Assembly (NCBI GenBank): GCA_903928345.1 | Contig: CAIYQO010000229.1 | Span: forward strand, 1,351 to 65,350 | Direction of reading: 5' to 3' | Origin: an uncultured bacterium | GTDB taxonomy: Bacteria; Armatimonadota; Hebobacteria; CAIYQO01 | DNA length: 64,000 bases | Shown: positions 1 through 64,000 of the stretch, in pieces | Layout: every line of letters starts with the position of its first letter | Position numbering within the stretch: position 1 is the first letter of the stretch | Made by a program: the position numbers and the translations under genes | Notes under the pieces: generated by a model | Databases searched by the model: none | What the model was told of the DNA's origin: nothing | What the model saw: the letters and a program-made list of their open reading frames with translations, nothing else

Positions 1-930
1 GCCGCCGGCGCCGGTGATGAGCACGCGTTTCCCGCTCAGGTACTGGCCGATCTCCGCCAGGTTGATCTGCACCGGCGGACGGCGCAGCAGGTCTTCGACG
101 CTGATCTCCTCTAACTGGCGCGGGCGGGTGCCGTTGATCACCTCACCGATGCCGGGGACGACCTTCACCGGCACGTGCTGCTTGCGGCAGGCCATCACGT
201 ATTCGCGTAGCCGCACGCCGCTGATGCCGTTGATGGCCACCAGCACTTCATCGACGGCGTGCGCGGCGAGCAGGTCGTAGAGGTGGTTGAAGGCACCGAG
301 CACGCGCACGCCGCGGATGTAGATGCCGTGCTTCTGCGGCTGATCGTCGAGGAAGCCGATGACGTCGTAGATCTGCGTCGTACTCTCGCGGAGCATGGCC
401 AGCACCAGCGCGCCTTCGTTGCCGCCGCCGAGGATCACCACGCGGGTGGGGCGGATGTCGTGGCGCACCGCCTGCATGGTGCGCGCCCCGAAGCTGCGGC
501 TGAGGTTCATCAGGCGCAGCAGAATGCGCATGCCGCCGACGAGCAGGATGCTGAGCAGCCAGAAGACGATGAGCATGCGGTGCTGAAAGACCTTGCCGTC
601 GACGAACCACTGCAGGAAGACCAGCCCCACCGCACCCAGCGTGTTGGCCATGATGACGCTGTACAGCACATCCAGGCTGGCGAAGCGCCAGGCGTAGCGG
701 TAGAGGCGGAAGGCGGCGAAGATGATGAGGTAGACGCCGAGGGCGATCGGGATGCTGAAGAAATGCAGTTGCAGCACGTCATGGCGCACTTGCGCCCACG
801 CGGTTTCGTTGACGAGCAGGGTGGCGAGCACCGCAGCCAGCGAGAGGGCCAGGATATCCACGGCCATCAGTGCGAGAATCGCAAACTGCAGCCGTGAATG
901 CTTGAAGATGTTCTGCGCTAGCCGATCCAT
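1..930 (-). CDS. Polysaccharide biosynthesis protein, CapD/WbpM/PglF-like NDP-sugar 4,6-dehydratase. Partial: N-terminal membrane part plus start of the Rossmann domain; the C-terminus lies beyond the window start.
   Basis: Minus-strand reading from ATG at 930 (RBS GGAGG 7 nt upstream) gives MDRLAQNIFKHSRLQFAILALMAVDILALSLAAVL... with several TM helices, ending at the window edge with GKRVLITGAGG (GxxGxxG NAD-binding motif). The ORF is open to position 1 and is absent from the ORF track because no stop lies in the window. Confidence 0.8.
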   Translation of the reverse strand, partial: MDRLAQNIFKHSRLQFAILALMAVDILALSLAAVLATLLVNETAWAQVRHDVLQLHFFSIPIALGVYLIIFAAFRLYRYAWRFASLDVLYSVIMANTLGAVGLVFLQWFVDGKVFQHRMLIVFWLLSILLVGGMRILLRLMNLSRSFGARTMQAVRHDIRPTRVVILGGGNEGALVLAMLRESTTQIYDVIGFLDDQPQKHGIYIRGVRVLGAFNHLYDLLAAHAVDEVLVAINGISGVRLREYVMACRKQHVPVKVVPGIGEVINGTRPRQLEEISVEDLLRRPPVQINLAEIGQYLSGKRVLITGAGG

Positions 931-1397
931 GTCATCGCCTCCGGTTGTTCGGCAAACAACGTCAGTACGAGACCCGAGCGAGCCAGCGAGTATTGCAGTG
1001 ACGACGAAGGACTGGTCGCGCCGAGATCCAGACAGGACACCTTTCGCGGGGTTCCGACATACCGCCCCTCCTGGGCTGTTCCGTGCGGTAATCCCGGTGT
1101 CTAGTTTGCCTGTATTAGTATTCTAAACGGGTCAGTTCGCTCCTGTCAAGCGTGTCGGCGTTCGCGTGTGCGGAAAGATGCCGCGTCACGTCGCCGTTCC
1201 GCACAGTGGGCGGTGTTAAGCACGTTGTAATTCTAACACACGAGTATCATATTGTCCAGGGGGACGGCGCTCTTGGCTGGGGGCGGCCCCGCGTCAGCAC
1301 GCGCATAACCCACCCCGCGCGCCTCCCCGACGCCGGATAACGAAACGACCGCCCCGGTCGCGCGACCGGGGCGGCGCGTGCGTAGCAGTCGGCAGCG

Positions 1398-2561
1398 CTA
1401 CAGGTTCAACACCTGCGAGACGCGGTAGTTGTCGATGTTGAGGGTTTCCGGTCCGCCGGTCACCTGGTAGAAGATCCAGCAGTCCTGCAGGTCCATGTAG
1501 GCGGGCGTCGCCATGCACAGGGTGCCATTCGCTGCTTTGAACTGGTTGCTCTCACCCGTGATTTTGAAGTCCATCATCTTTACCGGCCACACGGTCTGGT
1601 CGATATGGGCATATTTCCCCGTCGCGAGCGTGCCGGTATACGCGGCTTTGCTGGACAGGTTGTTCGGCGCACTTAACCCGTCACTGACATCCATATACTG
1701 CAAATAGGAATCACCCTGCGAAGATGAGGCGGTGCGTTGATACCACGGGCCCCAGGAGCCCACGCTTACCGAAGTGGCGGCCACGACACGCCGCACGTCA
1801 AACTGGGTGATGAATTCCGTGGTGACGGAGGAATTCTGCGCGAAGGCGGCCAGCATCGCGGTCTGCAGGGGGGTCATAGGGCCGCCGTTCTGGTTGTAAT
1901 ACTGCAGGCGCCAGTCAGCCCCCGTCTGCGCGGTGATCTGATAGACCTTGTTGCCGTTATCGTTGACAATGCCGGCCGTCCCCGTACCGCTCTGTTGAGT
2001 CCAGTTGAAGGGAACCACGCCGTCGTCAAAGGTATAAAGGCAGATGGTCTTCAGGTTCGGCTTGTCCAACTCGCCCAGCGCCGGGAAGATGCCCACGTGG
2101 CCGTCGGCGAAGGCGGCGATGATCTTGCCGCCGTGGTTCGAGGTGTTGTAGTCCGCCGTGGTGTAGCCGATGTTCGCCAGCGGCGCCGCGGTCGTCACCG
2201 TGTGCGTGCCGTCAAAGGTGGGCAGCGCAACGGTGGGGTCGGGCAGCTCGCCCAGCGCCGAGCCGCTCCAGGTGTTGTTGAAGCAGTAGGCGTTGCTGAC
2301 CTTCGTGCCCGCGCTGGGGCAGATGAGCACGCCCTTGTCCATGCTGATGCCGCCCCAGGCCTGGTCGGCGGTGGGCAGCATCTCGTTGTGATCCTGCGCG
2401 TACATCAGCAACGCGACGGTGATCTGCTTTTGATTGTTCAGGCACGCCGTCTGCCGCGCCTTCTCACGCGCCTTGGCGAAGACGGGGAAGAGGATGGCGG
2501 CCAGGATCGCTATAATAGCAATGACGACGAGGAGTTCGATCAGCGTAAAGCCTTTGCGCAT
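1398..2561 (-). CDS. Prepilin-type N-terminal cleavage/methylation domain protein with DUF1559 (H-X9-DG) domain.
   Basis: N-terminus [46 protein letters not shown] is a canonical type IV pilin-like leader/hydrophobic helix plus the DUF1559 start. RBS AAGGAGA 6 nt upstream. Sigma70-like promoter TTGACA-17-TACGAT upstream. Confidence 0.85.
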
Positions 2562-2593
2562 GGCATGTCTCCTTCTGAAATGATGGATAGTTT

Positions 2594-2622
2594 ATCGTAT
2601 GACCGCGCGTTCGTTTTGTCAA
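2594..2622 (-). promoter_or_regulatory. Sigma70-type promoter for the prepilin/DUF1559 gene at 2561 (minus strand).
   Basis: On the minus strand: TTGACA, 17 nt, TACGAT. The -10 lies about 30 nt upstream of RBS AAGGAGA. Confidence 0.5.
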
Positions 2623-2748
2623 GGGAGTACGCCGACTTTCTTGCCGTCCTCCGCGTCGCGCCCGACGTGTAAGAGCAGGAATTCGCGGGCACAAACGCGA
2701 AAGGAAGCGTGTCGTTGCCCAAGTGACGTTTTCATCGAGGTTGTGCTC

Positions 2749-4284
2749 ATGACGATCTATGACATGCTGGTGCGCAGTGCGGCGGGCACGCCGGGTGCGC
2801 CGCTGATCGGGTACCGCGAGCAGACGTACAGCTACGCGCAAGTGCAGGCGCTGGTGGACGGGTGCGCGGCGGGGCTGGCGGCGCTGCGCCTGCGCAAGCG
2901 GGCACGCGTGGCGGTGCTGCTCCCCAACTGCCCGCCCTTCATCATCGCCTACTTCGCCATCAACCGCCTGGGCGCCACGGTGGTGCCGCTCAACGTGCTC
3001 TACCGGCCCGACGAGGCGCGCTTCATTCTGGCCGACAGCGAGGCGGAGGCCATCATCACCGCCGAACCCTTCCGTCCACTGGTGGCGGCGCTGCGCCCGC
3101 ACCTGCCCAGACTGCAACACGTGGTGATGGTCACCGACGGCGACGTGGCGGGCGACGAGGTGGACTTCCGCACCCTCTGCCGCCATGCCCCGCACGCGGC
3201 GCCGGCGCAGTCAGAGCGCGAGACGGCGGTGATCCTCTACACCTCGGGCACCACGGGCCGCCCCAAGGGCGCGATGCTCACCAACGCGAACCTGATCGCC
3301 AACGCGCACTCCTGCTCCGGCGTGCTCGACGTCACGCCGGGCGACTGCCTGCTCTCCGCGCTGCCCCTCTTCCATGCCTTTGCCGCCACGGTGACGATGC
3401 TGCTGCCCATCCTCGTCGGCGGGCGCATCCACCTCACCGAGCGCTTCGTGCCCGCGCATACGCTGCAATTGCTGGAGGACGCGGGGGTGACGATCTTTGC
3501 CGGCGTGCCCAGCATGTTCGGCTTGATGCTGCAGATCCCGCGCGACCACCGGCCGTCGCTGGCGGCGCTGCGCACCTGTATCAGCGGCGGCGCCCCGCTG
3601 CCCCCCGACGTATGGACGGCCTTCGAAGCCGCCTTCGACGTGCGCATGGCGGAAGGGTATGGCCTGACGGAAGCCGCGCCGGTGGTGTCGGTGAACCCGC
3701 CGCTGGGGCTGCGCAAGGTGGGCAGCATCGGTCCGGCCATCCCCGACGTGGCCCTGAAGCTGATCGACGCGCGCGGACGCGCCGTGCCCGACGGGGAGAT
3801 CGGCGAGCTGTGCGTACGCGGCCCCAACGTGATGAAGGGCTACCTGAACCGCCGCGCGGAGACGAAGGACGTGCTGCGTCGCGGCTGGCTGCACACCGGC
3901 GACCTGGCGCGCCGCGACGAGGACGGCTACCTGTTCATCGTGGGACGCAAGAAGGAGTTGATAATCGTCGGCGGGCTGAATGTCTACCCCGGCGAGGTGG
4001 AGCGCGTGCTGGTGGAGCACCCCGCCGTGCTGGAAGTCGCCGCCTACGGCGTCTCCGACCCCTCGCGCGGCGAGGCGGTGTGGGCCTCCGTGGTGCTGCG
4101 CCCCGACAGTGCCGCCACCGAGAAGGAACTGCAGGCGCTCTGCCGCGAAAAGCTCGCCAACTACAAAGTGCCGCGTGGCATCGACATCCGCACCGAGTTG
4201 CCGAAAAACGCCCTCGGCAAAGTGATGCGCCACCTGCTCAGCCAGGAAATCGTCGCCCGCCAGAGCCGCCCCACGCCGGTGTGA
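2749..4284 (+). CDS. AMP-dependent synthetase/ligase (long-chain acyl-CoA synthetase, FadD-like).
   Basis: AMP-binding signature LYTSGTTGRPKGAMLTNANL, plus GYGLTEAAPVVSVNP and a TGDLARRDEDGYLFIVGRKKELIIVGGLNVYPGEVE C-terminal domain. I place the start at ATG 2749 (MTIYDMLVRSAAG) rather than at the upstream in-frame extension to 2599. Confidence 0.85.
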   Translation: MTIYDMLVRSAAGTPGAPLIGYREQTYSYAQVQALVDGCAAGLAALRLRKRARVAVLLPNCPPFIIAYFAINRLGATVVPLNVLYRPDEARFILADSEAEAIITAEPFRPLVAALRPHLPRLQHVVMVTDGDVAGDEVDFRTLCRHAPHAAPAQSERETAVILYTSGTTGRPKGAMLTNANLIANAHSCSGVLDVTPGDCLLSALPLFHAFAATVTMLLPILVGGRIHLTERFVPAHTLQLLEDAGVTIFAGVPSMFGLMLQIPRDHRPSLAALRTCISGGAPLPPDVWTAFEAAFDVRMAEGYGLTEAAPVVSVNPPLGLRKVGSIGPAIPDVALKLIDARGRAVPDGEIGELCVRGPNVMKGYLNRRAETKDVLRRGWLHTGDLARRDEDGYLFIVGRKKELIIVGGLNVYPGEVERVLVEHPAVLEVAAYGVSDPSRGEAVWASVVLRPDSAATEKELQALCREKLANYKVPRGIDIRTELPKNALGKVMRHLLSQEIVARQSRPTPV

Positions 4285-4532
4285 CCATTTTGGATTTTGG
4301 ATTGCGAAGCTACTTACGAAACCTTCCCGTCTCCTCCCCCTCCCCCGTCACAGGACGTTACGGGGAGGGGGCACGGGGGGGTGGGGGCGGTCTTTTGAGA
4401 GGTTTTGCAATAATCGCTGCGGATTGCACGGGGGGAGGAGCGCTCGGTGGTCAATTTCCGATCCCTTAAATTTTGATTCAACCCGTCCGGCTACGGCAAC
4501 CCCCCAATCCAAATTCCAAAATCCAAAATCGA
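4285..4532. repeat. Inverted-repeat element with ttttggattttggattg termini enclosing a GC-rich hairpin.
   Basis: ccattttggattttggattg at 4285-4304 versus caatccaaattccaaaatccaaaatcg at 4505-4532 (reverse-complement match). A related half-site gattttggattg is at about 42473-42495. Confidence 0.6.
4330..4372 (+). terminator. GC-rich hairpin downstream of the acyl-CoA synthetase gene.
   Basis: ctcctccccctcccccgt cacaggacgtt acggggagggggcacggggg. Stem ccccctcccccgt / acggggaggggg. Confidence 0.45.
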
Positions 4533-4536
4533 TTCG

Positions 4537-4545
4537 TGCTATACT
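4537..4545 (+). promoter_or_regulatory. Extended -10 promoter element (TGcTATACT) upstream of the prepilin/DUF1559 gene at 4600.
   Basis: gtgcTATACTgtc. No good -35 hexamer, consistent with extended -10 usage. Confidence 0.4.
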
Positions 4546-4599
4546 GTCGCAGGCCTGCTCGCCGGTATGACGCCGGGTTGGCGGGGAGAGAAGGGATCG

Positions 4600-5664
4600 A
4601 TGCTCTCGAAACGCGCGGGATTTACCCTCATTGAGCTGGTGACGGTGGCTGCCATTGCCGTGGTGCTGACGGCGTTGCTGCTGCCGGTGCTGCAACGCGC
4701 GCACGAGAAGGTGTGGGACGCCTCCTGCCTGAGCAACACGCATCAGGTGCAGGTGGCGGCGGTGCTCTGGGCGGAAGACCACGGTGACGTTTTTCCGGGA
4801 GTGGACAAGGTGTGGGGCGCGTTGCACCTCGATCCCGGCACGCTGGTCTGCCCGCTGGCGCGCACACAGGCGAACGGCTACGTCTACAGCAGCCTGCTTC
4901 ACAACAAACCGCACACGGCGATTGCCGACCCGGCGCGCGAATTGCTCGTCTGCGACGGCGCGCACGAAGCCACTACCGTTCCCACGTTCACCTACGACAA
5001 CGTGGCGTACAGCGGGCGCGACCTGCTCTTCCGCCACGCGGGCCCCCGCCTCAACGCCACCTTCGTCGACGGCCATGCGGAGGCTCTCACCGGCACCGGC
5101 GGGTTGCCGCTGGAGTTCCGTGATGCCCCCGCCGCCCAGTGCGAGGGCGTGGATACCGTAACGCACGGCGGCTGGTGGGCACCGCCACCTGCCGGCGCCG
5201 TCTACGGACACAAGGGTTACATACTGTGCAATTGGAACGACACCGATGTGCGCTCGCTGCCGAGTGGCGGCTACGTGGCCTCGATCGACGCGCTGGGCAT
5301 TAGCGGCGGCACCTGGGCGGGCACCCCCTGCGACGATCCGCGCGCGCTCATCAACCCCACCGGCGGCTTGCACGCCGCGTCGTACTGGGCGCCCACGGCG
5401 CCGATCGGCATCACGCTGTCCAACCCGAACGACACCGCCATCCATACGCTGCACCTCTACGTCGTGGATTGGGACAGCCAGGGCCGCGTGCTGACCCTGG
5501 ACGTGCAAAGCACTGCCACCGGCACCTCCGTGCTGGACAAACCGCTGCCGGTGCCCGACAGCACCGGCGGGGTGTGGCTCACCGTGCGTTTCCGCGGCGC
5601 CGTCAGTATCGCCCTCACCGCCGCCAGAGGCACGCCGGTCCTTTCCGCCCTTGCCTTCGACTGA
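4600..5664 (+). CDS. Prepilin-type N-terminal cleavage/methylation domain protein with DUF1559 domain; paralog 2.
   Basis: MLSKRAGFTLIELVTVAAIAVVLTALLLPVLQRAHEKVWDASCLSNTHQ. The C-terminal half (HGGWWAPPPAGAVYGHKGYILCNWNDT...ALAFD) is homologous to the C-terminus of the next gene. RBS GGGGAGAGAAGGGA. Extended -10 promoter TGcTATACT at 4537-4545. Confidence 0.8.
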   Translation: MLSKRAGFTLIELVTVAAIAVVLTALLLPVLQRAHEKVWDASCLSNTHQVQVAAVLWAEDHGDVFPGVDKVWGALHLDPGTLVCPLARTQANGYVYSSLLHNKPHTAIADPARELLVCDGAHEATTVPTFTYDNVAYSGRDLLFRHAGPRLNATFVDGHAEALTGTGGLPLEFRDAPAAQCEGVDTVTHGGWWAPPPAGAVYGHKGYILCNWNDTDVRSLPSGGYVASIDALGISGGTWAGTPCDDPRALINPTGGLHAASYWAPTAPIGITLSNPNDTAIHTLHLYVVDWDSQGRVLTLDVQSTATGTSVLDKPLPVPDSTGGVWLTVRFRGAVSIALTAARGTPVLSALAFD

Positions 5665-5697
5665 CCCCGTGTTTGCACGTAAAACGCGCGAAATCTC

Positions 5698-5726
5698 TTG
5701 ACAATTCACCGGTCGGTTCGTATAGT
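5698..5726 (+). promoter_or_regulatory. Sigma70-type promoter for the prepilin/DUF1559 gene at 5756.
   Basis: TTGACA (5698-5703), 17-nt spacer, TATAGT (5721-5726). RBS GGAGG at 5745-5749. Confidence 0.6.
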
Positions 5727-5755
5727 TTGACTATCTCTTTTTCCGGAGGCAGATT

Positions 5756-6811
5756 ATGCGCAAGCAGGGCTTTACTCTCATCGAACTCCTCGTCGTGATT
5801 GCCATCATAGCGATCCTCGCGGCGATCCTCTTCCCCGTCTTCGCGAAAGCACGGGAAAAGGCGCGGCAGTCGAGCTGCATGAGCAATGAGAAGCAGCTCG
5901 TGACCGCCACGCTGATGTGGGCGCAGGACCACGACGAAATGCTCCCCGACGCCGCGACGTACTGGGGGGCGCTGAACATCGACCGCGGCGTGCTGAAGTG
6001 CCCCACCAAGTCGCGCCTGGCCAACGGCTATCTCTTCAACCAGAACATCGCCGGGATAGCGCTGGGCAAGCTGGTTCCGCCGGAAACGACGCTGGTCCTC
6101 GGCGACGGCGCGCACACCACCTCGACCGCGCAACCGCTGGACAACGTGGCCTACACAACCGCCGAATTCGACACCGCCCGCCACAGCAATAAGATGCTCG
6201 CGGTCTATATGGACGGCCACGTGGAAATGACCACCACCCTCCCCCCGACGATTGTGGACAGCACCGGCATGCCCTTTGCCGTCGGGGCGGCGGCCTTCGG
6301 CACACCGGATACCACCACCAGCGGCGCCTGGTGGACCGCACCGAGCACCTTCGTCCATGGCACGAAGGGGTACGTGCTCTGCTACTGGAACAGCACCACC
6401 GTCACCGCGCTGACGGGCAGTTATGTGGCCTCGGTGACCCCGACGGGCAATGCCACCTACACCTGGGTCGCCACCGGCGCGACCGACCCCCGTGACATCA
6501 TCAATCCGGCGACCGGCGCCCGCTCCGCCGCGTGCTGGTACAATAATGCCTGGTCCTTTACCGTCGCCCTGTCCAATGCCAACGATACCAATGGCCATAC
6601 CATGTGGGTCTACTTCCTCGATTGGGATCCCACGGGCCGGGTCACGAATCTCACCCTGGACTTCGGCAGCGGCACGGTAGCGACGCTGAACGGTTTCAGC
6701 TCCTATTCGGGCGGGGTCTGGCTCCCCATACTCTTCCGCGGCAACAACCTGAAGATGAGCCTGACCGCCACGTCGAGCAACGCGGTGATCTCCGCCGTTG
6801 CCTTCGACTGA
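5756..6811 (+). CDS. Prepilin-type N-terminal cleavage/methylation domain protein with DUF1559 domain; paralog 3.
   Basis: [47 protein letters not shown] is almost identical over the N-terminal 40 aa to the gene at 1398-2561. The C-terminal domain ([27 protein letters not shown]...AVAFD) is shared with the gene at 4600-5664. RBS GGAGG 6 nt upstream. Consensus promoter upstream. Confidence 0.85.
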
Positions 6812-6827
6812 TCCGGCCCCCCCACGC

Positions 6828-6866
6828 AACACGACGCCGGGAGGAAGGCCCTCCCGGCGTCGCGTG
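6828..6866. terminator. Bidirectional terminator hairpin between the convergent prepilin gene (ends 6811) and engB (ends 6886).
   Basis: acgacgccgggagg aagg ccctcccggcgtcgcgt, with a perfect 14-bp stem. Confidence 0.6.
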
Positions 6867-6885
6867 TTTGGTCAGTGCCGCGTGA

Positions 6886-7521
6886 CTACCGCCGCCAGCG
6901 CGGTTGCGGGGCTTCCTCCGGCGCTTGCGCCGCCGTCTCGCGCATCCAGCGCCACACCGCGTCGCGGCCCAGCCCGTTCTCCGCGGAGAAGGCCAGCACG
7001 TCGCTGGAGTCCACGTTCAACCGTTCCGCCACCTGCAGCGCCTGCTCCGCCACCTTCGTTTTGGCGATTTTATCCGCCTTAGTCGCCACCACCACGAAGT
7101 TATGGTCGAAGTGGCGCAGCCAGCCGGACATCTCCAAATCCAGCGGTTGCGGCGGATGGCGCATGTCGATCAGGTGGATCACCCCGCGCAGGGCCGGGCG
7201 CGCACTCAGATACTCGTCGATGAGCCGCCCCCACTCCTTGCGCCGGGACAAACTCACCTCGGCGTGCCCGTAGCCGGGCATGTCGACGAGGTAGAAGGCC
7301 GGCCCGGCCTTGCCCTCCGGCCACACGCGGTAAAAGTTGAGCTGCTGCGTGCGCCCGGGGGTGTTGGAGGTGTGCGCCAGCCCGTCGCGCCCCAGCACGC
7401 GGTTGATCAGCGACGATTTCCCCACGTTCGAGCGCCCCGCCAGCGCGATCTCCGGCAAGCGGTCCGTCGGCAGTTGCGACAATTGCGCCACCCCGAGCAC
7501 GAATTCGGCAATGATTGGCAT
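6886..7521 (-). CDS. engB: Ribosome biogenesis GTP-binding protein YihA/EngB.
   Basis: G1 motif GRSNVGKSSLIN, DMPGYG (G3) and ATKADK (G4, NKxD-like). Length about 211 aa, typical of EngB. Confidence 0.85.
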   Translation of the reverse strand: MPIIAEFVLGVAQLSQLPTDRLPEIALAGRSNVGKSSLINRVLGRDGLAHTSNTPGRTQQLNFYRVWPEGKAGPAFYLVDMPGYGHAEVSLSRRKEWGRLIDEYLSARPALRGVIHLIDMRHPPQPLDLEMSGWLRHFDHNFVVVATKADKIAKTKVAEQALQVAERLNVDSSDVLAFSAENGLGRDAVWRWMRETAAQAPEEAPQPRWRR

Positions 7522-7620
7522 GGAAGTTCCTCGTTTGAGACGTTAGGAGTTAGGAGTTAGACGGCGGAAGTTACTGGTCCGTATCAGCACCGGTCAGTAT
7601 GTTAACTTCTAACTTCTCGC

Positions 7621-8064
7621 CTAAATCGCATAGTTCAGCGCCGCGTCGGCCTGCTTGTTGGCGTGGCGTTCGGCGAGTTGGGCCAGCGTAACTTGCTGGA
7701 AGGAGTTCGTCAGCGCGCGGCGGGCGTCTTCCCACACGTCGGCCAGCGCGCAGGTGTCGGGATGGCCGCAGCAGGCGGCACCGGCGGGGCAATCCGCCAG
7801 CCGTAGCGGGCCTTCCAGCACCTCGATGATCTCCGCCAGGGTGATCTCCACCGCCGGGCGCGCCAGGATATACCCGCCGTGGGCGCCGCGCACGGCGGTT
7901 ACCAGCCCGGCCTTGCGCAGCAGCGTCATCAGTTGCTCTAAATACGTAGCGGGCAGATCGTATTGCTCGGCTATTTCCTTGACCATGAAGGGTGTGGGGC
8001 GCTGGTGCAGCGCCAGCGCGAGCATCGCACGCACGCCATACGTGGAGCGGGTCGAAAGTTTCAT
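7621..8064 (-). CDS. Rrf2 family transcriptional regulator (IscR/NsrR-like).
   Basis: MKLSTRSTYGVRAMLALA... is an Rrf2 wHTH N-terminus. A Cys cluster CPAGAACCGHPDTC could ligate Fe-S. I chose the start at 8064 (RBS AAGGA) rather than the 241-aa upstream extension. Confidence 0.75.
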   Translation of the reverse strand: MKLSTRSTYGVRAMLALALHQRPTPFMVKEIAEQYDLPATYLEQLMTLLRKAGLVTAVRGAHGGYILARPAVEITLAEIIEVLEGPLRLADCPAGAACCGHPDTCALADVWEDARRALTNSFQQVTLAQLAERHANKQADAALNYAI

Positions 8065-8132
8065 ACCGACGTCCTTGAAAACAAAGCGAAATACTCGGAT
8101 TAATCCGATCATAACCCGGACCCGGCGGCGTG

Positions 8133-8825
8133 TCAAGGCCCGACGCGCGCCAGCAACGTCATGCGACACCCGGCGTGGCGCACCACCTGCGGCGCGGGCA
8201 GGCCGGCCTGCGCGGCGGCGCGCGCCAACGCCGCGGGGGTGAGTGCCCGGCGCAGCGACGCCCGACCATCGTGCCGCGTGACGGCGCCGAAGCCCACGAG
8301 GCACCCGAGCAGGGGGAAGGCCCACGCCGCCACCGGGCAGCGGCACACGTCGGCCACGATGAGCAACCCGCGACAGCAGCGCCAGGCCTCCGCCAGCGCC
8401 GCGGGCACCGCGTCAGGCGGCAGGTGGTGCAATACCGTGGGCAGTAGCACCAGGTCGAAGGCCGCGGGGGGAAAGGGGAGCGCCCACGCGTTGCCGCGTA
8501 CCAGGGTGATCTCGGGATACGCCCGGCACCACTGCCGCGCATAGGCGAGGACGCCGGGGGAGGAGTCCAGCGCCACGGCGTGCAGCGGCGTGCCCGAGCG
8601 CCGCGCCGCGTCCACCAGGCGCCGGGTCAGGTCCGCCCCGCCGCAGCCGATCTCCAGCAGCGTCGTGGGCACTCCCGATCGCGCGCGTAGCCACGGCAGC
8701 GCGTGCCCCCACGTCGCCGCCCCGCCGCCCAGCCGGCGGTTCACCCACGCTTGCTCCCGCAGCGTGCGCGCCAGCGCGTCCACCGGCAACGCGGGGTCGT
8801 CCAGGTATTCGGAATCGCGATCCAT
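8133..8825 (-). CDS. Class I SAM-dependent methyltransferase.
   Basis: Motif I LLEIGCGGADLTRRL, followed by acidic DS and LVRGNAWALPFPPAAFDLVL (motif II/III pattern). Confidence 0.7.
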   Translation of the reverse strand: MDRDSEYLDDPALPVDALARTLREQAWVNRRLGGGAATWGHALPWLRARSGVPTTLLEIGCGGADLTRRLVDAARRSGTPLHAVALDSSPGVLAYARQWCRAYPEITLVRGNAWALPFPPAAFDLVLLPTVLHHLPPDAVPAALAEAWRCCRGLLIVADVCRCPVAAWAFPLLGCLVGFGAVTRHDGRASLRRALTPAALARAAAQAGLPAPQVVRHAGCRMTLLARVGP

Positions 8826-8847
8826 CAGAGGAGGGGCCGGGGCCCGG

Positions 8848-9219
8848 CTACGCCGCCTGCTCCTCGGACATCGGGGGCAGGGCGCCGGTGATGATGCGTA
8901 GGGCGTCGGTCTTTAGCGTGGCGGCGGCGTCCGGGCCGGCGGCGGGGTCGAAGGCCGCCAGGCGCTCGCGCAGCGTCAGCAGCGCGTCCTCCATGGTGCG
9001 GAAGGCATTGTCTACCGAGCCGGAGGCATCGAAAACGCTGGGGTCGAAGGTCACCGCGGAGTCGTAGACGCGCGCCTTCGTCTCGGTGATCAGCGGCGGC
9101 AGGTTGCCCTCCTCGTCGCGCATGCTGTTGCGCGCCTCCTCGAACCCCTCCGCGTACGCCACCGCCATCTGATCGCCGCGCGTCCACACATAGAGCCGCA
9201 TCTCGGGTTGCTTCGCCAT
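8848..9219 (-). CDS. Hypothetical protein (about 123 aa) with no recognisable domain; immediately upstream of the methyltransferase in the same orientation.
   Basis: ORF with RBS GAGGAGG 6 nt upstream of ATG at 9219 (MAKQPEMRLYVWTRGDQMAVAYAEGFEE...). Its stop lies 23 nt before the methyltransferase start. Confidence 0.45.
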   Translation of the reverse strand: MAKQPEMRLYVWTRGDQMAVAYAEGFEEARNSMRDEEGNLPPLITETKARVYDSAVTFDPSVFDASGSVDNAFRTMEDALLTLRERLAAFDPAAGPDAAATLKTDALRIITGALPPMSEEQAA

Positions 9220-9487
9220 CGCCGACCTCCTCGTCCACAAGTGGTCTCAGTCTACGCTCTCCCGGCCCGCGCCGGGGGCCAAATCCGTGCAGGCGCGTGC
9301 GGGAAGGTGGACAAGGAAAGTGCGGAATGTGGGGGTAAGAATAGTTGAGTGGTTATGTTTTGTTCTCCGTTCCGCGCTCCCGCGCGGCCCTCTCCCAGCG
9401 GGGAGAGGGGTGAAACGCTTTCATTTTTTTTGCCGACAGGAAACCGTCCCCGTGGCGCGAAGTAGGGGATTGAAAGGTGGTGGTGCG

Positions 9488-10462
9488 ATGGCGGTGCGGG
9501 TGGCGTTACTGGGGTGCGGCGGGATGATGGGGGCACATGCGGGGCGGCTGCGGGGCATCCCCGAGGCGGAGATCGTGGCGTTGTGCGACACGGCGCCGGC
9601 GATCACGGAAGCCTTCGCGACGACGCATCTGGCGGGCGCCACGGCGCCCGCGCACTTTACCGACGCGGTGGTGATCAGCACGCCGCACACGCAACATTTC
9701 ACCCAGGGGATGCAGGCGCTGGACGCCGGGTGCCACGTCTATATGGAAAAGCCCATGGTCACCGCGCTGGCGCACGCCTACGCCCTGGACGAACGCGTGC
9801 GTGCGACGGGCAAGGTCTTCGTGATCGGCTACAACACCCCCTGCTCGCCCGAATTTTTCTACCTGCGCTCGCTGATCCGCGACGGCTCGCTGGGCAAGCT
9901 GGAGCTGGTCACCGGTTATCTGTCGCAGGACTGGCTGAAGCTCACCACCGGGCTGTGGCGACAGGAGCCGGCGCTCTCCGGCGGCGGGCAGGCGTATGAC
10001 TCCGGCGCGCACCTCTTCAACTCGCTGTGCTGGAGCGTGGAGGCGGAGGTCGCCGAGGTGTTCGCCTTCGTGGACAACCACGGCACGGCGGTGGACATCA
10101 ACTCCGTCACGTCGATCCGCTTCGTCAACGGCGTGCTGGCCAACATTACCATCGGCGGCAACTGCCCGGGCTGCGGAAGCTTCCTGGCCTTCATCTTCGA
10201 CAACGGGCGCGTGGAAATCGACGGCTGGGGCGGCGCGTGGATCAAAGTCTGGCAAGGCGCCGACCAGGTGAAGTACCCGCCCATCGCCCCTGCGCTGGGC
10301 GCGCCCTCGCCCATGCACAACTTCATCGACAGCATCCTGGGCCGCACCGAACCGCGCACGGGTCCGCGGAACGGCATCATCCAGAGCCAGCTCATGGACG
10401 CGATCTACGCCTCGCAGCGCACGGGGTTGCCGGCGAAGGCGGGGCGGGCGGTGGAGGCGTAA
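9488..10462 (+). CDS. Gfo/Idh/MocA family NAD(P)-dependent oxidoreductase.
   Basis: MAVRVALLGCGGMMGAHAGRL Rossmann N-terminus, then EKPM active-site-like motif in CHVYMEKPMV. Start chosen at ATG 9488 (RBS GGTGG). Confidence 0.8.
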   Translation: MAVRVALLGCGGMMGAHAGRLRGIPEAEIVALCDTAPAITEAFATTHLAGATAPAHFTDAVVISTPHTQHFTQGMQALDAGCHVYMEKPMVTALAHAYALDERVRATGKVFVIGYNTPCSPEFFYLRSLIRDGSLGKLELVTGYLSQDWLKLTTGLWRQEPALSGGGQAYDSGAHLFNSLCWSVEAEVAEVFAFVDNHGTAVDINSVTSIRFVNGVLANITIGGNCPGCGSFLAFIFDNGRVEIDGWGGAWIKVWQGADQVKYPPIAPALGAPSPMHNFIDSILGRTEPRTGPRNGIIQSQLMDAIYASQRTGLPAKAGRAVEA

Positions 10463-10508
10463 GAGTTAAAGCTCCATTGCCTGACGCATCTGCGCCTTTC
10501 AGGCTCTC

Positions 10509-12893
10509 CTACACCGCGCCCAACTGCGCAATCGTCACCCCACCCCCGCCTTCGTGGCGTTCGCCGGCGCGGGAGGCGCGGACGACGGGGTGGTGGCGCA
10601 GGACGTCCGCGACGGTGTTGCGCAAGGCGCCGGTGCCGAAGCCGTGGACGATGCGCACGGAGGTGAGGCCCAGGTCGGCGGCGTCGTAGAGGTATTCCTC
10701 CAGCTTTTCGGCGGCTTCCTCGGCGCGCAGGCCGATAAGGTGCAGTTCGGGGTCCACCGGACGCGGCGGCGCGGCGGCGGGGGGCAGCGGGCGGGCGTGG
10801 TCGCTGGGCGGGGCGGCGGGGTCGAGGTCGCGCACGGCAACGTGCACGCGCATGATGCCCACCTGCACGTCCACCTCGTCATCGCCGGCGCCGGCCGCGA
10901 GGGCGATGCCTTTGTGCCCCAGGCCGCGCACGAAGACCGCCTGCCCGGCGGCCACCTGCGTCAAGCCCGGCACGGCGACGAGGGGCGCCACCGCGGCGGG
11001 GGGCAGCGCTTCTTCCACGCGGTCGGTCGCCGCACTCAGCGAGGCGGCGGCGCGTTTGCGCAGCGTGGCGTGTTGCGGTTTTTCAGGCGCCGTGCCGCGC
11101 GTCTCGCGCAGCGCCGTCTTCAACTCGTCCAGGAGGGCGTTCACCTCCTGGCGCGCCTTCTGCAGCACGTCCTGCGCTTCGCGGCGCGCCTTGGAGACGT
11201 TCGTCTCGCGCTTCTCCTCGATCTCCGACAGCTCGTGCTGCAGGCGGGTGGCGGTCTGTTCGGCGTCACGGCGGGCGCGCACGGCGGCGGTGCGTTCGCG
11301 GTCGAGCGCCCGGCGCACCCCCTCGGCCTGTTTCAGCACCTGCTCCATCTCCAGCGGGGCGCTGCCCATCAGGTCGCGCGCTTGCGCCACCAGCGTTTTG
11401 GGCAGGCCCAGCCGCTGGGCGATATAAAAGGCATTCGAACTGCCCGGCAGCCCGGCGATGACGCGGTAGGTGGGCATCAGCGTCTCACGGTCGAACTCCA
11501 CGCTGGCGTTGAGGAAGCCTTCCGCGTTCTGCGCAAAGACCTTCAACTCGCCGTAGTGCGTGGTGACCATCGTGCGGCAGCCGCGCTCCTGCAGCTCGCG
11601 CAGCACCGCCTTCGCCAGCGCCGCGCCCTCCGCGGGGTCGGTGCCGGCGCCGATCTCGTCCATCAGCACCAGCGCGCGCGGCCCGGCCTCCTTGATGATG
11701 TGCACGATATTCGTCATGTGGCCGGAGAAGGTGGACAGGTTTTGCTCGATGGACTGCTCGTCGCCGATATCCACGAAGACCTGCGCGAAGATCGCCAGCT
11801 TGCTCCCCACGTCCGCGGGTACGTGCAGCCCGCTCTGCGCCATGAGGGTAAAGAGCCCGAGGGTTTTGAGCGTCACCGTTTTGCCGCCGGTGTTGGGGCC
11901 GGTGATGACCAGCGTGGTGTTGCCGTCCTCGCCGAGGGCCAGGTCGATGGGCACCGCCTTGGGACCGAGCAGCGGGTGGCGCGCGGCGCGCAGATCGACC
12001 ACGCCGTCGGTGTTGAGCAGCGGCTCCACGGCGTCCTGGGCGCGGGCAAGCAGCGCGCGAGCAATAATCAGGTCGAGCCGCGCCACGGTGTCCAGGCTCT
12101 CCAGCAGGCGCGCGGCAATGCCACCCACCTTGCCGGAGAGGGCCGCGAGCACGCGCTGCACTTCTTCCTCTTCGCGGCGCTCCGCCTCGCGCAGGTCGTT
12201 GCCGCGCTCCACCACCGCCATCGGCTCCATGAAGACGGTCTGCCCGCTGGCGGAGATGTCGTGCACGATGCCGCGGAAGCTGTTGCGGCACTCGGCGCGC
12301 ACCGGCACGCAGAAGCGCCCGTTGCGCTGGGTGATGATCGGCTCCTGCAGCTCCGGCGCGCTCAGCACGTGTTGCAGGTCGCGCTGCAGCTCCTCGTAGA
12401 GCACGCGCACGCGGCGCCGGGCACGTTCCAGCTCCGCGCTGGCGGAGTCGCGCACCTCGCCGCGTTCGGTGATGGCGCGGTCCACCGCCTCTTCCACCGC
12501 GGGGAATTCGCCCAGCAGTTGCCCCTGCGCCCACAGGCGGGGGAAGCCGTCGCCGGCGCGTTGCAGAAAACGGCGTACGCGGCGGCAGCAGGCGGCGGTC
12601 TCCGCCACGTCGAGCAGCTCCGGCGCGGTGAGCACGCCGTGCTTCTCCGCGCGCCGCACGGGGTCGCGCACGTCGTGCAACCCGCCCAGCGGCACATCGC
12701 CCACGTCGCCGATCAGCCGCGTGGCCTCGGTGGTCTCCGCCAACCGCGCCAGCACCACCGCCGGATCGGTAGCGGGCCGCATCCGCCCCACCAGCGCCTG
12801 TCCCAGCGATGACGCGGCATACCCGCGCACCATCTCGCGCACGTCGTCGTAATCCAGAATTGTGTGAATGCGTGTATCCATCGGCAGCATCAT
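10509..12893 (-). CDS. mutS2: Endonuclease MutS2 (MutS domains III-V plus C-terminal Smr domain).
   Basis: Walker A GPNTGGKTVTLKT. MutS ABC signature STFSGHMTNI...VLMDEIGAGTDPAEGAAL. C-terminal Smr domain LHLIGLRAEEAAEKLEEYLYDAADLGLTSVRIVHGFGTGALRN. Confidence 0.9.
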   Translation of the reverse strand: MMLPMDTRIHTILDYDDVREMVRGYAASSLGQALVGRMRPATDPAVVLARLAETTEATRLIGDVGDVPLGGLHDVRDPVRRAEKHGVLTAPELLDVAETAACCRRVRRFLQRAGDGFPRLWAQGQLLGEFPAVEEAVDRAITERGEVRDSASAELERARRRVRVLYEELQRDLQHVLSAPELQEPIITQRNGRFCVPVRAECRNSFRGIVHDISASGQTVFMEPMAVVERGNDLREAERREEEEVQRVLAALSGKVGGIAARLLESLDTVARLDLIIARALLARAQDAVEPLLNTDGVVDLRAARHPLLGPKAVPIDLALGEDGNTTLVITGPNTGGKTVTLKTLGLFTLMAQSGLHVPADVGSKLAIFAQVFVDIGDEQSIEQNLSTFSGHMTNIVHIIKEAGPRALVLMDEIGAGTDPAEGAALAKAVLRELQERGCRTMVTTHYGELKVFAQNAEGFLNASVEFDRETLMPTYRVIAGLPGSSNAFYIAQRLGLPKTLVAQARDLMGSAPLEMEQVLKQAEGVRRALDRERTAAVRARRDAEQTATRLQHELSEIEEKRETNVSKARREAQDVLQKARQEVNALLDELKTALRETRGTAPEKPQHATLRKRAAASLSAATDRVEEALPPAAVAPLVAVPGLTQVAAGQAVFVRGLGHKGIALAAGAGDDEVDVQVGIMRVHVAVRDLDPAAPPSDHARPLPPAAAPPRPVDPELHLIGLRAEEAAEKLEEYLYDAADLGLTSVRIVHGFGTGALRNTVADVLRHHPVVRASRAGERHEGGGGVTIAQLGAV

Positions 12894-12959
12894 TATACGC
12901 CGTTACGGGGGGATTTTCCAGGAAGCGAAGAGGCTTCTGTGCGGATAGCGCCGTGGGGT

Positions 12960-13269
12960 GATAATTCACAGGGATGAAGGGGATGGGAGGGATTTTTGGG
13001 GATGGGGATTTACGTGGGGTAAGGTGGCCAGCACCGTATGGAAGTCCCTAACCAGGCGCCGCCGGGTGTGCAGTGTAAGAAAACAGTGTGTTTTCTTATG
13101 AGCATGACGGCAGTCGCGCGTCCGGGTGGAAATGATTATGCCCATGAGCGATAAAAAAGTGTAGCCGCAGGCTTCAGCCTGCGTTAAGCGCCTGCGCAGG
13201 CTAAAGCCTGCGGCTACACTTTTCCATCCCCAATATCCCCTTTCATCCCTTTCATCCCTGTGAATTATC
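12960..13269. repeat. MITE-like palindromic element (about 310 bp) with roughly 45-bp imperfect terminal inverted repeats (GATAATTCACAGGGATGAAGGGGATGG...) and an internal perfect hairpin.
   Basis: Left end gataattcacagggatgaagggg... matches the reverse complement of the right end ...ccctttcatccctgtgaattatc. Internal hairpin aaaagtgtagccgcaggcttcagcctgcg/cgcaggctaaagcctgcggctacactttt. An internal segment (gacggcagtcgcgcg.ccgg..ggaaatgat..tgccca) recurs at 50271-50345. Confidence 0.8.
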
Positions 13270-13300
13270 AACCCACCGGGTCATCCGAAAACAAACACCC

Positions 13301-15781
13301 TCAACCCGCGTAGGTATCCACCAAACTCCGCACCACCAGTTGCGCCGCTACTTCATCGCGCGTCAGCGGGGTGCGCGGGGTGAGGGTGAGGGTGGCCGGG
13401 GTGCCGGGGCGGACGTGCACGAAGTTGTCGCTGCAGCGCGCTTCGGCGTCGGCGAGTTCCACCCACGTCCACAGCGCGGGGCGGCGGGCGGTGAGGGTGA
13501 CGGTGAAAGTACCGTTGCCGGCGTCGCCCACCGTGGCGGTGAGTTCCGGGTCGGGCAGCGCCAGGTGCTTGGGGCGTGCGAAGAGGGCTACGTTGTCGGC
13601 GACGCGCGCGCCGTCGACGAGCAGCTCCGCCCACACCAGCACGCCGCGCGGGCCGTGGGAGGCGAGGGTGGCGGAGACATCGGCGGTGCCCACGAGGGTG
13701 TTCGCCAGCGGGGCGGCCGCGACGGGCTGCGTGCCGGTGAGCAGCGGGGCGCCGGCCAGGTCGGTCACCGTCCACGCCACCGTGCCGCGTACGACGTCGC
13801 GCCGGTCGTTCGTCACGTGCAGCGCCACGGTGCCGGTGTCGGGGTCTTCCACCAGCGAGAGCAATACCGGGGCGTAGAAGTGCCGCGCCATGTAGTGCAG
13901 CGCTTTCCAGTGGCCGGCGTAGTCCAGCGACGCCCAGCTCGCCACCGGCCAGCAGTCGTTGAGCTGCCAGTACAACGTGCCCATGCCGCGCGGCATCGCC
14001 CGCCGCCAGTGCTCCACCGCGTATTTGATGGCCATCCCTTGCAGAATCTGGCTCAGCCACAGCGTCATGTCGAAGGAGGTGGGCAGGCGGTACCAGTCCA
14101 GCAGGTACGTCATGATAGTGCTGTTGCCGATGCCGCTGCGCTGGTGGTGCTCCATCACGTAGGTGGTCACGTTGCGATCCTCCGGCGCGGTGTAACCGTG
14201 CACCACGCGCGGCTCGGGGAAGGACTGGAAGCCGAACTCGCTGTTGAAGCGGTGCGTGCAGGTGCGGTACCACTCGAAGGGCTTTTTACCGTGCCACACG
14301 TCCCACAGGTGCGCGTCGCCGCGGTCGGGATTGTTGAAGTCGACGCGCCCCTCGCCCGGGGTATGCGGGCTGCACGGCCAGTAGTCGCGGTCGGGGTCGA
14401 GTTCCGTCGTCACGCGCGGCAGCAACTCGTCGAAGAGGCTCTTATACTGCGCCCACGGCATCTGGTTTTCGCCGTCGCCGACCAGCCCCATCTCCAGCTC
14501 GTTGTTGCCGCACCACAGCGCGATGCTCGGGTGGTGGCGCAGGCGGGCGATGTTGTCGCGGAACTCCGCTTCCACGTTCGCCATGAAGTCGGCGTCGAAG
14601 GCGGGGTAGCCGGAGCAGGCGAACATGAAGTCGTGCCACAGCGTAAGGCCCAACTCGTCGCAGAGGTCGTAGAAGGTGTCGGCTTCGTAGATGCCGCCGC
14701 CCCACACGCGCAGCATGTTCATGTTGGCATCCGCCGCGCTGGTGAGGATGTCGCGGTAGGTCTCCGGGGTGATGCGTGTGGCGAAGGTGTCGGTGGGAAT
14801 CCAGTTGGCGCCCTTGGCGAAGAAGGGCACGCCGTTGACGACGAACTGGAAGGATTCCCCCCACTCGTCCGGGTGCCGATCCAGCCGCAACGTGCGCAGG
14901 CCGACGCGGCGGGAGGTGGTGTCGAGGATGTGCGCGTCGGCGAGAAGTTCCACCGTCACCGTATACAACGGTTGCGCACCCAGCGTGTTCGGCCACCAGA
15001 GTTGCGGGTCGGGGATGGACAGCACGGCGTGGGCGGCACCGTCGGCCACCGGGGTGGTCGTTGCCGCCACCGGGAGGCCGTCCAGCGTCACGGTGACGCG
15101 CGCCGTCACGGGGGCCGTTGCGGTGGCGGCGACCTGCAGCGTCACCGCGCCGTCGGCATGCTGCTGCGTAATGTTTACATCGATCAGCCGCGCGCCGTTG
15201 GAAGCGACCAGCGTGATGGGTCGCCAGACCCCGCAGGTCACCAGCACCGGGCCCCAATCCCAGCCGAAGTTGCACGGTTCCTTGCGCAGGTAGCAGCGGC
15301 CTTGCACTTCGTTCGTTCCGTGCCAGCCCGGCACCGGGTGGGCGGCCTGGCGGGTTTCGCAATACGGTTTCGCGGGGGCGAAGGTGACGGTGAGAGTATT
15401 TTCGCCTACGCGTAGGGCGTGGCGCACGTTGAAGGTCCACGTGCGGTACATGTTGTCCGTGCAGCCCAGTTCGATGCCGTTCAACTCGACCGTCGCCAGC
15501 GTGTCCAGCCCGTCGCAGTGCAGCGCGATCGCGTCGCAGGCGAGGAGGGTGTCGGACACATCGAAGGTGCGCGTGTAGACCCACGTCGCCTCGCTCACCC
15601 ACTGCACGCGCGCTTCGTTGTCGCGGTAGAAGGGATCCTCGATGGCGCCCGCGGCGAGCAGATCGGTGTGGATGCACCCCGGCACCTGCGCCGGAAAGGT
15701 TTCCTCCGCCCCCGCGCGCCGCACCGCCCACACCCCGCCCAGTTCCACCGTCATTACCTCGGATACCGCCTGCACCATCGC
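13301..15781 (-). CDS. Glycoside hydrolase family 2, beta-mannosidase-like.
   Basis: NGVPFFAKGANWIP, WCGNNELEMG and NMLRVWGGGIYE motifs typical of GH2 beta-mannosidases. Start chosen at ATG 15781 (RBS GGAGGTGG) rather than the upstream extension to 15883. Confidence 0.8.
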   Translation of the reverse strand, partial: AMVQAVSEVMTVELGGVWAVRRAGAEETFPAQVPGCIHTDLLAAGAIEDPFYRDNEARVQWVSEATWVYTRTFDVSDTLLACDAIALHCDGLDTLATVELNGIELGCTDNMYRTWTFNVRHALRVGENTLTVTFAPAKPYCETRQAAHPVPGWHGTNEVQGRCYLRKEPCNFGWDWGPVLVTCGVWRPITLVASNGARLIDVNITQQHADGAVTLQVAATATAPVTARVTVTLDGLPVAATTTPVADGAAHAVLSIPDPQLWWPNTLGAQPLYTVTVELLADAHILDTTSRRVGLRTLRLDRHPDEWGESFQFVVNGVPFFAKGANWIPTDTFATRITPETYRDILTSAADANMNMLRVWGGGIYEADTFYDLCDELGLTLWHDFMFACSGYPAFDADFMANVEAEFRDNIARLRHHPSIALWCGNNELEMGLVGDGENQMPWAQYKSLFDELLPRVTTELDPDRDYWPCSPHTPGEGRVDFNNPDRGDAHLWDVWHGKKPFEWYRTCTHRFNSEFGFQSFPEPRVVHGYTAPEDRNVTTYVMEHHQRSGIGNSTIMTYLLDWYRLPTSFDMTLWLSQILQGMAIKYAVEHWRRAMPRGMGTLYWQLNDCWPVASWASLDYAGHWKALHYMARHFYAPVLLSLVEDPDTGTVALHVTNDRRDVVRGTVAWTVTDLAGAPLLTGTQPVAAAPLANTLVGTADVSATLASHGPRGVLVWAELLVDGARVADNVALFARPKHLALPDPELTATVGDAGNGTFTVTLTARRPALWTWVELADAEARCSDNFVHVRPGTPATLTLTPRTPLTRDEVAAQLVVRSLVDTYAG

Positions 15782-15847
15782 CCCCACCTCCTGTAAATCC
15801 GCGCTAGTGTACGGCGTTTGACGGAATCGGGCAAGGGGCGGTGAGGG

Positions 15848-15964
15848 AAATGCACAATGGAGAATAGAAAATGGAGAATGCACAATGAGGGAGAAGGAAT
15901 TCTAATAACGCCCTTCCTTTCCCCCCATTCTCAATTCTCCATTTTCAATTTTTCATTGTGCATT
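15848..15964. repeat. AT-rich long hairpin (about 50-bp arms) between folC (3' end) and the GH2 gene (5' end).
   Basis: aaatgcacaatggagaatagaaaatggagaatgcacaatgagggagaagg ... ccttcctttccccccattctcaattctccattttcaatttttcattgtgcattt. The folC stop codon lies in the right arm. Confidence 0.7.
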
Positions 15965-17290
15965 TACCCCTGCCCGTTCCCACCACCGCAACGCTTCGCC
16001 GACGATATACAGCGAGCCGGTGACGCAGATTACGTCTTCGGGGGCGGCGTCGGCCAGGGCGCGGGGGAGGGCGGTGGCGACGTCGGGGGCGGTAATGGTT
16101 GCAGGGTGGGTGGTCGCGGCGGCCAGCTCCGCCGGCGGCACGGCGCGGGGGGCGTTCGAGGTGGTGAGCACCAAGCCCACGGCGCGCGCGGCGAAAAGGG
16201 TGAGCATCTCCGGCCAACTCTTGTCGCGGCTGAACCCGAGCACGAAGCGCACGGGGCGTCCGGGGAAGTGTCGGTCGAGCGCCGCCAGCAGCACCTCCGC
16301 CGCGGCGGTGTTATGCGCGCCGTCCAGCAGCAGCAGCGGGTGTTCGCGCAGCACCTGCATGCGCCCCGGCCACTGCACCGCGGCCAGCCCCTGACGCACG
16401 GCGTTGGGTGAAACGGACACCGTGGTCATCAGCAGCTCCGCCAGCCCGATGGCCACCGCGGCGTTTTCCTGCTGGTGCTCGCCGAGGAGCGGGCAGGTGA
16501 GGTCGCGGTAGGTGTGGCGCACGCCGTGCACGGTGAAGCGTTGCCCGGTCGGCGAGGAAAGGGCGCTCGGTTCCAGCAGAATATCCCGGCCCACGCGCAG
16601 CAGCGGGCTGTCGTGCTCGGTGGCGACGCGCGCGATGACGGCATCCACCGCCGGCTCCTGCGGCGCGCTGACCACCGGCACCCCGGGCTTGATGATGCCT
16701 GCCTTCTCCGCGGCGATGGCCGTCGTGGTGGCGCCCAACTCCGCCACGTGATCCAGCGCGATGCGCGTGATGGCCGTCGCCAGCGGCGTCACCACGTTCG
16801 TCGCGTCCAGCCGCCCGCCCATGCCCGTTTCGAGCACGGTGATGTCCACCCCCTGCCGCGCGAACCACAGGAAGGCCAGAATGGTGATCGCTTCGAAAAA
16901 GGTGATCGTCTCCCCGGTGTCGCGCGCCACGGCGGCGATGACCGGCTGCACCTCACGGGATAGGGCGAGGAATTCCGCTTCGGAGATGAGCGTGTCGTCT
17001 ACGCGCAGGCGTTCGCGTACGGTGACCAGGTGGGGTTTCGTGAACAGCGCCGTGCGCAGCCCGGCGGCACGCAGCATGGCCGCGAGCATGGCGGCGGTGG
17101 ACCCTTTGCCCTTGGTGCCCGCGATGTGCGCCACGCGCAGCGCGCGGTGCGGATCGCCCAGGCGCGCCAGCACGGCATACACGCGGTCCAGGCTCAAGTA
17201 GGTAGCCGTGGGCGCGTGCGCCGGGCGCGCTTCATAATCGGTTAGCGCGGTCAAGTACGTGACCGCGTCGGCAAAGGTATGCACGACCAC
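15953..17290 (-). CDS. folC: Bifunctional folylpolyglutamate synthase/dihydrofolate synthase (Mur ligase family).
   Basis: HIAGTKGKGST P-loop of the Mur ligase family. Length and overall architecture match FolC. Confidence 0.8.
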   Translation of the reverse strand: MVVHTFADAVTYLTALTDYEARPAHAPTATYLSLDRVYAVLARLGDPHRALRVAHIAGTKGKGSTAAMLAAMLRAAGLRTALFTKPHLVTVRERLRVDDTLISEAEFLALSREVQPVIAAVARDTGETITFFEAITILAFLWFARQGVDITVLETGMGGRLDATNVVTPLATAITRIALDHVAELGATTTAIAAEKAGIIKPGVPVVSAPQEPAVDAVIARVATEHDSPLLRVGRDILLEPSALSSPTGQRFTVHGVRHTYRDLTCPLLGEHQQENAAVAIGLAELLMTTVSVSPNAVRQGLAAVQWPGRMQVLREHPLLLLDGAHNTAAAEVLLAALDRHFPGRPVRFVLGFSRDKSWPEMLTLFAARAVGLVLTTSNAPRAVPPAELAAATTHPATITAPDVATALPRALADAAPEDVICVTGSLYIVGEALRWWERAGVNAQ

Positions 17291-17441
17291 AGTCTACGCG
17301 CGGGCGCGGGAAGGCGTCAATAAATGAGCGGTGGGCACGCGCATTTAATAACCCGCGTTCACCGGTGCCCGCCCCCCACCCCCTATCCCCGATGGGCAGA
17401 AATTGGTATAGTGAGGGGGAATCTACCCCGGATCGGCGACG

Positions 17442-18203
17442 GTGATGGCAGAACTCGAGTACGACGGTTTCACCCCGGAGGAAGCAGCGGTAATCAATCG
17501 ACTGGATCGCAGTCGATTGCCGCGGCATCTGGCGGTTATTATGGACGGCAACGGGCGCTGGGCCACCCAGCGCAGTTTGCCGCGCGTGCTCGGTCACCAC
17601 GCGGGCGTGGAGACGGTGCGCTTCATGATTACCGCCTGCCACAGCCTGGGCATCCCGTATCTGACGCTCTACTCCTTCTCCACGGAAAACTGGAAGCGGC
17701 CCGAGGCGGAGGTGCAGGCGCTGATGGCCCTCATCGAGGGGCAACTGCGCAACGAGCTGGTGACGATGGACCGCAAAGGCGTCTACGTGCGCCACCTGGG
17801 CCGCCGGGAGGGCCTGCCGGATTCGTTGCTGCAGACGCTCGATGATTGCGAGGCGCAGACGCGGCACAACACCGCGCTGACGTTGAGCTTCGCCATCAAC
17901 TACAGCGGGCGCGCCGAGTTGCTCGACGCGGTCAAGCGCCTGGCGCGCGCCGGGCACGACGCCGCATCCCTCACCGAAGAGGACATCACCGGCGCGATGT
18001 ACCTGCCCGCGCATCCCGACCCGGATCTGGTGATCCGCACCGCGGGGGAGATGCGCATGAGCAACTTTATGCTCTGGGAAGCCGCGTATGCGGAATTTTG
18101 GAGCACCCCGGCGTTCTGGCCGGAATTCCGCGCCCCCCAGCTCCTCGCCGCGTTGGAAGAGTACCTGCGGCGTACCCGAAAATATGGAGGCGTAACGAGC
18201 TGA
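17442..18203 (+). CDS. uppS: Undecaprenyl diphosphate synthase (isoprenyl transferase).
   Basis: HLAVIMDGNGRWA and LTLYSFSTENWKRP signature motifs. Confidence 0.9.
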   Translation: MMAELEYDGFTPEEAAVINRLDRSRLPRHLAVIMDGNGRWATQRSLPRVLGHHAGVETVRFMITACHSLGIPYLTLYSFSTENWKRPEAEVQALMALIEGQLRNELVTMDRKGVYVRHLGRREGLPDSLLQTLDDCEAQTRHNTALTLSFAINYSGRAELLDAVKRLARAGHDAASLTEEDITGAMYLPAHPDPDLVIRTAGEMRMSNFMLWEAAYAEFWSTPAFWPEFRAPQLLAALEEYLRRTRKYGGVTS

Positions 18204-19129
18204 TGCTCCGCTACCGTTTGCTGGCGGCGATCCTGGGATTGCCGATTATTATCGTCCTGTTGTGGCTCAACTACTACCTGCGCACGCTGGGCAGCCCGGA
18301 TGACTTCCCGCTCATGGGGATCGTGCTGCTCATCGCCGGCATCGGCGGGTGGGAGGTCAGCCAGGCGCTGCGGAACCGCTACCCGCAGGCGTCGGTGTGG
18401 AACGGCGTGTATGCCGCGCTGGCGCTGCCCTTCATCGTGCATGCCATTCGCCTGGCGGTGGTGCACGGCGCCACGCAGCCGGTCACCACCTGCGGGCTGC
18501 TCATCGACTCGCTGGGCAGCACGGCGGCGGTGATGCTGCTCTTCCTGGGCGTCTGGAGCGACGTGGAAAACCGCGGCTGGGACGGCCTGCGCGAAAACGC
18601 GGTGGTCGTGCTCGCGGGCATTTACCTGGGCACCGCGACCTCCGCGCTGCTGCTGCTGGGGGAGACGCCGCTCTTCGAAATGGCGGTGGCGTTCATCTTC
18701 GTACTCGTCTTCGGGCTGGACACGGTGGCCTACTTCGCCGGGAAGACGTTCGGCGGCCCGCCCCTGGCGCCCGCGATCAGCCCGAAAAAGACGTGGACCG
18801 GCGCCGTATGCGGGCTGCTCGGTACGCTGCTCATCGCCGCGCTCTTCAAATTGGTGCCCGGCGGCGGCGCGGTGAGCGCCGGCGCCCCGTGGTGGCAGGT
18901 GGGCGCGCACCTCAGTTGGGGGCCGCTGCTGTGGATCGGTTTCTGCGCCGGCGTGCTGGGCCAACTGGGCGATCTGGTGGAATCCGCCTTCAAGCGCTGG
19001 GCGGGCGTGAAGGACTCCGGCGCCATCCTCCCCGGCCATGGCGGCTTCCTCGACCGTTTCGACAGCCTGTTCCTCACCGCCCCTGCCTGCTACGTGCTGC
19101 TCGCGCACTTCCTGCAACTACCCGTGTAA
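18203..19129 (+). CDS. cdsA: Phosphatidate cytidylyltransferase.
   Basis: Multi-TM protein with C-terminal CdsA signature SAFKRWAGVKDSGAILPGHGGFLDRFDSL. ATG overlaps the uppS stop (ATGA). Confidence 0.85.
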   Translation: MLRYRLLAAILGLPIIIVLLWLNYYLRTLGSPDDFPLMGIVLLIAGIGGWEVSQALRNRYPQASVWNGVYAALALPFIVHAIRLAVVHGATQPVTTCGLLIDSLGSTAAVMLLFLGVWSDVENRGWDGLRENAVVVLAGIYLGTATSALLLLGETPLFEMAVAFIFVLVFGLDTVAYFAGKTFGGPPLAPAISPKKTWTGAVCGLLGTLLIAALFKLVPGGGAVSAGAPWWQVGAHLSWGPLLWIGFCAGVLGQLGDLVESAFKRWAGVKDSGAILPGHGGFLDRFDSLFLTAPACYVLLAHFLQLPV

Positions 19130-19260
19130 TTTTTAGTTTTGAATTTTTAGTTTTGAATTATATCGAAAACGCCGGGTTGGCTTGCCTGTATGGGTGGTGT
19201 CTTCTCCGGCACCTACCGCGCACCGGCCATTTTAAAACTCAACATTAAAAATTCAACATT
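19130..19260. repeat. AT-rich inverted-repeat element between cdsA and the mlaE-like gene.
   Basis: tttttagttttgaatttttagttttgaatt (tandem duplication) at 19130-19160 versus attttaaaactcaacattaaaaattcaacatt at 19229-19260 in inverted orientation. Confidence 0.6.
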
Positions 19261-19277
19261 CCCGTCTCCGGGGGCAT

Positions 19278-20066
19278 ATGAACCCGCTCACGATCTTTCG
19301 CGATTTTTATATCACGCTCGTCACTTTCGTCTCGGATATCGGGGCGGGGGTGATGATGCTATGGGACGCGATTCTGGGCATCTGGACGAAGAACCCGCGT
19401 GCCTTCAAACGCATCACGGCGCAGATGGCGCTGGTGGGGTTGGAATCGCTGCCCATCGTGCTCATCACGCTGCTCTTCGGCGGCATGGTCATGGGGCTGC
19501 ACACCGCCAACCAGGCGGTGCGCTACGGCGCTTCACAGTTCATCGGCGGCGCGGTGGCGGTGTCGGTCGCGCGCGAAGTGGCGCCCACCCTCACCGGCAT
19601 CGTGGTGGCGGCGCGCATCGGTTCGGCCTTCGCCGCCGAGTTGGGGTCGATGAAGATCACCAACCAGATCGATGCCCTGCGCGCCATGGCTACCAACCCG
19701 GTGCGCTACCTGGTCACCCCGCGCCTCATCGCCGCCTTCATCATGCTGCCCGTCCTCACGCTCTATGCCAACGTGATGGGGCTGCTCGGTGGCGGCCTGG
19801 TGTCCATCAGCGCCGGGGTGGCGTACCAGACGTTCATCAACTCCGCCTCCACCTACCTGCACTTCAGCGACATCAGCGGCGGGCTGCTGAAAACGGCGGT
19901 CTTCGGCATCATCATCGCCGTCACGTCCTGCTACGTGGGGCTGAACACGGAAAACGGCGCCACCGGCGTGGGCCGCTCCACCACCTCCGCCGTGGTGTGG
20001 AGCATCGTCCTCCTCTATGCCGCCAACTTCGTGCTCTCCTGGATGCTGTGGTCGTCGAACGGGTAA
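19278..20066 (+). CDS. MlaE-family ABC transporter permease.
   Basis: 262-aa polytopic membrane protein with the MlaE/YrbE-like conserved region (...RAMATNPVRYLVTPRLIA...). Confidence 0.75.
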   Translation: MNPLTIFRDFYITLVTFVSDIGAGVMMLWDAILGIWTKNPRAFKRITAQMALVGLESLPIVLITLLFGGMVMGLHTANQAVRYGASQFIGGAVAVSVAREVAPTLTGIVVAARIGSAFAAELGSMKITNQIDALRAMATNPVRYLVTPRLIAAFIMLPVLTLYANVMGLLGGGLVSISAGVAYQTFINSASTYLHFSDISGGLLKTAVFGIIIAVTSCYVGLNTENGATGVGRSTTSAVVWSIVLLYAANFVLSWMLWSSNG

Positions 20067-20071
20067 CCTAA

Positions 20072-20263
20072 CCTCTTTGCTTCGGCCCCGGAGGGGCCGC
20101 CCAGGGTGCAAACCCTGGGTGGTGTAATCATCGAATCTTCCGCGCCGAGGCGGGGCGCCGCAAGGCTTCGCGCCGCCCCTCCAGGGCGAATTGGCATTGC
20201 AACAACCCGTATCCCAGGGCTTGCGCCCTGGGCTAAAATACGTTGCCCCTCCGGGGCAAAGGG
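20072..20263. repeat. Nested-palindrome intergenic element (REP/BIME-like) between the mlaE-like gene and murA.
   Basis: Outer IR ctttgcttcggccccggagggg / cccctccggggcaaaggg. Inner hairpins cccagggtgcaaaccctggg and cccagggcttgcgccctggg. Confidence 0.65.
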
Positions 20264-20272
20264 AAACAGCGC

Positions 20273-21559
20273 ATGAGTGATCGCTTGCATATCCGCGGCG
20301 GACGGCCGCTGACCGGGGAAGTGGTGTTGAACGGCAGCAAGAACGGGGCGCTGCCGATTCTCGCCGCGGCGTTGCTGGTGGAAGAGCCGGTGCAGTTGCA
20401 CAACGTACCGCAGATCAGCGACATCGAGAAGATGTGCGAGCTGTTGCGCGGGCAGGGGGCGGTGGTGACGCGCGACGGCGACACGCTGCGCCTCGATGCC
20501 GCCGCGCTCTCCGGCGCCGCCATCGACCGCGATCTCGCCGCCGCCATGCGCGGCTCCTTCTACCTGCTCGGGCCGTTGCTGGCACGCCGCCGCCGGGCGG
20601 AAATCCCCCTGCCGGGCGGGTGCGCCATCGGCAGCCGCCCCGTGGACTACGTCATCCGCGCGCTGGAAGGCCTCGGCGTGGTCACCGAGGAGCGCACCGA
20701 CGTGGTGGTGTGCACCGCCCCCGACGGCCTGCACGGCGCCACGATCACCCTCGACCCCGTCTACCGCAGCCCGGGCGCCACCTTCAACGTAGCGATGGCT
20801 GCCGCGCTGGCCGAGGGGCGCACAGTGATCGAAAACGCCTCCTCCGACCCCGAGGTGGAGAACTTTTGCCGCTTCCTGCAGGCGGCGGGAGTGGGCATCG
20901 AAGGCGAAGGCACCACGCGGCTGGTGATCGAGGGGCAGAAGCGCCTGCATCGCTGCGCGCACACCATCCTCAGCGACCGCATCGAGGCGGGCACCTTCCT
21001 CATCGCCGCCGCCGCCACGCGCGGCGAAGTGCGCGTGCATCCGCTGCGCCCGGCGTACCTGGACAGCCTGCTCGACAAGCTGGAGGAGATGGGCGTCACG
21101 GTCCTGCGTGAGCGCGACGCCATCACCGTGCGCGGCGACGCCCGCCCCACCGGCGCCACCGTCTACACCATGCCGTATCCCGGCTTCCCCACCGACCTGC
21201 AGCCGCCGATGGTGGTGCTCATGTGCCTGGCGGAGGGGCGCAGCGAGATGCGCGAGACGATCTACGACGGTCGCCTCTCCTTCGTGCACGAACTGCGCCG
21301 CATGGGCGCCCAGGTGAAGCTCGCCAGCGGCCAGCACGCGATGATCGAGGGTGTGGACGCGCTGCGCGGGCGCAGCATGGAGGGCAAGGACATGCGCGCC
21401 GGCGCCGCCCTGGTGGTCGCCGCCCTCGCCGCCGAAGGCGACAGCTACATTGCCGGCCGCCACTACATCGTGCGCGGCTACGAACGCCTGGAAGAGAAAC
21501 TCCGCTCCCTCGGGGCGCAGGTGCTGGACGACGAGGACGAGGGCGGGGACGAACAATAA
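20273..21559 (+). CDS. murA: UDP-N-acetylglucosamine 1-carboxyvinyltransferase.
   Basis: MSDRLHIRGGRPLTGEVVLNGSKNGALPILAAALL is the canonical MurA N-terminus. EPSP synthase-like fold, about 428 aa. Confidence 0.9.
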   Translation: MSDRLHIRGGRPLTGEVVLNGSKNGALPILAAALLVEEPVQLHNVPQISDIEKMCELLRGQGAVVTRDGDTLRLDAAALSGAAIDRDLAAAMRGSFYLLGPLLARRRRAEIPLPGGCAIGSRPVDYVIRALEGLGVVTEERTDVVVCTAPDGLHGATITLDPVYRSPGATFNVAMAAALAEGRTVIENASSDPEVENFCRFLQAAGVGIEGEGTTRLVIEGQKRLHRCAHTILSDRIEAGTFLIAAAATRGEVRVHPLRPAYLDSLLDKLEEMGVTVLRERDAITVRGDARPTGATVYTMPYPGFPTDLQPPMVVLMCLAEGRSEMRETIYDGRLSFVHELRRMGAQVKLASGQHAMIEGVDALRGRSMEGKDMRAGAALVVAALAAEGDSYIAGRHYIVRGYERLEEKLRSLGAQVLDDEDEGGDEQ

Positions 21560-21577
21560 CCCGCTGGAGGTATCCCG

Positions 21578-22225
21578 ATGAAGGTGATCGCATTTAACGG
21601 CGGCCCGCGGAAGACGTGGAATACCGCGACGTTGTTGGAGCACGCGCTGCAAGGCGCGGCGGCGCAGGGGGCGGAGACGGAGCTGGTGCATCTGTATGAC
21701 CTGGCGTATACCGGGTGCAAAAGTTGCTTCGCTTGCAAGCGCAAAGGGGCACGCCTCGCGAGTTGCGCGGTGCGCGACGACCTGGCGCCGGTACTGGCGC
21801 GGGCGGCGGAGGCGGATGCGCTGGTGATCGGGTCGCCCATCTACATCGGCGCGACGACGGGGATGCTGCAATCGTTCCTCGAACGCCTGGTCTTCCCGTA
21901 CATCGCCTACGACGCCGCGCACACCACGCTCTTCCCGCGGCCCATCCGCACCGCGGGCATCTATACCTTCGGCGCCGACGAAGCGCGCGTCAAGCAGATG
22001 GGCTTCGACGCGCCGATCAACGTGCACGGGCGCGTGCTGGCCCGCGTCTTCGGCGCCTTCGAAAGCCTGCTGGTGACGGACACCTACCAGTTCGACGACT
22101 ACACGAAGTACGAAGCCTCCGGCCACGATGTCATGCACAAAGCACAGCGCCGGCAGGAAGTCTTCCCACAGGACTGCCAGGCCGCGTACGCTATCGGCGC
22201 GCGGCTGTGCGATCCGGTGGTGTAA
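21578..22225 (+). CDS. Flavodoxin-like fold NAD(P)H-dependent FMN reductase / iron-sulfur flavoprotein (Isf)-like protein.
   Basis: MKVIAFNGGPRKTWNTATLLEHAL flavodoxin-like N-terminus. Cys cluster CKSCFACKRKGARLASC (C-x2-C-x2-C-x9-C) resembles the Isf compact Fe-S motif. Confidence 0.7.
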   Translation: MKVIAFNGGPRKTWNTATLLEHALQGAAAQGAETELVHLYDLAYTGCKSCFACKRKGARLASCAVRDDLAPVLARAAEADALVIGSPIYIGATTGMLQSFLERLVFPYIAYDAAHTTLFPRPIRTAGIYTFGADEARVKQMGFDAPINVHGRVLARVFGAFESLLVTDTYQFDDYTKYEASGHDVMHKAQRRQEVFPQDCQAAYAIGARLCDPVV

Positions 22226-22328
22226 CGGCGGATGAAAGGCGAACGGGGGACACAAGGGCGGTTCTCGCCCTCCTATGCCGGATTTCGCCCGTCTCTCCCG
22301 CTGGAGCAGCGCGCAAAGGCCGACGCAA

Positions 22329-22490
22329 TTTTGGGGAGGGCGAGCGTCCCTGCGAGCCGCGCGCGAGGCAACCGTAGTTGACAAAAAGACGGTCTGGACG
22401 TGAAATCCATGCACACGCCCAGACCGTCTTCTGCTATCGATTCCAGTTCATTCACATGCGGCTCGCGGGGACGCTCGCCCTCCCAAGGTT
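22329..22490. repeat. Palindromic element with GGCTCGCGGGGACGCTCGCCCTCCCAA terminal inverted repeats (family R1).
   Basis: ttggggagggcgagcgtccctgcgagccgc at about 22329 and gcggctcgcggggacgctcgccctcccaa at about 22460 form inverted copies. The same termini occur at 58997-59205 and 63359-63388. Confidence 0.75.
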
Positions 22491-22668
22491 GCCGCATCGT
22501 TTCTCTGTTGGCTCCAGCGGGTCGCCATGTCCTTTAGGGCATGGACGAAGCACAGAGCAGGCTATACGAGGTCACACAATCCGTGTAAGGTTCTCGCCCT
22601 TCACGCCGGCCCTCCCCCGTTCCCCCACTCGCTCGTTCCTGCTGCCATCACAACGGCAACCTGTCGGG

Positions 22669-23805
22669 TTACGCCCCCGCCGTGACTTCCTCGAACGCGG
22701 CGCGGCATTCCTTGAGCTGTGCGCGGATGGCGATGTGTTGCGGGCAGTGCTCTTCGCAGGCGCCGCATTCCGTGCAGGCGTCGGCCTTCTTGCCCTTCAC
22801 CCACGGGTTGGTGCCGATGGCGTGGTACTGGCCGCGCGCGAAGGCCTTCAGCCCGTAGATGCGGTCGTTGTTCATGGCGCCGAAGATGGCGGGGATGTTG
22901 ATCTCCTGCGGGCAGTGCGGGGTGCAGTAGTTGCAGCCGGTGCAGTAGAGTTCGGCCAGCCGCTTGTTCTCCGTCATGGCGGCGTTGATGCCCTCTACTT
23001 CCGCAGCGCTCAGCGGGTCGGCGTTGGAGGCCACGGCGGCGTTCTCCTCCACCTGCGCCGGCGCGTTCATGCCGGACAGCGCGCAGTCCACGTTGGGGTT
23101 CGCCAACACGAAGCGGAGGGCCAACTCGGCGCTGCTGCGCACCGGGATGCCCAGCTCAGCGGCGATCTCCGGCGCCAGCCCGGCCACGCGGCCCCCGCCC
23201 ACCGGCCCCATCACCACCGTGCCCAGGCCATGCGCCTTGGCATACGCGAGCCCCGCCTCGTTGCCCCGGTCCAGCAGGTTGTACTGGCAGAGCACCGAGG
23301 TGAAGAGGCCCAGGTCGACGAGTTGCGGCAGCGCCTCGGGCTTGTCGTGGAAGGAGAAGGAGATGTGGCGGATGAGCCCTTCCTCCTTCGCCTGCAGCGC
23401 CTCGCGGATGAACTCCTCGCGCCGTTCGTGGGTGAGGAACCACGCGCCGATGCCGTGGAAGTGATAGAAGTCGATGTAGTCGGTGTCCAGCTTGCCCAGT
23501 TGCACTTCCAGCAGCTCGCGATACCCCTTGTCGTTGCCGATGGGGTACTTCGTGGAGAGATACACCCGGTCGCGCCAGCCTTTCAGCGCCTTGCCCACGG
23601 TATATTCGCTCAAGTGGTCGCAGTAGAACCACGCGGAATCGATGTAATTGACGCCCAGCGCGAAGGCGCGCTGGATCATCGGAATGGCCTGCTCTTCGTC
23701 GACCACCTGCTTGCCGGCGACCTCGATCATCGGCAGGCGCATGGAGCCGAAGCCCAGCCGCGAGATCTCGACCCCGGATTTCGTCCCGAATGGCGTATAA
23801 CGCAC
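22669..23805 (-). CDS. Aldo/keto reductase fused to a C-terminal 4Fe-4S dicluster (ferredoxin-like) domain.
   Basis: N-terminal AKR barrel (GFGSMRL, DTDYIDFYHFHG). C-terminus has two CxxCxxCxxxCP motifs (CTGCNYCTPHCP and CTECGACEEHCP). Confidence 0.8.
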   Translation of the reverse strand: MRYTPFGTKSGVEISRLGFGSMRLPMIEVAGKQVVDEEQAIPMIQRAFALGVNYIDSAWFYCDHLSEYTVGKALKGWRDRVYLSTKYPIGNDKGYRELLEVQLGKLDTDYIDFYHFHGIGAWFLTHERREEFIREALQAKEEGLIRHISFSFHDKPEALPQLVDLGLFTSVLCQYNLLDRGNEAGLAYAKAHGLGTVVMGPVGGGRVAGLAPEIAAELGIPVRSSAELALRFVLANPNVDCALSGMNAPAQVEENAAVASNADPLSAAEVEGINAAMTENKRLAELYCTGCNYCTPHCPQEINIPAIFGAMNNDRIYGLKAFARGQYHAIGTNPWVKGKKADACTECGACEEHCPQHIAIRAQLKECRAAFEEVTAGA

Positions 23806-24046
23806 GTATTGTCCCCTTCTGTCAGCGCATGACCGCGAGAAGCGCGGCGGCGATAATCATTATAACAGGATGGGATGGGCGAGGGGAAGTGATGGGCGAG
23901 GGGCGGCAACGAGAGCGCGCAATGCAGAATATCCCGCAACCACTACGCAAGCTTCACAGAGCCGATATATTTGCGTGATCTTCGTTATGTACAATTAAAA
24001 CAGACATATGGACGCCGGGCGAGCGGCGCCGTGCAGGTGACTGCCG

Positions 24047-24775
24047 ATGGGTGAGTTGTACGCTGACGATCCGGGGCGCGCGGCTGAGGCCGTGGCCGCG
24101 CGGGCGCACCTGCTGCTGGCGATGAGCGGGGCGGCCGGGACGCCGTTGTGCGAGACGCTGGAAAATGAAGGCTTTGTCGTGGGCTGCGTGGAGCAGCCCG
24201 CGCAGATTGTGGCGCGCGTGCAGGCCGAGGCACCGGATCTGCTGGTGCTGGACGCCCGCACGCATCGCTACAACTATCTGGCGGTCTGCGACGACGTGCG
24301 CGGCTTGCTCGGTGACCTGCCCATTCTCGTGCTGCTGCCCACCCGCGATCCGGTGCAACTGCAACGCGCCCTCGATCATAAGGTGGACGACTGCCTGGTG
24401 ACCCCCTTCGGCCGCAACGAGGTGTGCGTGCGCGTGCGCGTCCTCCTCAGTCGGCGCCGCCACCAGGAGGTATGCACGCTCCCCAACCTGACGATTCATC
24501 CCGCCGAACGCCAGGTGACGGTCAACGGCACCCGGCAGCACCTGACGCGCATCGAGGTGGCGCTGATCTCCGCGTTGGCCCGCCACGTTGGCCGCGTGCT
24601 CAGCCGCGAGCGCCTGGCCTTCCTGGTGTGGGGCGACGAAGGGGTGGGCGACCTCCGCGTGGTCGACGCGCATATCAGCCGCCTGCGCCGCAAATTGCTG
24701 CGTTGCGGTCTGGCGGCGGCGTGCCTGCAGAATGTCCGCGGCGTCGGCTACCTCTTCCGACCCGACGGCGCGTGA
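24047..24775 (+). CDS. OmpR/PhoB-family winged-helix regulator with an atypical (probably non-phosphorylatable) receiver domain.
   Basis: C-terminal trans_reg_C domain (LTRIEVALISALARHVGRVLSRERL...VDAHISRLRRKL...GVGYLF). In the receiver, beta1 reads LLLAMSG (no DD pair), the acceptor-position Asp is present (LLVLDART), and the conserved Lys before PF is Thr (DDCLVTPF). Confidence 0.7.
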   Translation: MGELYADDPGRAAEAVAARAHLLLAMSGAAGTPLCETLENEGFVVGCVEQPAQIVARVQAEAPDLLVLDARTHRYNYLAVCDDVRGLLGDLPILVLLPTRDPVQLQRALDHKVDDCLVTPFGRNEVCVRVRVLLSRRRHQEVCTLPNLTIHPAERQVTVNGTRQHLTRIEVALISALARHVGRVLSRERLAFLVWGDEGVGDLRVVDAHISRLRRKLLRCGLAAACLQNVRGVGYLFRPDGA

Positions 24776-24885
24776 AAATCACACACAAACGGCACACTTC
24801 CCGCTGCAGTATGTAGACCCACCCGTCCGATAGTGATATTGGTGCGTGCTCGCACGCAATTTTACGAATTCACTGGAGGGGCATC

Positions 24886-25407
24886 ATGGAAATCAGTTCG
24901 GTAAGCGGCCAGTCATCGGCTGTGCAACAGACTACGGGGACGCGGGCCAATATGCGGCAGGCCTTCAAAGACCTGGACAGTGCGTTGCAGTCCGGTGATC
25001 TGGACGCGGCGAAAAAGGCGTTTGCGCAGATTCAGCAAAATGCGCCGAAGAACGCGAGTGGAAAGTCCAACCCCATGCAGGCGAAGATGGATGCCCTGGG
25101 CAAGGCGTTGGACGCGGGGGACCTGCAGGCCGCCCGCACCGCCTACGCCGACGTGAAGACGGCCATGGCCCAGCGCCCCGCCGGCGGGCACGGCGGTCAC
25201 GGCGGGCATCCGGCGGGCGGAGGCAGCGCGGCGAGTTCGAGCAGCAGCACGAGCAGCAGCAGCAGCGTAACTTACGACCCGCGGGACACGAACAAGGACG
25301 GCAAGGTGTCCGCCGAAGAGGCGCTGGTATATAGCATCGCGCACCCCTCGACGACCGAAGGCGACACCACGGCGACCACGCAGAGCGGCCTCGACGCCCT
25401 GGCGTAA
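24886..25407 (+). CDS. Small hypothetical protein with internal repeats, a Gly/His-rich tract and a C-terminal EF-hand-like Ca-binding loop.
   Basis: Two repeats (SGDLDAAKKAFAQIQQ / AGDLQAARTAYADVKT), GGHGGHGGHPAGGG, a Ser-rich linker, and DTNKDGKVSAEE matching the 12-residue EF-hand loop (D1,N3,D5,G6,V8,E12). RBS GGAGGGG. Confidence 0.5.
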   Translation: MEISSVSGQSSAVQQTTGTRANMRQAFKDLDSALQSGDLDAAKKAFAQIQQNAPKNASGKSNPMQAKMDALGKALDAGDLQAARTAYADVKTAMAQRPAGGHGGHGGHPAGGGSAASSSSSTSSSSSVTYDPRDTNKDGKVSAEEALVYSIAHPSTTEGDTTATTQSGLDALA

Positions 25408-25415
25408 CGAGGTTC

Positions 25416-25540
25416 GGGAGAATGGGGGAGGTGGGGAATGGGAGACCGCCGGGCTCCCGCCCTGTTCCAAACGGTGACTAAGAACACACCTGATCTGTGG
25501 CCGCTCCGCAAAGGAGGCCCTCCCCCACTCCCCCATTCTC
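25416..25540. repeat. MITE-like element, family gagaatgggggaggtggggaatggg, copy A (3' flank of the ADH gene, plus-strand coordinates).
   Basis: gggagaatgggggaggtggggaatggg...ccgggctcccgccctgttccaaacggtgactaagaacacacctgatc...ccctcccccactcccccattctc. Termini are mutually inverted. Confidence 0.8.
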
Positions 25541-25542
25541 AG

Positions 25543-26583
25543 TTACGGTGTCATCACGATCTTGATATGCGTGCGGCCCGTCATCGACATCTGCAGGGCG
25601 TCGGCCCAGCGCTCCAGGGGGAAGGTGTGGGTGACCATCTCCTGCACCTGCACCAGGTGCGCGTTGACCATGCGGGCGGCGCGTTCGAAGGTGCGCGCCT
25701 GGGCGAAGGAACCGAGGACGGTCAGCTCCCGGCGGAAGATATCGTACGGGTTCATCCGGATCGTCGCCGCTTCCGGCGCCACGCCGTAGATGACGACCTT
25801 GCCGCCGTATTTGGCGAATTGCGGCATCGCCTCGATGATCTCCGGCACGCCGGTGGCGTCGATCACGATGTCGAACCCGTGTGGATATTGCGCCTTGATC
25901 GCCGCGATGTGGGCCTGCGGATCGGCGGGATCGGGCTGGATGCCCTCGGCCTGCAGTAAGCGCGCCGCCAGATCGAGCTTGGCCTTATTGCGGTTCACGG
26001 CGACGAGTTTCGTCACGCCGGCCTGGCGCAGCAGTTGCGCGAGGAGCAAGCCGGTGGGGCCGAGGCCGAAGATCAGCGCCTCGTCGCCCAGCCGCGGGCG
26101 GATAACGTCCAGGCCGTGCACCGCGCAGGCGGTAGGCTCCACCAACGCCCCTTCCAGGTAGCTGATATCGTCCGCCAGCCCGTAGACCTGCTCCTCATCG
26201 ACCCGCACGTATTCCGCGAAACCGCCGGGCGCGTTGCCGCCCTGCGCGTAGAGCTGTTCGCACAGCAGCATTTCGCCGCGGCGGCAGAAGTAGCAGTTGC
26301 CGCAATGGCGCAGGTTGTCGGCCACCACCCGGTCGCCCACGCGGAAGCGCGTCACCGCGTCACCCACGGCGGCCACCTCGCCGGCGAATTCGTGGCCGGG
26401 GATAAGCGGGTAGTCGGAGAAGAATTCGCCGTGGTGAATGTGCACGTCCGTCTTACACAACCCGCAGGCATGCACGCGGATGAGCACGTCGCGTTCGCGC
26501 GGCTCCGGTACCGGCACTTCGGTGACGGAGAAGGTTTCCGGCGCCGTATAGACCAGCGCTTTCATCAGACGACCTCGTTCCAT
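25543..26583 (-). CDS. Zinc-dependent alcohol dehydrogenase (MDR family).
   Basis: MKALVYTAPETF...GLCKTDVHIHHGEF...GHEFAGEV (GHE catalytic Zn motif), structural Zn Cys cluster CGNCYFCRRGEMLLC, NAD-binding GLGPTG. Start chosen at ATG 26583 (RBS AAGGAG). The longer ORF to 26820 reads through a repeat element. Confidence 0.8.
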   Translation of the reverse strand: MERGRLMKALVYTAPETFSVTEVPVPEPRERDVLIRVHACGLCKTDVHIHHGEFFSDYPLIPGHEFAGEVAAVGDAVTRFRVGDRVVADNLRHCGNCYFCRRGEMLLCEQLYAQGGNAPGGFAEYVRVDEEQVYGLADDISYLEGALVEPTACAVHGLDVIRPRLGDEALIFGLGPTGLLLAQLLRQAGVTKLVAVNRNKAKLDLAARLLQAEGIQPDPADPQAHIAAIKAQYPHGFDIVIDATGVPEIIEAMPQFAKYGGKVVIYGVAPEAATIRMNPYDIFRRELTVLGSFAQARTFERAARMVNAHLVQVQEMVTHTFPLERWADALQMSMTGRTHIKIVMTP

Positions 26584-26677
26584 TGGGATCTCCTTGTGGT
26601 ACAGTCCGCTCGACAGGTAAGCGTTTGTATATAGCAATAGCAGGCGGTTTGATAGTATTATACCAGGAAAAGCGGTA

Positions 26678-26836
26678 GGAGAATGGGGGAAGCGGGGAAT
26701 GGGGGTATGGGGAACGGCCGGGCTCCTGCCCTGTTCCAAACGGTGACTAAGATCACACCTGATCGGTCGTCGCCTATCCATGCCGGCCTTCCCCCACTTC
26801 CCCATTCTCCCATGCCCCATTCCCCACTTCCCCCCG
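26678..26836. repeat. MITE-like element, same family, copy B, in direct orientation relative to copy A; between the ADH start and hypF.
   Basis: ggagaatgggggaagcggggaatggg...ccgggctcctgccctgttccaaacggtgactaagatcacacctgatc...cccccacttccccattctcc. About 85% identity to copy A over the core. Confidence 0.8.
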
Positions 26837-26854
26837 GCGCGCTATAATGCCCGC

Positions 26855-29104
<2,250 letters not shown>

Positions 29105-29253
29105 ATGGTATCGCATATCCCGAATTTGTCGCATTTACCCACCCACTTTTCGCGCCCATTCGTGCTTGTTTCTTATATAGTTTGTAAGATTTATGGAACA
29201 AAAAAAGTTCGCAACTATTTTCCACACCAGCTTAACTATCAACCGTTTTCGTG

Positions 29254-29282
29254 TTGACACTTCCATACGCTTGTGATATTTA
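29254..29282 (+). promoter_or_regulatory. Sigma70-type promoter for the hdrCBA-mvhDGA-protease operon.
   Basis: TTGACA (29254-29259), 17-nt spacer, TATTTA (29277-29282), in an AT-rich 280-bp intergenic region, about 100 nt upstream of hdrC. Confidence 0.5.
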
Positions 29283-29381
29283 TAACTAGTGCCGGTTGTC
29301 ACGAACTCCGACCGCCTGCATCGTCGCACAACCCTATTCGCCCCGGACGAGGCACCCTCTCGCCGCAAAGGAGCGTACCGA

Positions 29382-29975
29382 ATGGACGAGATCACGCGCA
29401 CGGTCAAATACGAGGCCGACACCGACCCGCATTTTGCCGAGGAGATCGCCGGCATCGCGCGCGGGGAGACGCTGCGCGCCTGCATCCAGTGCGGCAACTG
29501 CAGCGGCGCCTGCCCGGTGAGCCCGTACATGGATTACACGCCGCGCCGCATCATCGCCATGACGCGCGCCGGCTTCAAGCGGGAAGCGCTCTCCTCCACC
29601 ACCATCTGGCTCTGCGCCTCCTGCTACAACTGCACGGTGGAGTGCCCCAAGCAGATCCGCATCACCGACGTGATGTACGCGCTGAAGCAGAAGGCCATCA
29701 AGGAGCGGCTCTACCCGAAACGCTTCCCCGTCGCCGTGCTTGCCCGCGAGTTCTCCGCTGCCGTGCGCCAGTTCGGGCGTAACAGCGAGCTGTGGCTCAT
29801 CATCTACCTCTACCTGAAGACTAACCCCTTCGCCATGCTCAAGCAATCGATCCTCGGCCTGCGCCTCTTCCTGCAGGGACGCATGGGCTTGAAGCGCGAG
29901 CGCATCCCCATGGGCACGGGCAAAAAGGGCGATCTGCAGACGATTTGGAACGCACTCGACCGCGCCGACCGGTAA
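29382..29975 (+). CDS. hdrC: Heterodisulfide reductase subunit C-like (4Fe-4S dicluster).
   Basis: Two ferredoxin-type motifs CIQCGNCSGACP and CASCYNCTVECP. Size and context (precedes hdrB/hdrA) fit HdrC. RBS AAGGAG. Sigma70-like promoter about 100 nt upstream. Confidence 0.8.
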   Translation: MDEITRTVKYEADTDPHFAEEIAGIARGETLRACIQCGNCSGACPVSPYMDYTPRRIIAMTRAGFKREALSSTTIWLCASCYNCTVECPKQIRITDVMYALKQKAIKERLYPKRFPVAVLAREFSAAVRQFGRNSELWLIIYLYLKTNPFAMLKQSILGLRLFLQGRMGLKRERIPMGTGKKGDLQTIWNALDRADR

Positions 29976-29988
29976 GGAAGGGACCGCC

Positions 29989-30873
29989 ATGAATCACCTG
30001 TACTACCCCGGTTGCTCGCTGAAAAGCACCGGACGCGCCTACGAGGAATCGCTGCTGGCGGTGTGCGCCACGCTGGGCGTGGGGCTCACCGAGCTGCAGG
30101 ACTGGAACTGCTGCGGCGCCACCAGCTACATGGCGATCGACGAGGTGAAGGCCTTCGCGCTGGCGGCGCGCAACCTGGCCCTTGCCGAGGAGCAGGGGAA
30201 GGTCGGTCCGGGCACCCCGACGGTGGACCTGGTGGCCCCCTGCGCCGCGTGCTACCTGGTGCTTGCCAAGGCGCAGCACTGCCTGGAGGAGAACAAGGAG
30301 GTCGGTGGGAAGATCACCGCCGCGCTGGCCGCCGCGCAACTGCAGTATACGGGCCGCGTGGTGATGCGCCACCCCCTCGATCTGTTCACCAACGCGCTGG
30401 GGCTGGACGCCATCAAGGCGCAGGTGACCAAACCGCTGACCGGCCTGAAGGTGGCCTGCTACTACGGCTGCCAGATCGTGCGCCCCTACGCCACCTTCGA
30501 CGACCAGTACCACCCGATGACGATGGATCACCTGGTGACCGCGCTGGGCGGCACCCCGGTGGACTGGCCGCTGAAGACGCGCTGCTGCGGCGGGTCGCTC
30601 ACCGGCACGGTACAGGAGGTCGGCCTGCGTATGAGCTACCACCTGCTCAAGGAAGCGCGCAAGCGCGGTGCCGACGTGCTGCTTACCGCCTGCCCGCTGT
30701 GCCAGTTCAACCTGGAATGCTACCAGGATCCGATGAAGGCGCTGTTCCCCGATCACGAGCCGCTGCCCGTGCTGTACTTCACCCAACTGATGGGCCTGGC
30801 ACTCGGCCTGGAGCGCGCGCGCCTGGGCCTGCAGCGCCTCTTCGTGCCCTTCCGCCAGCCGGTCGGCGTATAA
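29989..30873 (+). CDS. hdrB: Heterodisulfide reductase subunit B-like (two CCG domains).
   Basis: CCG-domain cysteine patterns (YYPGCSL...NCCGA... and YYGCQ...TRCCGG...CPLCQFN). Confidence 0.85.
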   Translation: MNHLYYPGCSLKSTGRAYEESLLAVCATLGVGLTELQDWNCCGATSYMAIDEVKAFALAARNLALAEEQGKVGPGTPTVDLVAPCAACYLVLAKAQHCLEENKEVGGKITAALAAAQLQYTGRVVMRHPLDLFTNALGLDAIKAQVTKPLTGLKVACYYGCQIVRPYATFDDQYHPMTMDHLVTALGGTPVDWPLKTRCCGGSLTGTVQEVGLRMSYHLLKEARKRGADVLLTACPLCQFNLECYQDPMKALFPDHEPLPVLYFTQLMGLALGLERARLGLQRLFVPFRQPVGV

Positions 30874-30960
30874 CCCGGATAGTTTACGATGTCACGGACT
30901 GCCGGGCTATCAGAGGCATTATTCGAAATGTTCTGAATAATGCGGGATAAAGGAGCCCCC

Positions 30961-32958
30961 ATGAGCGAGACGATGCAATCCGCGGAACCCCGCGTCGGCG
31001 TCTACGTCTGCCACTGCGGCATCAATATCGCCGCCAAGGTGGACATCGCCGCCGTGGTGGAGTTCGCCAAGACGCTACCCTACGTCATCGTGGTGCGCGA
31101 TTACAAGTTCATGTGCTCCGACCCCGGTCAGGAGCTGCTGCAGCAGGACATCAAGGAGCTGGGCCTCAACCGCATCGTGGTGGCCTCCTGTTCTCCGCTG
31201 ATGCACGAAGCGACCTTCCGCCACGCCACCGAAGCCGCCGGGCTGAACCAGTTCTACTTCCAGATGGCGAACATCCGCGAACACGTGAGCTGGGTCACGG
31301 CGGACAAGGCGCTGGCCACACGCAAATCGCAGGCGCTGGTCTCCGCCGCCGTGCGCCGCGTGGTGCTCAACGAGCCGCTGGAGCACCAGAAGGTGCCGGT
31401 GAAGCCGAACGTGCTGGTGGTCGGCGGCGGCATCGCCGGCATCCACGCCGCGCTGACCCTCGCCAACGCCGGCAAGCAGGTCACCCTAGTCGAGCGCGAG
31501 CCGACCATCGGCGGCCACATGGCGAAGTTCGACAAAACCTTCCCCACCCTCGACTGCGCCGCGTGCATCCTCACCCCGAAGATGTCCATGGTGAGGAGCC
31601 ACCCCAATATCACCATGCTCACCTACGCCGAGGTGGTCGGGGTGGAGGGGTACGTCGGCAACTTCACCGTGAAGGTGAAGAAGAAGGCGCGCTACGTGCA
31701 CGAAGAGCTGTGTGTGGGCTGCAACGAGTGCGTCGAGGCGTGCGTGTACAAGGAAGGCCGCTTCACGGACACCTTTAACGAGGGATTGAGCAAACGCAAA
31801 CCCGTCTACATGCCCTTCCCGCAGGCGACGCCCTCCGTGGTGCTCATCGATCCGGAGTCGTGCATCGAGCTAAAGACGGGCAAGTGTAAAAAGCAATGCG
31901 CCACCGCCTGCACGCGCAACGCCATCGACTTTACGATGACGGACGAAATCGTCGCGCTGGAGGTGGGCGCCATCATCATCGCCACCGGCTTCCAGACCTT
32001 CGACGCCACCCGCATCCCGCAGTACGGCTACGGCAAGTTCCCCAACGTCTACACCAGCCTCGAGGTCGAGCGCCTGGTGAACGCCTCCGGCCCGACCGGC
32101 GGCGAGGTGCAACTGCGCGACGGGAGCACGCCGAAGCGCGTGGGGATCATCCACTGCGTAGGCAGCCGCGACGAGAAGACCAACCGCCACTGCTCGCGCG
32201 TCTGCTGCATGTACTCCCTCAAGCTCGCCCACCTCATCCACGAGCGCACCGACGCGGAGGTGTATAACCTCTACATCGACATGCGCACGCCGGGCAAGGG
32301 GTATGAGGAGTTCTACGACAAGCTGCTCAAGGAGGGCGTCAACTTCATCCGCGGGCGCGCCGCCGAAGTCACGGACTGGACGGTGACCCCGGAGGAAGAG
32401 GGCAAGCTGGTCATCCGCGCCGAAGACACCCTCATCGGCGTAGTGCGCCGCATCCCGGTGGACATGGTGGTGCTCTCCGTGGGGCTGGAAGCGCACGCCG
32501 ACGCCGATGAGGTGCGCCGCCTCTTCAACATCTCCTGCAGCAAGGAAGGCTGGTTCCTGGAGCGTCACCCGAAGCTCGCGCCCGTCTCCACCTTCACCGA
32601 CGGCATCTTCATCGCCGGCGCCTGCCAGGGGCCGAAGGACATCCCCGACACGGTGGCGCAGGCCGGCGCGGCGGTAGCCGAGGCGCTGGCGCTGGTGGAC
32701 CGCGGCTTCGTGGAGCTGGAGCCCAACACCGCGTTCATCACCAAGGAACTGTGCTCCGGTTGCCATACCTGCATCGCCATGTGCCCGTTCAGCGCCATCC
32801 GCTACAACAAAGAAGCGGGCGTGGCGGAGATCAACCCCGCGCTGTGCAAAGGCTGCGGCACCTGCGTCGCCGCCTGCCCGTCCGGCGCCGCCCAGCAACA
32901 CCTGTTCACCGACGAGCAGATCTTCCAGGAAATCGAAGGAGTGCTCAATTATGTCTGA
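30961..32958 (+). CDS. hdrA: Heterodisulfide reductase subunit A-like FAD/Fe-S flavoprotein (putative bifurcating subunit).
   Basis: FAD-binding VLVVGGGIAGIHAAL. Several 4Fe-4S motifs (CVGCNECVEAC, CSGCHTCIAMCP, CKGCGTCVAACP). N-terminal VYVCHCGINIA. 665 aa. Confidence 0.9.
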   Translation: MSETMQSAEPRVGVYVCHCGINIAAKVDIAAVVEFAKTLPYVIVVRDYKFMCSDPGQELLQQDIKELGLNRIVVASCSPLMHEATFRHATEAAGLNQFYFQMANIREHVSWVTADKALATRKSQALVSAAVRRVVLNEPLEHQKVPVKPNVLVVGGGIAGIHAALTLANAGKQVTLVEREPTIGGHMAKFDKTFPTLDCAACILTPKMSMVRSHPNITMLTYAEVVGVEGYVGNFTVKVKKKARYVHEELCVGCNECVEACVYKEGRFTDTFNEGLSKRKPVYMPFPQATPSVVLIDPESCIELKTGKCKKQCATACTRNAIDFTMTDEIVALEVGAIIIATGFQTFDATRIPQYGYGKFPNVYTSLEVERLVNASGPTGGEVQLRDGSTPKRVGIIHCVGSRDEKTNRHCSRVCCMYSLKLAHLIHERTDAEVYNLYIDMRTPGKGYEEFYDKLLKEGVNFIRGRAAEVTDWTVTPEEEGKLVIRAEDTLIGVVRRIPVDMVVLSVGLEAHADADEVRRLFNISCSKEGWFLERHPKLAPVSTFTDGIFIAGACQGPKDIPDTVAQAGAAVAEALALVDRGFVELEPNTAFITKELCSGCHTCIAMCPFSAIRYNKEAGVAEINPALCKGCGTCVAACPSGAAQQHLFTDEQIFQEIEGVLNYV

Positions 32959-33415
32959 CACCCCCGCCTTCGAGCCGCGTATCGTGGCCTTCTTTTGCAA
33001 CTGGTGCACCTACACCGCCGCCGACCTGGCGGGCACGGCGCGCCTGACCTACGCGCCCAACGTGCGCGTGGTGCGCATCATGTGCTCGGGCCGCCTCGAC
33101 CCGCAGTTCGTGGTCACGGCCTTGCGCCAGGGCGCCGACGGCGTGCTCATCGGCGGCTGCCACCCCGGCGATTGCCACTACCAGGAAGGCAACTACAAGA
33201 TGCTGCGCCGCTTCCACCTGCTGAAGCGCATGCTCAAGCAGTTCGGCATCGACGATCAGCGCGTGCGCCTGGAGTGGATTTCCGCCTCCGAGGGCGACAA
33301 GGTGCAGCGCGTCATCAACGAGATGGTGGCGCAGGTGCGCGACCTCGGCCCGTTGGCGCTGGTCGGCAAACCAACCCCGCACCCGGACGCAAGCGAGAAG
33401 CACGCCGCCGCGTAG
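32951..33415 (+). CDS. mvhD: Methyl-viologen-reducing hydrogenase delta subunit (MvhD)-like [2Fe-2S] protein.
   Basis: RIVAFFCNWCTYTAADLAGTARL...CSGRLDP...LIGGCHPGDCHYQEGN matches MvhD/FlpD. Start overlaps the hdrA stop (ATGTCTGA). Confidence 0.85.
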   Translation: MSDTPAFEPRIVAFFCNWCTYTAADLAGTARLTYAPNVRVVRIMCSGRLDPQFVVTALRQGADGVLIGGCHPGDCHYQEGNYKMLRRFHLLKRMLKQFGIDDQRVRLEWISASEGDKVQRVINEMVAQVRDLGPLALVGKPTPHPDASEKHAAA

Positions 33416-33430
33416 CGAAGGAGACACCCG

Positions 33431-34396
33431 ATGACAAAACCAAAAGTCGGCTTTTACTGGTGTGCCTCCTGCGGGGGGTGTGAAGAAGCGGTGGTCGATC
33501 TGCACGAGGCGATCCTCGACGTGGTCGCCGCGGTGGACATCGTCTTCTGGCCGTGCGCGATGGATTTTAAGCGCACGGATGTGGAGGCGATGGCCGACGG
33601 CGAGCTGGCGGTCTGCTTCATCAACGGCGCCGTGCGCACCAGCGAGCAGTTCGAGATGGTCGAGCTGTTGCGCCGCAAGGCGGGGGTGGTTATCGCCTTC
33701 GGCGCCTGCGCGCAGAGCGGCGGCATCCCCGGGCTGGCGAACTTCACCTCGAAGGCTGCCATCCTGGCGAACGTGTATGAGGACACGCGCACCACGGTGA
33801 ACCCGCACAAGACTTACCCGCAGGCCACGGTGCAGGTGCCGGAAGGCACGCTGACGCTGCCCGTGCTCGACGAGACGGTACGCGCGCTGGGGCAGGCGAT
33901 CCCGGTGGACTATTACCTGCCCGGCTGCCCGCCGCCCGCGAAACTCATCGCCGACGCGGTGGGGGCCATCCTCGCCGGCACTTTGCCCGCGCCGGGCAGC
34001 GTGCTGGCACCCAACGTGGGTGTTTGCCACGAGTGCACGCGCAAGGAGACGAAGCCGGAGAAGATGCTCGTCACCCAGTTCAAGCGCCCGCATCAGGTGC
34101 TCATCGACCCCGCCCAGTGCCTGCTGGCGCAGGGATTGGTCTGCCTGGGGCCGGATACGCGCAGCGGCTGCGGCGCCGCCTGCCCGGCGGGCAATATGCC
34201 CTGCACCGGCTGCCTGGGCGCGCTGGATCAGGTGCGCGACTTCGGCGCCAAGGCGCTCTCCGGCCTGGCGTCCGTGCTGGACGCCGGGGAGGACGCCGCC
34301 ATTGACGCGGGCCTGGCCGGCGTGCCCGATCCCGCCGGCACCTTTTATCGTTACAGCCTGCCCGCCTCCGAGCTTTTCGCGAAGCTGCCGGAGTAG
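33431..34396 (+). CDS. mvhG: [NiFe]-hydrogenase small subunit (group 3, MvhG-like).
   Basis: N-terminal FYWCASCGGCEEAVVDL proximal-cluster motif, GACAQSGGIPG, and C-terminal cluster cysteines CHECTRKE...CPAGNMPCTGCLG. RBS AAGGAGA. Confidence 0.85.
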   Translation: MTKPKVGFYWCASCGGCEEAVVDLHEAILDVVAAVDIVFWPCAMDFKRTDVEAMADGELAVCFINGAVRTSEQFEMVELLRRKAGVVIAFGACAQSGGIPGLANFTSKAAILANVYEDTRTTVNPHKTYPQATVQVPEGTLTLPVLDETVRALGQAIPVDYYLPGCPPPAKLIADAVGAILAGTLPAPGSVLAPNVGVCHECTRKETKPEKMLVTQFKRPHQVLIDPAQCLLAQGLVCLGPDTRSGCGAACPAGNMPCTGCLGALDQVRDFGAKALSGLASVLDAGEDAAIDAGLAGVPDPAGTFYRYSLPASELFAKLPE

Positions 34397-34408
34397 AGGA
34401 ATTTTTCC

Positions 34409-35875
34409 ATGAGCCAGAAGATCACCATCGATCCGATCACCCGCCTGGAAGGGCACGGCAAGGTCGATATCTTCCTCGATGACGCGGGGAACGTCGAACG
34501 CGCCTACCTGCAGATTCCCGAGTTGCGCGGGTTCGAGAAGTTCGCGGAAGGCCGTCCGGTGGAGGACATGCCGCAGATCACCTCGCGCATCTGCGGCGTC
34601 TGCCCCACCGCGCACCATATGGCCGCGTCCAAGGCCGTCGACGCCGTCTTCCACGTGGAGCCATCGGTGCCCGGGCGCAAAATTCGCGACCTCGTCTACA
34701 GCATCTTCTTCGTGGAAGACCATGCCTTGCACTTCTACTACCTGGGCGGACCGGACTTCATCGTCGGCCCCACGGCCCCCAAGGCGGAGCGCAACATCCT
34801 GGGCGTGCTGGGCAAGGTGGGCCTCGAGATCGGTAAAGAGGTGATCGGCCTGCGCCGGCAACTGCGCGAACTCATCGCGCTGGCGGGCGGCAAGGTGATC
34901 CACCCAGTACTCGGCCTGCCCGGCGGCGTGGCGAAGGCGCTGACGAAGGAGGACCAGGCGAAGTTCATCGCGGCGGCCGACCACGCGGTAGAGTTCGCCG
35001 AGTTCACGCTGAAGATCTTTCACGACATCGTGCTGAAGAACCCCGACTACGTGGCGTGGATCACCAACGACATCAACACCCACGCGACCTATTACATGGG
35101 CCAGGTGGACGCGAAGAACCGGGTGAACTTCTACGACGGGCAGATCCGCGTGGTGGCGCCGGACGGCAAGGAGTTCCTCAAATTCCCCGCCGCCGACTTC
35201 CACCAGCACGTGGCTGAGCAGGTGGAGCCGTGGAGCTACATCAAGTTCTGCTACCTGCGCGCGGTGGGCTGGAAGGGCTTCACCGACGGCGCGGACAGCG
35301 GCGTCTACTGCGTCGCCCCGCTGGCGCGCCTCAACGCCGCCGACGGCATGGCCACCCCGAAGGCGCAGGCCGCCTACGAGGAGATGTACGCCCTACTCGG
35401 CGGCAAGCCGGTGCACCACACGCTGGCGAACCACTGGGCGCGCCTGATCGAACTGCTCTACGCCGCCGAACGCATGCAGGAGCTGGCCAACGACCCGGAC
35501 ATTATCGACCCCAACGTGCGCACGCTGCCCACTGCCACGCCGACGGAAGGCGTGGGCATCGTGGAGGCCCCGCGCGGCACGCTGGTGCACTACTACGCCA
35601 CCGACGCCGACGGACTGGTGACGCGGGCCAACCTCATCGTCGCCACGCAGAACAATGCCGCGCGCATCGCCATGTCGGTGGATAAGACGGCGCGCGGGGT
35701 GATCAAAAACGGCAAGGTGGACGACGGCATCCTGAACATGGTGGAGATGGCCTTCCGCGCCTACGACCCGTGTCACGGCTGTGCCACCCACGCGCTGCCC
35801 GGGCAGATGCCGCTGCGGCTGGCTATCTACAACGCCGCGGGCGTACAAATCGACGAGATCCGACGGGACGGGTGA
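34409..35875 (+). CDS. mvhA: [NiFe]-hydrogenase large subunit (group 3c, MvhA-like).
   Basis: N-terminal Ni-Fe ligand motif RICGVCPTAHH and C-terminal DPCHGCATHA motif, with a short extension after the His. 488 aa. Confidence 0.9.
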   Translation: MSQKITIDPITRLEGHGKVDIFLDDAGNVERAYLQIPELRGFEKFAEGRPVEDMPQITSRICGVCPTAHHMAASKAVDAVFHVEPSVPGRKIRDLVYSIFFVEDHALHFYYLGGPDFIVGPTAPKAERNILGVLGKVGLEIGKEVIGLRRQLRELIALAGGKVIHPVLGLPGGVAKALTKEDQAKFIAAADHAVEFAEFTLKIFHDIVLKNPDYVAWITNDINTHATYYMGQVDAKNRVNFYDGQIRVVAPDGKEFLKFPAADFHQHVAEQVEPWSYIKFCYLRAVGWKGFTDGADSGVYCVAPLARLNAADGMATPKAQAAYEEMYALLGGKPVHHTLANHWARLIELLYAAERMQELANDPDIIDPNVRTLPTATPTEGVGIVEAPRGTLVHYYATDADGLVTRANLIVATQNNAARIAMSVDKTARGVIKNGKVDDGILNMVEMAFRAYDPCHGCATHALPGQMPLRLAIYNAAGVQIDEIRRDG

Positions 35876-36336
35876 TGCGTACTCTCGTGCTGGGCCTGGG
35901 TAACGACCTGATCGCCGACGACGGCCTCGGCCTGCTCGCCGCGCGCGAGTTGGCGGTGACGCACGGGCACCTGGCCGACGTGGTGGAGACCGGGCTGGCG
36001 GGCCTCGCGCTGCTCGACCTGTTTCTCGATTACGACCGCGCGCTGGTCATCGATGCCATCCAGACGGGCACGCATCCGCCGGGGACGATCCTCGCCATTC
36101 GCGGCGACGAACTCTCCGCGGTGGTCGCCCCCTCGCCGCACTACGCGGGGCTGCCGGAGCTGTTCGCGCTGGCGCAGGCGATGGGCCTCGCCTTCCCCCG
36201 CGACGTGCGCATCCTCGCCATGGAAGTCGAGGACGCCGCCACCATCGGCGCCGGCCTCACCCCCGCGGTGGCCGCCGCCCTGCCGACGCTGGTCGCGCGG
36301 GCGGGGGCGATGCTCGAAAACTGGCCGGGGGAGTGA
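35875..36336 (+). CDS. Hydrogenase maturation endopeptidase (HycI/HoxW/HyaD family).
   Basis: MRTLVLGLGNDLIADDGLGL...GLALLDLF...LVIDAI is typical of hydrogenase C-terminal processing proteases. ATG overlaps the mvhA stop (ATGA). Confidence 0.8.
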   Translation: MRTLVLGLGNDLIADDGLGLLAARELAVTHGHLADVVETGLAGLALLDLFLDYDRALVIDAIQTGTHPPGTILAIRGDELSAVVAPSPHYAGLPELFALAQAMGLAFPRDVRILAMEVEDAATIGAGLTPAVAAALPTLVARAGAMLENWPGE

Positions 36337-36400
36337 AAATTGGGGACTGGCTCGAATTTTCACGGTGGATGATAGATGCCCTTTAATTTGTAACTGCTGC

Positions 36401-36573
36401 TATGGTCCGCGGGGTAGCGGCGACTGAAGTCGCAGCTCTTTGGCCTTTCGGCCAACCGTCCGCCTACACGGACGGGAGAAGGAAAAGAATTTACGATGTT
36501 GGTGCATCCCCGCAGGGGGACGCTTGGCCGATGAGGCCAAACAGCTGCGATTTCAATCGCCAGGGTCGTCAAT
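36401..36573. repeat. Palindromic MITE-like element, family ggcgattgaaatcgcagct, copy 1 (between the hydrogenase protease gene and hypA).
   Basis: Internal TIRs gcgactgaagtcgcagctctttggcc / ggccaaacagctgcgatttcaatcgcc. Its reverse complement aligns with the copy at 39268-39444 at both ends. Confidence 0.8.
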
Positions 36574-36700
36574 CGTACCGATAGTCATTTATCAAAGAAC
36601 ATCTATCATCGTTGTAAAGCTGCGACAGGCACACTTGATCCGATCACGAATAGGATGGGCAACAAACTGAGACGCGTCAGTTCTCCTCGTCGGAAAAGTC

Positions 36701-36781
36701 GGGACAGCCACCACTTTTCCGCTCCCGAGTTCGGCGTTCGAAAATGGATCGATGAAAAGTGGTGGCAGTCCCGCCTTTTTA
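36701..36781 (+). promoter_or_regulatory. Leader hairpin (19-bp perfect stem, 34-nt loop, followed by a T-run) immediately upstream of the hypA RBS; candidate attenuator or regulatory RNA structure.
   Basis: gggacagccaccacttttc (36701-36719) pairs with gaaaagtggtggcagtccc (36754-36772), followed by gccttttta. GGAGG RBS at 36786 and hypA ATG at 36799. Confidence 0.4.
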
Positions 36782-36798
36782 CCTGGAGGTGTCCGCTC

Positions 36799-37197
36799 AT
36801 GCATGAACATGCCGTGGTGGCCGGCCTCATCGACGCGCTGAACGCTCAGCTCGCCGCGCAGGGGATCACGCAGGTGGCCGAAGTGCGCGTGCGTCGCAAC
36901 AGCGCCTTCGCCGCCGCGCCGATGCAAATGGCCTTCCAGATGCTCTCCCCCCACACCCCCCTCGACGGCGCCGCGCTGGTGGTGGAGGAGTCCTATTATC
37001 GCCACATCTGCCCCAACGGCAGTTGCGGATTCCGGCAGGTCGTCACCGCCGACGACCTGATCGGCCACCTGTACATCTGCCCGGAGTGCGGCACCGCGGA
37101 GGAGATCGACGAAGCGCACGGCATCGAGGTGCTCAGCGTCACCGTCGACGACACCGTCATCCCGGTGGCCGTACATCCGCACCCGCACGAGCACTGA
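36799..37197 (+). CDS. hypA: Hydrogenase nickel incorporation protein HypA.
   Basis: MHEHAVVAGLIDALNAQ N-terminus (MHE Ni-binding start). Zn-binding CPNGSC...CPECG motifs. C-terminal His-rich tail HPHPHEH. RBS GGAGG. Confidence 0.8.
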   Translation: MHEHAVVAGLIDALNAQLAAQGITQVAEVRVRRNSAFAAAPMQMAFQMLSPHTPLDGAALVVEESYYRHICPNGSCGFRQVVTADDLIGHLYICPECGTAEEIDEAHGIEVLSVTVDDTVIPVAVHPHPHEH

Positions 37198-37314
37198 GTG
37201 TTACTACCGCCGCACAACCGCCCTCGCTTGTGAAGCCGGGCGCCTTCCCGCGTGCCTCCGACCCCGGTAGCATGGCAGGGAGCACCGCATTGGGTGCATA
37301 TGGGAGGAATGCGA

Positions 37315-37608
37315 ATGGCGATGATGAATAACCTGCCCTCGGTGGCGCGTTGCGACGTGAACGACTGCTTTTACAACCGCGAGAGCAACTGTCACGCGCC
37401 GGCCATCAACATCGGCGGCGAGCACCCCAATTGCGACACCTTCATCCCCACGGCCAACCACATCGGCCGCATGGAGCAGGGCATGGTAGGCGCCTGCCAC
37501 GTGCACCTGTGCAAGTGGAACACCGACCTGACCTGCCAGGCCAGCAACATCGTGGTGGCCCACCACAACCTGCACGCGGACTGCGAAACGTTTACGCCGG
37601 CGAAATAG
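37315..37608 (+). CDS. DUF1540 domain protein (two Cys/His-rich repeats).
   Basis: Two internal repeats each with 4 Cys: CDVNDCFYNRESNCHAPAINIGGEHPNCDTF and CHVHLCKWNTDLTCQASNIVVAHHNLHADCETF. RBS GGGAGG 7 nt before the ATG. Confidence 0.7.
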   Translation: MAMMNNLPSVARCDVNDCFYNRESNCHAPAINIGGEHPNCDTFIPTANHIGRMEQGMVGACHVHLCKWNTDLTCQASNIVVAHHNLHADCETFTPAK

Positions 37609-37624
37609 GGAACAGGAAATAGGA

Positions 37625-37672
37625 AACAGGGAACGGGTTGGTGCGCTGGCACCAACCCGTTCCCTGTTTCCC
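37625..37672. terminator. Bidirectional terminator hairpin between the convergent DUF1540 and tlpA-like genes.
   Basis: aacagggaacgggttggtgc gc tggcaccaacccgttccctgtt gives about a 20-bp perfect stem. Confidence 0.6.
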
Positions 37673-37685
37673 GTTCCCAGTTCCC

Positions 37686-38231
37686 CTACTTCGTCTCGTC
37701 CGTCTTTTTCGGCGTTTCCGTGGTGACGTACTTGGCGAGGCGCGCTTCCAGATCCTTCCGCGGCAGGGCGCCGACGATCTTGTCGACCAGCTCGCCCTTG
37801 TCGTTCAGCACGAACTTGGTGGGCAGCCCCTGGGTGCTGAAGGTTTTCAGCGCGTCGTTCGTCGCGAAGACCACCGGGTAGTTGATCTTGTGCTCCGTGG
37901 CGAAGTCCTTCACGCCGTCCTTCTCTTCGTCCACCGACATGCCGATGATCTGCAGGTTCTTCTTGTCCTTGGTTGCCTGAGCTTGCATATCGACAAGGTC
38001 AGGAATTTCGCGCTGACAAAAGCCGCACCACGTGGCCCATTCGTCCACCACCACGACCTTGCCGCGATAATCCGACAGCTTCACCGTCTTGCCGTTGATA
38101 TCGGTGAAGGTGAAATCCACCACTTTCGCGTCCGTCTTTTTACCCGACCCGTCGGCGCGCATCACCGACACCCCGAATAACGCCACCACCGCAACCGCGA
38201 TAATGAGCGGCCAATACCCCAACTTCTTCAT
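37686..38231 (-). CDS. TlpA/ResA-like thiol-disulfide oxidoreductase (thioredoxin fold, membrane anchored or secreted).
   Basis: N-terminal hydrophobic segment followed by a thioredoxin fold with WATWCGFCQREIPDL (CxxC active site). Confidence 0.8.
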   Translation of the reverse strand: MKKLGYWPLIIAVAVVALFGVSVMRADGSGKKTDAKVVDFTFTDINGKTVKLSDYRGKVVVVDEWATWCGFCQREIPDLVDMQAQATKDKKNLQIIGMSVDEEKDGVKDFATEHKINYPVVFATNDALKTFSTQGLPTKFVLNDKGELVDKIVGALPRKDLEARLAKYVTTETPKKTDETK

Positions 38232-38252
38232 CGACGTCCCCTTTCGAACTCG

Positions 38253-39014
38253 TTACTTCGCCGCCCCGCGCAGGTGCGTGACGACGTGGTGCACCTTGGC
38301 CATGAGCAACTGATACGCATACGGCAGATTGGCATATTCGAGCTTCTGCGTCACCAGCAGCACCCCCATGACCAGCAACAGGATGCCGGAGACGATCTCG
38401 ATCGTCCGCATGTGCCGGGTGATCTTACCCAGCGATCCCAGGAAGAATTGCAAAAACATGGCCGCTAACAGGAACGGCACCGCGAGTCCGATGGTATAGG
38501 CGACCAATAAGCTCAGTTTGGCCGTGACCACGGTCATGCCCAGCACGCCGCTGAGGAACGGCCCGATGCACGGGCTCCACCCGAAGGCGAAGGCGGCCCC
38601 GATAAGCACCGCCCCGAAGACGCCCACCTTCTTCGTGTCCAGGTGAAAGCGTCGCTCCTGGAAGAGCATATTCAGGCGGAAGACCCCGAGCATGTGCAGC
38701 CCGAAGATCATGATGACCCCCGCGCCGATCCAGCTAAACGCCGTCTTCCACGCCTGCCCGGTGCTCGAAAACACCTCGACCAGCCCGCCCAACAGCAGCA
38801 CCACCACCAGGCTGAACCCGAGCATAAAGCCCAGCGCACTGCCGAGGAGCCGCCAGCGCGCGGCGCGCACGGCCTCCTGGTCCTGCATCTCCTCGAACGT
38901 CATGCCGGAGATGAGCGAGAGATACACCGGCACAATCGGCAACACGCACGGGGAGAAGAAACTCATAATCCCCGCCGCAACCGCAACAATCAGTGCCACC
39001 AGGGCACTCCCCAT
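38253..39014 (-). CDS. ccdA: Cytochrome c-type biogenesis protein CcdA / DsbD-family thiol:disulfide interchange membrane protein.
   Basis: Polytopic membrane protein with the two conserved Cys in SFFSPCVLP and FGWSPCIGP. Confidence 0.85.
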   Translation of the reverse strand: MGSALVALIVAVAAGIMSFFSPCVLPIVPVYLSLISGMTFEEMQDQEAVRAARWRLLGSALGFMLGFSLVVVLLLGGLVEVFSSTGQAWKTAFSWIGAGVIMIFGLHMLGVFRLNMLFQERRFHLDTKKVGVFGAVLIGAAFAFGWSPCIGPFLSGVLGMTVVTAKLSLLVAYTIGLAVPFLLAAMFLQFFLGSLGKITRHMRTIEIVSGILLLVMGVLLVTQKLEYANLPYAYQLLMAKVHHVVTHLRGAAK

Positions 39015-39267
39015 ATGACCCCCGTCCTCGGCGAGTCATGGAGCATCGCCGCAGTCACCTCGGTTGTTCCCGCCCCAGAGAGTCGGCAAACGCTCCGTGG
39101 CTATTGCATCAGTATATAGTTATAACTTCAAGTACCCACCATCGCGTGGAAAGAACGGTGGCATCGGTGCAATTCCGTGCGGATGGAGAGCCTGTCGTAG
39201 TATCGCGATATTGAGACATGGACCGATTGATGCTCTTTGATTCATGGGTATCGGTACGTTCTACGTG

Positions 39268-39444
39268 CTTGGCGATTGAAATCGCAGCTAGTTGGCCTCA
39301 TCGGCCAGGCGTCCCCCTACGGGGACGCGGTGGCGGTGAAAAACGTCAACACCCTCTTCCGCATCCCCGTCCGCGGAGGCGGACGGCTGGCGCGGAGTCG
39401 CCGAAGAGCTGCGCCTTCAGTCGCCGCGAACCCGCGAACCATAG
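39268..39444. repeat. Palindromic MITE-like element, same family, copy 2 (between ccdA and the DUF721 gene), inverted relative to copy 1.
   Basis: cttggcgattgaaatcgcagctagttggcctcatcggccaggcgtccccctacgggga...ctgcgccttcagtcgccgcgaacccgcgaaccatag matches the reverse complement of copy 1. Confidence 0.8.
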
Positions 39445-39620
39445 CAGCATTCAGGAATCAAAGAGCATAAATCGGTCAATTCATGCCCCCCTCACCCCAT
39501 TCACCCATTCACCCATTCACCCCGTCACCCCCTCACCCATTCACCCATTCACGCATGTACGCCGCGGCGCACATCCCGCCTCTTGGCAGGGAGCCGCTTG
39601 GCTGGTAGACTGGTTACAGT

Positions 39621-40190
39621 ATGGGACACGGGCAAGCGACAATTCAGACGCTCCTCGGGGGGTTGCTCAAAAACCGCCATCTGGTGGCCAGCATGCGTCA
39701 GGTCATGGTGATGACGCTGTGGGAACAGGTGGTGGGGGGCATCGTCGCGCAAAAGTCGTGGCCGGAGTCGGTGAAAGAGGGCGTGCTGACCGTGGGGGTG
39801 ACCTCCCACGCGTGGGCGGAGGAGCTGCACCTGCTCAAGGGGCAGATCGTCACGCGCTACCGCCAGTTGCTGGGCCGCGCCGCGCTGAAGGACGTGACCT
39901 TCCGTGTCTCCCGCCGCAAGCACCACGACAGCCGCGCCGCCGACGCCCCGCTGGTGCTGCACCCCGCGCGTGAAGAGCGCCTGCCCGTGCAACCCGTGCC
40001 CGGCCACCTGCTCGACGGCGTCACCAACCCCGAGGTGCGCGACCTGCTCGGTCCCGTCTTCGCCCGCCTGCGCGCCGAGCGCGAGTGGAAAACCGCCCAC
40101 GGCTGGGCGCGCTGCCCCGCCTGCTCCCACATCTACCACGGCTCCGCCTGCCCCCACTGCGCCGCCGCACCGCAACTGGCCTCGTCGTAA
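39621..40190 (+). CDS. DUF721 (DciA-like) domain protein with a C-terminal C4 zinc ribbon.
   Basis: LLGGLLKNRHLVASMRQVMVMTLWEQVVGGIVAQKSW...GVLTVGVTSHAWAEELHLLKGQIVTRYRQLLG matches the DUF721 pattern. C-terminal CPACSHIYHGSACPHC. Confidence 0.6.
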   Translation: MGHGQATIQTLLGGLLKNRHLVASMRQVMVMTLWEQVVGGIVAQKSWPESVKEGVLTVGVTSHAWAEELHLLKGQIVTRYRQLLGRAALKDVTFRVSRRKHHDSRAADAPLVLHPAREERLPVQPVPGHLLDGVTNPEVRDLLGPVFARLRAEREWKTAHGWARCPACSHIYHGSACPHCAAAPQLASS

Positions 40191-40358
40191 GAAAAAACCA
40201 CAAAGGCACCCCTATTGCATCGGGGTATCCTTATCCGCCGTAGCTTTATGCGAAGGCGGATGTGGTTAACACTGTCCTCCCTCTACAACCGCTGCCTCTC
40301 CCCACGTCACACCGCTTCCTGCTATAATAATCCGGAACTTTTCGCGGAGGTAGCGGGT

Positions 40359-41009
40359 ATGCGGACGATGGACGAAGTGGTGGCCGGCATTGCGGCGTGC
40401 GGCGTGGTGGCGGTGGTGCGCGCGGAGAGCGCCGACGAGGCGCTGGGCGCCGTGCGCGCGGTGCGCGCGGGCGGGGTGCAAGGCATCGAGGTGACCTTCA
40501 CCGTGCCGAACGCGGAGCGCATCATCGCGCGGCTGGCCGAGGAACTGGGCGATGAGGTTTACCTGGGCGCGGGCACGGTGACCACCACCGCGCAGGCGCA
40601 ACTCGCCATCGACGCCGGCGCGCAGTACCTGGTGAGCCCGGGCTTCGACCCCGAGGTGGTGGCCTACACCCTCGAGCGCGGGCGCCCCTTCTTCCCCGGC
40701 GTGCTCACCCCGAGCGAGATTCTGGCCGCCAAAAAGCTGAACGTGCAGGTCTTCAAAATCTTCCCCGCCTCCCGCCTGGGCGCCGCGTACCTGAAGGATC
40801 TGCAAGGCCCCTTCCCCGGCATCAAACTCCTCCCCACCGGCGGCATCGACGTGCACAACGCCGCCGACTACATCAAAGCCGGCGCGGTGGCGCTGGGCGT
40901 GGGCGGCAAACTGGTGGACAAGGCCGCCATCAAAGCCGGCAACTGGCCCGCCCTCACCGCCACCGCCCAGGAGCTGATGCGCGTGGTCGCGGAAGCGCGG
41001 GGGAAATAG
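40359..41009 (+). CDS. eda: KDPG/KHG aldolase (2-dehydro-3-deoxyphosphogluconate aldolase).
   Basis: VVAVVRAESADEALGAVRAVRAGGVQGIEVTF...GAGTV...PGVLTPSEI...KIFPA, with the Schiff-base Lys region. Start at ATG 40359 (RBS GGAGG). Confidence 0.8.
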   Translation: MRTMDEVVAGIAACGVVAVVRAESADEALGAVRAVRAGGVQGIEVTFTVPNAERIIARLAEELGDEVYLGAGTVTTTAQAQLAIDAGAQYLVSPGFDPEVVAYTLERGRPFFPGVLTPSEILAAKKLNVQVFKIFPASRLGAAYLKDLQGPFPGIKLLPTGGIDVHNAADYIKAGAVALGVGGKLVDKAAIKAGNWPALTATAQELMRVVAEARGK

Positions 41010-41065
41010 TCCCGTCCTCCCCATATTGACACGCCCCCCGCATACTCCGTAAGCTGTGACCGTAC

Positions 41066-42475
41066 ATGGAGGAGTTCCCCATCAGCTCGCGGCCCGTTCC
41101 GCACCGCAGCATCTTTCGCGCGGTGGGCCTTACCTTTGCCGGGCAGGGGTCGCTGGTCGTGCTCAACGGCATGTCGGGCATCATCACGGCGCGTTTGCTG
41201 CATCCGGCGGGCAAGGGGCAGCTCGCCACCGCCCTCACAGCGGCGGGCATCCTGGGGCTGCTGGCGGAGCTGGGGCTGAAGACGGCCATCATCCGCGCCG
41301 TGGCCAGCGGCCGCGCGACGTGGAAGGAAGGCGTCGCCACCGCGCTGGCCATCTACGGCGTGCTTTGCGCCGTGCTGCTGCCCGTGGCCATGCTGGCGCT
41401 GCGGCACGTGCACGGGTGGTTCCTGACCGCCATTCCGCTGCCTATTCTCTATCTCGCCTTCGCCGGCGTGCCCTTCGGCCTGGTGCTCACCGCGTTGAAC
41501 AGCGTGATGGCGGGGGCACAACGCCAGCCGGAGGTGAGCCTGACGCAGGTGCTGGTGCGGCTGGGCACGCTGGTGGGCTTCCTGGCGCTGCTCTGGGTGC
41601 CGTTTGCGGGGGTGAATGGCGCCGACATCGGCTGGCGGGTGTATGTCGCCGCGATCGCGCAGTTAATCGGGCTGGTGGTGGGCATCGTCGCCTCGCTGGT
41701 ACTGCTGGCGCGGCTTCCCGGCGGCCCGACGCGCGTGCGCGTGGACCTGATCCCCGAGCTGCTGCGCTTCGGGCGGGTGATGTATGCCGCCAACCTGGCG
41801 CAGTCGCTGAACTACCGGCTCGATGCCCTGCTCGTCTTCACCTTCCTGGGCAAAACGCCGGCGGGCATCTACGCGGTGGCGGTGTCCATTGCCGAAATGC
41901 TGCTCTACCTGCCGGACAGCATGGCCCAGGTGCTGCTGCCCACGGTGAGCGGCGACAGCACCGGCGCCACCCCGCGCACGGCCCGGCTCGCGCGCATGAA
42001 CGTCTTCGTCATCGCCATGGCAGGCGTCGCCATCGCCGTGGTGGGGTATCCTGTCATTCGGGGTCTGCTCGGGAGCGGCTTTGCGCCGGCGTATCCCGCG
42101 CTGCTGGTGCTCTTGCCGGGCATCCTCGCCATGGGGCAGGCGCGGCTGCTCGCCGCCGAGTTGACCGGGCGCGGTGCCCCGCGCTTCGTGGCGGCGTCCG
42201 CGTGGGTGGCGCTGATCGCCACCGTTGCGCTCGACCTGTGGCTCATCCCGCGCCCGGGCACCTGGCACTTCCTGCACATCCCCCAGCCGGGATGGGGTAT
42301 ACTCGGGGCGGCGACGGCCTCCACGGTGGCGTATACCATCGCCATGGGCGTGCTGCTTATCTTCTACCGCCGCCACACCGGCGTGCGTCTGCGCGACCTG
42401 TTCGTCGTGCGTCGCGGAGAACTGGCCGAATTCCGCCAACGTCTGCGCTTCGCGCTGCGCAAGGCACGGACGTAA
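41066..42475 (+). CDS. Polysaccharide biosynthesis protein / Wzx-like flippase (MOP superfamily).
   Basis: 469-aa protein with about 12-14 predicted TM helices, next to wecB and a glycosyltransferase. Confidence 0.75.
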   Translation: MEEFPISSRPVPHRSIFRAVGLTFAGQGSLVVLNGMSGIITARLLHPAGKGQLATALTAAGILGLLAELGLKTAIIRAVASGRATWKEGVATALAIYGVLCAVLLPVAMLALRHVHGWFLTAIPLPILYLAFAGVPFGLVLTALNSVMAGAQRQPEVSLTQVLVRLGTLVGFLALLWVPFAGVNGADIGWRVYVAAIAQLIGLVVGIVASLVLLARLPGGPTRVRVDLIPELLRFGRVMYAANLAQSLNYRLDALLVFTFLGKTPAGIYAVAVSIAEMLLYLPDSMAQVLLPTVSGDSTGATPRTARLARMNVFVIAMAGVAIAVVGYPVIRGLLGSGFAPAYPALLVLLPGILAMGQARLLAAELTGRGAPRFVAASAWVALIATVALDLWLIPRPGTWHFLHIPQPGWGILGAATASTVAYTIAMGVLLIFYRRHTGVRLRDLFVVRRGELAEFRQRLRFALRKART

Positions 42476-42569
42476 CGATTTTGGATTGAGGACGGGGCCG
42501 GTCTCCGGTTTGGCTCGAAGGCAGAGATTGCTGATTCGGTTGGGCACCGCATTCTGGGAGGACAATAAC

Positions 42570-43730
42570 ATGGATCAGTCGGAAAACGCACCAAACAATC
42601 AGCAATCCGCAATCCGCACTCCGCAATCGATCAAGGTCGCCACCATCGTAGGCGCGCGCCCGCAATTCATCAAGACGGCGGTCGTCTCGCACGCGCTGCG
42701 CGAGGCGGGGTTGCACGAGGTGCTCATCCACACAGGGCAGCATTACGACCCGTTGCTCTCCGATATCTTCTTCGCCGAGTTGGGCATCCCCGCGCCCGAC
42801 CACGCGCTGCACGTGGGCTCCGCTGCGCACGGCGCGCAGACCGGGCGCATGTTGGAGGGGCTGGAGGCGGTCTTCCAGCAGGAACGCCCCGACTGGGTGC
42901 TTGTCTACGGCGACACCAACTCCACCCTGGCCGGCACGCTGGCGGCGGCGAAGCTGCACATACCCGTCGCACACGTGGAGGCGGGCATCCGCTCCGGCAA
43001 CCGCCGCATGCCCGAGGAACTCAACCGCATCGCCACCGACCACCTGGCCGACCTGCTCTTCGCCCCTACCGACCTCGCCGTGGACAACCTGCGCCAGGAG
43101 GGCATCCCCGACGCGCGCGTGCGCCAGGTGGGCGACGTGACCTGCGACGCGGCGCTCTACTTCGCCCGGCGCGCCGCAGAGGGGGCGGATATTCTGCCCA
43201 AACTCGGCCTGACCCCCGGCGGTTACGCGCTCGCCACCGTGCACCGGCCCGAAAATACCGACGACCCTGCCGTACTGCGCGCCATCTTCGCCGCGCTGGA
43301 CGCGGTGGCGGAAGATCTCCCTATCGTGCTGCCGCTGCACCCGCGTACGCGCGCCGCGCTGGTCGCCGCCGGCACGTCCATCGACGCGTACCCGCACCTG
43401 CGCGTGCTGGAGCCGCTGGGCTTCATGGACATCCTGCGCCTGGAGCAGGGGGCGCGGGTGCTGCTCACCGACTCCGGTGGCATGCAGAAGGAAGCCTTCT
43501 ACTTCCACGTCCCCTGCGTGACGCTGCGCCCGGACACGGAATACCCGGAACTCGTCGCAGCGGGCTATCTGGCGCTGTGCGTGCCGCGCACCCCCGACGA
43601 GCTGCGCGCCGCCATCGACGGGATGCTCACCGCCTACCCGACCGAACGCGACTGGGCGCCCTTCGGCCACGGCGACGCCGCTCGCCACGTGGCACGCATC
43701 CTGGTGGAGGAGGGCCCGGCATGGCGCTGA
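42570..43730 (+). CDS. wecB: UDP-N-acetylglucosamine 2-epimerase (non-hydrolysing).
   Basis: KVATIVGARPQFIKTAVVSHAL...HTGQHYD...LVYGDTNSTLAG...HVEAGIRS...PEE.NR are epimerase signature motifs. RBS GGGAGGA. Confidence 0.85.
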   Translation: MDQSENAPNNQQSAIRTPQSIKVATIVGARPQFIKTAVVSHALREAGLHEVLIHTGQHYDPLLSDIFFAELGIPAPDHALHVGSAAHGAQTGRMLEGLEAVFQQERPDWVLVYGDTNSTLAGTLAAAKLHIPVAHVEAGIRSGNRRMPEELNRIATDHLADLLFAPTDLAVDNLRQEGIPDARVRQVGDVTCDAALYFARRAAEGADILPKLGLTPGGYALATVHRPENTDDPAVLRAIFAALDAVAEDLPIVLPLHPRTRAALVAAGTSIDAYPHLRVLEPLGFMDILRLEQGARVLLTDSGGMQKEAFYFHVPCVTLRPDTEYPELVAAGYLALCVPRTPDELRAAIDGMLTAYPTERDWAPFGHGDAARHVARILVEEGPAWR

Positions 43731-44998
43731 TCGTGCCCCAGCCAGCCCCGGACGCCCCGCCCACGCGGCGGGTGCTGCTGCTGAGCTACTTCTACCCGCC
43801 CCACGCCGCGGTCGGCGCCCACCGCGCGGAGGCGCTCGCCCGCTGGCTGCCCGACTTCGGCTGGACCCCCACCATCCTCACCGCCGACCGCCCCGGCACC
43901 GCGCCGGACGTGCTCACCACCCCCGACCTGGGGCCGGATCTGGCCGGCGGCGTGCCCGGCGGGACGGAAGGCGTGAAGTCACGTCTGCTGCGACCGCTGA
44001 AGCGGCTGGCGCGCTTCCTGCCACGCTGGCACGACGAATACGCGCGTTGGAGCTACGCCTCCGTGCCGCGCGCCATCGAGGAAGGCCGCGCGCGCGGCAT
44101 CGACCTGGTGTGGGCGACGTGCAACCCCTTTTCCGCGACGCCGGCGGCGCTGCAGGTGGCGCGCGCGCTGGGCGTGCCGTGCGTGATCGACCTGCGCGAC
44201 GCCCTCCCCGCCTACCTCACCCACACCGTGCCGGCACTGCACTGGTTTTACCGCGCCATCAGGCAGGCGGACGCCGTCACCGTCTCCGCGCCAGCCAATG
44301 TAACGCCCGCCCTCGCCGCCGCGCTGCCCGGCGCCCAGGCGGTGGTGCTCAGCGGCATGTGGAACCCCGACCCGGTGCCCGCGCAGCCGTCGTCACGCTT
44401 CACCATCCTCTACGCCGGCGCGCTCTACGGCGACACGCGCGACCTGACGCCCTTGCTGCGGGCGATGGGACGATTGGCAGACGAGGAGCCGGGCTTCCGC
44501 GACGTGGCGCGGGTGCAGATTATCGGTGGGGAGAGCGACGCGGCGACGCGCCTGCCCGGTTTTGCCGCGGTGGCCGGCCTGGTGGAGTTGCGCCCGCGCC
44601 TGCCGCACGCCGAAGTGGTGCCGCTGATGGCGCAGGCGGGGGCGCTCTGCATCGTCAAAGGCGCGGGCTTCGAGCACGCAGACGCGCTGCCCGCCAAATT
44701 CTTCGACTACCTGCCCTTCGCCGCGCCCATCGTCGCCTTCGGCGGCGTGCCGGGTATCCTGGCCGATCTGCTGACCTGGAGCCGTGCCGGGGCCTGGCTA
44801 CCCGACGCCGGCGCGCTGGCGGACACCCTGCGCACCCACTTCCGCACCTGGCGCGAGGCCGGCGTCGTCGTGCGCCCGCGCACCCCCGACGCGCTGGCCT
44901 ACCTCACCCAGCGCCGCATGGCCGCCGAATGCGCCGCCCTCTTCACCGCCGCCGTCGAGGGTCATCCCGCCGCCACACTCCCCGCTCCATGGACATAA
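43721..44998 (+). CDS. Glycosyltransferase, GT4-like (group 1).
   Basis: LLLSYFYPPHAAVGAHR N-terminal GT-B motif, with C-terminal nucleotide-sugar binding region. ATG overlaps the 3' end of wecB. Confidence 0.7.
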   Translation: MALIVPQPAPDAPPTRRVLLLSYFYPPHAAVGAHRAEALARWLPDFGWTPTILTADRPGTAPDVLTTPDLGPDLAGGVPGGTEGVKSRLLRPLKRLARFLPRWHDEYARWSYASVPRAIEEGRARGIDLVWATCNPFSATPAALQVARALGVPCVIDLRDALPAYLTHTVPALHWFYRAIRQADAVTVSAPANVTPALAAALPGAQAVVLSGMWNPDPVPAQPSSRFTILYAGALYGDTRDLTPLLRAMGRLADEEPGFRDVARVQIIGGESDAATRLPGFAAVAGLVELRPRLPHAEVVPLMAQAGALCIVKGAGFEHADALPAKFFDYLPFAAPIVAFGGVPGILADLLTWSRAGAWLPDAGALADTLRTHFRTWREAGVVVRPRTPDALAYLTQRRMAAECAALFTAAVEGHPAATLPAPWT

Positions 44999-45000
44999 TC

Positions 45001-45242
45001 GTACTCGTAATCGACCCCCTGCCCCGAAGGGGCGTGCGATTATAGCCACGGGCGGAGCCCGTGGTATGCGGGACAGAAAACGTCCGAGCCCCGACGGGGC
45101 GACAGAACACGTGTCTGCCGCCCCGTCGGGGCTCGGTGTTTCCTCCGTACCCGACCACGGGCTGCGCCCGTGGCTAGCATCTGCGGCCCCTTCGGGGCAA
45201 TAGTCGATTACGAGCACGATTACGAGCACGAGCACGATTCCG
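45001..45242. repeat. Nested-palindrome element, family R2 (gccccgaaggggcg / ccacgggcggagcccgtgg / gagccccgacggggcgacag), copy 1.
   Basis: Outer IR tcgtaatcgac...gccccgaaggggcg / gccccttcggggc...gtcgattacgag. Homologous (about 80%) to 63201-63388. Followed by short tandem cacgattacgagcacgagcacgatt. Confidence 0.8.
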
Positions 45243-45246
45243 CGGG

Positions 45247-48200
45247 CTACCGCCCGGCCACCAACTTCCACTGCCCCCACATCCCCGGCGTGAGGCGCGC
45301 TTCGGTGGGGAGGTCGGCGGTTTGGCCGGCGGCTTTGTTATGCCAGTAGATGCGCTCGCCGGTGAGGCCGGGGTTGCCGCGCAGGATGCCGATGTCGGCG
45401 CGCAGCGTCTGCCCCGCCTGCGGCGCGAGCCCCAGCGCCGCCAACGGCACGGAGAGTTCCCACGTATACAGCTTCGCATTCGAGCGCGCGGCGGGCTGAG
45501 TGCCCGCCAATTCCACCTGCGCGCTGATCTCCTCCACCCGGTCGATCGTCGTCGTGCCCACGGGGGAATCGTACTTCACCGGCGCGTTGCTCGTCGGGTC
45601 GACGGCGCGGAAGAGCACCGCCAGCGGCTTCCCCTTCACCAGCGCCACCGTCAGGCGGATATCCCCCGGCACCGGGGTTTGCCGTTTCGCGTCGGCGGCG
45701 GGATTGGTGCCGATGTATAGGTCCAGCGCATCGCCGCCTTTGAAGATCGTCTGCGCCGAGTCCGGCCGGTTGTCCAGCGTCAGCGGGTAGGTGGTGCGGA
45801 ACGCGGCATACAGCCGGTCGCCGGATATCCGCACGGACGCCTTCGTCTGCGCATCCACCGTCGCCCACGCCGCGCCTTTCCAGTCGGTCAGCACGCCGTC
45901 CACGACGGGCGCGTCGGTAGTCAAGGGCACGGTTAGCGTATCCTCCTCCGGCGTGCGGGGCCGCGCGGCCTCCTGGGCGAGGAAGTACGCCTGCGCCGCC
46001 GCCAGCAGCGCCGGGGTCACGGTCAGCTCGGTCGGCGGCAGGCGGCGGATGGTGTCCAACCCGTCCACGCGCACCAGGCTGGAGCGATTTTTGCCCGCCT
46101 GCAGGTAGATATTGCCGTCGGCGGTCTGCGCCATGGTGGGGAAGTAGCACTCCGCCAGCAGCGTGCAGTCGTTGAGGAGCATCCCGCGCTTGGCGGGGGT
46201 GGGCCAGTAGTGCGACGCCGCCACGCGCGTATCCTGGAAGAGCGTCGACACGAACAACCCGTCGGTGGTGAGCAGGAAAAGGTCGCCGTAGTCGCCGCTG
46301 ATGCCCCACACCTCGGTGTCGGTGCCGCGCGGCGCCACGGCGGGCCCGAGCAGCGCCATGGTGTTGAGCAGTTGCCCCGGGTACTGCGGCTTCGGCGACA
46401 GCCCCTTACTGTGCCCGCTCGCCCACTGGCTGTGGTAGTACCATATCTTTTCGCCGTGGTGGAACCCCTCGATGGGGCCGCCGGTGAGCACGAACCAGTC
46501 GTCCTTGCCCAGCACTGCCTGCCGCGTGGGGATTTCCCCGATCGTCACGGGCGTTTTCAGCAAGTGCGTCACCTTCCCGGCGTCGTACAGCGGCACCCCG
46601 GCGGGGGTGAAGCCGGTCGGGGTGAGCAGGTCGCCGAAGTTACTCACCACGCTCAACCCCTGCCCGGCGGTCCAGGAGGGGAAGGGGTGACCCGTCACCG
46701 CGAAGGTCACCTCCTCCGGCTGCACCTGCTCGTCGCCGTTGGCGTCGCTCCAGGCGAACATCAGGTTCACGCGCACGCGCTTGCCATCCGGCCCGGGGGC
46801 ATTGAAGAGAGGGATCTTCTTCACGGTGTTGTCTTTGGGGTCTTTGATCGTGATGTCGTTCTCCACCACGCCGTCGGGCAGGTGCGCCTTCATATACCCG
46901 CTCGGTACCACGGCGTCGTCGAGCACGCTCCACGAGCGGATGATGCCCACCGCCGCCACCAGCCGCGCCGCGCCCTGGTCGATCTTCCAGATGCCCGCGG
47001 TGGACGGGCCGTCGTTTTCGTTGTAGGCGTTCGTCATGTAGCGCCGGCCGTTGGCATAGACGGCGTAGTGCGGGGTCTGATTCACGCCGTCCTTGTTGAG
47101 AATCTGCAGCCGGCCCGTGTCGGGGCGAAAGAGCACCGCGGCCAAGTCGGAGGTGCCCTGCTCCCAGTCCACGTGGAACTCCAGGCTGCCCGAGGCGGGG
47201 GCAAAGTAGAAGCGCGACTTGTCCACCGGGTCCAGGATGCCGCCGCCGCCGTAGGGCGTGGGGCCGATGAAGGAGTTGCGCAGCTTGCCGTCCAGCGACC
47301 ACACGCTGCAGCGCTTGGGCAGGTAGCTGCTTTCCGCCACCCACAGCTTGCCGTCCGCCGCGATGGTCAGCCCGTTCGGCTGCGTCATCAGGCGCGGGTT
47401 ATACACCCCCACCTGCAGCGGCCCGGCGTCGCCGATGGCGCGCAGGAAGGCGCCCGTGGGCGAGAACACCTTTACCTGGTTGCTCGTCGCCCAGTCGCCC
47501 ACGTACAGGTTGCCCTGGGCGTCGCGCGCCAGCTTGTGCGGGTCGAGCAGGCCGGTGACCAGCGTCTTTGCGCCCCCCAGCGTGCCGGTTTTCCAGTCCA
47601 CGGTGAAGCTGTGTATCTCTTTACCGGTGACGGCATACAGCGTGCCCGCGGCATCGACGAGCACCCCGGCGGGGTCGGGCAATTCCGCGGTGCCGAGAAT
47701 CTTCCCCTTGGCCCCCGTGACGTCGATGAAGAGCAGCTTACCCTCCGGCGGCAGGCTCGCGACGGCGACGCCGTTGTAGACGGCCACGCTGAGTCGGTAG
47801 GTATCCGCGCGGTTGTACGGCGTCGGGGTGGGATACGTCGCCAGCGTGACGCACTTGCCGTCGTTCATCAGCCCCAGCAGTTGCACCTTGCTCTGGTCGT
47901 AAAAGAGGGTGTAGGCATACGTCTCCGCGCGCGGGGTGGTCCCCGTATCGACGGCCAGCGCGTGCCCGCCCTGCCAGCCGGATGCCTTGGAGCCGTAGAG
48001 CTTCTTGCCCGTCAAATCCAGCCACGCGAGGGAGAAACCCGCCTCCGCCACCGGCGCGGCCATTAATATCTGCGGTGTGTCGCCGTAGGGCGATTTGGGC
48101 AGCGCCAGCACCGAGGTCTGCGGGGAATGGTCGGCCAGCCACGCGCCGTCGCCCTTTTCCGTCTCCCACGGCGGGGTGCCGGGGTTGTTCACCGTCAACT

Positions 48201-48528
48201 CGTAGACCAGATTCAGCGGCCCGTGCACCAGCCCGTGCACGCGGTAGGCCCCCGCGCTCACCAGCTTACCCTGCACCTCGTACGTCCACGTCGACGCGCC
48301 GCGCACGACGCCGCTCTCGTCCAGCCCGTCCCAGTAGACGGTATGCGCGCCCGCCGCGAAATACGTCTCGCCCAGCAGGTTGCGCACCCGATGTCCCGCC
48401 GCGTCGTCGATGACCAGCGTGACATACCCCGGCGTCGCCAGCGTGAAGCTGACCGGAATCGGCGGATGCCCCTCCGCCCACACCGCACCGCACAACACCG
48501 CCAACAGGAACAGGGTCAGCAACCGCAT
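45247..48528 (-). CDS. Large secreted protein (1093 aa) with signal peptide, NHL/SMP30-like beta-propeller repeats and a C-terminal CBM9/DOMON-like domain.
   Basis: Signal peptide MRLLTLFLLAVLCGAVWA. Propeller-like repeats (NLYVGDWATSNQVKVF, KLWVAESS). C-terminal DGVLTDWKGAAWATVD...RISGDRLYAAF resembles CBM9/DOMON-type modules. The domain assignment is by pattern only. Confidence 0.7.
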   Translation of the reverse strand: MRLLTLFLLAVLCGAVWAEGHPPIPVSFTLATPGYVTLVIDDAAGHRVRNLLGETYFAAGAHTVYWDGLDESGVVRGASTWTYEVQGKLVSAGAYRVHGLVHGPLNLVYELTVNNPGTPPWETEKGDGAWLADHSPQTSVLALPKSPYGDTPQILMAAPVAEAGFSLAWLDLTGKKLYGSKASGWQGGHALAVDTGTTPRAETYAYTLFYDQSKVQLLGLMNDGKCVTLATYPTPTPYNRADTYRLSVAVYNGVAVASLPPEGKLLFIDVTGAKGKILGTAELPDPAGVLVDAAGTLYAVTGKEIHSFTVDWKTGTLGGAKTLVTGLLDPHKLARDAQGNLYVGDWATSNQVKVFSPTGAFLRAIGDAGPLQVGVYNPRLMTQPNGLTIAADGKLWVAESSYLPKRCSVWSLDGKLRNSFIGPTPYGGGGILDPVDKSRFYFAPASGSLEFHVDWEQGTSDLAAVLFRPDTGRLQILNKDGVNQTPHYAVYANGRRYMTNAYNENDGPSTAGIWKIDQGAARLVAAVGIIRSWSVLDDAVVPSGYMKAHLPDGVVENDITIKDPKDNTVKKIPLFNAPGPDGKRVRVNLMFAWSDANGDEQVQPEEVTFAVTGHPFPSWTAGQGLSVVSNFGDLLTPTGFTPAGVPLYDAGKVTHLLKTPVTIGEIPTRQAVLGKDDWFVLTGGPIEGFHHGEKIWYYHSQWASGHSKGLSPKPQYPGQLLNTMALLGPAVAPRGTDTEVWGISGDYGDLFLLTTDGLFVSTLFQDTRVAASHYWPTPAKRGMLLNDCTLLAECYFPTMAQTADGNIYLQAGKNRSSLVRVDGLDTIRRLPPTELTVTPALLAAAQAYFLAQEAARPRTPEEDTLTVPLTTDAPVVDGVLTDWKGAAWATVDAQTKASVRISGDRLYAAFRTTYPLTLDNRPDSAQTIFKGGDALDLYIGTNPAADAKRQTPVPGDIRLTVALVKGKPLAVLFRAVDPTSNAPVKYDSPVGTTTIDRVEEISAQVELAGTQPAARSNAKLYTWELSVPLAALGLAPQAGQTLRADIGILRGNPGLTGERIYWHNKAAGQTADLPTEARLTPGMWGQWKLVAGR

Positions 48529-48824
48529 GAGAACAACCTCCCCGGATCGATAGCCTAACCTTCGTCCCGCGCGGGCAGAGTCCTGCCGACGGTGCTTTTT
48601 AGAGACGCTCCCTGTACGACAAGAACAGCGGAATGCTGGGGCACGGACATGTAATTAATCAATATAACAATAAAACAATATTGCTTATACTTGCAACGCT
48701 GGGATAGGAAAACCGGGGTACAGTCATATCACGCATCGTGCGAGCATCAGAAGAAGCATCTCAGCTACGACACGGCACCCGCATAGCGGCTCTCGCACCG
48801 GGAGTAGACAAGGAGAGCGTGACT

Positions 48825-50156
48825 ATGACACATGCACGGAAGCGGGGAATCTTTTGGGGCGTACTGGGCGTTCTCACGGTACTGTGCCCCCTCTGCCTCT
48901 CCAATGTGCACCGCCTCGCGGCCCAGCCGAGTAGCGATATCAGTCCGCGCTGGCGGATCGCCAATGAACCCCCGGGAAATCCGCAGACGGCCACGGAAGC
49001 GCCGGCCAGCTTTAACCCCAACAATTACAACAATGGCCTGCTGTCCGACACGGATTTCCAGCAGGACAAGGTGTCATTCGAAACCGTCGAAACGGTGGCG
49101 GACGGCCTGGGGCCCACCTATAACGCCACGAGTTGCTGCGAGTGCCACGGCAACGTCATCACGGGCGGCGATAGTCAGGTTACCGAGGTGCGCTCGGTCC
49201 GGCTGACCGCGAAGGGGTACTTTGCCTCGCTGGGGGGTTCGATCATCCAGGCGCGCGCAACCTTTCCCGACATTGTCGAACATGTCGGCCCCACGGACAC
49301 GATCCGCGCCCAACGGAAATCCACGCCGGTCTTGGGCGATGGCTTTGTCGAGTGCATCGCCAATAACACCTTGCTGGCATTGAGCCAGGCTCAACCCGCG
49401 GTCATGCGCGGCCTGCCCGCCATCGTGCCGGTGCTGGAAGCGGACATCACCCCGATGACGATGCAAAACTTCACCCTGAGTAACGCCGTGCGCATCGGGC
49501 GCTTCGGCTGGAAGTGCCAGCACGCCAGCCTGGTGTCCTTTGCCAGCGACGCCTACCTGAACGAGATGGGCATTACCAACCCCCTGTTTCCCACCGAAAA
49601 CCTGTCCGATGGGCGGCTGGTGGACCATACCACCGCATACGATCCGGTGGCGGATCCCGAGGACAACGGCACTGATATCCAGGCCTTCGCGGCCTTCATG
49701 CGCGCGACCGACACGCCCGCGCGGGGTCCCATCACCAGCAGCGTGACGCGCGGGGAAACGCTCTTCACGCAGATCGGCTGCGCCGTCTGCCACACGCCCA
49801 CCATCGTCACTGCCCCCGCCGGCACCCTGATCAACGCGGGCGCCTTCACCGTGCCGACCAGCCTGGGCAACAAGAACATCCACCCCTACAGCGACTTCCT
49901 GCTCCACGACATCGGCACCGGCGATGGCATCCCTATCCAGCCCACGCCCGACTTCACCTACACCGCCAACGTGATGCGCACCGCCCCCCTCTGGGGCCTG
50001 CGCACCCGCAACCGCCTCTTCCACGACGCCCAACCGCTCACCTTAACGGAAGCCATCCAACGCCACAAAGCCCAGGCCCTCGCCGTCGCCGCCAACTACA
50101 ACCGCCTCACCGCCACCCAAAAACAATCCGTGCTGGACTTCCTGAACTCGCTATAG
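48825..50156 (+). CDS. Di-haem cytochrome c peroxidase-like protein (DUF1111 / thiol oxidoreductase family).
   Basis: Signal/TM segment, then two CxxCH haem motifs (CCECH and CAVCH). RBS AAGGAGAG before ATG 48825. Confidence 0.75.
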   Translation: MTHARKRGIFWGVLGVLTVLCPLCLSNVHRLAAQPSSDISPRWRIANEPPGNPQTATEAPASFNPNNYNNGLLSDTDFQQDKVSFETVETVADGLGPTYNATSCCECHGNVITGGDSQVTEVRSVRLTAKGYFASLGGSIIQARATFPDIVEHVGPTDTIRAQRKSTPVLGDGFVECIANNTLLALSQAQPAVMRGLPAIVPVLEADITPMTMQNFTLSNAVRIGRFGWKCQHASLVSFASDAYLNEMGITNPLFPTENLSDGRLVDHTTAYDPVADPEDNGTDIQAFAAFMRATDTPARGPITSSVTRGETLFTQIGCAVCHTPTIVTAPAGTLINAGAFTVPTSLGNKNIHPYSDFLLHDIGTGDGIPIQPTPDFTYTANVMRTAPLWGLRTRNRLFHDAQPLTLTEAIQRHKAQALAVAANYNRLTATQKQSVLDFLNSL

Positions 50157-50188
50157 GATGCCGGAATTTATAGGAACCGTTCCGTAAC

Positions 50189-50217
50189 GGTGACCTCAGC
50201 CCCGGGCTGAGGTCACC
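50189..50217 (+). terminator. Hairpin terminator downstream of the di-haem peroxidase-like gene.
   Basis: ggtgacctcagc cccggg gctgaggtcacc, a perfect 12-bp stem 30 nt after the stop codon. Confidence 0.5.
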
Positions 50218-50605
50218 GCCCGGCTCGACCGCAGACAAGCGTAAGTGGACCAGCACTGTGTGGAAGCTCGACGGCAGTCGCGCGCCCGGCCGGAAATGAT
50301 AGTGCCCAGATCCGACAACATGTTACCGCAGACTTCAGCCTCAGAAAAGATCAGCTGGCCAATTCTGGCCCAACAGTTTACGCGAGAAGGAGGACAAGGA
50401 ATTCGTGCCGATCCTATAGAACTCTACCCAAACCGACAGGCCACGGCGACACCTGCCAGCAGATCAATGCACCAACAGGTCTATGCAGAGATAGACAACT
50501 AATTAAAACGCTATAATTGGTTGTCTTCCCCCAGATTACCTGTTCGAGCGACGTTGTATGCGCCTAAATGGTGCGGTATACCGATCTATTGGAAGGATGG
50601 TACCC

Positions 50606-51664
50606 ATGAACGACATCATTTGTAAGCGTGTAGTAATCTTGTTCCTCTTGTTGTCTCCCATTTTTGCGGCGATGACCTGCGCACAAACGATCGCGTATAG
50701 CCTGGACTCACAAATATGGGGCATGGATATGCACACACGACATAAATTTCTGCTCATCAACCCCCCAGGTGTGCTCCGTGAATCGATTGGCGCTCCCGCA
50801 TGGTTTCCTGACGGGAAAAAGATTGCCGCGGTGATTGATGGAGACATCTGGCTTGCCGATGTCCCGTCCAAACAAAGCCACATACTGGTTCGCGCTGACA
50901 ATAAACCGTGTATTGGCATTCCTGCATGGTCAAAAGATGGGAAGTCGCTGTATGTTGGCCGATTAAAGAATATCGAAAGTGATGGCGATGGTGGGTTGTG
51001 GCAGTTTAATGTGCGGGATGGGAAATCTCATATCGTAATTCAACCAGAAGACGTGGATTTGCCTATACATAATTATCCACTGGTTTCTGCGGACGGTCAT
51101 TATCTGATTTCGAGCGGAATGATAGACGGCGTCGCATCTTTTTACGCCATTGACTTTAAATCGAATACGCCGATAAAACTCCCGAATCAGCAAGTCTCTA
51201 ACTTTGTCACATGCTATGCATTCGATAAATCCTGTAAAATGCTTATTCTCGGAGAATATGCTGGCGATGGCCTGATGGGGAAAGGGCCGGGTGGCGTATG
51301 GCGGTGGGACCTTACCACCAATAGATGCTCGCCATTGTCGTTAAAAGGCCAGTCAATAGAAGAAATGTCTATCAGCCCGAATGGAAAACACATGATAATA
51401 CGTATTCAAAGTATCGTACGAGGAATAGAGAGACAATCGTCCTATCTCGCTACTACAACGGGAACGAAAGTGGCAAAGATCAAAGTGCCCGGCGATATGA
51501 GCCAAATTACCTGGTTGGATAACGACACCTTTGTCGCTGATAATGCACCCACAGGAGATCCAGATCACACGAATATCATTCGTTACAACACACGTACCGG
51601 CAAATCGCGTGTGCTGGTCAAAGGGGGGTATGGTGTCGCAGTCACCGGTGTCCGTGCGCATTGA
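50606..51664 (+). CDS. TolB-like / PD40 (WD40-like) beta-propeller periplasmic protein, encoded in an AT-shifted island.
   Basis: Signal peptide MNDIICKRVVILFLLLSPIFAAMTCA. PD40-like repeats (WFPDGKKIAAV, AWSKDGKSLYV, ISPNGKHMII). Local GC about 47% versus about 68% in the flanks. RBS GGAAGGA. Confidence 0.65.
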   Translation: MNDIICKRVVILFLLLSPIFAAMTCAQTIAYSLDSQIWGMDMHTRHKFLLINPPGVLRESIGAPAWFPDGKKIAAVIDGDIWLADVPSKQSHILVRADNKPCIGIPAWSKDGKSLYVGRLKNIESDGDGGLWQFNVRDGKSHIVIQPEDVDLPIHNYPLVSADGHYLISSGMIDGVASFYAIDFKSNTPIKLPNQQVSNFVTCYAFDKSCKMLILGEYAGDGLMGKGPGGVWRWDLTTNRCSPLSLKGQSIEEMSISPNGKHMIIRIQSIVRGIERQSSYLATTTGTKVAKIKVPGDMSQITWLDNDTFVADNAPTGDPDHTNIIRYNTRTGKSRVLVKGGYGVAVTGVRAH

Positions 51665-51791
51665 AGGCTCATGGGGCATGTCACCACCTACAAACCAAAC
51701 ACAACCACTTATATATTCTTACCCCACAAATGCCACTTTTCCTCACCCCCGCATCGTTGACGCCGCCCGCCCCATCTGCTACGCTACCGGC

Positions 51792-52652
51792 ATGGCGCTG
51801 ACACTCCTGAACGGCATGGCTGACCCCGACTTCCCCACCGCCTTGCGCGTGCATCAGGCGTGGGGGCTGCCCGTGCTGGACTTGAAGGACGGCATCTTCG
51901 GCAAGTACATCCTCGACCTTACCGACGACGAGGCCGCGCGTGCCGCCGACCTGGCCGCCGCCCACGGACTGACCGTCTATTGCCTCTCCACCACCCTCTT
52001 CCACGCCGCGGTGGAGGAGGGCGAGGCGGCCTTCCGCGCGGCGGCGCTGGCACCGGTGGACCGCGCCATCGCCGTGGGGCGCGCGCTGCAACCGCGCCTG
52101 ATTCGCCTGCTGGCGCCGCAGCTCCGCGCCCGCGCCGCGGTGGCCGACGGCGTATCCCACGTGCAGGCGCACCACCCCTGGCTGCTGCCCCTCTACCGCG
52201 AAGCCATCGACCGCCTGCAGGCCGCCGGCTTCCACGTGACCATCGAGAACGAGTGCGGCCAGTGCCTGCTGGGCTGCGCCGACGAAGCGCTGGCCTTTTT
52301 CGCCGCCCTCGACCGCCACAACGTGGGCTTCACCTGGGACATCCAGAACATGTGGGAGGTCGGCGCCGTGCCCACCCTCGACGCCTACACCGCCCTGCGC
52401 CCCCTGCTGGACTACGTGCACCTGAAGGGCGGGCAAAGCGACGGCGGCACCCGCCTGCGCTGGGCGAGCGCGCTGGAGGATGCCTCCTGGCCGGGGCTCG
52501 CCATCACCCGCCGCGTGGTGGCCGACGGCGTCAGCCCGGTGGTCTGCCTCAACCCCTCCCACGGCGCGCGCAAGCCGGGGTACGACTACGCCGACGTGAC
52601 GACGCGCGACCTGGCCTTCCTGCGCCGCGAGATTCCGGAGATCGACCGATGA
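51792..52652 (+). CDS. Sugar phosphate isomerase/epimerase (xylose-isomerase-like TIM barrel). Start uncertain.
   Basis: TIM-barrel family features (...[13 protein letters not shown]...YVHLKGGQ...). The N-terminal part of the ORF (from 51531) runs through the AT-rich junction. I picked ATG 51792, where GC composition returns to the genome average. Confidence 0.6.
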
Positions 52653-53719
52653 GCTACCAGCGCGACTTCCCCCGCCGCCTCAACGTGGCGCTGATCGGCG
52701 CGGGCTCCCACGCCTACCGCAACCTCCTCCCCGCGCTGACCTTCCTGCCCGTCACCCTGCGCGCGGTGTGCGACCTGGACGCCGCCCGTGCCGAGGCTAC
52801 CGCCCGCCAGTATGGCGCCGTACCCTACACCGACACCCGCGAGCTGTACGCCCGCGAGCGGCTGGACGCCGTGCTGCTCTGCGTCGGCCCCGGGCAACAC
52901 CCGGCGCTCGCGATGGACGCCTTCGCCGCCGGGCTGCACGTGTGGCTGGAGAAGCCGCCCGCCTTCCGCGCCGCCGAGGTGGCCGACATGCTGGCCGCAC
53001 GCGGCGACCGGGTGGCGGTGGTGGGCTTCAAGAAGGCCTTCATGCCCGCCACCGACAAGGCGTTGGAGTTCGCGCGCGACTTCGGCCCGCTGCGCAGCCT
53101 GCTCGCCGTCTACCCGATGAGCATCCCGACGGACGGCGCCACGGTGCTGCGCGAGCAGCACTTCACCAACTGGCTGGGCAACGGCTGCCACCCGCTCTCC
53201 TTCCTCCTCGCCGTGGGCGGGCCCGTCGTGGCCGTCACCGTGCACCGCGGCGCGCGCGGGGGCGGCGCCTGCGTGCTGGAGCACCGCGACGGCGCCGTGA
53301 GCACCCTGCACCTGGCCGACGGCGGCAACGGCACGCAACCGCTGGAGCGCTACACCTTGTTCGGGGAAAACGCGCACCTGGAGATCGAGAACGCGGGCCG
53401 CGTCACCCTGCAGCGCGGCATCCCCTTCGACTACGGCGTCACCACCACCTACGCGCCCCCCGGCACCGACAGCGGCGCCGTGGTGTGGGAAGCGCAGAAC
53501 ATGCTCGGGACGCTGGAAAACATGGCCCTCTTCACGCAAGGCATGTACGCCGAACTGCGCCACTTCTGCGACAGCGTGCTGGAAGGCCGCCCCGCCACCC
53601 GCGGCACCCTGGAGTTCGCCCTACACGTCATGCACGTCTACGAAGCCGCGCTGCTGTCGGAGGGCGGGCGGGTGGAAGTCGACGAAACCACAGATTTCAC
53701 AGATTTGCACAGAGTGTAG
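52649..53719 (+). CDS. Gfo/Idh/MocA family oxidoreductase.
   Basis: [15 protein letters not shown] Rossmann N-terminus, then EKPPA. ATG overlaps the upstream stop (ATGA). The last 10 or so codons are encoded by a cacagat-repeat element. Confidence 0.75.
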
Positions 53720-53765
53720 GGCCGGGTGGAAAGGCGACGATAGCGCTGGTTTGCTCTTGGTCACA

Positions 53766-53928
53766 CGTAAGAAAACCGCAAAGGCGCAAAGGACGCAAAG
53801 GAGACCGCAAAGATATTTTTCGATTTCGCACCGAGAAGGTTGCATTCGGTCACGGCGAACTGCCCAGACCCTACCCTCTTCTCTTTGCACGTCCTTTGTG
53901 TCCTTTGCGTCTTTGCGGTTTTCTTGCG
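53766..53928. repeat. Palindromic element with CGCAAAGG tandem motifs (family R-D), copy 1.
   Basis: gtaagaaaaccgcaaaggcgcaaaggacgcaaaggagaccgcaaag ... ctctttgcacgtcctttgtgtcctttgcgtctttgcggttttcttgc. The arms are inverted. Confidence 0.8.
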
Positions 53929-54031
53929 GAAATTTTGGGCACGAAGCGCCCATGGATGGCTGTGTGGAACAGGGCGCGAGCCCGGCTCGACCATACCAGC
54001 CGCCTGAATCCTGAATCTCGAAGGAGCAACC

Positions 54032-54391
54032 ATGCCTGCCAAAGTGATGACGCCCGAGGCGTATGCCGTTGACGTGACCCCGTGGGGGTCGCTGACCTGG
54101 TTCGTGAGCAAGGCGCTGGGGAATTCGGACACCCTGACCGTGGGGCGCTGCCTCATCCACCCGGGGTGCGCCAACCCGGTGCATGTGCACCCCAACTGCG
54201 ACGAAGTGCTGCACGTGCTGCAGGGGCGCGTCCGTCACAGCATGGGCGACGCCCACGCGGTGGAGATGGCCGTCGGCGACACGATCTCGGTGCCGATGGG
54301 GTTGGCGCACAACGCGACGAACATCGGCGACGAGGACGCGATCTGCCTCATCTCCTTCTCCTCGGCGGAGCGCAAAACGCTCAATGAGTAG
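54032..54391 (+). CDS. Cupin domain protein.
   Basis: Cupin motifs HVHPNCDEVLHVLQGR and GDTISVPMGLAHNATN. Confidence 0.65.
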   Translation: MPAKVMTPEAYAVDVTPWGSLTWFVSKALGNSDTLTVGRCLIHPGCANPVHVHPNCDEVLHVLQGRVRHSMGDAHAVEMAVGDTISVPMGLAHNATNIGDEDAICLISFSSAERKTLNE

Positions 54392-54854
54392 GACGGGTTA
54401 CCTCGCCGAGATTCGGGAGATAGTCGGCCACTATCCGCTGATCGGCATCGGTGCCACGGTGGTCGTCACCGACGACGCCGGGGCGGTGCTGCTGCAGTTG
54501 CGCTCCGACTTCGGCACCTGGGGCCTGCCCGGCGGCGCGATGGAGCCCGGCGAAACGCTGGAGGAAACCGCCCGCCGCGAGCTGTACGAGGAGACGGGCC
54601 TGCACGCCGGCCCGTTGCGCCTGCTCGGGGTGCTCTCCGGCCCGGAGTACTTCATCACCTACCCCAACGGCGACCAACTGCACTCGGTGTTCGTGCTCTA
54701 CCACGCGGAGACGGTCACTGGCGCGTTGCAGATGACCGACGGCGAAAGCCTCGCCCTCGCCTACTACCCGCTGGACGCGCTCCCCCCGCTGGACCCGCGC
54801 GTGGTACCGCTGGTGGCGTTCCTCAAAGAGCACCTGCAAGCCCACCACGTGTAA
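54384..54854 (+). CDS. NUDIX hydrolase.
   Basis: Nudix box GGAMEPGETLEETARRELYEETGL. Start overlaps the cupin gene stop by 8 nt. Confidence 0.75.
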   Translation: MSRTGYLAEIREIVGHYPLIGIGATVVVTDDAGAVLLQLRSDFGTWGLPGGAMEPGETLEETARRELYEETGLHAGPLRLLGVLSGPEYFITYPNGDQLHSVFVLYHAETVTGALQMTDGESLALAYYPLDALPPLDPRVVPLVAFLKEHLQAHHV

Positions 54855-55005
54855 AAGAAATGACCATTTCTTTACATGACGACCGTCTCATGTTAAAAAA
54901 TCCCCGTTTCTTTAACATGAGGCCCGTCTCCACCCTTCACCTTGTCACGCCGCGCGTCTGCCTGTATGATACGTTGACGCTAGTTATCGCCGGGAAAGGA
55001 TTACC

Positions 55006-56340
55006 GTGAGCGAGTTGACGGAGCACGCCCCCCCCGAGACAAAGCCACACATGTCGTCGTGGCGGCAAATGGCGCTCAGCCTGTATTGGTTCGCCGTGCA
55101 GGCGCAGTGGGCCACCATCCTCATCATCCTGCTGCCCGCGCAGGCGGCGAAGATCGGCGGCGAGGCCAACAAGGGCGGCACGCTGGGGATCATCCTTCTC
55201 GTCGGCGCCCTCGTCTCCATGGTCGCCGCACCCTTTGTCGGTGCGTGGAGCGACCGCGTGCGCACCCGCTGGGGACGCCGCAAACCCTTCATCGTGTGGG
55301 GTACGCTGGGCAACATCATCGGGCTGCTGGTGCTGGCGCGCATCCCCGCGGTGCCCGGCGCACTGCTGCCCTTCATCCTCGCCTTTGCATGGCTCGAACT
55401 GTTGAGCAACCTGGCCGCCGCGCCGTATTCCGCCCTCATCCCCGACGTGGTGCCCGTCGCGCAGCGCGGCGCGGCGAGCGGGTGGATGGGGTTGATGATG
55501 ATGCTCGGGAACCTGGCGGGCATCGCCTGCGGGTTGTTCGCCAAGCAACTCGGCGGCGACCAGGGGGCCTATATCCTCCTCGCCGTGCTGCTGCTGCTGG
55601 GCATGTTGAGCACCGTCTTCTTCGTGCAGGAACCGGAGCCCCCCGCGGTGCCGCCCTTCTCGCTGCGCGAGTTCGGGCGCGGGATGCTGGAGCCCTTCGC
55701 CGCCTTCGACTTCCGCTGGGTCTTCCTCACCCGCTTCCTGGTGATGCTCGGGACCTTCACCGTGCAGGAATTACTGCAATACTACATGCGCGACATCATC
55801 GCCGGGGGCAAGGAAGTCTTCACTTACCTGCACAGCTTCCTTGGCCAGCCGGTGATCGATGCCAAGGGTGCCGCCGCCGTCTTCTCGCTCATGCTCCTCC
55901 TCGGCGCGGTGCTCAGCACCTTCTTCGCCGGCTCGCTCTCCGACCGCTACGGGCGCAAGCTGATGGTGTACCTCAGCGGCGCGATGCAGGGCGGGGCGAC
56001 GATCATCCTGCTCTTCATCGGGCAGTACCAGCTCGCGCTGCTGCTCGGGTTGCTCTTCGGCATCGGCTACGGCGCGTATCAAGCGGTGGACTGGGCGCTG
56101 GTCACCGACGTGTTGCCCCATGCCGAGGACAACGCCAAGGACATGGGAGTATGGCACATCGCCGTCACCCTGCCGCAGGTCATCGCCACGCCCATCGCCG
56201 GACTGCTGCTCGACAAGGGGCAGCACTTCGGGCAGGCGCACGGCGCGCCCAACCTGGGCTACACGGTGGTCTTTGTCATCGCCTTCGTCTATTTCCTCCT
56301 CGGCACCGTGCTGGTGCGGAAAATTAAAGGGGCACGCTGA
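55006..56340 (+). CDS. lplT: MFS transporter, lysophospholipid transporter LplT-like.
   Basis: 12-TM MFS protein immediately upstream of, and translationally adjacent to, an Aas-like gene, as in the E. coli lplT-aas operon. GTG start with RBS AAAGGA. The functional call rests on synteny. Confidence 0.65.
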   Translation: MSELTEHAPPETKPHMSSWRQMALSLYWFAVQAQWATILIILLPAQAAKIGGEANKGGTLGIILLVGALVSMVAAPFVGAWSDRVRTRWGRRKPFIVWGTLGNIIGLLVLARIPAVPGALLPFILAFAWLELLSNLAAAPYSALIPDVVPVAQRGAASGWMGLMMMLGNLAGIACGLFAKQLGGDQGAYILLAVLLLLGMLSTVFFVQEPEPPAVPPFSLREFGRGMLEPFAAFDFRWVFLTRFLVMLGTFTVQELLQYYMRDIIAGGKEVFTYLHSFLGQPVIDAKGAAAVFSLMLLLGAVLSTFFAGSLSDRYGRKLMVYLSGAMQGGATIILLFIGQYQLALLLGLLFGIGYGAYQAVDWALVTDVLPHAEDNAKDMGVWHIAVTLPQVIATPIAGLLLDKGQHFGQAHGAPNLGYTVVFVIAFVYFLLGTVLVRKIKGAR

Positions 56341-56342
56341 CC

Positions 56343-58994
56343 ATGCTGAAGTGGTTCTTCCGCATCTTCGCGTCATGGGCGCTGCGACGCCGGTACCGTA
56401 TAGAGATCACCGGCCTGGAGGAGATCCGCGCGCACGGCACGCGCGGGGTGATCTTCCTGCCCTGCCATCCCGCCTTCATCGACCCGGTGATCGTCTTCAC
56501 CACGCTGATGAAGGACTTCATGCCGCACACCATCGCGGATTCCAACGCGGTGGCGGCGCCGGGCATCAAGCAGCTCACCGCGCATTTCGGCGTGCGCACC
56601 ATCCCCTCGGTGGCACGCTACGGCGAGGCCGCGCGCGCGGAAGTGCAGCGCGTGCTGGAATCCGTCGGCCAGGAGCTGGAAGCGGGCGAGAACGTGCTGC
56701 TCTACCCCAGCGGGCGCCTGATGAGTTCGAACCAGGAAGCCGTGGGCGCCAACAGCGCGGTGGAGACGATCCTGCGCCACGCCCCCCACGCCCGCGTGGT
56801 GCTGCTGCGCACGCGCGGCCTGTGGGGCAGCAGCTTCAGCACCGCGCCCTACAACGGGCTGGAGCCCAGCCTGCCCGGGCAACTGCTGCGCGGCGTCGGC
56901 GTGGTGCTCGCCAACCTTTTCGCCTTCACCCCCCGGCGCCGCGTGACGCTGGAGTTCGCCGAACCCGCCGACCTGCCGCGCGACGCCGACCGGGCGACGA
57001 TGAACCGCTATATTGAAGCGTTCTACAACGTCGAACCGCTGCCGCGCAACACCTACGTGCCATATTACTGGTGGCAGGGATCGACTCCACAGGAGCGCCC
57101 CGAGCCGCAGCGCGGCATCGCCGCCGGCGACCTGTCGGTGGTGCCGTCCGCCACACGGACCATCGTCACCGAGTACCTGCGGAAGGCGAGCGGGCTGACG
57201 GTCATCCGCGACGACGCGGAGCTGGCGCGTGACCTGAACCTGGACAGCCTGGCGCGCGCGGAATTGCTCGTCTGGCTGGAGGGCGAGTTCGGCTCCGCCC
57301 CGGCAAACACCGACGCGCTGCGCTCGGTGGCCGACGTGCTGCTGGCCGCCAGCGGCGAAGCGGTGGGCGGCGGCGACGATTTCGTGCGCATCACCCCGCC
57401 GGAGAAGTTCTTCGCCGGCACCTCCGCGCGCCGTGTGCAGGTGCCCGACGCCGCCACGGTGACGGAAGCCTTCCTGCGCCAGGCCGCCGCGCACCCGGAT
57501 CAGCCCATCATAGCTGATCAGAGCAGCGGCGTGAAGACGTACCGCGACCTGATCACCGGCATCTTCGCGCTCCTCCCCGCGGTGCGCGCGCTGCCCGGCG
57601 ACGCGGTGGGCATCATGCTCCCCGCCTCGGTGGCGGCGAACCTGGTCTACCTCACCGGGCTCTTTGCCGGCAAAACGCCGGTGATGATCAACTGGACGGT
57701 GGGGGCGCGCACCCTGCAGCACACGCTGACGCAGACGGGCACGCAGCGCATCCTCACCGCGCAGGCGCTGCTGGCGAAACTGGGCACGCAGGGGATCGAC
57801 CTCGGCCCGCTGCAGGACGCCTTTGTGCCGTTGGAGACGCTGGCGGCGGGGCTCTCGACGGGCACCAAGCTGCGCGCGGCGCTGGCCGCACGGCTGAGCT
57901 GGGGCGCGCTGTGGCGCGCGCCGGTGGGACCGACGGCCGCCATCCTCTCCACCAGCGGTTCGGAAAGCCTGCCCAAGGCGGTGCCGCTCACCCACGCCAA
58001 CGTGCTCACGAACCTGCGCGACGTGCTCTCCCGCATCGAGTTGACGGATAACGACCGCCTGCTCGGGATGCTGCCGCCCTTCCACTCCTTCGGCCTCACC
58101 GCCAACATGCTCTTCGCGCTCTGCGCCGGCATGCGCACGGCCTATCATACCAACCCCACCGAGGGCGCGCTGCTGGCGCGGCTCATTGCCGCCTACCGTG
58201 TCACGTTGCTCCTCGGCACGCCCACCTTCCTGTACGGCATCCTGCGCGCCGCCACGCCGGAGCAGCTCGCCACGCTGCGCCTGGCCGTCACCGGCGCCGA
58301 GGAGTGCCCGCCGCGCGTTTATGCCACCCTCGCCGAGTGCGCCCCGCAGGCGGCCGTGCTCGAAGGCTACGGCATCACCGAAGGCTCACCCATTGTGGCA
58401 CTGAACGATTACGACCACCCGAAGCCCGGCACCATCGGTCGCGTGCTGCCCTCGCTGCAATACGCCATCGTGGACGTGGAGACGAACGCCGCCACCGCGC
58501 CGGGCGCCCAGGGCATGTTGCTGCTGCGCGGCCCGAGCATTTTCGGCGGTTACCTGGGCGACGCGCCGTCGCCCTTTGTGGAGTATCAGGGCGCGCAATG
58601 GTACCGCACCGGCGACCTGGTAACGGAGGACGCCGACGGCATCCTCACCTTCCGCGGCCGGCTGAAGCGCTTCGTGAAGATCGGCGGCGAGATGATCTCC
58701 CTGCCTGCCATCGAGGCGGTGCTGCAGACGCTGGCCGCCCCCGCCACCGAGGAGGAAGGCCCTTCCATCGCCGTGGTGGCCACCGAGAACGCCGAACGCC
58801 CCGAGCTGGTGCTCTTCACCACCCGCCCCATCACCCGCGACGCCGCCAACGCCCACCTGCGCGACGCCGGCCTCAGCGGCCTCTCCAACCTCCGCCGCGT
58901 CATCCCGGTAGAGACCATCCCCGTCCTCGGCACGGGGAAGACGGATTACCGGGCGCTGCAGGGGCGGCTGGCGACGGAAGTGTCTGAGGGATAA
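56343..58994 (+). CDS. aas: Aas-like tri-domain protein: PlsC-type acyltransferase, embedded carrier-protein (PP-binding) domain, and acyl-ACP synthetase (AMP-binding).
   Basis: HX4D acyltransferase motif FLPCHPAFIDP. PP-binding signature DLNLDSLARAELLVWLE. C-terminal AMP-binding domain (ILSTSGSESLPKAVPLTHANV, TGDLV, GRLKRFVKIGGEMI). Confidence 0.8.
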   Translation: MLKWFFRIFASWALRRRYRIEITGLEEIRAHGTRGVIFLPCHPAFIDPVIVFTTLMKDFMPHTIADSNAVAAPGIKQLTAHFGVRTIPSVARYGEAARAEVQRVLESVGQELEAGENVLLYPSGRLMSSNQEAVGANSAVETILRHAPHARVVLLRTRGLWGSSFSTAPYNGLEPSLPGQLLRGVGVVLANLFAFTPRRRVTLEFAEPADLPRDADRATMNRYIEAFYNVEPLPRNTYVPYYWWQGSTPQERPEPQRGIAAGDLSVVPSATRTIVTEYLRKASGLTVIRDDAELARDLNLDSLARAELLVWLEGEFGSAPANTDALRSVADVLLAASGEAVGGGDDFVRITPPEKFFAGTSARRVQVPDAATVTEAFLRQAAAHPDQPIIADQSSGVKTYRDLITGIFALLPAVRALPGDAVGIMLPASVAANLVYLTGLFAGKTPVMINWTVGARTLQHTLTQTGTQRILTAQALLAKLGTQGIDLGPLQDAFVPLETLAAGLSTGTKLRAALAARLSWGALWRAPVGPTAAILSTSGSESLPKAVPLTHANVLTNLRDVLSRIELTDNDRLLGMLPPFHSFGLTANMLFALCAGMRTAYHTNPTEGALLARLIAAYRVTLLLGTPTFLYGILRAATPEQLATLRLAVTGAEECPPRVYATLAECAPQAAVLEGYGITEGSPIVALNDYDHPKPGTIGRVLPSLQYAIVDVETNAATAPGAQGMLLLRGPSIFGGYLGDAPSPFVEYQGAQWYRTGDLVTEDADGILTFRGRLKRFVKIGGEMISLPAIEAVLQTLAAPATEEEGPSIAVVATENAERPELVLFTTRPITRDAANAHLRDAGLSGLSNLRRVIPVETIPVLGTGKTDYRALQGRLATEVSEG

Positions 58995-58996
58995 TC

Positions 58997-59205
58997 CTTT
59001 GGGAGGGCGAGCGTACCCGCGAGCCACGAGAACAGCGCCGACGGCGAGGTTAGGGCTCGTAGTAACGTCGCAGCGCAGCAAGGCGCGTCTATCACATCGA
59101 AGATGTGAGGGGGCAACGGCCCTTGCTGCGCTGCGAGCCTACTACGAGCCCGATAACTACGACGCTTATCTGTGCGGCTCGCGGGTACGCTCGCCCTCCC
59201 AAACG
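58997..59205. repeat. Family R1 palindromic element, copy 2, directly after the aas stop codon.
   Basis: tttgggagggcgagcgtacccgcgagcc ... ggctcgcgggtacgctcgccctcccaaa, with nested internal inverted repeats (ctcgtagtaacgtcgcagcgcagcaagg / ccttgctgcgctgcgagcctactacgag). Confidence 0.75.
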
Positions 59206-59223
59206 GGGTATACTACACAGCGC

Positions 59224-59445
59224 ATGAAGGACTACCACATCAACATCTTCTATAGCGAGGCGGATGGCGGGTATATCGCGGATATTCCCGATCTGACCTA
59301 TTGCTCGGCGTTCGGCCACACACCGGCGGAAGCGCTGGCGGAGGTCGAGCGCGCCAAGGCCGCCTGGCTGGAAGCCGCGCGCGAGGCCGGCAAGCCCATC
59401 CCGCCGCCGCAGTACCGCCCGGCGATCTATCAGGCGGCAGGCTAA
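59224..59445 (+). CDS. HicB-like / UPF0150-family small protein (putative orphan antitoxin-like).
   Basis: MKDYHINIFYSEADGGYIADIPDLTYCSAFGHTPAEALAEVERAKAAWLEAA matches the HicB_N/UPF0150 fold pattern. No HicA partner is visible nearby. Confidence 0.6.
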   Translation: MKDYHINIFYSEADGGYIADIPDLTYCSAFGHTPAEALAEVERAKAAWLEAAREAGKPIPPPQYRPAIYQAAG

Positions 59446-59544
59446 CCGGCAGGCGCGGGCTTGCCATCACTTTCCCCGCAGTCAACCCTTTTATTGCCCC
59501 ACCCCGTGCCACGCCGCGCGAAAAGCTGTATAATAGGGCTGGCT

Positions 59545-60273
59545 ATGACACCTCTATCCCCGGCACGCATTGCCCTGATCACCGGCGCGGGGCGCGGCAT
59601 CGGTCGCGCCATTGCGCGGGCACTGGCACAGCAAGGTTACCACCTGGCCCTCTCCGCCCGCCGTCGCGCGGGGCTGGAGGAGACCGCCGCGCTGGTGCAC
59701 GACGCCGGCGGCACCACCGACCTTTTCCCCGCCGACCTGTGCGAGCCCGACGCCGCCGCCCGACTGATCGGCGACGTGGTGGCCACGTGCGGCGGGCTGG
59801 ACGTGCTGGTGAACAACGCCGGGCAACTGCTGGTGAAACCCTTCGCCGAGACCACCCTCGAAGAGTTCGACCGCCTGCTCGCCGTCAACCTGCGCGCCCC
59901 TTTCGCCCTTACGAAAACGGCGCTGCCCCACCTTGCGGAGCGCCATGGGGCGGTGATCAACATCGCCAGTAGCGCGGGCAAGCGGTACTACGCCAACCAG
60001 TCCGCCTACTGCGCCACCAAGCACGGTCTGCTCGGGCTGAACAAGGTGCTCGCCAAAGAGTTGCGCGCCCATGGCGTGCGCGTGCATGCCGTCTGCCCCG
60101 GCGGCGTCTACACCGAGATGACGACCCAGCATCAGGCGAACTGGCGCGAAGAAGACCTGATGAGCCCGCACGACGTGGCCGCAGCCGTCGTCTACCTCCT
60201 CGCCCTCTCCCCCCGCGCCACCGTCGATGAGTTGCCCATGCGCCGCGTGCCGGCAGAACCGGTTTGGGGATAA
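59545..60273 (+). CDS. SDR family oxidoreductase.
   Basis: TGAGRGIGRAIA (TGxxxGxG), NNAG, and catalytic S...YxxxK (YCATK). Confidence 0.8.
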   Translation: MTPLSPARIALITGAGRGIGRAIARALAQQGYHLALSARRRAGLEETAALVHDAGGTTDLFPADLCEPDAAARLIGDVVATCGGLDVLVNNAGQLLVKPFAETTLEEFDRLLAVNLRAPFALTKTALPHLAERHGAVINIASSAGKRYYANQSAYCATKHGLLGLNKVLAKELRAHGVRVHAVCPGGVYTEMTTQHQANWREEDLMSPHDVAAAVVYLLALSPRATVDELPMRRVPAEPVWG

Positions 60274-60280
60274 TTTTTTT

Positions 60281-60440
60281 CACCGCAAAGACGCAAAGAA
60301 CGCGAAGGAGGCACAAAGAAAGATTTTCAAAGGGATAAATGCTGCATGAGCGTTGGCCAAGCGCCCTGTTTCTAAGCATGCAAGCACCTCCTTATTTCTT
60401 CTCTTCGCGCAATCTTTGCGTCCTTTGCGCCTTTGCGGTT
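60281..60440. repeat. Family R-D element (CGCAAAGG motifs), copy 2, immediately upstream of the MDR dehydrogenase gene.
   Basis: caccgcaaagacgcaaagaacgcgaaggaggcacaaag ... cgcgcaatctttgcgtcctttgcgcctttgcggtt. Confidence 0.8.
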
Positions 60441-60471
60441 AACTCCGTACCTTATGAGTGAGGAACCAACT

Positions 60472-62235
60472 ATGACCGACTTATTGTCCCGCTATCGCGC
60501 GGCTGAATACGCGCTGCCGACTGAGCAGCGCACGTGGTTTTTGTACGGCGCCGGGATGGAGAACCTGGGTAAGAACGGCCAACCCGTGCCGGACACGGTG
60601 CCGTCGCCCAGTGCCGATGAGCTGCTGGTGCGCTGCGATGCCACCGGGCTGTGCTTCTCGGACATCAAAATCCTCAACCAGGGTGGCGAGCACGTGCGCA
60701 TCAAGCCGCGCGACCTGTCCGTCAACCCCGTCGTGATGGGCCACGAGTCGGTGGTCACCGTGGTGGCGGTGGGCGAGAACCTGCGCGGCAAATTCGCCGT
60801 CGGCGAGCGCTACATCGTGCAGGCGGACATCTACGTCAACGGCAAAACCTTCGCCTACGGCTACGTGCTCACCGGCGCGCTGACCCAGTACGAGACGATG
60901 GGCTGGCAGGTGCTCGACGGTGACGACGGGTGCTACCTGATCCCCGTGAAGCCCTCCACCGGTTATGCCGAGGCCGCCCTCACCGAGCCGTGGGCGTGCG
61001 TGGTGCACAGCTATGTGCTCGAGTACCGCCAGCACGTGAAGCCGGGCGGCGTCACGCTGATGATCGGCGGCACCGGCGCGGAGAAGCTCACGCTGGGCGC
61101 CACCTTCACCGGCCATAAGCCCGCGCGCATCGTGGCGGCGAAACTGCCCGCCGATCTGCTCGCCGCCGTGCAGGCGGTCGGCGCCGAGGTGATCGAGGTC
61201 GCGTGCGGCGACGGCTGCCCCGGCGTGGATGCCCTGGTGGCGCTGCACACCGACGGCGCGGGCTTCGACGATATCATCGTGTGCGGCCAGGTGGGCGACG
61301 ACTGCCTGGAGAAGTTGGCGGGCAAGCTGGCGCGCGCCGGCGTGCTCAACATCGTGTGCGACCAGCCCACCGGACGCGCCTTCGGCGTCGACGTGGGGCG
61401 CGTGCATTACGAGGACTGGTACTACTGCGGCAACCCCGGGCCGGACATCAGCGCCTCCTACGGCGTGCACCGCGTGCCGACGCAGCTCAAGCCCGGCGGC
61501 AGCGCGTGGTTCCTCGGCGCCGGCGGCCCGATGGGGCAGATGCACGTGCAGCGCGCCTGCGAGATGCCCAACGGCCCCAGCGTCATCGTGGCCTCCGACA
61601 TCGATCCCGATCGCCTGCAGGAGCTGCGCGACCGCTTCATCCCCGCCGCGCAGGCCCACGGACGCACGCTGGTGGTGCTCAACCCGAAGGAATACACCCC
61701 CGAAGAGTTCGACCGCAAGCTGTGCGAGTACTCCTCCGGCTGCGGCTTCGACGATGTGGTGGCGCTGGTGCCCGTGCCCGTGCTCATCGAGCAGGCGGCG
61801 GCCCACGTGGGCTACGGCGGGCTGCTCAACGTTTTCGCCGGCGTCGCCCGCGGCACGCTCTGCCAGTTCAAGCTGGAAGACATCTACCAGCGCAACATCC
61901 GCTGGGTCGGCTCCTCCGGCTCGAAGATCAGCGACATGCGCGAGACGCTGCGCCTGGCCGAGAGCGGCGAGCTGCTCACCGGCAACGCCGTGGCGGCCAT
62001 CGGCGGCCTCAACGCCGTCTACCACGGCCTCGAACTGGTCAAAGGCCAGGCGGTGCCGGGCAAGATCGTCATCTATCAGCAGATCGAAGACCTGCCCATC
62101 ACCCGCCTCACCGAGTTGAAGGACACCCTGCCCACCGTCGCCGCCAAGCTGCGCGACGGCAAGTACTGGACCCGCGAAGCCGAAGACGAGCTGCTGCGCC
62201 TGAAGCTGCACCTGCCCGCCGCGGTGGAAGCGTAA
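60472..62235 (+). CDS. Long (about 590 aa) zinc-binding dehydrogenase (MDR) family protein with a C-terminal extension.
   Basis: GHESVVTVVAVGE (GHE motif), CFSDIK, NAD-binding GAGGPMG. Start chosen at ATG 60472 (GAGGAA 6 nt upstream). Confidence 0.7.
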   Translation: MTDLLSRYRAAEYALPTEQRTWFLYGAGMENLGKNGQPVPDTVPSPSADELLVRCDATGLCFSDIKILNQGGEHVRIKPRDLSVNPVVMGHESVVTVVAVGENLRGKFAVGERYIVQADIYVNGKTFAYGYVLTGALTQYETMGWQVLDGDDGCYLIPVKPSTGYAEAALTEPWACVVHSYVLEYRQHVKPGGVTLMIGGTGAEKLTLGATFTGHKPARIVAAKLPADLLAAVQAVGAEVIEVACGDGCPGVDALVALHTDGAGFDDIIVCGQVGDDCLEKLAGKLARAGVLNIVCDQPTGRAFGVDVGRVHYEDWYYCGNPGPDISASYGVHRVPTQLKPGGSAWFLGAGGPMGQMHVQRACEMPNGPSVIVASDIDPDRLQELRDRFIPAAQAHGRTLVVLNPKEYTPEEFDRKLCEYSSGCGFDDVVALVPVPVLIEQAAAHVGYGGLLNVFAGVARGTLCQFKLEDIYQRNIRWVGSSGSKISDMRETLRLAESGELLTGNAVAAIGGLNAVYHGLELVKGQAVPGKIVIYQQIEDLPITRLTELKDTLPTVAAKLRDGKYWTREAEDELLRLKLHLPAAVEA

Positions 62236-62243
62236 AGAAAGAA

Positions 62244-62396
62244 CGAAACCACAGATTACACAGATTTTCACAGATAAGTTGCTCCGCACTGGTCGAGCCA
62301 AGCGGAACAATAGGGAGATCAGCCCGTGAAATCCTTCACTCGGCATCGGTAGATCCCCTAAAAATCAGTGAAAATCTGTGAAATCTGTGGTTTCAC
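62244..62396. repeat. Palindromic element with cacagat(t) tandem motifs (family R-E), immediately downstream of the MDR dehydrogenase gene.
   Basis: gaaaccacagattacacagattttcacagat ... atcagtgaaaatctgtgaaatctgtggtttcacc. A half-copy gaaaccacagatttcacagatttgcacagagtg at 53685-53717 forms the 3' end of the MocA-family gene. Confidence 0.8.
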
Positions 62397-62414
62397 CAAC
62401 GTAAAGGACAACCC

Positions 62415-63191
62415 ATGAACACATTGCAAGGCAAAATTGCCATCGTCACCGGCGCCGGGCAGGGACTCGGCGAAGCCATTGCGCGGCGGTTGGCGGCGGA
62501 GGGCTGCATCGTCGGCGTGGCCGACATGAACGGTCCGGCGGCGGAAGCCGTGGCGGCGTCGCTGCCCGGCGGTATGGCCTTTCCCGTGGACGTGACCAAC
62601 GAGGCGCAGGTGGCGGCGATGGTCGAGGCCGTAGTGGCGAAGCACGGGCGGTTGGACATCATGGTGCCCAACGCCGGCATCCTCATCGCCGAGGGCATCG
62701 AGGACGCCGACGTGGCCAAGTGGCGCAAGGTGATCGACGTCAACCTGATCGGCAACATGATCTGCTGCAAGCACGCCGCGCGCGCCTTCATCGCGCAAAA
62801 GAGCGGCGCCATCGTGGCGATCAACTCGAAGTCCGGCAAAAAGGGCTCCTTCCGCAACAGCGCCTATGCCGCCTCCAAATTCGGCGCCATCGGCCTCATC
62901 CAGTCCGTCGCCCTCGAACTCGCCCCCTACGGTGCCCGCGCCAACGCCATCTGCCCCGGCAACCTGCTCGACGGCACGCTGTGGCAGAACAGCCTCTTCG
63001 AACAGTACGCCAAAAACCGCGGCATGTCGGTGGAGGACGTGAAGAAGCACTACGAAGGCCAGGTGCCCCTGGGCCGCGGCTGCCAGTACGACGACGTCTG
63101 CAACACCGTCGTCTTCCTCGCCAGCGACGCCAGCAGCTACCTCACCGGGCAAGCGCTGAACGTCGACGGCGGGCAGACGATGAGCCCGTAG
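62415..63191 (+). CDS. SDR family oxidoreductase (sorbitol-6-phosphate dehydrogenase-like).
   Basis: TGAGQGLGEAIA, NAG, and S...YAASK catalytic triad. RBS AAAGGA. Confidence 0.8.
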   Translation: MNTLQGKIAIVTGAGQGLGEAIARRLAAEGCIVGVADMNGPAAEAVAASLPGGMAFPVDVTNEAQVAAMVEAVVAKHGRLDIMVPNAGILIAEGIEDADVAKWRKVIDVNLIGNMICCKHAARAFIAQKSGAIVAINSKSGKKGSFRNSAYAASKFGAIGLIQSVALELAPYGARANAICPGNLLDGTLWQNSLFEQYAKNRGMSVEDVKKHYEGQVPLGRGCQYDDVCNTVVFLASDASSYLTGQALNVDGGQTMSP

Positions 63192-63200
63192 GGAAGTATT

Positions 63201-63388
63201 CCCCTTGCCCCGAAGGGGCGCGCGATGCTAGCCACGAGCGGGAGCCCGTGGTCCGACGGCCCGTAAATTCCGAGCCCCGACGGGGCGACAGACGATGTAT
63301 CTGCCGCCCCGTTGGGGGCTCGATTTTCTACGCTACCGGGACCACGGGCTCACGCCCGTGGCTCGCGGGGACGCTCGCCCTCCCAAAG
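63201..63388. repeat. Family R2 element, copy 2, carrying a family R1 terminus (ggctcgcggggacgctcgccctcccaaa) at its 3' end.
   Basis: gccccgaaggggcgcgcgatgctagccacgagcgggagcccgtgg...gagccccgacggggcgacagacg...ctgccgccccgttgggggctcg...ccacgggctcacgcccgtggctcgcggggacgctcgccctcccaaagg. Confidence 0.8.
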
Positions 63389-63393
63389 GAGAA

Positions 63394-64000
63394 CTACTCT
63401 CCCGCCAGCGCCACTGCCAGCACTTGCGGCATGCGTTCGACGAAGTGGAAGGTGAGGGCGGCTTTCACGTGGGCGGGCAGCTCCTCCAGGTCTTTGCGGT
63501 TCTCCTCGGGGAGAATGATGTCGGTGATGCCGGCGCGGTGGGCACCGAGCATCTTCTCCTTGATGCCGCCGACGGGGAGGACGTGGCCGCGCAAGGTGAT
63601 TTCGCCGGTCATCGCCACGGTGCGGCGCACGGGGCGCTTGGACAGCGCGGAGATGAGCGCGGTGGCGAGGGTGATGCCCGCGCTGGGGCCGTCCTTGGGG
63701 GTTTGCCCGTCGGGCACGTGGATGTGGATGTCCGTCTCGGGGAAGAGGGTCACGTCGATACCCAGCTCCTCGGCGTGGCTGCGCGCGTAGCTCAACGCCG
63801 CCTTCGCCGACTCCTGCATCACGTCGCCGAGTTGGCCGGTGAGCTGCAGCACCCCTTTGCCCTTCATCAGGCTCACTTCCACCGCCAGGATGTCCCCGCC
63901 GACGGGGGTCCAGCCGAGACCCGTCGCCGTGCCGATCTCGTCTATCGCGCCGGCCATGCCGAAGCGGTAGCGCACCGCGCCCAGGAAGTCGGGCACGTTC
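63394..64000 (-). CDS. lon: Lon protease. Partial: only the C-terminal S16 proteolytic domain is in the window; the N-terminus lies beyond the window end.
   Basis: DGPSAGITLATALISAL (catalytic Ser) and GGIKEK (catalytic Lys) in the S16 domain. Confidence 0.85.
   Translation of the reverse strand, partial: NVPDFLGAVRYRFGMAGAIDEIGTATGLGWTPVGGDILAVEVSLMKGKGVLQLTGQLGDVMQESAKAALSYARSHAEELGIDVTLFPETDIHIHVPDGQTPKDGPSAGITLATALISALSKRPVRRTVAMTGEITLRGHVLPVGGIKEKMLGAHRAGITDIILPEENRKDLEELPAHVKAALTFHFVERMPQVLAVALAGE

Follow-up and report, generated by a model that had tools for sequence, protein, structure and literature searches.

Three putative modular type IV pilin-like proteins with predicted ligand-binding C-terminal modules in an uncultured Armatimonadota bacterium

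Background

Modular pilins, in which an effector module is grafted onto a pilin module, are documented and widespread, and the modules most often grafted include lectin and carbohydrate-binding types (PMC8179133, PMC9934059). Described cases include PilB (vWA module) and PilC (concanavalin-A-like lectin) of Streptococcus sanguinis and the ETEC protein CofB, which carries a C-terminal beta-sandwich (PMC8179133, PMC9934059). A second related group is formed by the DUF1559/H-X9-DG families of Planctomycetes, Verrucomicrobia, Lentisphaerae and Armatimonadetes, which comprise many scattered, monocistronic paralogs of unknown function: Planctopirus limnophila has 68 DUF1559 paralogs, two of them essential (PMC10632474), and Fimbriimonas ginsengisoli has 79 PulG-like genes (PMC4072686). 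A first-pass annotation of the DNA studied here had called this prepilin family large and uncharacterised, and these reports uphold that description. A third precedent is the archaeal bindosome of Sulfolobus solfataricus, whose sugar-binding proteins carry signal peptides of class III (PMC3047682).

Here we describe three genes, g1, g2 and g3, located in a 64-kb stretch of DNA that was analysed as a whole (the window). In the interpretation that we favour, at a rough probability of 0.6, they encode type IV pilin-like proteins of modular (bimodular) build, which expose modules for the binding of ligands, probably of glycans.

Results and discussion

The three open reading frames that had been placed at 1398..2561 (minus strand; g1, 387 aa), 4600..5664 (plus strand; g2, 354 aa) and 5756..6811 (plus strand; g3, 351 aa) are present, and their products are exactly those of the NCBI/ENA gene calls (P0002 in the case of g1). 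GC3 is 0.84-0.86 across the three frames, a strong, coding-type signal, and the ATG start of g2 at 4600 is backed by the ortholog P0027 as well as by the database gene call. No other open reading frame with a prepilin motif was found in the 64-kb window.

All three proteins begin with a class III (prepilin) signal peptide that has the features of a type IV pilin leader: a short basic leader (MRKG in g1, MLSKRAG in g2, MRKQG in g3) ending in Gly-1, hydrophobic Phe at +1, Glu+5 and Pro+22. In searches with prepilin HMMs, g1 (PF07963, 33.9 bits; TIGR02532, 35.8 bits) and g3 (36.6 and 36.0 bits) scored above both cut-offs, and g2 passed with TIGR02532 (17.5 bits, cut-off 16.3) and fell just below the cut-off of PF07963 (20.0 bits, cut-off 21.2). 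The prepilin-type N-termini claimed by the first-pass annotation were thus borne out, for g2 via TIGR02532 only. A 23-residue pilin-like segment, said to be common to the three, is a prepilin helix in each, but at 9 of the 23 positions the helix of g2, GFTLIELVTVAAIAVVLTALLLP, departs from the consensus that was quoted. The near-identity of g1 and g3 over their first 40 or so residues was confirmed, and the likeness extends further, with 59% identity over residues 1-157 (E 3e-51). All 10 family members that were aligned share Gly-1, Glu+5, Pro+22, a pair of cysteines (Cys41/Cys82) and the H...DGH motif. The alpha-1 helix of these proteins aligns to that of solved pilins, and the alignment of g1 to Thermus PilA (6xxd) reaches residue 103.

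The three proteins have a common architecture, which consists of a pilin part extending to about 155-160 aa, a linker and a C-terminal module of 170-230 aa, with an H-X9/10-DG motif ending the pilin head. In g1 the pilin module (2091..2561, minus strand; residues 1-157) comprises a class III signal peptide, an alpha-1 helix and a compact head closing in H-X9-DG, and is followed by a C-terminal domain of about 225 aa, module B (1401..2069, minus strand; approximately residues 165-387). The head motif of g2 is H-X10-DG, and its C-terminal domain, module A, occupies approximately residues 178-354 (5131..5661, plus strand). The head of g3 closes in H-X9-DG, and its module A (6287..6808, plus strand; approximately residues 178-351) is predicted to be a beta-sandwich with a CBM6/35/36-like fold. 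A C-terminal motif that had been noted for the tandem pair does occur in both g2 and g3, but should read [HY]G[TH]KGY rather than HG[HT]KGY.

The label DUF1559, which the first-pass annotation had given to all three, holds in part. With the DUF1559/H-X9-DG families they share the TIGR02532 N-terminus, the post-helix motif A(R/K)EKARQxxCxxNxKQ and H-X9-DGH; what they have in common with DUF1559 itself is the short post-helix motif and an internal H-X9-DG. PF07596 (DUF1559; gathering score 23.3) matched over positions 2-35 only (about 35 positions) of the 268-position profile, with 37.4 bits for g1 and, below the cut-off, 22.7 bits for g3; g2 gave no match. In contrast to the DUF1559 families, the body between the two motifs is about 100 residues long here and cannot be aligned to the profile. 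The H-X9-DG motif can be seen by eye in g1 and g3 (H-X10-DG in g2), but it is located at residues 143-159 and not at the C-terminus, and in the search with TIGR04294 (H-X9-DG C-terminal domain, threshold 19) all three stayed below the threshold, the best being g3 with 14.2 bits. It is the pilin part, not the protein, that ends with this motif, at about residue 155; unlike in the TIGR04294 families, an extra module of 170-230 aa follows. Could the three nevertheless be ordinary DUF1559 paralogs, whose C-terminal halves are the variable body of the family rather than separate modules? Their total length of 351-387 aa is usual for the family, g1 exceeds the PF07596 threshold and an ortholog of g2 is named 'H-X9-DG protein' in IMG. 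Taking into account that only 34 of 268 profile positions are aligned, and that the motif which closes the family fold lies at residues 143-155 with some 200 more residues behind it, we consider this very improbable. It is also contradicted by the properties of module A, which is carried on its own by thousands of non-pilin proteins and whose model is a beta-sandwich of its own, set apart by a low-confidence linker.

In the AlphaFold model of g3 (mean pLDDT 78.8) a helix spanning residues 8-58 is followed by a small head and by a beta-sandwich at 178-351; the linker, at about 160-180, is of low confidence, and block-mean pLDDT values in module A are 75-93. A Foldseek search of the PDB with module A returned almost only CBM35, CBM36, CBM6, CBM32, CBM61 and related jelly-rolls (E 1e-4 to 1e-3; TM 0.45-0.52 relative to the isolated CBM chains 2vzr, 1w0n and 2w1w). 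With TM values of about 0.5 and sequence identities of 7-16%, these are weak fold matches, but a beta-jelly-roll of the CBM6/35/36 kind is recognisable in this moderate-confidence model. No Pfam match was obtained with 30 diverse module A sequences or with g2 and g3, and a profile of the 30 sequences had no sequence match in the PDB.

An exhaustive HMM profile search detected module A in 2,942 cluster representatives at E <= 1e-3 (roughly 3,000, counted at 50% clustering). Among the best 150 of these 2,942 matches, 141 were proteins other than pilins, in which several copies in tandem follow each other at intervals of 150-200 aa, and eight were pilin fusions of 350 aa. Giant secreted proteins in which 3-12 copies stand in tandem make up most of the top matches, those of the planctomycete Aquisphaera being one example. 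The domain is at present mis-scored in databases, where, for instance, the 12-copy protein of Aquisphaera giovannonii bears the name 'TAP-like protein'. In the sampled proteins module A is accompanied by Peptidase_S8, NPCBM, Laminin_G_3, CHB_HEX_C, DUF4082, dockerin and Ig-like domains, which are typical of surface proteins. These observations show that module A is a free-standing domain.

In predicted fold and size, module A resembles CBM6, CBM35, CBM36 and CBM32 (galactose-binding-domain-like fold), and like them it serves large secreted proteins as an accessory domain, frequently present in multiple copies. In contrast to these CBMs, it matches no Pfam CBM model or PDB chain in sequence and has no recognised ligand or metal site, and its partners in the sampled proteins are proteases, lectin-like and Ig-like domains instead of glycoside hydrolase catalytic domains, none of which was seen. 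Judged from fold and partner domains, the job of module A is most likely ligand binding, probably glycan binding or adhesion; because glycoside hydrolase catalytic domains are missing among the sampled partners, glycan binding is a guess.

The C-terminus of g1 is unrelated to module A in sequence comparison, in agreement with the claim that g1 lacks the domain of the tandem pair. Module B appears to be a different and very rare domain, with a single known homolog (P0003), and in both proteins (n=2) it stands in pilin context. The combination that defines a modular pilin, a pilin module joined by a linker to a module that also occurs outside pilins, was found in g2 and g3, whereas in g1 (pLDDT 36.5 for module B) the second domain is recognised at the sequence level only, and its module is seen solely in pilins.

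The similarity between the C-terminal parts of g2 and g3 proved significant on proper alignment: the proteins are 38% identical over their full length, including the C-terminal part of about 170 aa (E 3e-70), and their two halves have diverged to about the same extent, the head beyond residue 40 being 34% and the module 42% identical. The first-pass annotation had suggested that the module may be a recombining cassette, that is, a pilE/pilS-like unit moving between loci and creating diversity on a short timescale. There is indeed a mosaic pattern: beyond residue 40, the pilin part of g3 is 47% identical to that of g1 and 34% to that of g2, yet the module of g3 is the one that g2 also carries. 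But the near-identical 5' ends of g1 and g3 contain many synonymous differences scattered through the first 40 codons and no long identical DNA tracts, identity between g2 and g3 is only 38%, orthologs with unchanged architecture (51-65% identity over head and module) exist for all three genes, the order acyl-CoA synthetase, g2, g3, EngB is conserved, and the 64-kb window contains no silent or promoterless copies of module A. A cassette of this kind is therefore extremely improbable. The N-terminal 33 residues are identical among homologs from genomes spanning 41-68% GC, which argues for constraint at the protein level and not for gene conversion. As judged from these comparisons, g2 and g3 stem from an old tandem duplication. 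Because the g1 and g3 lineages have the closer pilin parts but different modules, module swapping was ancient and is not ongoing: replacement took place long ago, at the level of domain architecture.

A scan for sigma-70-like sites detected six in 8 kb, compared with 1.0 +/- 1.0 in shuffled sequences. TTGACA-17-TACGAT precedes g1 (2594..2622, minus strand), TTGACA-17-TATAGT precedes g3 (5698..5726, plus strand), and g2 has an extended -10 element, TGcTATACT (4537..4545, plus strand), with no recognisable -35. Similar elements occur at homologous loci, namely TTGACG-17-TAAAAT at the g1 ortholog of locus L001 and, at locus L013, TGgTATACT in the position equivalent to the g2 promoter and TTGACA-17-TATATT in front of a g3-like gene; near-consensus promoters and Shine-Dalgarno sites also precede orthologs and homologs elsewhere, in genomes of 41-68% GC. 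The scan and the homologs bear out the proposal that each gene has its own promoter. Strong ribosome-binding sites, likewise proposed for each, are present in g1 (AAGGAG, 2574-2569, minus strand) and g3 (GGAGG, 5745-5749, plus strand), whereas that of g2, GAGAGAAGGGA, is weaker. G+C-rich hairpins, probable terminators, follow g1 (1348..1375, minus strand, 23 nt past the stop; -38.6 kcal/mol, z -2.4) and g3 (13 bp; 6832..6862, plus strand, 20 nt past the stop; -42.5 kcal/mol, z -5.4). No comparable hairpin was detected in the g2-g3 spacer (z -0.4), and transcription of g2 may also read through into g3. The three genes are autonomous units, probably with strong expression.

Read as modular pilins, the proteins have four parts. 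The basic leader is short and terminates in Gly; the hydrophobic alpha-1 helix begins at Phe+1 and contains Glu+5 and Pro+22; the alpha/beta head is compact, about 100 residues long and of DUF1559/H-X9-DG flavour; and a Thr/Pro/Gly-rich linker leads to a C-terminal module that is predicted to fold independently. Some prepilin peptidase, its gene lying elsewhere, would cut after Gly-1 and methylate Phe+1, and the pilin part would then be inserted into a type 4 filament or pseudopilus, or be retained in the inner membrane beside one, so that the C-terminal module would be presented as an effector. Neither the 64-kb window nor the homolog loci that were fetched contain a gene for a prepilin peptidase, assembly ATPase, platform protein or secretin, which counts against our interpretation and leaves filament assembly a proposal.

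As in S. sanguinis PilB and PilC and in ETEC CofB, a short linker connects a pilin module with what is predicted to be an independently folding effector module; module A, like the modules of these proteins, also occurs outside pilins, and it would represent a graft of a carbohydrate-binding-type beta-sandwich. In contrast to the known modular pilins, these proteins have a pilin part of the DUF1559/H-X9-DG type, and their genes stand alone behind near-consensus promoters instead of being minor-pilin genes in a pilus operon; the modules have no database signature and would therefore be missed by an InterPro-based census. The promoters suggest abundance, whereas the characterised modular pilins are minor, tip-located subunits, a point that speaks against our interpretation.

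Abundance would be easier to reconcile with a role outside filaments. In such a role the class III signal peptide would serve for export and anchoring only, and the cytoplasmic membrane, or an array associated with the envelope, would house the processed proteins as abundant, substrate-capturing binding proteins, by analogy with the bindosome. Near-consensus promoters and strong ribosome-binding sites suit abundant proteins better than rare tip pilins, the genes are scattered amid housekeeping genes and distant from any pilus operon, and class III signal peptides on binding proteins have a precedent (PMC3047682). The resemblance to S. solfataricus would lie in a binding domain, here a predicted one, behind a prepilin-type signal peptide, and in abundant surface proteins that are not classical pilus subunits. 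Against this, Glu+5 and Pro+22, hallmarks of subunits packing into type 4 filaments, are invariant in the family, and the head retains pilin-like size and organisation. Moreover, the precedent is archaeal and involves solute-binding proteins of ABC transporters with a dedicated Bas assembly system; neither of these components was seen here, and no ABC transporter gene adjoins g1, g2 or g3. On balance this alternative is possible but rather unlikely, and we prefer to regard the three proteins as modular pilins.

Conclusions

Since the pilin-plus-module design is already documented, it will hold little surprise for the specialist; the new part is the large module A family, a domain of about 170 aa that is absent from domain databases and is now defined, with about 3,000 representatives at 50% clustering. 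As a small soluble domain, it is suited to expression and ligand screening.

In several environmental phyla, few unexplained paralog families are as large as the DUF1559-type prepilin genes. Proteins that have acquired a separable, CBM-like domain behind their pilin head are natural experiments, and they suggest that the role of the family is to present binding surfaces. A more speculative and, in our estimate, doubtful extension is that the prepilin swarms of Planctomycetes- and Armatimonadetes-like bacteria form a bacterial 'bindosome' or polysaccharide-fishing filaments. If this were true, the ligand-binding surface on display would differ from one strongly expressed DUF1559-type paralog to the next, g1, g2 and g3 would stand as explicit cases in which the binding part is a separable, grafted module, and module A would be a new carbohydrate-binding-module family common to giant surface proteins. 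It would also provide a first functional handle on DUF1559 and a link to the dextran-binding fibres observed on planctomycetes (PMC5394234).

Results

The three type IV pilin-like genes g1 (1398-2561, minus strand, 387 aa), g2 (4600-5664, plus strand, 354 aa) and g3 (5756-6811, plus strand, 351 aa) are real and had been correctly described in the first-pass annotation: identical products are on record in the NCBI/ENA gene calls of an 84.6-kb contig, and GC3 (0.84-0.86) is as for real genes in this window of 66% G+C. Exact copies of g3 are present in the ENA samples ERZ18625109 and ERZ27313079. A six-frame motif scan of the 64 kb found no additional prepilin-type ORF. The pilin leaders (MRKG/F in g1, MLSKRAG/F in g2 and MRKQG/F in g3) had likewise been recognized rightly. 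Pfam N_methyl and TIGR02532 are clearly satisfied by g1 and g3, and g2 is marginal, passing TIGR02532 and missing Pfam N_methyl by 1.2 bits. In an alignment with seven homologs Gly-1, Glu+5, Pro+22, a Cys41/Cys82 pair and RH-X9-DGH were invariant. The alpha-1 helix can be aligned to solved pilins, and the alignment of g1 with Thermus PilA (6xxd) reaches residue 103. Membership of all three proteins in the DUF1559 family was overstated: g1 scores above the PF07596 threshold, but g3 falls 0.6 bits short and g2 has no match, and the similarity is restricted to positions 2-35 of the 268 in the profile. The TIGR04294 (H-X9-DG) score was below the cut-off in all three proteins; the motif itself can be recognized in g1 and g3, and in an X10 version in g2. 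Its location at residues 143-159 indicates that it closes a compact head, not the protein.

The proteins encoded by g2 and g3 can be aligned over their whole length (38% identity, E 3e-70), and g1 resembles neither of them beyond its pilin part, confirming that g2 and g3 have a C-terminal module in common (module A, about residues 178-354 of g2 and 178-351 of g3) which g1 lacks. The near-identity of g1 and g3 over the first 40 residues is real, but this description was too narrow, as 59% identity extends across the entire pilin part (residues 1-157). The C-terminal module of g1 (module B) showed no relation to module A in hhalign.

A word-index search with module A yielded a single match and missed g3 itself despite its presence in the collection; it took an exhaustive HMM search to see the family. 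The single match (P0001) corresponds to the 3' portion of a gene that is split by a frameshift on a low-coverage contig (L005, 187-1288), and the gene is intact in the MAG contig CAZNLA010000395 (L006, 1880-2983), where it encodes 367 aa with a prepilin leader. With a three-sequence profile, the exhaustive search detected module A in 2,942 cluster representatives (E <= 1e-3), of which 352 reached E <= 1e-30. Module A is independent of the pilin part: among the best 150 matches 141 were non-pilin proteins of 500-3,800 aa, containing 2-12 tandem copies, mostly spaced by 150-200 aa and often forming a C-terminal array, and eight were prepilin fusions of about 350 aa resembling g2 and g3. Two giant module A proteins come from the cultured planctomycetes Aquisphaera giovannonii and A. 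insulae. In 22 sampled module A proteins the confident Pfam domains included Peptidase_S8 (three proteins) and NPCBM (two), and Laminin_G_3, CHB_HEX_C_1, DUF4082, SBBP repeats, dockerin, fn3 and Ig-like domains were also among the partners, a set of domains that is characteristic of secreted surface proteins. A 1206-aa FlgD_ig-containing protein with module A (E 4.8e-20) is encoded at 15628-19278 (minus strand) of locus L001, about 4.5 kb downstream of P0003, the ortholog of g1, thus the organism of P0003 has module A in both pilin and non-pilin proteins.

Pfam had no consistent match for the isolated modules of g2 and g3 at E <= 10 or for 30 diverse copies of module A, and a profile search of PDB sequences found no solved structure related in sequence. 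The A. giovannonii protein WP_148596404.1 (P0004, 2548 aa), which has 12 copies of module A, bears the database name 'TAP-like protein'. The Pfam match of this protein to Abhydrolase_4 (E 1.6e-22) accumulates from weak similarities to the motif at the C-terminus of each module A copy; no single stretch passes alone. The Abhydrolase_4 or 'TAP-like' label on module A proteins is probably a systematic mis-annotation of an unmodelled domain.

In the AlphaFold model of g3 (10-sequence alignment, mean pLDDT 78.8), a helix spanning residues 8-58 is followed by a small alpha/beta head; residues 178-351 form a beta-sandwich (block-mean pLDDT 75-93), and the region before it, at about 160-180, is of low confidence. 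Foldseek matches of the model in the PDB were almost exclusively CBM35, CBM36, CBM6, CBM32, CBM61 and related jelly-rolls, including the CBM35 domains of Pc1,3Gal43A and Ape1 and Cry protoxin domains, with E-values of 1e-4 to 1e-3 and TM-scores of 0.45-0.52 relative to isolated CBM chains. As far as the model goes, the likeness of module A to CBMs is at the level of the fold only.

Module B is known from g1 and a single homolog, P0003 (word index; profile at E <= 10), which comes from JGI and ENA lake metagenomes and is 51% identical to g1 in this module. The isolated module had no Pfam match at E <= 10, and relatives were absent from the fetched homolog loci and from module A proteins. Structure prediction from the two-sequence alignment gave no reliable model (pLDDT 36.5).

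The individual promoters assigned to the three genes were borne out. A promoter scan detected six sigma-70-like sites in 8 kb (1.0 expected), among them TTGACA-17-TACGAT of g1 (predicted -10 box ending at 2594) and TTGACA-17-TATAGT of g3 (ending at 5726), and g2 has an extended -10 element (TGcTATACT, 4537-4545) with no -35. Similar promoters precede homologs in unrelated backgrounds, in genomes of 41-68% G+C: TTGACG-17-TAAAAT in L001, TTGACA-17-TATAAT in L006, TTGACA-17-TAAAAT in L007, TTGACA-17-CAGAAT in L010 and, in L013, TGgTATACT for the g2 ortholog and TTGACA-17-TATATT for the g3-like gene that follows it. This conservation is the strongest evidence at hand for the promoters being functional. 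The strong ribosome binding site claimed for each gene was found for g1 (AAGGAG) and g3 (GGAGG), but g2 has a weaker purine run. Strong hairpins lie 3' of g1 and of g3; the search for a terminator in the g2-g3 spacer found nothing significant, so g3 may also be co-read from g2.

The spacer that separates the g2 promoter from the stop codon of the acyl-CoA synthetase gene contains an inverted repeat of tandem heptamers (4285-4535), whose arms, ATTTTGGATTTTGGATTG at 4287-4304 and CAATCCAAATTCCAAAATCCAAAAT at 4505-4529, enclose a G/C-rich hairpin; the entire element folds with -107 kcal/mol (z -3.9). It is absent from the orthologous spacer of L013, which has just 105 nt. The exact 18-mer is present in at least 120 metagenome contigs, whose G+C content spans 19-73%, and is usually embedded in longer ATTTTGG/ATTTTAG arrays. 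Among 88 copies, an inverted partner lies within 400 nt on the downstream side of 37, as opposed to the upstream side of 2. A role as a regulatory site of the pilin genes was rejected, as the repeat is widespread in metagenomes and never adjoins prepilin genes; it appears to be a widespread hairpin element composed of heptamer repeats.

The first-pass annotation had proposed that module A may be a recombining cassette. Each of the three genes has an ortholog of unchanged architecture, with identities in the pilin head beyond residue 40 and in the module, respectively, of 62% and 51% (g1 and P0003), 60% and 65% (g2 and P0027) and 60% and 57% (g3 and P0042). Synteny is conserved as well: EngB comes next after P0042, as after g3, and P0027 is preceded by the acyl-CoA synthetase, as is g2, and followed by a g3-like start. 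About 19 codons into this g3-like gene (L013, 3020-3139) the sequence abruptly turns AT-rich and bears no relation to g3; this end of the contig is probably an assembly chimera. A scan of genome contigs found two loci, both from one MAG. Over their first 40 codons g1 and g3 are near-identical, yet show many synonymous differences, and homologs from widely different genomes have the same 33 N-terminal residues, which argues for constraint on the helix; gene conversion between g1 and g3 was rejected by the DNA alignment. There are no silent module copies in the window. Taken together, orthologs, synteny, synonymous differences and the lack of silent copies leave ongoing cassette recombination unsupported, and the proposal was wrong. 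The g3 head is nearer to that of g1 (47%) than to that of g2 (34%). As read from the sequences, one module was swapped for the other in an ancestor, prior to the split of these lineages.

The neighbours in the window are housekeeping genes: a sugar-transferase-like gene, acyl-CoA synthetase, EngB, an Rrf2 regulator, MutS2, a GH2 beta-mannosidase and a hydrogenase cluster. The hydrogenase-related cluster (26747-36336) encodes HypF, heterodisulfide-reductase-like Fe-S/CCG proteins, an FAD/Fe-S oxidoreductase, the small and large subunits of a NiFe hydrogenase and the HycI maturation protease. At 20213-20258 (plus strand) an Acido-Lenti-1 RNA motif (Rfam RF01687; 47.3 bits, gathering score 37) runs into the 5' end of the frame 20237-21559, which holds an EPSP_synthase-family (MurA/AroA-like) gene. 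The 1135-aa protein encoded at 45247-48654 (minus strand) has FlgD_ig and NHL-repeat matches and neither module A nor module B; by its sequence it is likely a large surface protein. A low-G+C island at 50400-51700 (44-50%, compared to about 66% around it), which may have been horizontally acquired, contains an ORF of 368 aa (50558-51664, plus strand) whose N-terminus resembles a signal peptide and whose sequence is repetitive and beta-propeller-like.

Discussion

The architecture of g1, g2 and g3 is that of modular pilins. Raynaud et al. described this design in more than 1,200 proteins with 264 architectures, in which lectin and carbohydrate-binding modules are prominent (for the PilC lectin module see PMC9934059), and explicitly foresaw more modular pilins whose modules have no database signatures (PMC8179133). 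With this precedent, we read the three proteins as pilin carriers that would display effector modules: prepilin peptidase would process them, and they would enter a filament. Neither pilus nor type II secretion machinery is encoded within the 64-kb window. The main rival reading, drawn by analogy with the archaeal bindosome proteins (PMC3047682), is that they are abundant membrane-anchored binders and not filament subunits, for which their strong promoters speak, and against which the invariant Glu+5 and Pro+22 speak. From its predicted fold and partner domains, we infer that module A is most likely a ligand-binding domain, and possibly a glycan-binding one. Linking these proteins to the fibres with which planctomycetes bind polysaccharides (PMC5394234) is speculation, and so is linking them to the unexplained swarms of DUF1559 and PulG-like paralogs (PMC10632474, PMC4072686). 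Modular pilin design was already known; the useful by-product of this analysis is that it defines module A as a large domain family that had lacked annotation.

Follow-up and report, generated by a model that had tools for sequence, protein, structure and literature searches.

Direct copies of a hairpin-forming intergenic repeat flanking the alcohol dehydrogenase gene of an uncultured Armatimonadota bacterium

Gene order and repeat copies at the locus

The locus described here lies in a 64-kb stretch of DNA from an uncultured bacterium of the Armatimonadota (64,000 nucleotides, hereafter the window, to which all positions refer) and is centered on a zinc-dependent alcohol dehydrogenase (ADH) gene on the reverse strand (25543-26583), which encodes 346 aa, carries AAGGAG 7 nt before its ATG and has a 100% identical public counterpart of the same length (P0001). 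Convergent with ADH is a gene of unassigned function that encodes 173 aa (24886-25407, forward strand). Divergent from it is hypF (carbamoyltransferase; 26855-29104, forward strand; 749 aa from a GTG start), which heads an hdrCBA-mvhDGA-type [NiFe] hydrogenase cluster. A repeat search of the window returned one direct-repeat family, comprising positions 25416-25540 and 26685-26809, which align without gaps over 125 nt at 80% identity, and a gapped alignment extends the second member to 26678-26836, with extra units in its arms. Copy A (25416-25540, forward strand, 125 nt) sits exactly between two convergent stop codons, starting 8 nt past that of the 173-aa gene (25405-25407) and ending 2 nt before that of ADH (25543-25545), while copy B (26678-26836, forward strand, 159 nt) separates ADH from the divergent hypF gene, starts 94 nt upstream of the ADH ATG (26583) and has both arms lengthened relative to copy A by additional tandem units.

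Both copies carry an asymmetric core on the forward strand, and their orientation is therefore direct. When a 35-nt core was searched for with at most one mismatch, two matches were obtained in the window versus none in 100 dinucleotide-preserving shuffles; the longest stretch that is identical between A and B is 25 nt. These results confirm what an earlier note on this DNA had proposed, namely that two direct copies of one palindromic element surround ADH, and establish A and B as direct-orientation paralogues of one hairpin-forming repeat.

The open frames in copy B give rise to over-long gene calls on both sides. The longest ADH frame (25543-26820) would encode 425 aa, as against 346 aa for the identical protein and about 340 aa for homologues, and the long hypF frame, which begins at 26780, would encode 774 aa, as against 751 aa for the closest relative, with the acylphosphatase domain beginning only at residue 34 of the long form. 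On this evidence the extensions into copy B are artefactual and the starts are placed at 26583 (ADH) and at the GTG at 26855 (hypF), as the earlier note had argued; the 774-aa hypF call is nevertheless the one found in the public record (P0121). The same note had credited copy B with supplying a TATAAT sequence in front of hypF, a claim that we do not uphold, since the hexamer (26843-26848, forward strand, 6 nt before the GTG) falls outside the repeat, including the extent that the note itself gave to copy B, and is kept in a contig without the element: in this 81%-identical relative (L032, identity at the protein level) the sequence TTATAATGCC..CGTGGA upstream of hypF is conserved. The contig of the closest hypF relative stops 197 nt upstream of the gene. 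For ADH, an extended -10-like sequence, TGGTATAAT (26657-26665, reverse strand), precedes the ATG by about 74 nt, stops 13 nt short of the left end of copy B and is a candidate promoter element. Copy B fills the interval that separates the -10-like boxes of the predicted divergent ADH and hypF promoters. A sigma-70 consensus scan of positions 25300-27000 gave 0 sites and no -35/-10 pair.

The best homologues of ADH are from Armatimonadota and its GC3 is within the range of the neighboring genes; on the sequence evidence ADH is an ordinary resident gene, presumably native to this genome. Its relatives at 73-77% identity occur in unrelated contexts that lack the element, and every contig with the 173-aa gene or ADH keeps the same gene order. 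Neither an empty site nor a deletion variant of the ADH/repeat locus was found among these contigs or the ADH relatives.

Modular architecture and predicted folding

Each copy is composed of a unit of about 31 nt, a 17-nt extension, a variable segment, and two arms, one G-rich and one C-rich, that consist of short tandem units. In copy A the G-rich left arm (25416-25442, forward strand) is built from the units GGGAGAAT, GGGGGAGGT and GGGGAAT and fits the canonical G-quadruplex pattern. The conserved unit of copy A, GCCGGGCTCCCGCCCTGTTCCAAACGGTGACT (25448-25479, forward strand; nhmmer E 3.8e-11), is the portion common to a family found in metagenomes, and is joined by the core extension TAAGAACACACCTGATC (25479-25495, forward strand), which is not kept in the metagenome copies; the C-rich right arm (25518-25540, forward strand) is complementary to the left. 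The corresponding unit of copy B, GCCGGGCTCCTGCCCTGTTCCAAACGGTGACT (26717-26748, forward strand; E 2.9e-10), is identical at 34 of 34 positions to a metagenome copy (L035). Identity between A and B differs greatly by segment, being 97% in the unit, 94% in the extension, 91% in the right arm, 74% in the left arm and 50% in the right interior.

Terminal inverted repeats of the kind by which MITEs are recognized are present in both copies (copy A, 25418-25437 and 25521-25540, 20 nt, 90% complementary; copy B, 26685-26717 and 26802-26834, 33 nt, 79% complementary), and the G-rich and C-rich arms pair into a stem of 25-35 bp. Folded as RNA, copy A has predicted energies of -64 to -66 kcal/mol (z -2.6 to -2.8) and copy B of -78 to -87 kcal/mol (z -5.6 to -6.2). 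The unit itself has sharp edges, running GCCGGGCTCCCGCCCTGTTCCAAAC(A/G)GTGAC, and its consensus, GCCGGGCTCCCGCCCTGTTCCAAACAGTGAC, contains no GTAG and just two internal stems of 4-5 bp. The small hairpins that could form inside it are GGGC-NNNN-GCCC and CTGTT-CCA-AACAG, with the most variable position in a loop, and unit variants such as T15A and A25T disrupt the small stems.

Several lines of evidence indicate that the arms and the core are separable modules. Two metagenome contigs (L001 and L002) match the window at 100% identity as far as position 26699, in the left arm of copy B, and from 26700 continue into unrelated sequence, so that they retain 22 nt of the copy B arm and then a different interior, a breakpoint as distinct from a clean empty site. 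More generally, contig ends inside A or B were seen among short metagenome contigs with 100% identity to the window (L002, L006 and L001), two of which diverge inside B. A search of GTDB genomes for the arm-pair pattern GAGAATGGGGN{90,120}CCCCATTCTC returned 25 loci, all with interiors unrelated to the A/B core, which shows just that this arm style is widespread; hairpins with arms of GGGAATG or GAGAATG units and unrelated interiors were likewise seen in many GTDB genomes, and other hairpins in the window have arms made from other tandem units.

The 31-nt unit as a dispersed family

Besides the two composite copies, the window holds one partial unit, CCGGGCTCGCGCCCTGTTCCACACAG (53960-53986, reverse strand; E 5.8e-5), which lacks the G/C arms and is intergenic, upstream of a cupin gene; units in the window are solo only. 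A window-specific exact 20-mer of the A/B core, TGTTCCAAACGGTGACTAAG, gave 0 matches in GTDB genomes and 0 in JGI metagenomes. This variant was too strict, as a shifted 22-mer, GGGCTCCNGCCCTGTTCCAAAC, recovered the family, with at least 30 unit copies in 15 JGI metagenome contigs. Across 33 aligned copies conservation is at least 93% inside the unit and drops to about 40% directly outside it; the host contigs have 46-64% GC, and the conservation extends over genomes of 46-66% GC.

The metagenome copies occur in both orientations relative to their neighbors and mostly as inverted doublets, nine of which have spacers of 20-103 nt, and inverted copies of the motif delimit three distinct units of about 200 nt. 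Up to five copies were found per 8-14 kb. The adjoining genes are housekeeping in nature (YchF, PilB, RsmE, a nitroreductase, a DEAD-box helicase and a radical-SAM enzyme), and in two contigs (L037 and L036) single genes lie between same-orientation units. Since hairpin doublets occupy most intergenic regions of these contigs, gene bracketing in them follows trivially.

The composite of arms and unit, on the other hand, was represented by just two copies in the collections searched, A and B themselves. Six-frame translations of A and B, aimed at spurious open reading frames annotated over other copies, had no matches among 5.8 billion proteins. A 17-mer had 14 matches in IMG/VR, which we regard as chance because none extends to the 30-nt unit, and two 22-mer variants had none there. 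The plasmid and phage collections gave no match, and a literature search by sequence strings returned unrelated primer matches only. The repeat family is thus new to the databases searched, although ordinary in kind.

Relationship to known repeats, terminators and structured RNAs

The earlier note had called the element a MITE. This holds in so far as A and B belong to a dispersed, palindromic, non-coding family, as shown by the third window copy and the metagenome copies; it does not hold in the strict sense, as we found neither a target-site duplication nor a transposase. The flanks of A (..GGTTC / AGTTA..) and of B (..GCGGTA / GGCGCG.. or CCATG..) share no direct repeat, the 64-kb window has no transposase, RAYT or integrase, and no transposase adjoins the metagenome units among the copies examined (L035-L047). 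Furthermore, the arms of A and B are short tandem units whose number varies by copy, as opposed to the fixed transposase-binding inverted repeats of MITEs. A similar balance applies to the Correia elements of Neisseria, the RUP and BOX elements of Streptococcus, and ERIC. Like these, A and B are non-coding elements of 125-159 nt with inverted terminal arms of 20-35 nt, situated between genes near gene ends and promoters, able to form a hairpin if transcribed and to alter promoter context, and a source of annotation and assembly artefacts. Unlike them, A and B have no cognate IS with matching ends that we could find, nor the TA target-site duplication of Correia elements.

The resemblance to the REP, BIME and REPIN repeats of E. 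coli and Pseudomonas, which are mobilized by RAYTs, is seen at the JGI loci, where a short conserved unit is intergenic and often found as hairpin-forming inverted doublets. Shared features include a sharp-edged unit of about 30 nt scattered intergenically among housekeeping genes, inverted doublets that fold into long hairpins around spacers of short and variable length, decayed singlets, the lack of target-site duplications and of an adjacent transposase, and mosaics with other modules. The unit differs in that it has no GTAG-type tetranucleotide at its 5' end and no imperfect palindrome of its own strong enough to match a REP, in that no RAYT was seen in the window, and in that the window units are solo, those of A and B being nested within separate G/C-rich arms. 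Its occurrence in genomes of 46-66% GC also sets it apart, REPs being usually species- or genus-specific. Overall, A and B are non-autonomous palindromic repeats with a dispersed distribution, comparable in type to MITEs or REP/BIME/REPIN elements.

Integron cassettes, each an open reading frame with an attC site, offer a further comparison, as they too place a single gene between same-orientation imperfect palindromes (57-160 nt) whose ends are conserved and whose center varies. The flanks of copy A, GCGTAAC...GTTACGG, partially match the R'' (RYYYAAC) and R' (GTTRRRY) boxes of attC, whereas nothing comparable to these core sites was found at copy B; the locus lacks intI, attI and a cassette array, the 64-kb window has no integrase domain and just the single bracketed gene, and ADH is preceded by a promoter-like sequence and a ribosome-binding site of its own. 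Searches for Rho-independent terminators over positions 25300-27000 yielded 0 terminator-like sites, there is no T run after the hairpins (copy A has no U-tract), and the A/B hairpins are far longer than usual terminators. Rfam searches, with gathering thresholds for the entire window and E values up to 10 for the locus, gave only sub-threshold matches resembling miRNA precursors, which are generic for hairpins, and the metagenome doublets likewise gave generic hairpin matches and no CRISPR direct-repeat family. Acido-Lenti-1 (RF01687) is a small hairpin motif of the same genomes with a comparable distribution, being solo in the window (20213-20258) and an inverted pair in one metagenome contig (L044). 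Its sequence is unrelated, and A and B match neither this model nor any other in Rfam. Two other candidates were rejected: a Tn7-like or CAST end, suggested by GTGAC(T/A) motifs in L034 and L045, where the neighbors are housekeeping genes and the units just about 200 nt, and a CRISPR repeat or solitary repeat unit, there being no direct-repeat arrays among the 15 loci.

Origin of the two copies

We consider it reasonably probable that A and B are paralogues belonging to a class of short interspersed repeats, palindromic, non-coding and non-autonomous, similar to MITEs and to REP/BIME/REPIN elements, with ADH an ordinary resident gene between them. One composite would have been copied into the neighboring intergenic region, leaving ADH between direct copies, and the route might have been either mobilization in trans or local duplication or gene conversion. 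Copy A may be transcribed into the 3' ends of both convergent genes as a hairpin of about -65 kcal/mol, where it could serve as a 3'-end barrier or stabilizer as opposed to a canonical terminator, and copy B could alter the upstream sequence and spacing of the promoters that it separates. Points against a repeat of this kind are the lack of target-site duplications at A and B and of a transposase in the window or beside the metagenome copies examined, the finding of just two composite copies, and the conservation of the unit over genomes of such different GC content, which is unusual for REP-type elements and could reflect a selected binding site.

That neither copy was ever mobile, one intergenic hairpin having been carried across ADH a single time by purely local duplication or gene conversion (through replication slippage, template switching or unequal recombination) and the common 31-nt unit being just a resident sequence of greater age, strikes us as unlikely. 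This would fit the presence of only two composites in 64 kb, in adjacent intergenic regions and the same orientation, the lack of a target-site duplication or a transposase in the window, the absence of the composite from the public collections searched, and arms that differ by whole tandem units, a signature of slippage. However, dispersal of the 31-nt unit, both inside individual genomes and among them, is clear, identities that range from 97% to 50% within one pair of copies are not what one duplication and subsequent neutral decay would yield, and a population whose DNA is otherwise identical has the copy B arm attached to a different interior. The explanation in which the unit is a selected cis-acting site or structured RNA, that is, a binding or processing site for a conserved protein or RNase, or part of an sRNA or 3'-UTR, with terminator- or insulator-like arms and with both copies retained to delimit and regulate a monocistronic ADH, we judge to be rather improbable. 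The strong conservation of the unit with its sharp edges, its two possible internal hairpins with the most variable position in a loop, the precise placement of copy A between convergent stops, folds stronger than those of shuffled controls and the similar distribution of Acido-Lenti-1 are all consistent with it. Yet no Rfam family matches, there is no U-tract terminator, the T15A and A25T variants break the small stems, DNA repeats, as opposed to RNA genes, typically occur as this unit does, in both orientations and chiefly in inverted doublets, and copy B, with a -10 box facing away from it on each side, might escape transcription altogether.

Readings that make ADH itself mobile fare considerably worse. 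The unit might be the recognition site of a putative, horizontally spreading recombination or transposition system, in which direct copies delimit excisable single genes (ADH here, and a PLD-SNF2 nuclease-helicase in L037) as cassettes without attC or IntI, and the tandem-unit G/C arms, with their G-quadruplex potential, form a second, independently evolving module; this we hold to be very improbable. We give even less credence to a mobilizable cassette, in which A-ADH-B would act as an integron-type cassette or composite transposon does, with ADH excised or inserted through site-specific or homologous recombination of the two direct copies. The direct repeats do bracket one gene, relatives of ADH occur in differing genomic contexts, a structural breakpoint lies within copy B, CGTAAC...GTTACG around copy A loosely resembles R''/R', and L037 and L036 provide single genes between same-orientation units. 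Nevertheless, 64 kb contain no integrase or transposase, copy B is without AAC/GTT boxes, the gene order is constant with no deletion form seen, bracketing is trivial where doublets fill most intergenic regions, and the longest A/B identity is just 25 nt.

Consequences for annotation and assembly

As an interspersed repeat, the element explains the public mis-annotation of hypF at 774 aa instead of about 749 aa, the over-long ADH open reading frame, and the breaks at A and B in low-coverage metagenome assemblies of this organism; contig ends fall at copy B, as does a structural breakpoint by which otherwise identical genomes differ. The unit is an apparently undescribed dispersed repeat, common to several uncultured lineages, and extends the range of known REP- and MITE-like elements. 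If it proved to be a site recognized by a recombinase or transposase, or a conserved site of protein binding, it would point to a new mobility or regulatory system, although nothing here requires this. As a separate observation, modular hairpin repeats crowd the intergenic DNA of this Armatimonadota-like genome.

Paired palindromic repeats bound the ADH gene

The best reading of our data is that copies A (25416-25540) and B (26678-26836) are two paralogous composite copies of a dispersed, non-autonomous palindromic repeat, situated in the intergenic regions that bound the zinc-type alcohol dehydrogenase (ADH) gene (25543-26583, minus strand; ADH_N and ADH_zinc_N domains). The palindromic pair had been noticed from the sequence alone, and is confirmed here by repeat search, gapped alignment, shuffling and folding. 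The repeat search of the window returned a two-copy direct-repeat family at 25416-25540 and 26685-26809 (125 nt, 80% identity ungapped), and gapped alignment gave copy B its full extent of 26678-26836, the longer span arising because both of its arms hold extra short units. A 35-nt core was matched twice in the window at ≤1 mismatch, versus no matches in 100 shuffles. Both copies are imperfect palindromes, with arms of 20 nt (90% complementary) in A and 33 nt (79% complementary) in B, and the fold of each is more stable than those of its shuffled controls (about -65 kcal/mol, z about -2.7 for A; -78 to -87 kcal/mol, z about -6 for B). Since their asymmetric interior lies on the plus strand in each case, the orientation is direct, as the earlier note had proposed.

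In this position copy A would provide a stable 3' hairpin for both convergent transcripts, while copy B would change what lies upstream of two divergent promoters. The hexamers CGTAAC (25403-25408) and GTTACG (25542-25547) flank copy A and include the stop codons of both ADH and the convergent 173-aa gene (24886-25407, plus strand); as they are mutually complementary, the hairpin extends across both stops. This pairing could be a coincidence, or the stops may have been supplied by the element.

A conserved unit within variable arms

Identity between A and B is strongly uneven along the element, at 74% in the left arm, 97% in the unit (30 nt), 94% in the extension (next 17 nt), 50% in the right interior and 91% in the right arm. 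A fuzzy scan and alignment of 33 copies defined the unit as GCCGGGCTCCCGCCC(T/A)GTTCCAAACAGTGAC(T), with sharp edges at which the consensus drops from at least 90% to about 40% within 1-2 bases on both sides. A window-specific 20-mer had no matches in GTDB species genomes or JGI metagenomes, and a 22-mer shifted upstream, GGGCTCCNGCCCTGTTCCAAAC, matched 15 JGI contigs from five metagenome datasets. An nhmmer search with the unit profile found three copies in the window and no more: besides A and B, there is one that is partial and solo, in another intergenic region (53960-53986, minus strand). Searches of Rfam, plasmids, phages and IMG/VR returned nothing that matched the unit.

Outside the window the unit occurs as singlets and as inverted doublets with a spacer of 20-103 nt (n=9, JGI loci). 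At 3 distinct loci (L034=L047; L037; L040), a pair of inverted units bounds an element some 200 nt long whose interior is conserved. The JGI contigs bearing it range from 46 to 64% GC, and it is mildly surprising that the 31-nt unit is well conserved despite such different genome base composition. Adjoining genes are ordinary (YchF, PilB, RsmE, nitroreductase, DEAD-box helicase, a radical-SAM enzyme and an ECF sigma factor), and no transposase adjoins the unit in the JGI contigs whose gene neighbourhoods were examined. On the JGI contig L037, 31-nt units with conserved 95-nt spacers (81-397 and 3846-4000) bracket, in tandem-like fashion, a defence-like PLD-nuclease/SNF2-helicase gene of 1059 aa (557-3736).

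The G-rich/C-rich arms are found only in A and B. They are built of the short units GGGGAAT, GGAGAAT and GGGGGAAG, whose number differs between the copies, and fit canonical G-quadruplex patterns (of 13 such motifs across the window, 3 fall in the arms). When GTDB was searched with the arm ends as an inverted pair, 25 loci matched. Many are intergenic hairpins of 110-140 nt, from Lysobacterales, Verrucomicrobia and other groups, in which (GGGAATG)n-like or (CAGGAGAATG)n-like arms enclose unrelated interiors; arms and core are therefore separable modules. This hairpin style is widespread and matched to no named family. Arm units of GGGAATG/GAGAATG or CAGGAGAATGGGGG were seen at L007, L015, L018, L020, L022, L024, L025 and L029 (Lysobacterales and others), and hairpins of these types also at L010, L028, L030 and L027 (Verrucomicrobia/Planctomycetes). 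One Dokdonella MAG carries three, each on its own contig.

Start sites and upstream regions of ADH and hypF

Moving the ADH start to 26583 was right: a database protein of 346 aa matches the product at 100% identity, homologues (the closest named ones from Armatimonadota) are about 340 aa, and AAGGAG precedes the ATG. It follows that the 425-aa ORF reaching 26820 is artefactual, a result of the frames left open in copy B. Relatives of ADH with identities of 77% and 73% lie in unrelated neighbourhoods, lacking both hypF and the element. A separate 600-aa ORF (60433-62235, plus strand) has ADH_N at residues 61-136 and ADH_zinc_N at 367-510, the roughly 230 residues between them being a much longer insert than is usual in medium-chain dehydrogenases.

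The hypF product contains all HypF domains. GTG 26855 is likely its start, given that the acylphosphatase domain begins at residue 34 of the 774-aa ORF, that no further start codon occurs from ATG 26780 to this GTG, and that the nearest relative, P0122 (81% identity), has 751 aa. The public protein P0121 (26780-29104) is the 774-aa form, and its first 25 residues translate the C-rich arm of copy B; it is likely a start-codon mis-annotation, in this case caused by the repeat.

Copy B does not, as had been claimed, supply the TATAAT of hypF. The hexamer (26843-26848) lies beyond the repeat, and at L032, a hypF relative with no copy of the unit or arms, TTATAATGCCGTCGTGGA aligns with CTATAATGCCCGCGTGGA of the window. 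It was therefore present upstream of hypF ancestrally, or is possibly part of the gene's first codons. On the ADH side, TGGTATAAT (26665-26657, minus strand) lies 13 nt beyond copy B and precedes the ADH ATG by about 74 nt, so that copy B occupies the space between two -10-like boxes that face outward. No sites were returned by strict sigma-70 and terminator scans of this region. The TATAAT is only 6 nt before the GTG with no Shine-Dalgarno, an arrangement kept in the 81% relative (L032 204-218; window 26843-26857), which points to a leaderless mRNA for hypF. The conserved stretch may instead be coding, in line with a JGI call that starts 18 nt farther upstream.

With hypA, hypF belongs to an hdrCBA-mvhDGA-type [NiFe] hydrogenase cluster that it heads, in the same order in L032; the closest relative's contig begins 197 nt upstream of hypF. 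The genes downstream of hypF at 29289-37197 (HdrC-like, HdrB-like (CCG), HdrA-like, MvhD (FlpD), small and large [NiFe] subunits, HypA) are an Mvh/Hdr-type hydrogenase cluster of an Armatimonadota-like genome, syntenic in L032.

Nature and history of the element

The pair had been called a MITE, and the gene between its copies likened to a mobilisable or recombination-prone cassette. Membership of a repeat family stands, and the repeat works in like manner to MITEs and REP/BIME/REPIN elements, but MITE in the strict sense is not supported, as no target-site duplication flanks the copies and no cognate transposase was seen in the window. The unit also lacks the GTAG of REP/BIME/REPIN, and the features of an integron cassette (attC core sites, integrase) are absent, with no transposase or integrase domain in the 64-kb window. 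With these defining features missing, membership of every named family fails: the kind of element is well known, and this specific family appears to be undescribed in the resources searched.

Two of the three units lie in adjacent intergenic regions; with roughly 55 such regions in all, we estimate the probability of this by chance at about 0.1, which hints at local copying without being compelling. ADH as a mobilisable cassette is unproven. Rare deletion of ADH through the direct repeats could occur, although these are identical over no more than 25 nt at a stretch. No deletion form was seen among contigs covering the locus. Over 1.2-1.5 kb, three short metagenome contigs from ENA match the window at 100% DNA identity; L006 ends within the copy A unit, as does L002 at one end. 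L001 and L002 extend across ADH and 22 nt into copy B, and past 26699 run on for 39-51 nt absent from the window. The same junction in two independent assemblies probably marks a real structural variant (an insertion, inversion or different neighbour, seen over at most 51 nt) with its breakpoint within copy B.

Other repeats in the window and in related genomes

The window is rich in other intergenic hairpin repeats. Those with different tandem-unit arms lie at 15845-15968, 37608-37685, 53766-53928 and 62245-62394 (arm units GGAGAAT/GAAAATG, GGGAACA/GGAAATA, GCAAAGG and CACAGAT), and share an A/B-like architecture despite their different arm sequences; the inter-arm distance is 88-89 nt in the last two, near the 83-84 nt of A and B. 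Two further two-copy families comprise 22334-22484 with 58998-59203 (also 63367-63381), and 45020-45199 with 63227-63366; one has arms of GGGAGGGCGAGCGTNCCNGCGAGCC, the other consists of nested GCCACGGGCGGAGCCCGTGG hairpins around CCGAGCCCCGACGGGGCGACAGA palindromes. The short ENA contigs L062 and L063 stop at or near the 63227 element.

The Acido-Lenti-1 RNA motif of Rfam (47-51 bits versus a gathering score of 37) occurs at 20213-20258 (plus strand), inside a larger hairpin region (20073-20269), and in the JGI contig L044, which additionally bears the 31-nt unit. There it forms an inverted pair, 1393-1438 (minus) and 1541-1586 (plus), 102 nt apart, and thus behaves like a REP-type module. 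At L003 9600-9900, which precedes the gene of the 77% ADH relative, a different repeat, (G/A)GTTT(T/C)GGGGAC(T/A)GACA(T/C)CGAAACTCC, is present several times and in both orientations; related genomes therefore contain other intergenic repeat families.

Follow-up and report, generated by a model that had tools for sequence, protein, structure and literature searches.

The window analysed here is a 64,000-nt stretch of DNA from an Armatimonadota-like genome, of which positions 26780-37197 are an Hdr-linked Mvh-type [NiFe] hydrogenase cluster. On the + strand this cluster comprises hypF (26780-29104), an hdrC-like gene (29289-29975), an hdrB-like gene (29989-30873), an hdrA-like gene (30940-32958), mvhD (32951-33415), the genes for the [NiFe] small subunit (33431-34396) and the VhuA-like [NiFe] large subunit (34409-35875), a HycI-type protease gene (35872-36336), and, after a 460-nt gap, hypA (36799-37197, 132 aa). 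The hypA product was assigned by Pfam (HypA, E 3.4e-12; the NCBIfam hypA match was below cut-off), and carries a His-rich C-terminal tail, HPHPHEH. Among the window ORFs tested there was no hypB, hypC, hypD or hypE. A DUF1540 gene (37315-37608, including the stop codon) follows hypA on the same strand, as an earlier note on this DNA had stated; the spacer, put there at 118 nt, was counted here as 117 nt. Beyond it, on the - strand, lie the gene for a TlpA/ResA-like thiol-disulfide oxidoreductase (tlpA, 37686-38231; Pfam AhpC-TSA and Redoxin, NCBIfam ResA and TlpA) and a CcdA/DsbD_TM gene (ccdA, 38253-39014; Pfam DsbD_TM). Just upstream of the hypA start, an inverted repeat (36694-36779), whose 26-nt arms are 92% complementary and enclose a 34-nt loop, has a T-run (GGTGGCAGTCCCGCC TTTTT) at its end and is terminator-like on the + strand, which suggests that hypA, and perhaps the DUF1540 gene, is transcribed apart from the mvh genes.

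The ORF at 37315-37608 (+) has 97 codons, and its translation is MAMMNNLPSVARCDVNDCFYNRESNCHAPAINIGGEHPNCDTFIPTANHIGRMEQGMVGACHVHLCKWNTDLTCQASNIVVAHHNLHADCETFTPAK, a 10.7-kDa protein with two repeats. It matched Pfam PF07561 (DUF1540) above the gathering threshold, over two stretches (E 9.7e-12, 45.2 bits against a cut-off of 22.1), in agreement with the two repeats read earlier from the sequence, and no NCBIfam model matched it. Repeat 1, the best Pfam stretch, spans residues 12-43 (37348-37443, + strand) with Cys13, Cys18, Cys26 and Cys40 spaced C-x4-C-x7-C-x13-C, and repeat 2, the second Pfam stretch, spans residues 58-93 (37486-37593, + strand) with Cys61, Cys66, Cys74 and Cys90 spaced C-x4-C-x7-C-x15-C, so that both repeats have the four conserved Cys of the domain. 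By internal BLASTP the repeats match one another (34% identity, E 8e-7), which makes them a true tandem duplication. The gene is genuine and under purifying selection, given a dN/dS of 0.20 against an 85%-identical orthologue (L001) and 512 homologous clusters at 50% identity. The protein is hydrophilic (GRAVY -0.25, pI 6.0), and no signal peptide or hydrophobic segment was seen on reading its sequence, so it is probably cytoplasmic.

A ribosome-binding site, GGGAGG (37302-37307, + strand), precedes the ATG at 37315 by 7 nt; both are kept in L001, and GGAGG-like sites precede the gene in other orthologues too. A further in-frame ATG six bases upstream of 37315 is ACG in L001, which makes 37315 the better start. 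Most homologues start three residues further in than the window protein. A promoter scan of the spacer between hypA and the DUF1540 gene reported none. A candidate read by eye, TTCCCG-17 nt-TAGCAT (37245-37273, + strand), was below the scan threshold; in L001 the corresponding hexamers are TTCCCG-17-TACCAT, amid a diverged spacer, and we take this as a weak hint that the gene might have a promoter of its own. No terminator-like site was found by scan between hypA and the DUF1540 gene. With neither a terminator-like site nor a scan promoter in the spacer, co-transcription with hypA is possible, and there may hence be a local functional tie in this genome.

Downstream, a long hairpin (37608-37685; 37-nt arms, 89% complementary) occupies the entire gap up to the convergent tlpA, with a minimum free energy of -71.2 kcal/mol (z = -11.2 against shuffles). 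It is likely a transcription stop or an mRNA 3' stabiliser. Terminator-like sites were found by scan on the - strand only, and the T-rich tail (TCCTATTTCC) is likewise on the - strand, with no U-tract directly 3' of the stem on the + strand. The strong hairpin before the convergent tlpA bears out the earlier description of the site, of which a bidirectional terminator is a putative reading. The hairpin is absent from the relative L001. Rfam microRNA-precursor (hairpin) matches of 37608-37685 scored far below the gathering scores and were discarded.

Homologues were collected by a word-indexed search, which returned 12 close homologues, all DUF1540 and, where named, from Armatimonadota, and by a profile search, which drew 512 clusters at 50% identity (248 with E < 1e-10) from 1.84 billion representatives, nearly all of 90-100 aa with both repeats present. 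Across 122 diverse family members, each of the eight Cys was present in 121-122. Conservation of His was lower (H27 70%, H87 54%, H84 50%, H37 41%, H62 19%), with Lys commoner than His at position 62, and H64 and H83 unconserved. Within the close clade, made up of Armatimonadota and some Myxococcota, the His residues at 27, 37, 49, 62, 84 and 87 are invariant; orthologues that are not adjacent to hyp genes share these His, so the His-rich character is not special to the hyp-adjacent copies. Since the Cys are invariant and the His are not universal, the family signature is four Cys per repeat, Cx4Cx7Cx13-15C, with as further marks an Asn three residues after the second Cys and a Thr-aromatic pair after the fourth. 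The count of 16 potential metal ligands made in the earlier note (8 Cys and 8 His) was reproduced, and of these the Cys proved essentially invariant, the His conserved only within the close clade. The lack of an assigned function for DUF1540, stated there, is in line with both its Pfam name and the literature, and the window protein is a further member of a known, uncharacterised two-repeat DUF1540 subfamily: the PF07561 two-repeat proteins (~95 aa) have the same eight Cys, length and repeat architecture, and the differences are the additional invariant His of its clade and the position beside hypA, unique to the window protein's own lineage.

Two family variants were observed, one case each, which are possible guides to sulfur or metal chemistry. 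In P0031 (L102, 10001-10639; five contigs), a rhodanese domain is fused to two DUF1540 repeats. In P0019 (L100, 361-732), a 25-residue His-rich insert (…GEHPHVLGHHHVGEHEAHGEHHAEPHMPGHHHH…) lies between the third and fourth Cys of repeat 1. Secondary Pfam matches among the 70 family members aligned for structure prediction (Stomagen, Stanniocalcin, FLYWCH and others) occurred in no more than 3 of these 70, at E >=0.01, and were rejected as noise from Cys-rich composition.

The earlier note had drawn from the position after hypA the idea of an accessory factor for hydrogenase maturation, and conservation of this adjacency was examined from both directions. Only the 85%-identical relative (three contigs, L001-L003) has the adjacency, keeping the order hypF-hdrCBA-mvhDGA-protease-hypA-DUF1540. 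In L001, similarity to the window stops exactly at the DUF1540 stop codon, placing the gene at the edge of the conserved block; an AraC-type gene comes next there, and tlpA and ccdA are absent from the locus. Orthologues of 60-68% identity, also from Armatimonadota, were found in unrelated contexts with no hyp adjacency: P0003 between very large secreted-type proteins, P0011 in an Armatimonadota MAG (L004, 5012-10285) 3' of genes for DtxR-like, FeoA, FeoB, FeoB-associated and YHS proteins and followed by sulfite reductase, P0012 among miscellaneous genes, P0010 (13 contigs) between a VTT-domain protein and FtsW, and P0165 near prephenate dehydrogenase. The contexts of P0194 and P0031 were likewise unrelated to hydrogenases. 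P-type ATPases also lie nearby in L004, a metal-homeostasis setting that is anecdotal, as it was not seen in other lineages.

For wider coverage, a one-genome-per-species scan was carried out from a 24-sequence alignment, the 122-sequence alignment being too diverse for the purpose, and yielded 80 loci from seven or more phyla. One peptide pattern, CH[AT][PAS]AI[NT][VI]G[GSD], served to draw these loci, so the sample covers only part of the 512 clusters. It includes Armatimonadota, Myxococcota, Nitrospirota, Planctomycetota, Fibrobacterota, Actinomycetota (Streptomyces, Cellulomonas, Frankia, Kineococcus, Nonomuraea) and Fusobacteriota, with Fusobacteriaceae represented. Searching 92 loci, these 80 among them, by tblastn with the window HypF, HdrA, HdrB, HdrC, MvhD, [NiFe] small and large subunits, HycI and HypA gave hydrogenase-cluster matches in L001-L003 only, save two marginal HdrA fragments (51 and 74 residues, E ~1e-3 to 1e-4) in L030 and L044, and none of the 80 genome loci had hyp or NiFe neighbours by this search. 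When ORFs within ±6 kb were clustered, generic ABC ATPases were the only cross-phylum neighbour group. The two upstream and two downstream genes at 49 dereplicated loci fell into 130 and 135 Pfam families, each at no more than 4 loci, and the commonest (VTT_dom, Aminotran_5, FtsW, MFS) came mostly from one clade; no hyp or hydrogenase family recurred among them. The recurrent Aminotran_5 neighbour was considered as a cysteine desulfurase; the single case identified, in L025, is SerC, a phosphoserine transaminase, and four other flanking genes scanned alongside it belonged to unrelated families.

The reverse test, starting from HypA, drew on few lineages, its metagenome scan giving only 3 loci. 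The nearest other HycI-HypA clusters (L093 and P0220) had no DUF1540 gene after them. In L093, which resembles the window in HypA (52% identity), protease (57%) and large-subunit C-terminus (72%), the order is mvhA-protease-hypA, then hypC, hypD, a HypE-like gene with AIRS domains, and hypF, and in P0220 (HypA 53% identity, 14 contigs; L096-L099) HycI-HypA is followed by an acetyltransferase. No association of DUF1540 with hyp or [NiFe] genes across lineages was thus found in either direction, and a literature search combining PF07561 or DUF1540 with hydrogenase returned no paper connecting the two. Nor was homology of the window protein to HypA-F or a HycI-type protease detected by Pfam, NCBIfam or PDB sequence searches. 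The neighbourhood survey that the earlier note had proposed therefore came out against it, with no enrichment in the sample examined, and a hydrogenase-maturation factor is not supported: the adjacency is confined to the 85%-identical relative and was found at 0 of 80 genome loci. Because family members in other genomes hardly ever have hydrogenase genes nearby, the placement beside hypA looks accidental, a lineage-specific quirk of gene order and not evidence for a role in maturation.

The surrounding DNA bears marks of rearrangement. Two non-coding repeat copies of ~245 nt (36368-36610 and 39225-39480), in inverted orientation and ~76-84% identical, bracket hypA-DUF1540-tlpA-ccdA, each with terminal inverted repeats of its own (~20-29 nt), like a miniature transposable element. 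The repeat had no Rfam match and no further copy in the window or the other fetched loci. The gap between protease and hypA, 227 nt in L001, is ~230 nt longer in the window because the first copy is inserted there, and the bracketing pair is consistent with local rearrangement at hypA-DUF1540. The simplest history is that the window lineage lost hypCDE here through rearrangement, with the DUF1540 gene merely abutting the break. Positions 39488-39564, directly beyond the second repeat copy and upstream of a DciA-like gene, hold ~7-9 tandem copies of an 8-nt unit (CCCATTCA/CCCCxTCA).

For structure prediction, AlphaFold was run with an alignment of 70 homologues, all matching DUF1540, producing an all beta-strand model at pLDDT 90.8 and pTM 0.81; an earlier run with 13 close orthologues (pLDDT 34) was useless and is superseded by this model. 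No PDB match to the window protein was found by sequence or profile search (chance matches only) or by Foldseek. The Cx4Cx7Cx13C spacing is not a recognised zinc-ribbon, rubredoxin or ferredoxin motif. Across the 70 members there was no Fer4 match at E up to 5, and the window protein lacks the CxxCxxCxxxCP motif of a 4Fe-4S ferredoxin, as well as the two CxxC knuckles and the similarity to solved members that mark rubredoxin and zinc-ribbon C4 domains.

With these data, we favour with moderate confidence a two-lobed protein that stands alone, is probably cytoplasmic and holds in each repeat one metal centre made by four Cys. Each repeat of ~40 residues would form a small module rich in beta-strand around its four essentially invariant Cys, these Cys would make up one metal centre (structural Zn, rubredoxin-like Fe or a small Fe-S centre), and the two repeats would pack into a single compact unit. 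Across bacteria the gene travels alone, with no fixed partner. What we say of the cytoplasmic location, of metal binding and the metal involved, and of the role in the cell is inferred. A metal centre is proposed because four Cys in a domain of ~40 residues resemble small tetra-cysteine metal proteins: rubredoxin, zinc ribbons, HiPIP, ferredoxins and the bacterial metallothionein SmtA also have four Cys per domain of about this length in a small soluble protein. The window protein differs from all of these in showing no homology by sequence or by Foldseek against the PDB, and in lacking CxxC knuckles and CxxCxxCxxxCP. Metallothionein orders only around its metal cluster, and is in that respect unlike the confident beta-strand model obtained here. 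HypA, a Zn(Cys)4 and Ni-binding metallochaperone, is also small, Cys- and His-containing and adjacent here, with its His-rich tail, but the window protein has no sequence similarity to it (Pfam, NCBIfam) and no conserved neighbourhood co-occurrence with it, and the Cys pattern of HypA is CxxC...CxxC, against Cx4Cx7Cx13C in the window protein.

The function suggested originally, a metal-binding or small redox protein, is plausible as a prediction because the eight Cys are essentially invariant. Such Cys may equally be explained by disulfides or by a thiol/persulfide relay, and the alternatives to a metal centre rank, in falling order of confidence, as thiol redox or sulfur relay, structural disulfides, and partnership with HypA.

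Thiol redox or sulfur relay, in which the Cys would cycle between thiol, disulfide and persulfide, for example in a redox buffer, sensor or sulfur carrier, we consider unlikely. It would account for the natural N-terminal rhodanese (sulfurtransferase) fusion in P0031, seen on 5 contigs, but this is just one fusion architecture among the homologues inspected. DUF1540 genes have been reported as radiation-induced in Deinococcus deserti (PMC4007540) and as UV-responsive in D. swuensis (PMC6886795), which is compatible with a redox role; of these, the D. deserti protein Deide_05260 has four conserved Cys, and its authors suggested metal binding (PMC4007540). It is a small four-Cys DUF1540 protein like that of the window, likened here from its published description. 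The window neighbours TlpA and CcdA are thiol-disulfide oxidoreductases, yet they are convergent to the DUF1540 gene, separated from it by the hairpin, and missing from the locus of the close relative. Four invariant Cys per repeat suit a tetrahedral site better than redox pairs, and no sequence with paired loss of Cys was found.

A disulfide-stabilised, self-assembling Cys-rich structural protein, as proposed for spore-surface Cys-rich proteins, was judged quite improbable. Endospore formation is not known in Armatimonadota, no sporulation genes were found among the window ORFs tested, and the two-repeat subfamily is spread across many non-sporulating phyla. The sequence as read has no export signal, which makes stable disulfides unlikely in a reducing cytoplasm. 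The proposal draws on CdeA (CD2375), an 11.4-kDa DUF1540 protein with four conserved Cys and no assigned function that sits in the Clostridioides difficile exosporium, where 19- and 47-kDa species were seen (PMC7677010, PMC6101409), and on the correlation of DUF1540 with endospore formation across genomes (PMC2955703). CdeA, as described in these publications, shares small size and DUF1540 with the window protein, but belongs to the spore surface of an endospore-forming species, whereas the window protein has no export signal and no sporulation genes around it. A questionable DUF1540 protein at the cydX position has also been noted in Bacillus ythABC clusters (PMC5322542).

Very improbable, in our view, is a lineage-specific accessory role, in which the His-rich DUF1540 protein would have become a partner of HypA, for Ni/Zn handling or of the Fe-S kind, in maturation of the Mvh-type [NiFe] hydrogenase. 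The gene does share its strand with hypA and follows it by 117 nt, with no terminator-like site in between, and the relative of 85% identity retains this order, but the adjacency is confined to this one near-identical lineage, in which descent alone predicts shared gene order. The lack of hypB, C, D and E among the window ORFs tested also speaks in its favour, as do the 8 His and the insert of 25 residues in the close family member P0019, which resembles nickel-binding tails; against this, orthologues of 60-68% identity carry the same invariant His and are not beside hyp genes. The 0 of 80 genome loci with hyp or NiFe neighbours, the nearest other HycI-HypA clusters without DUF1540, and the Streptomyces, Cellulomonas, Frankia and Fusobacteriaceae members in unrelated contexts all argue against it. 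Most doubtful of all is that this lineage co-opted a His-rich DUF1540 protein as a Ni/Zn buffer for HypA, partly replacing a missing HypB- or SlyD-type nickel store, although that role, if true, would be the first function for DUF1540.

For hydrogenase biology the locus is of little consequence, as the comparative evidence is against a conserved maturation factor. For the family, the preferred reading of one tetra-cysteine metal centre per repeat concerns a widespread two-repeat protein with eight invariant Cys and a confident all-beta fold that has no solved match by sequence or Foldseek, and metal analysis together with a structure of any one member would retire a long-standing DUF.

Elsewhere in the window, a possible second DUF1540 copy at 50824-51024 (tblastn E 0.034) was rejected, as no ORF there has the Cys pattern. 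It falls within a low-GC island (50350-51700, 42-50% GC against 66% for the window), which is probably recently acquired DNA and holds an ORF (50558-51664, + strand) for a 368-aa protein with PD40/WD40-like beta-propeller repeats.

What the first reader, a model, noticed from the sequence alone, without database searches (positions are those of the whole stretch)
50160..51700. AT-shifted (about 47% GC) 1.5 kb island encoding a TolB/PD40-like beta-propeller, preceded by a fragment of the 13-kb MITE
Base composition drops sharply after the terminator of the peroxidase-like gene and recovers inside the next ORF. The island encodes a single secreted PD40-repeat protein. Its 5' boundary (50271-50345) contains a segment homologous to the interior of the element at 12960-13269 (gacggcagtcgcgcg.ccgg..ggaaatgat..tgccca ... 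cttcagcct). The composition and the repeat fragment point to recent horizontal acquisition, possibly mediated by that element.
Basis: seen in the sequence. Interest (0 to 1): 0.6.

Follow-up and report, generated by a model that had tools for sequence, protein, structure and literature searches.

The report
Horizontally acquired AT-rich propeller gene
A single gene for a secreted beta-propeller protein of unknown function was picked up from an AT-richer source by a GC-rich Armatimonadota bacterium. This is an ordinary small foreign-DNA "islet", and nothing shows that the neighbouring repeat moved it.

Summary
Window 50346-51750 is the lowest-GC stretch of the 64 kb: 0.47-0.48 against 0.66, about 4.8 sd below the mean. 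It holds one intact gene (50606-51664, 352 aa) for a signal-peptide-bearing PD40-type beta-propeller. A ~100-nt repeat copy lies at its 5' side.

Horizontal acquisition is well supported. GC3 is 0.49, against 0.73-0.94 (nearly all 0.80 or above) for the other ~50 ORFs. The amino-acid make-up lies outside the host range. Only 10 relatives exist among 5.8 billion proteins. Each of the five relatives with DNA in hand sits among different neighbours and is 10-22 GC points below its own contig.

The decisive test used a related Armatimonadota genome. Native syntenic genes there are saturated at synonymous sites (MlaE dS 2.7, MurA dS 2.1), while the propeller gene has dS 0.7. The window copy also shows an AT-to-GC excess (29 vs 11, p=0.006), which indicates amelioration.

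"Recent" is overstated. "TolB-like" is true of the fold only: 24.6 bits against a 343-bit cutoff, and no N-terminal domain. The repeat is one arm of a hairpin repeat family shared among these genomes. It lies on one side only and is absent next to the gene at the other loci read, so repeat-mediated transfer is unsupported. No vector was found.

The parts
50188..50218 (+). Perfect 15-nt-arm hairpin 32 nt after the stop codon of the DHOR gene (48738-50156). It is the likely transcription stop for that gene. This is native DNA and marks the left limit of the intergenic region.
   Evidence: Arms 50188-50202 / 50204-50218 are 100% complementary. No T-run follows it (read from the sequence). GC of 50157-50345 is 0.61.
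50245..50341 (+). Single arm of a hairpin-type intergenic repeat family, plus a 3' extension shared with the copy at 13076-13180. Core: CCAGCACTGTGTGGAAGC-CGACGSCMGTCGCGC-YCCGGNYGGAAA.
   Evidence: 77% identity over 75 nt to 13106-13180, E 1.7e-10. The 20-mer occurs twice against 0.1 expected. The same module forms perfectly complementary 49-nt arms in L011 at 16186-16234 / 16272-16320. There is no second arm within 50100-50620 or 51650-51850. No Rfam family matches.
50346..50534 (+). Spacer in which GC falls from about 0.55 to 0.44 and which has no detectable relative at the other loci. It contains an AT-rich palindrome (50493-50526) that includes TATAAT. Whether this spacer arrived with the gene cannot be decided.
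   Evidence: GC steps. The palindrome is 82% over 34 nt. There is no homology to L001/L004 upstream DNA apart from a short TTAAAACG..TAAAAT stretch in L004.
50535..50605 (+). Leader of about 70 nt that is conserved with other family loci. Its inferred role is the gene's own promoter/5'UTR and ribosome-binding site (GGAAGGA, 5-11 nt before the ATG).
   Evidence: blastn homology to L001 begins at 50535 and to L004 at 50563. Alignments A3/A6. No conserved RNA structure: 3 pairs, -2.1 kcal/mol. The sigma-70 consensus scan found nothing here, so the promoter role is inference.
50606..51664 (+). Gene for a 352-aa exported PD40-type beta-propeller. The signal peptide is about residues 1-26 (cleavage site TCA|Q, inferred). 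About seven blades follow directly. There is no other domain.
   Evidence: Pfam PD40 34.1 bits. AlphaFold2 pLDDT 85.3, pTM 0.84, helix 2-21 then all-beta. Foldseek gives TolB propellers at E 1e-13 to 1e-14 and S9 peptidase propellers at TMq 0.63-0.67. Codon-position identities of 0.80/0.86/0.62 and dN/dS 0.28 against L001 show a coding sequence under purifying selection. GC3 0.49.
51665..51782 (+). Downstream spacer (GC 0.53) before the native TIM-barrel gene (51783-52652). It has no homology to other family loci or to the repeat element.
   Evidence: Homology to all family loci ends at the stop codon, 51664. Alignment to the 13-kb element is at chance level: 120 of 300 shuffles scored at least as high.
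12935..13294 (.). It is a ~360-nt intergenic palindromic element with 71-nt low-complexity terminal inverted repeats and an inner palindrome. It carries one diverged copy of the same module at 13076-13180.
   Evidence: Inverted repeats I4 and I18. Folds as one long DNA hairpin, -111 kcal/mol against -56 for shuffles, z -13.7. Lies between two minus-strand genes: MutS2 10509-12893 and GH2 mannosidase 13301-15883. Its terminal repeat matches a palindromic element in L001 at 29/30.

Best explanation
The low-GC tract is a genomic islet. It is a single, self-contained gene (own ~70-nt leader plus coding sequence) that entered this Armatimonadota chromosome by horizontal transfer from an AT-richer source. 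It landed between the DHOR gene and the TIM-barrel/GFO-IDH-MocA/cupin operon, after this lineage had split from its sampled relatives.

The gene belongs to a very small accessory family that turns up at unrelated chromosomal positions in several GC-rich genomes and is AT-rich relative to its host at every locus read. Purifying selection has kept it intact (dN/dS about 0.3). It is slowly drifting toward host composition.

The product is exported by a Sec-type signal peptide. It is a stand-alone propeller of about seven blades with no catalytic domain, so it most likely acts as a periplasmic or surface binding scaffold. That function is inferred from the fold only.

The transfer vehicle is not identified. 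At two other loci the gene lies in a larger AT-rich tract with other exported-protein genes. The single gene here may therefore be what remains of a larger insert.

Shown: foreign composition, younger age than the host split, directional substitution, lack of synteny. Inferred: donor, vehicle, promoter, protein function.
For: 1. Composition. The lowest 1-kb GC of the window is 0.466, against mean 0.663 and sd 0.041. GC3 is 0.49, against 0.73-0.94 (nearly all 0.80 or above) for the other ~50 ORFs. Raw tetranucleotide distance ranks 1 of 314 (0.68 against 0.27 +/- 0.06). FYMINK is 0.287 (host 0.172 +/- 0.037, maximum 0.250) and GARP is 0.253 (host minimum 0.271).

2. Rarity. There are 10 relatives in 5.8 billion proteins. 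Only 7 representatives reach E 1e-30 among 1.84 billion. No true member is found in 185,579 species-representative genomes.

3. Context. The neighbours differ at every locus. tblastx finds only this gene shared among the contigs. At the window and the five other loci with DNA, the gene is 0.10-0.22 lower in GC than the rest of its contig.

4. Age relative to the hosts. The window's MurA has a 74%-identical orthologue on the same 1.57-Mb contig that carries the closest propeller homologue, and MlaE-MurA synteny is kept. Between these two genomes, MlaE has dS 2.68 and MurA has dS 2.12; their 4-fold-site identity is 0.44 against 0.36 expected at saturation. The propeller gene has dS 0.72; its 4-fold identity is 0.52 against 0.24 expected.

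5. Disequilibrium. On the window's branch, polarised with outgroup L014, AT-to-GC changes number 29 and GC-to-AT changes 11 (p=0.006). At third positions, unpolarised, the counts are 34 and 12.

6. Independent assemblies reproduce the junctions at two other loci (L002 for L001, L005 for L004).

7. Relatives with the TIM-barrel operon (58-63% identity) keep TIM -> GFO_IDH_MocA (-> cupin), and none has this gene upstream.
Against: - No empty site could be shown. The closest sampled relatives of this organism (MurA 89% and 80%) are known only from short contigs that lack this region.
- No integrase, transposase, tRNA gene or convincing flanking direct repeat marks the edges.
- No plasmid, phage or viral contig carries the family.
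- At least one other host is from the same phylum as the window organism (L001, tied by MurA and MlaE-MurA synteny). Repeat families shared with L001 and L011 suggest further relatedness. The family could therefore be old within Armatimonadota.
- dS of the native genes is inflated by the GC3 difference between the two genomes (0.91 against 0.61).
- The GC-normalised tetranucleotide signal is lowest at the island (0.38-0.39), but a few native windows come close (0.40-0.43).
- For the window itself there is no second assembly or read-level check.
Confidence: 0.8

Rival explanations
1. Vertical inheritance. The gene was already in the common ancestor of these Armatimonadota and moved only through local rearrangement. 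Its AT-richness and low synonymous divergence are held by selection on the DNA or mRNA itself.
For: At least two hosts belong to one phylum and are moderately related (MurA 74%). Three hosts share intergenic repeat families. Protein divergence of the gene (dN 0.20) is similar to that of native genes (dN 0.22-0.24). AT-richness is seen at every locus read.
Against: dS is 0.7 against 2.1-2.7 for syntenic native genes in the same genome pair. The significant AT-to-GC excess on the window branch shows that synonymous sites are not held at low GC. No synteny is seen at any locus. The family is absent from 185,579 species representatives.
Confidence: 0.08
2. The repeat at 50245-50341 is part of a MITE-like element that carried or captured the gene and inserted it here.
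For: The repeat copy abuts the start of the GC decline. The same module occurs in L011, another genome that has the gene, and there it forms a perfect hairpin as a mobile foldback element would.
Against: The repeat lies on one side only. There is no second arm (296, 180 and 216 of 300 shuffles scored at least as high) and no element match downstream of the gene (120 of 300). The module's own GC is near host level (0.61). In L011 the module lies 5 kb away from the gene, and the flanks read at L001, L004, L012 and L014 show no copy. Homology among loci stops at the leader and at the stop codon. The 13-kb element is not shown to be mobile or multicopy.
Confidence: 0.05
3. Assembly artefact. The low-GC segment comes from another organism and was stitched into this metagenome-assembled contig.
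For: The window comes from a metagenome-derived contig (84.6 kb; NCBI/ENA sources). No second assembly of this locus was found.
Against: An internal 1.4-kb insert would need two chimeric joins. Neither edge is a repeat shared with the other. The same pattern of an AT-rich gene inside GC-rich flanks recurs in five other assemblies from ENA, JGI and Logan, and independent assemblies agree at two of those loci. The window's copy is a distinct, intact family member with a host-ward substitution bias.
Confidence: 0.03
4. Variant of the best explanation. The gene arrived as part of a larger AT-rich multi-gene island, together with a papain-like C39_2 peptidase or other exported-protein genes. Only the propeller gene has survived deletion.
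For: In L011 the low-GC tract also covers an upstream Peptidase_C39_2 gene. In L014 it spans about 4.7 kb with a CsgG-like gene, an FG-GAP-like gene, the propeller gene, a small ORF and a Uma2 gene. On the P0004 contig a 695-aa Peptidase_C39_2 gene is the upstream neighbour, and a HEPN/nucleotidyltransferase pair and a DUF927 gene lie within about 4-5.5 kb downstream.
Against: tblastn finds no remnant of those neighbours in the window's upstream gap or at L001/L004. The partner genes differ between loci, so no fixed module is evident.
Confidence: 0.3

Closest known systems
Genomic islets: small horizontally acquired segments under 10 kb, as defined in the genomic-island review PMC2704930. Amelioration of foreign genes is discussed in PMC8461475.
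   Same: A discrete segment under 10 kb whose GC, codon usage and tetranucleotide usage differ from the chromosome. It carries accessory cargo. Its substitution pattern drifts toward host composition.
   Different: It lacks the optional hallmarks listed for islands: tRNA insertion site, 16-20-bp flanking direct repeats, and integrase or transposase genes. Its absence from close relatives could not be shown.
TolB, the periplasmic Tol-Pal component (C-terminal PD40 beta-propeller)
   Same: Exported protein. PD40-type repeats. TolB propellers are the best structural matches (Foldseek E about 1e-14, TMq about 0.55).
   Different: No N-terminal TolB domain. It fails the TolB equivalog model by more than 300 bits. 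It is not in a tol-pal gene cluster. It has about seven blades by strand count and by the recurring xWSxDG-like motif, whereas TolB has six (the TolB blade number is from my own knowledge). Sequence identity is 13-20%.
Propeller domains of S9 prolyl oligopeptidase / DPP-IV family peptidases
   Same: These give the highest structural overlap (TMq 0.63-0.67). There are weak DPPIV_N and Peptidase_S9_N profile hits.
   Different: There is no alpha/beta-hydrolase catalytic domain. The protein is a propeller alone.
REP / MITE-like palindromic intergenic repeats
   Same: The module at 50245-50341 is a short non-coding repeat found in intergenic DNA of several genomes. It can form a perfect long hairpin (L011).
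   Different: Here only one arm is present. No target-site duplication, high copy number or mobility has been shown. No Rfam family matches.

Membership tests
PD40 / WD40-like beta-propeller repeat superfamily (Pfam PF07676) | Score above Pfam's gathering threshold for the PD40 repeat | tested here: met
   34.1 bits against a cutoff of 20.9, E 2.6e-8.
PD40 / WD40-like beta-propeller repeat superfamily (Pfam PF07676) | All-beta propeller fold built from four-stranded blades | tested here: met
   AlphaFold2 model with pLDDT 85.3 and pTM 0.84. About 27 strands fall into about 7 blades. The top Foldseek matches are all propellers.
TolB (Tol-Pal system) | Reaches the NCBIfam equivalog model TIGR02800 cutoff | tested here: not met
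   24.6 bits against a cutoff of 343.15.
TolB (Tol-Pal system) | N-terminal alpha/beta TolB domain ahead of the propeller | tested here: not met
   Strands of the first blade begin at residue 28, directly after the signal helix. No TolB_N Pfam hit.
TolB (Tol-Pal system) | Gene located in a tolQRA-tolB-pal cluster | tested here: not met
   The neighbours are a DHOR di-haem oxidoreductase and a xylose-isomerase-like TIM barrel. Family loci elsewhere have no tol-pal genes among their neighbours either.
Genomic island / islet (criteria of PMC2704930) | [quoted passage not shown] | tested here: met
Genomic island / islet (criteria of PMC2704930) | Size: island 10-200 kb, islet under 10 kb | tested here: met
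   The low-GC tract is about 1.3-1.45 kb, so it is an islet and not an island.
Genomic island / islet (criteria of PMC2704930) | Detected by comparison among closely related strains (present in one, absent in another) | not testable with these tools
   No close relative with this region is sampled. The best flanking-gene homologue is 63% identical. Relatives with MurA at 89% and 80% are known only from short contigs.
Genomic island / islet (criteria of PMC2704930) | Insertion at a tRNA gene | tested here: not met
   ARAGORN finds no tRNA or tmRNA gene in the 64-kb window.
Genomic island / islet (criteria of PMC2704930) | Flanked by 16-20-bp (near-)perfect direct repeats | tested here: not met
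   The only repeat that straddles the tract is a 13-nt one (50128 / 51871). Both copies lie inside native coding sequence. A repeat this long occurs in 0.8% of equivalent placements in the window.
Genomic island / islet (criteria of PMC2704930) | Carries integrase, transposase or conjugation genes | tested here: not met
   The tract holds one gene. The flanking genes are metabolic.
MITE (for the repeat at 50245-50341 and the 13-kb element) | Terminal inverted repeats at both ends of the copy | tested here: not met
   The 13-kb element has 71-nt terminal inverted repeats. The island copy has neither those repeats nor a second arm.
MITE (for the repeat at 50245-50341 and the 13-kb element) | Many copies per genome with target-site duplications | tested here: inconclusive
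   There are two copies in 64 kb and copies in L011. The rest of the source genome could not be scanned. No target-site duplication was identified.
Integron gene cassette | An imperfect-palindrome attC site downstream of a promoterless ORF, in a cassette array near intI | tested here: not met
   There is no palindrome and no conserved sequence after the stop codon. The gene carries a conserved upstream leader. The neighbours are ordinary chromosomal genes.

The most novel reading that the evidence does not exclude
The family is a minimal, autonomous 'hopping gene'. Under this reading, a ~1.13-kb unit made only of a conserved leader and a secreted-propeller ORF moves between Armatimonadota chromosomes by an unrecognised mechanism. 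It would leave no integrase, no repeats and no vector behind, and it would stay AT-rich wherever it lands, possibly because AT-richness is part of how it is recognised or regulated.
Probability: 0.06. Interest if true: 0.55.

Novelty: new member of a known kind. Interest (0 to 1): 0.2.

Why it matters
It matters little beyond this genome. It is a clean, quantitatively supported case of single-gene horizontal acquisition in Armatimonadota, a poorly sampled phylum. It defines a very small accessory family of exported propellers whose members are compositionally foreign wherever they have been read. It also shows that a flanking repeat, tempting as a vehicle, carries no evidential weight here. 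The practical value is for annotation: the gene should not be named TolB, and the repeat should not be called a MITE-borne insertion.

Tried and rejected
1. Island inserted into a copy of the 13-kb element. The downstream flank 51665-51800 aligns to the element at chance level (120 of 300 shuffles). An eye-caught CACTTTTCC match was not significant.

2. Second arm of the hairpin near the island. None found.

3. Structured RNA in the repeat or in the leader. Rfam gave nothing at gathering thresholds and only microRNA-type hairpin noise at permissive E-values. The leader has no conserved structure.

4. Decayed partner genes (C39_2 peptidase, CsgG-like, FG-GAP-like) in the window's upstream gap. 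No tblastn signal.

5. The 85-aa ORF at 50245-50502. It has no Pfam hit. Its only similarity is to the repeat copy at 13 kb, so I treat it as spurious.

6. Empty-site test.
- A metagenome-contig scan with the flanking TIM-barrel protein found at best 41% identity.
- The protein database gave at best 63%.
- Those relatives keep only the downstream operon.
- Exact-sequence look-ups of the window's own DHOR and PD40 proteins found no contig.

7. Vectors. There were no matches in plasmid, phage or IMG/VR collections or in PHROGs.

8. Flanking 13-nt direct repeat CCGTGCTGGACTT (50128 / 51871). It is nominally rare (0.8% of placements), but both copies encode xVLDx inside native genes, so I reject it as an insertion junction.

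9. Sigma-70 consensus scan. There is no promoter call upstream of the gene, and hit counts equal the shuffled expectation.

10. The afdb50 fold library was unavailable.

11. The species-representative genome scan returned only two weak partial matches: L006 from Armatimonadota and L007 from Acidiferrales.
Full report
OBSERVATION

The window has 0.663 GC. Its 1-kb windows have mean 0.663 and sd 0.041, and the lowest of all (0.466) starts at 50501. The figure of 47% fits the ORF (0.476) and 50346-51664 (0.478).

The fall is not immediately after the hairpin at 50188-50218. The stretch 50157-50345, which holds that hairpin and the repeat copy, is still 0.61 GC. GC declines through 50300-50450 and recovers at 51725-51775, just ahead of the next gene's ATG at 51783.

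The tract contains one long ORF, 50606-51664 on the plus strand, 352 aa. It has a PD40 Pfam hit above threshold. The upstream gene is a DHOR di-haem oxidoreductase (putative peroxidase). The downstream gene is a xylose-isomerase-like TIM barrel.

The similarity to the 13-kb region is real. It is 77% over 75 nt (E 1.7e-10), with a collinear weaker piece upstream. A 20-mer is shared exactly twice in the window against 0.1 expected.

THE PROTEIN

The start at 50606 is supported by the family alignment, in which all members begin MKxIIFKRVLFLL.... A purine-rich ribosome-binding site precedes it.

The AlphaFold2 model is confident (pLDDT 85.3, pTM 0.84). It has one N-terminal helix (residues 2-21, the signal peptide), followed only by beta-strands that group into about seven blades. 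This matches seven recurrences of an xWSxDG-like motif that can be read directly in the sequence.

The best structural matches are TolB C-terminal propellers (E about 1e-14, TMq about 0.55) and the propellers of S9 peptidases (TMq 0.63-0.67).

It is not TolB. The TolB equivalog model gives 24.6 bits against a cutoff of 343. There is no TolB N-terminal domain. There are no tol-pal neighbours.

No catalytic domain is present. I infer an exported binding scaffold, but the function is not established.

THE FAMILY

Only 10 relatives were found among 5.8 billion proteins, at 38-66% identity. An exhaustive profile search of 1.84 billion cluster representatives found 7 at or below E 1e-30, followed by a steep fall into generic PD40 proteins. 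One of the seven (P0011, 866 aa) has the propeller at the end of a longer TPR-containing protein. No true member is present in 185,579 species-representative genomes.

EVIDENCE THAT THE GENE IS FOREIGN

1. Composition. GC3 is 0.49, against 0.73-0.94 (nearly all 0.80 or above) for the other ~50 ORFs in the window. GC1 and GC2 are also low. The protein is enriched in AT-codon amino acids beyond the range of 17 host proteins: FYMINK is 0.287 against a host maximum of 0.250, and GARP is 0.253 against a host minimum of 0.271.

Raw tetranucleotide distance from the rest of the window ranks first of 314 windows. The GC-normalised signature is also lowest there, though a few native windows come close.

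2. Context. Every homologue with a known contig has different neighbours. tblastx finds no other gene shared among these contigs. At the window and the five other loci with DNA, the gene is 0.10-0.22 lower in GC than the rest of its contig.

3. Age relative to the hosts. The window gene 20243-21559 is MurA, and every named top hit is from Armatimonadota. One hit at 74% identity lies on a contig of 1,570,132 bases, which is the same ENA record that carries the closest propeller homologue (L001). MlaE-MurA synteny is kept there.

For this one pair of genomes the figures are as follows:

| Gene | dS | 4-fold-site identity | Expected at saturation | dN |
|---|---|---|---|---|
| MlaE (native) | 2.68 | 0.44 | 0.36 | 0.235 |
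| MurA (native) | 2.12 | 0.44 | 0.36 | 0.221 |
| Propeller gene | 0.72 | 0.52 | 0.24 | 0.203 |

The two propeller copies therefore share an ancestor far more recent than the two genomes do.

4. Disequilibrium. With L014 as outgroup, the window's branch carries 29 AT-to-GC against 11 GC-to-AT changes (p=0.006). Unpolarised third positions give 34 against 12. This is what amelioration of an AT-rich import in a GC-rich genome predicts. It argues against AT-richness being held by selection.

The shift achieved is small. I estimate it at roughly an eighth to a quarter of the way from the inferred ancestral GC3 to the host GC3. With dS of 0.7 to the nearest relative as well, the acquisition is not recent in absolute terms. 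dN/dS of 0.28-0.46 shows a functional but fast-evolving gene.

EDGES AND THE REPEAT

Nucleotide homology to the other family loci starts about 70 nt before the ATG (50535 for L001, 50563 for L004) and ends exactly at the stop codon. The leader is conserved in sequence but has no conserved RNA structure. I read it as the gene's own expression signals, which is an inference.

Beyond these limits nothing aligns. With neutral divergence at this level, that does not fix the original insert boundaries.

The repeat at 50245-50341 is one arm of a hairpin repeat. In L011, a different organism that also has the gene, the same ~49-nt sequence occurs as two perfectly complementary arms, 5 kb away from the gene. 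The island copy matches that arm 18/18 at its 5' end, where the 13-kb copy has diverged. It is therefore an independent copy and not a piece of the 13-kb element.

The 13-kb element itself (12935-13294) is a long palindromic intergenic element (z -13.7 for folding). Its terminal repeats match a palindromic element in L001 at 29/30. These genomes therefore share families of intergenic palindromes.

Nothing links the repeat to the gene's arrival:
- There is no second arm and no match downstream.
- There is no copy next to the gene at the other loci read.
- The module's GC is near host level.

No tRNA gene, mobility gene or credible flanking direct repeat is present. No plasmid, phage or viral contig carries the family.

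HOW IT MOST LIKELY CAME ABOUT

A self-contained gene, possibly the survivor of a larger AT-rich insert, integrated upstream of the conserved TIM-barrel / GFO-IDH-MocA / cupin operon after this lineage separated from its sampled relatives. At L011 and L014 the low-GC tract also covers neighbouring exported-protein genes, and two loci have a papain-like C39_2 peptidase gene directly upstream. The operon's conservation is shown. The gene has been kept by selection and is slowly ameliorating.

The donor and the vehicle are unknown. Transfer among Armatimonadota, or from a common AT-richer source, is the simplest reading.

An empty site in a close relative would be the decisive proof. It could not be obtained, because no sufficiently close genome with this region is sampled.

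VERDICT

This is a real but ordinary genomic islet that encodes a new, very small subfamily of exported PD40 propellers. 'Recent', 'TolB-like' (beyond the fold) and 'mediated by the MITE' do not.

Noticed in passing
L011 16186-16320; window 50245-50302 and 13076-13145; L001 16955-17090; window 12935-13294: Three different organisms share families of intergenic palindromic repeats. The first is a ~49-nt module that forms a perfect hairpin in L011 and occurs as single arms in the window. The second is a low-complexity GGGATGAAGGGGATGG-type terminal repeat, shared 29/30 between the window's 13-kb element and a palindromic element in L001. They may be a lineage-wide REP/MITE-like system in Armatimonadota.
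   Followed up: partly
window 36371-36607 and 39225-39473: Long inverted repeats (arms of 104 nt and 74 nt, 82-84% complementary) bracket about 2.6 kb that holds four small genes. Windows at 37.2-37.4 kb show the largest raw tetranucleotide deviation outside the windows that overlap or abut the island. This could be a repeat-flanked cassette.
   Followed up: no
window 20213-20258: An Acido-Lenti-1 RNA (RF01687) hit scores 47.3 bits against a gathering score of 37. It ends 14 nt before the likely murA start (20273) in an Armatimonadota genome, within a run of CCCAGGG..CCCTGGG-type hairpins. The motif is not found upstream of murA in the related genome L019.
   Followed up: partly
L011 10001-11091: The L011 copy of the propeller gene appears frameshifted or truncated. 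The called product stops at 10882, but homology continues to about 11091 in another frame. Its branch shows the opposite substitution bias (GC-to-AT 17 against 5). Its GC3 is 0.30, inside a 0.33-0.39 GC tract in a 0.58 GC contig.
   Followed up: partly
L011 301-3344 and 6295-9340: A tandem-like duplication of a 909-aa unknown protein plus the start of the Peptidase_C39_2 gene (74-97% amino-acid identity) lies upstream of the propeller gene. Most genes on this contig have no Pfam hit.
   Followed up: no
window 50128-50140 and 51871-51883: A perfect 13-nt direct repeat CCGTGCTGGACTT straddles the island, and both copies lie inside the native flanking genes (each encoding xVLDx). A repeat this long arises in only 0.8% of equivalent placements in the window, but it cannot be an insertion junction.
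   Followed up: yes
window 53766-53928, 15845-15968, 37608-37685, 45020-45199, 63205-63390: Many intergenic regions of this genome hold long hairpins built from short degenerate repeats or GC-rich palindromes (for example CGCAAAGGACGCAAAGGA, GGGAACAGGAAATAGG, GGGAGGGCGAGCGTCCCCGCGAGCC). Several of these are shared between distant intergenic sites in the window.
   Followed up: no
window 2315-2552 and 5768-6005: A 238-nt inverted repeat at 76% complementarity has arms 3.2 kb apart. The arms fall in two oppositely oriented ORFs of similar size (1398-2561 on the minus strand, 5756-6811 on the plus strand), so these are probably diverged paralogues.
   Followed up: no
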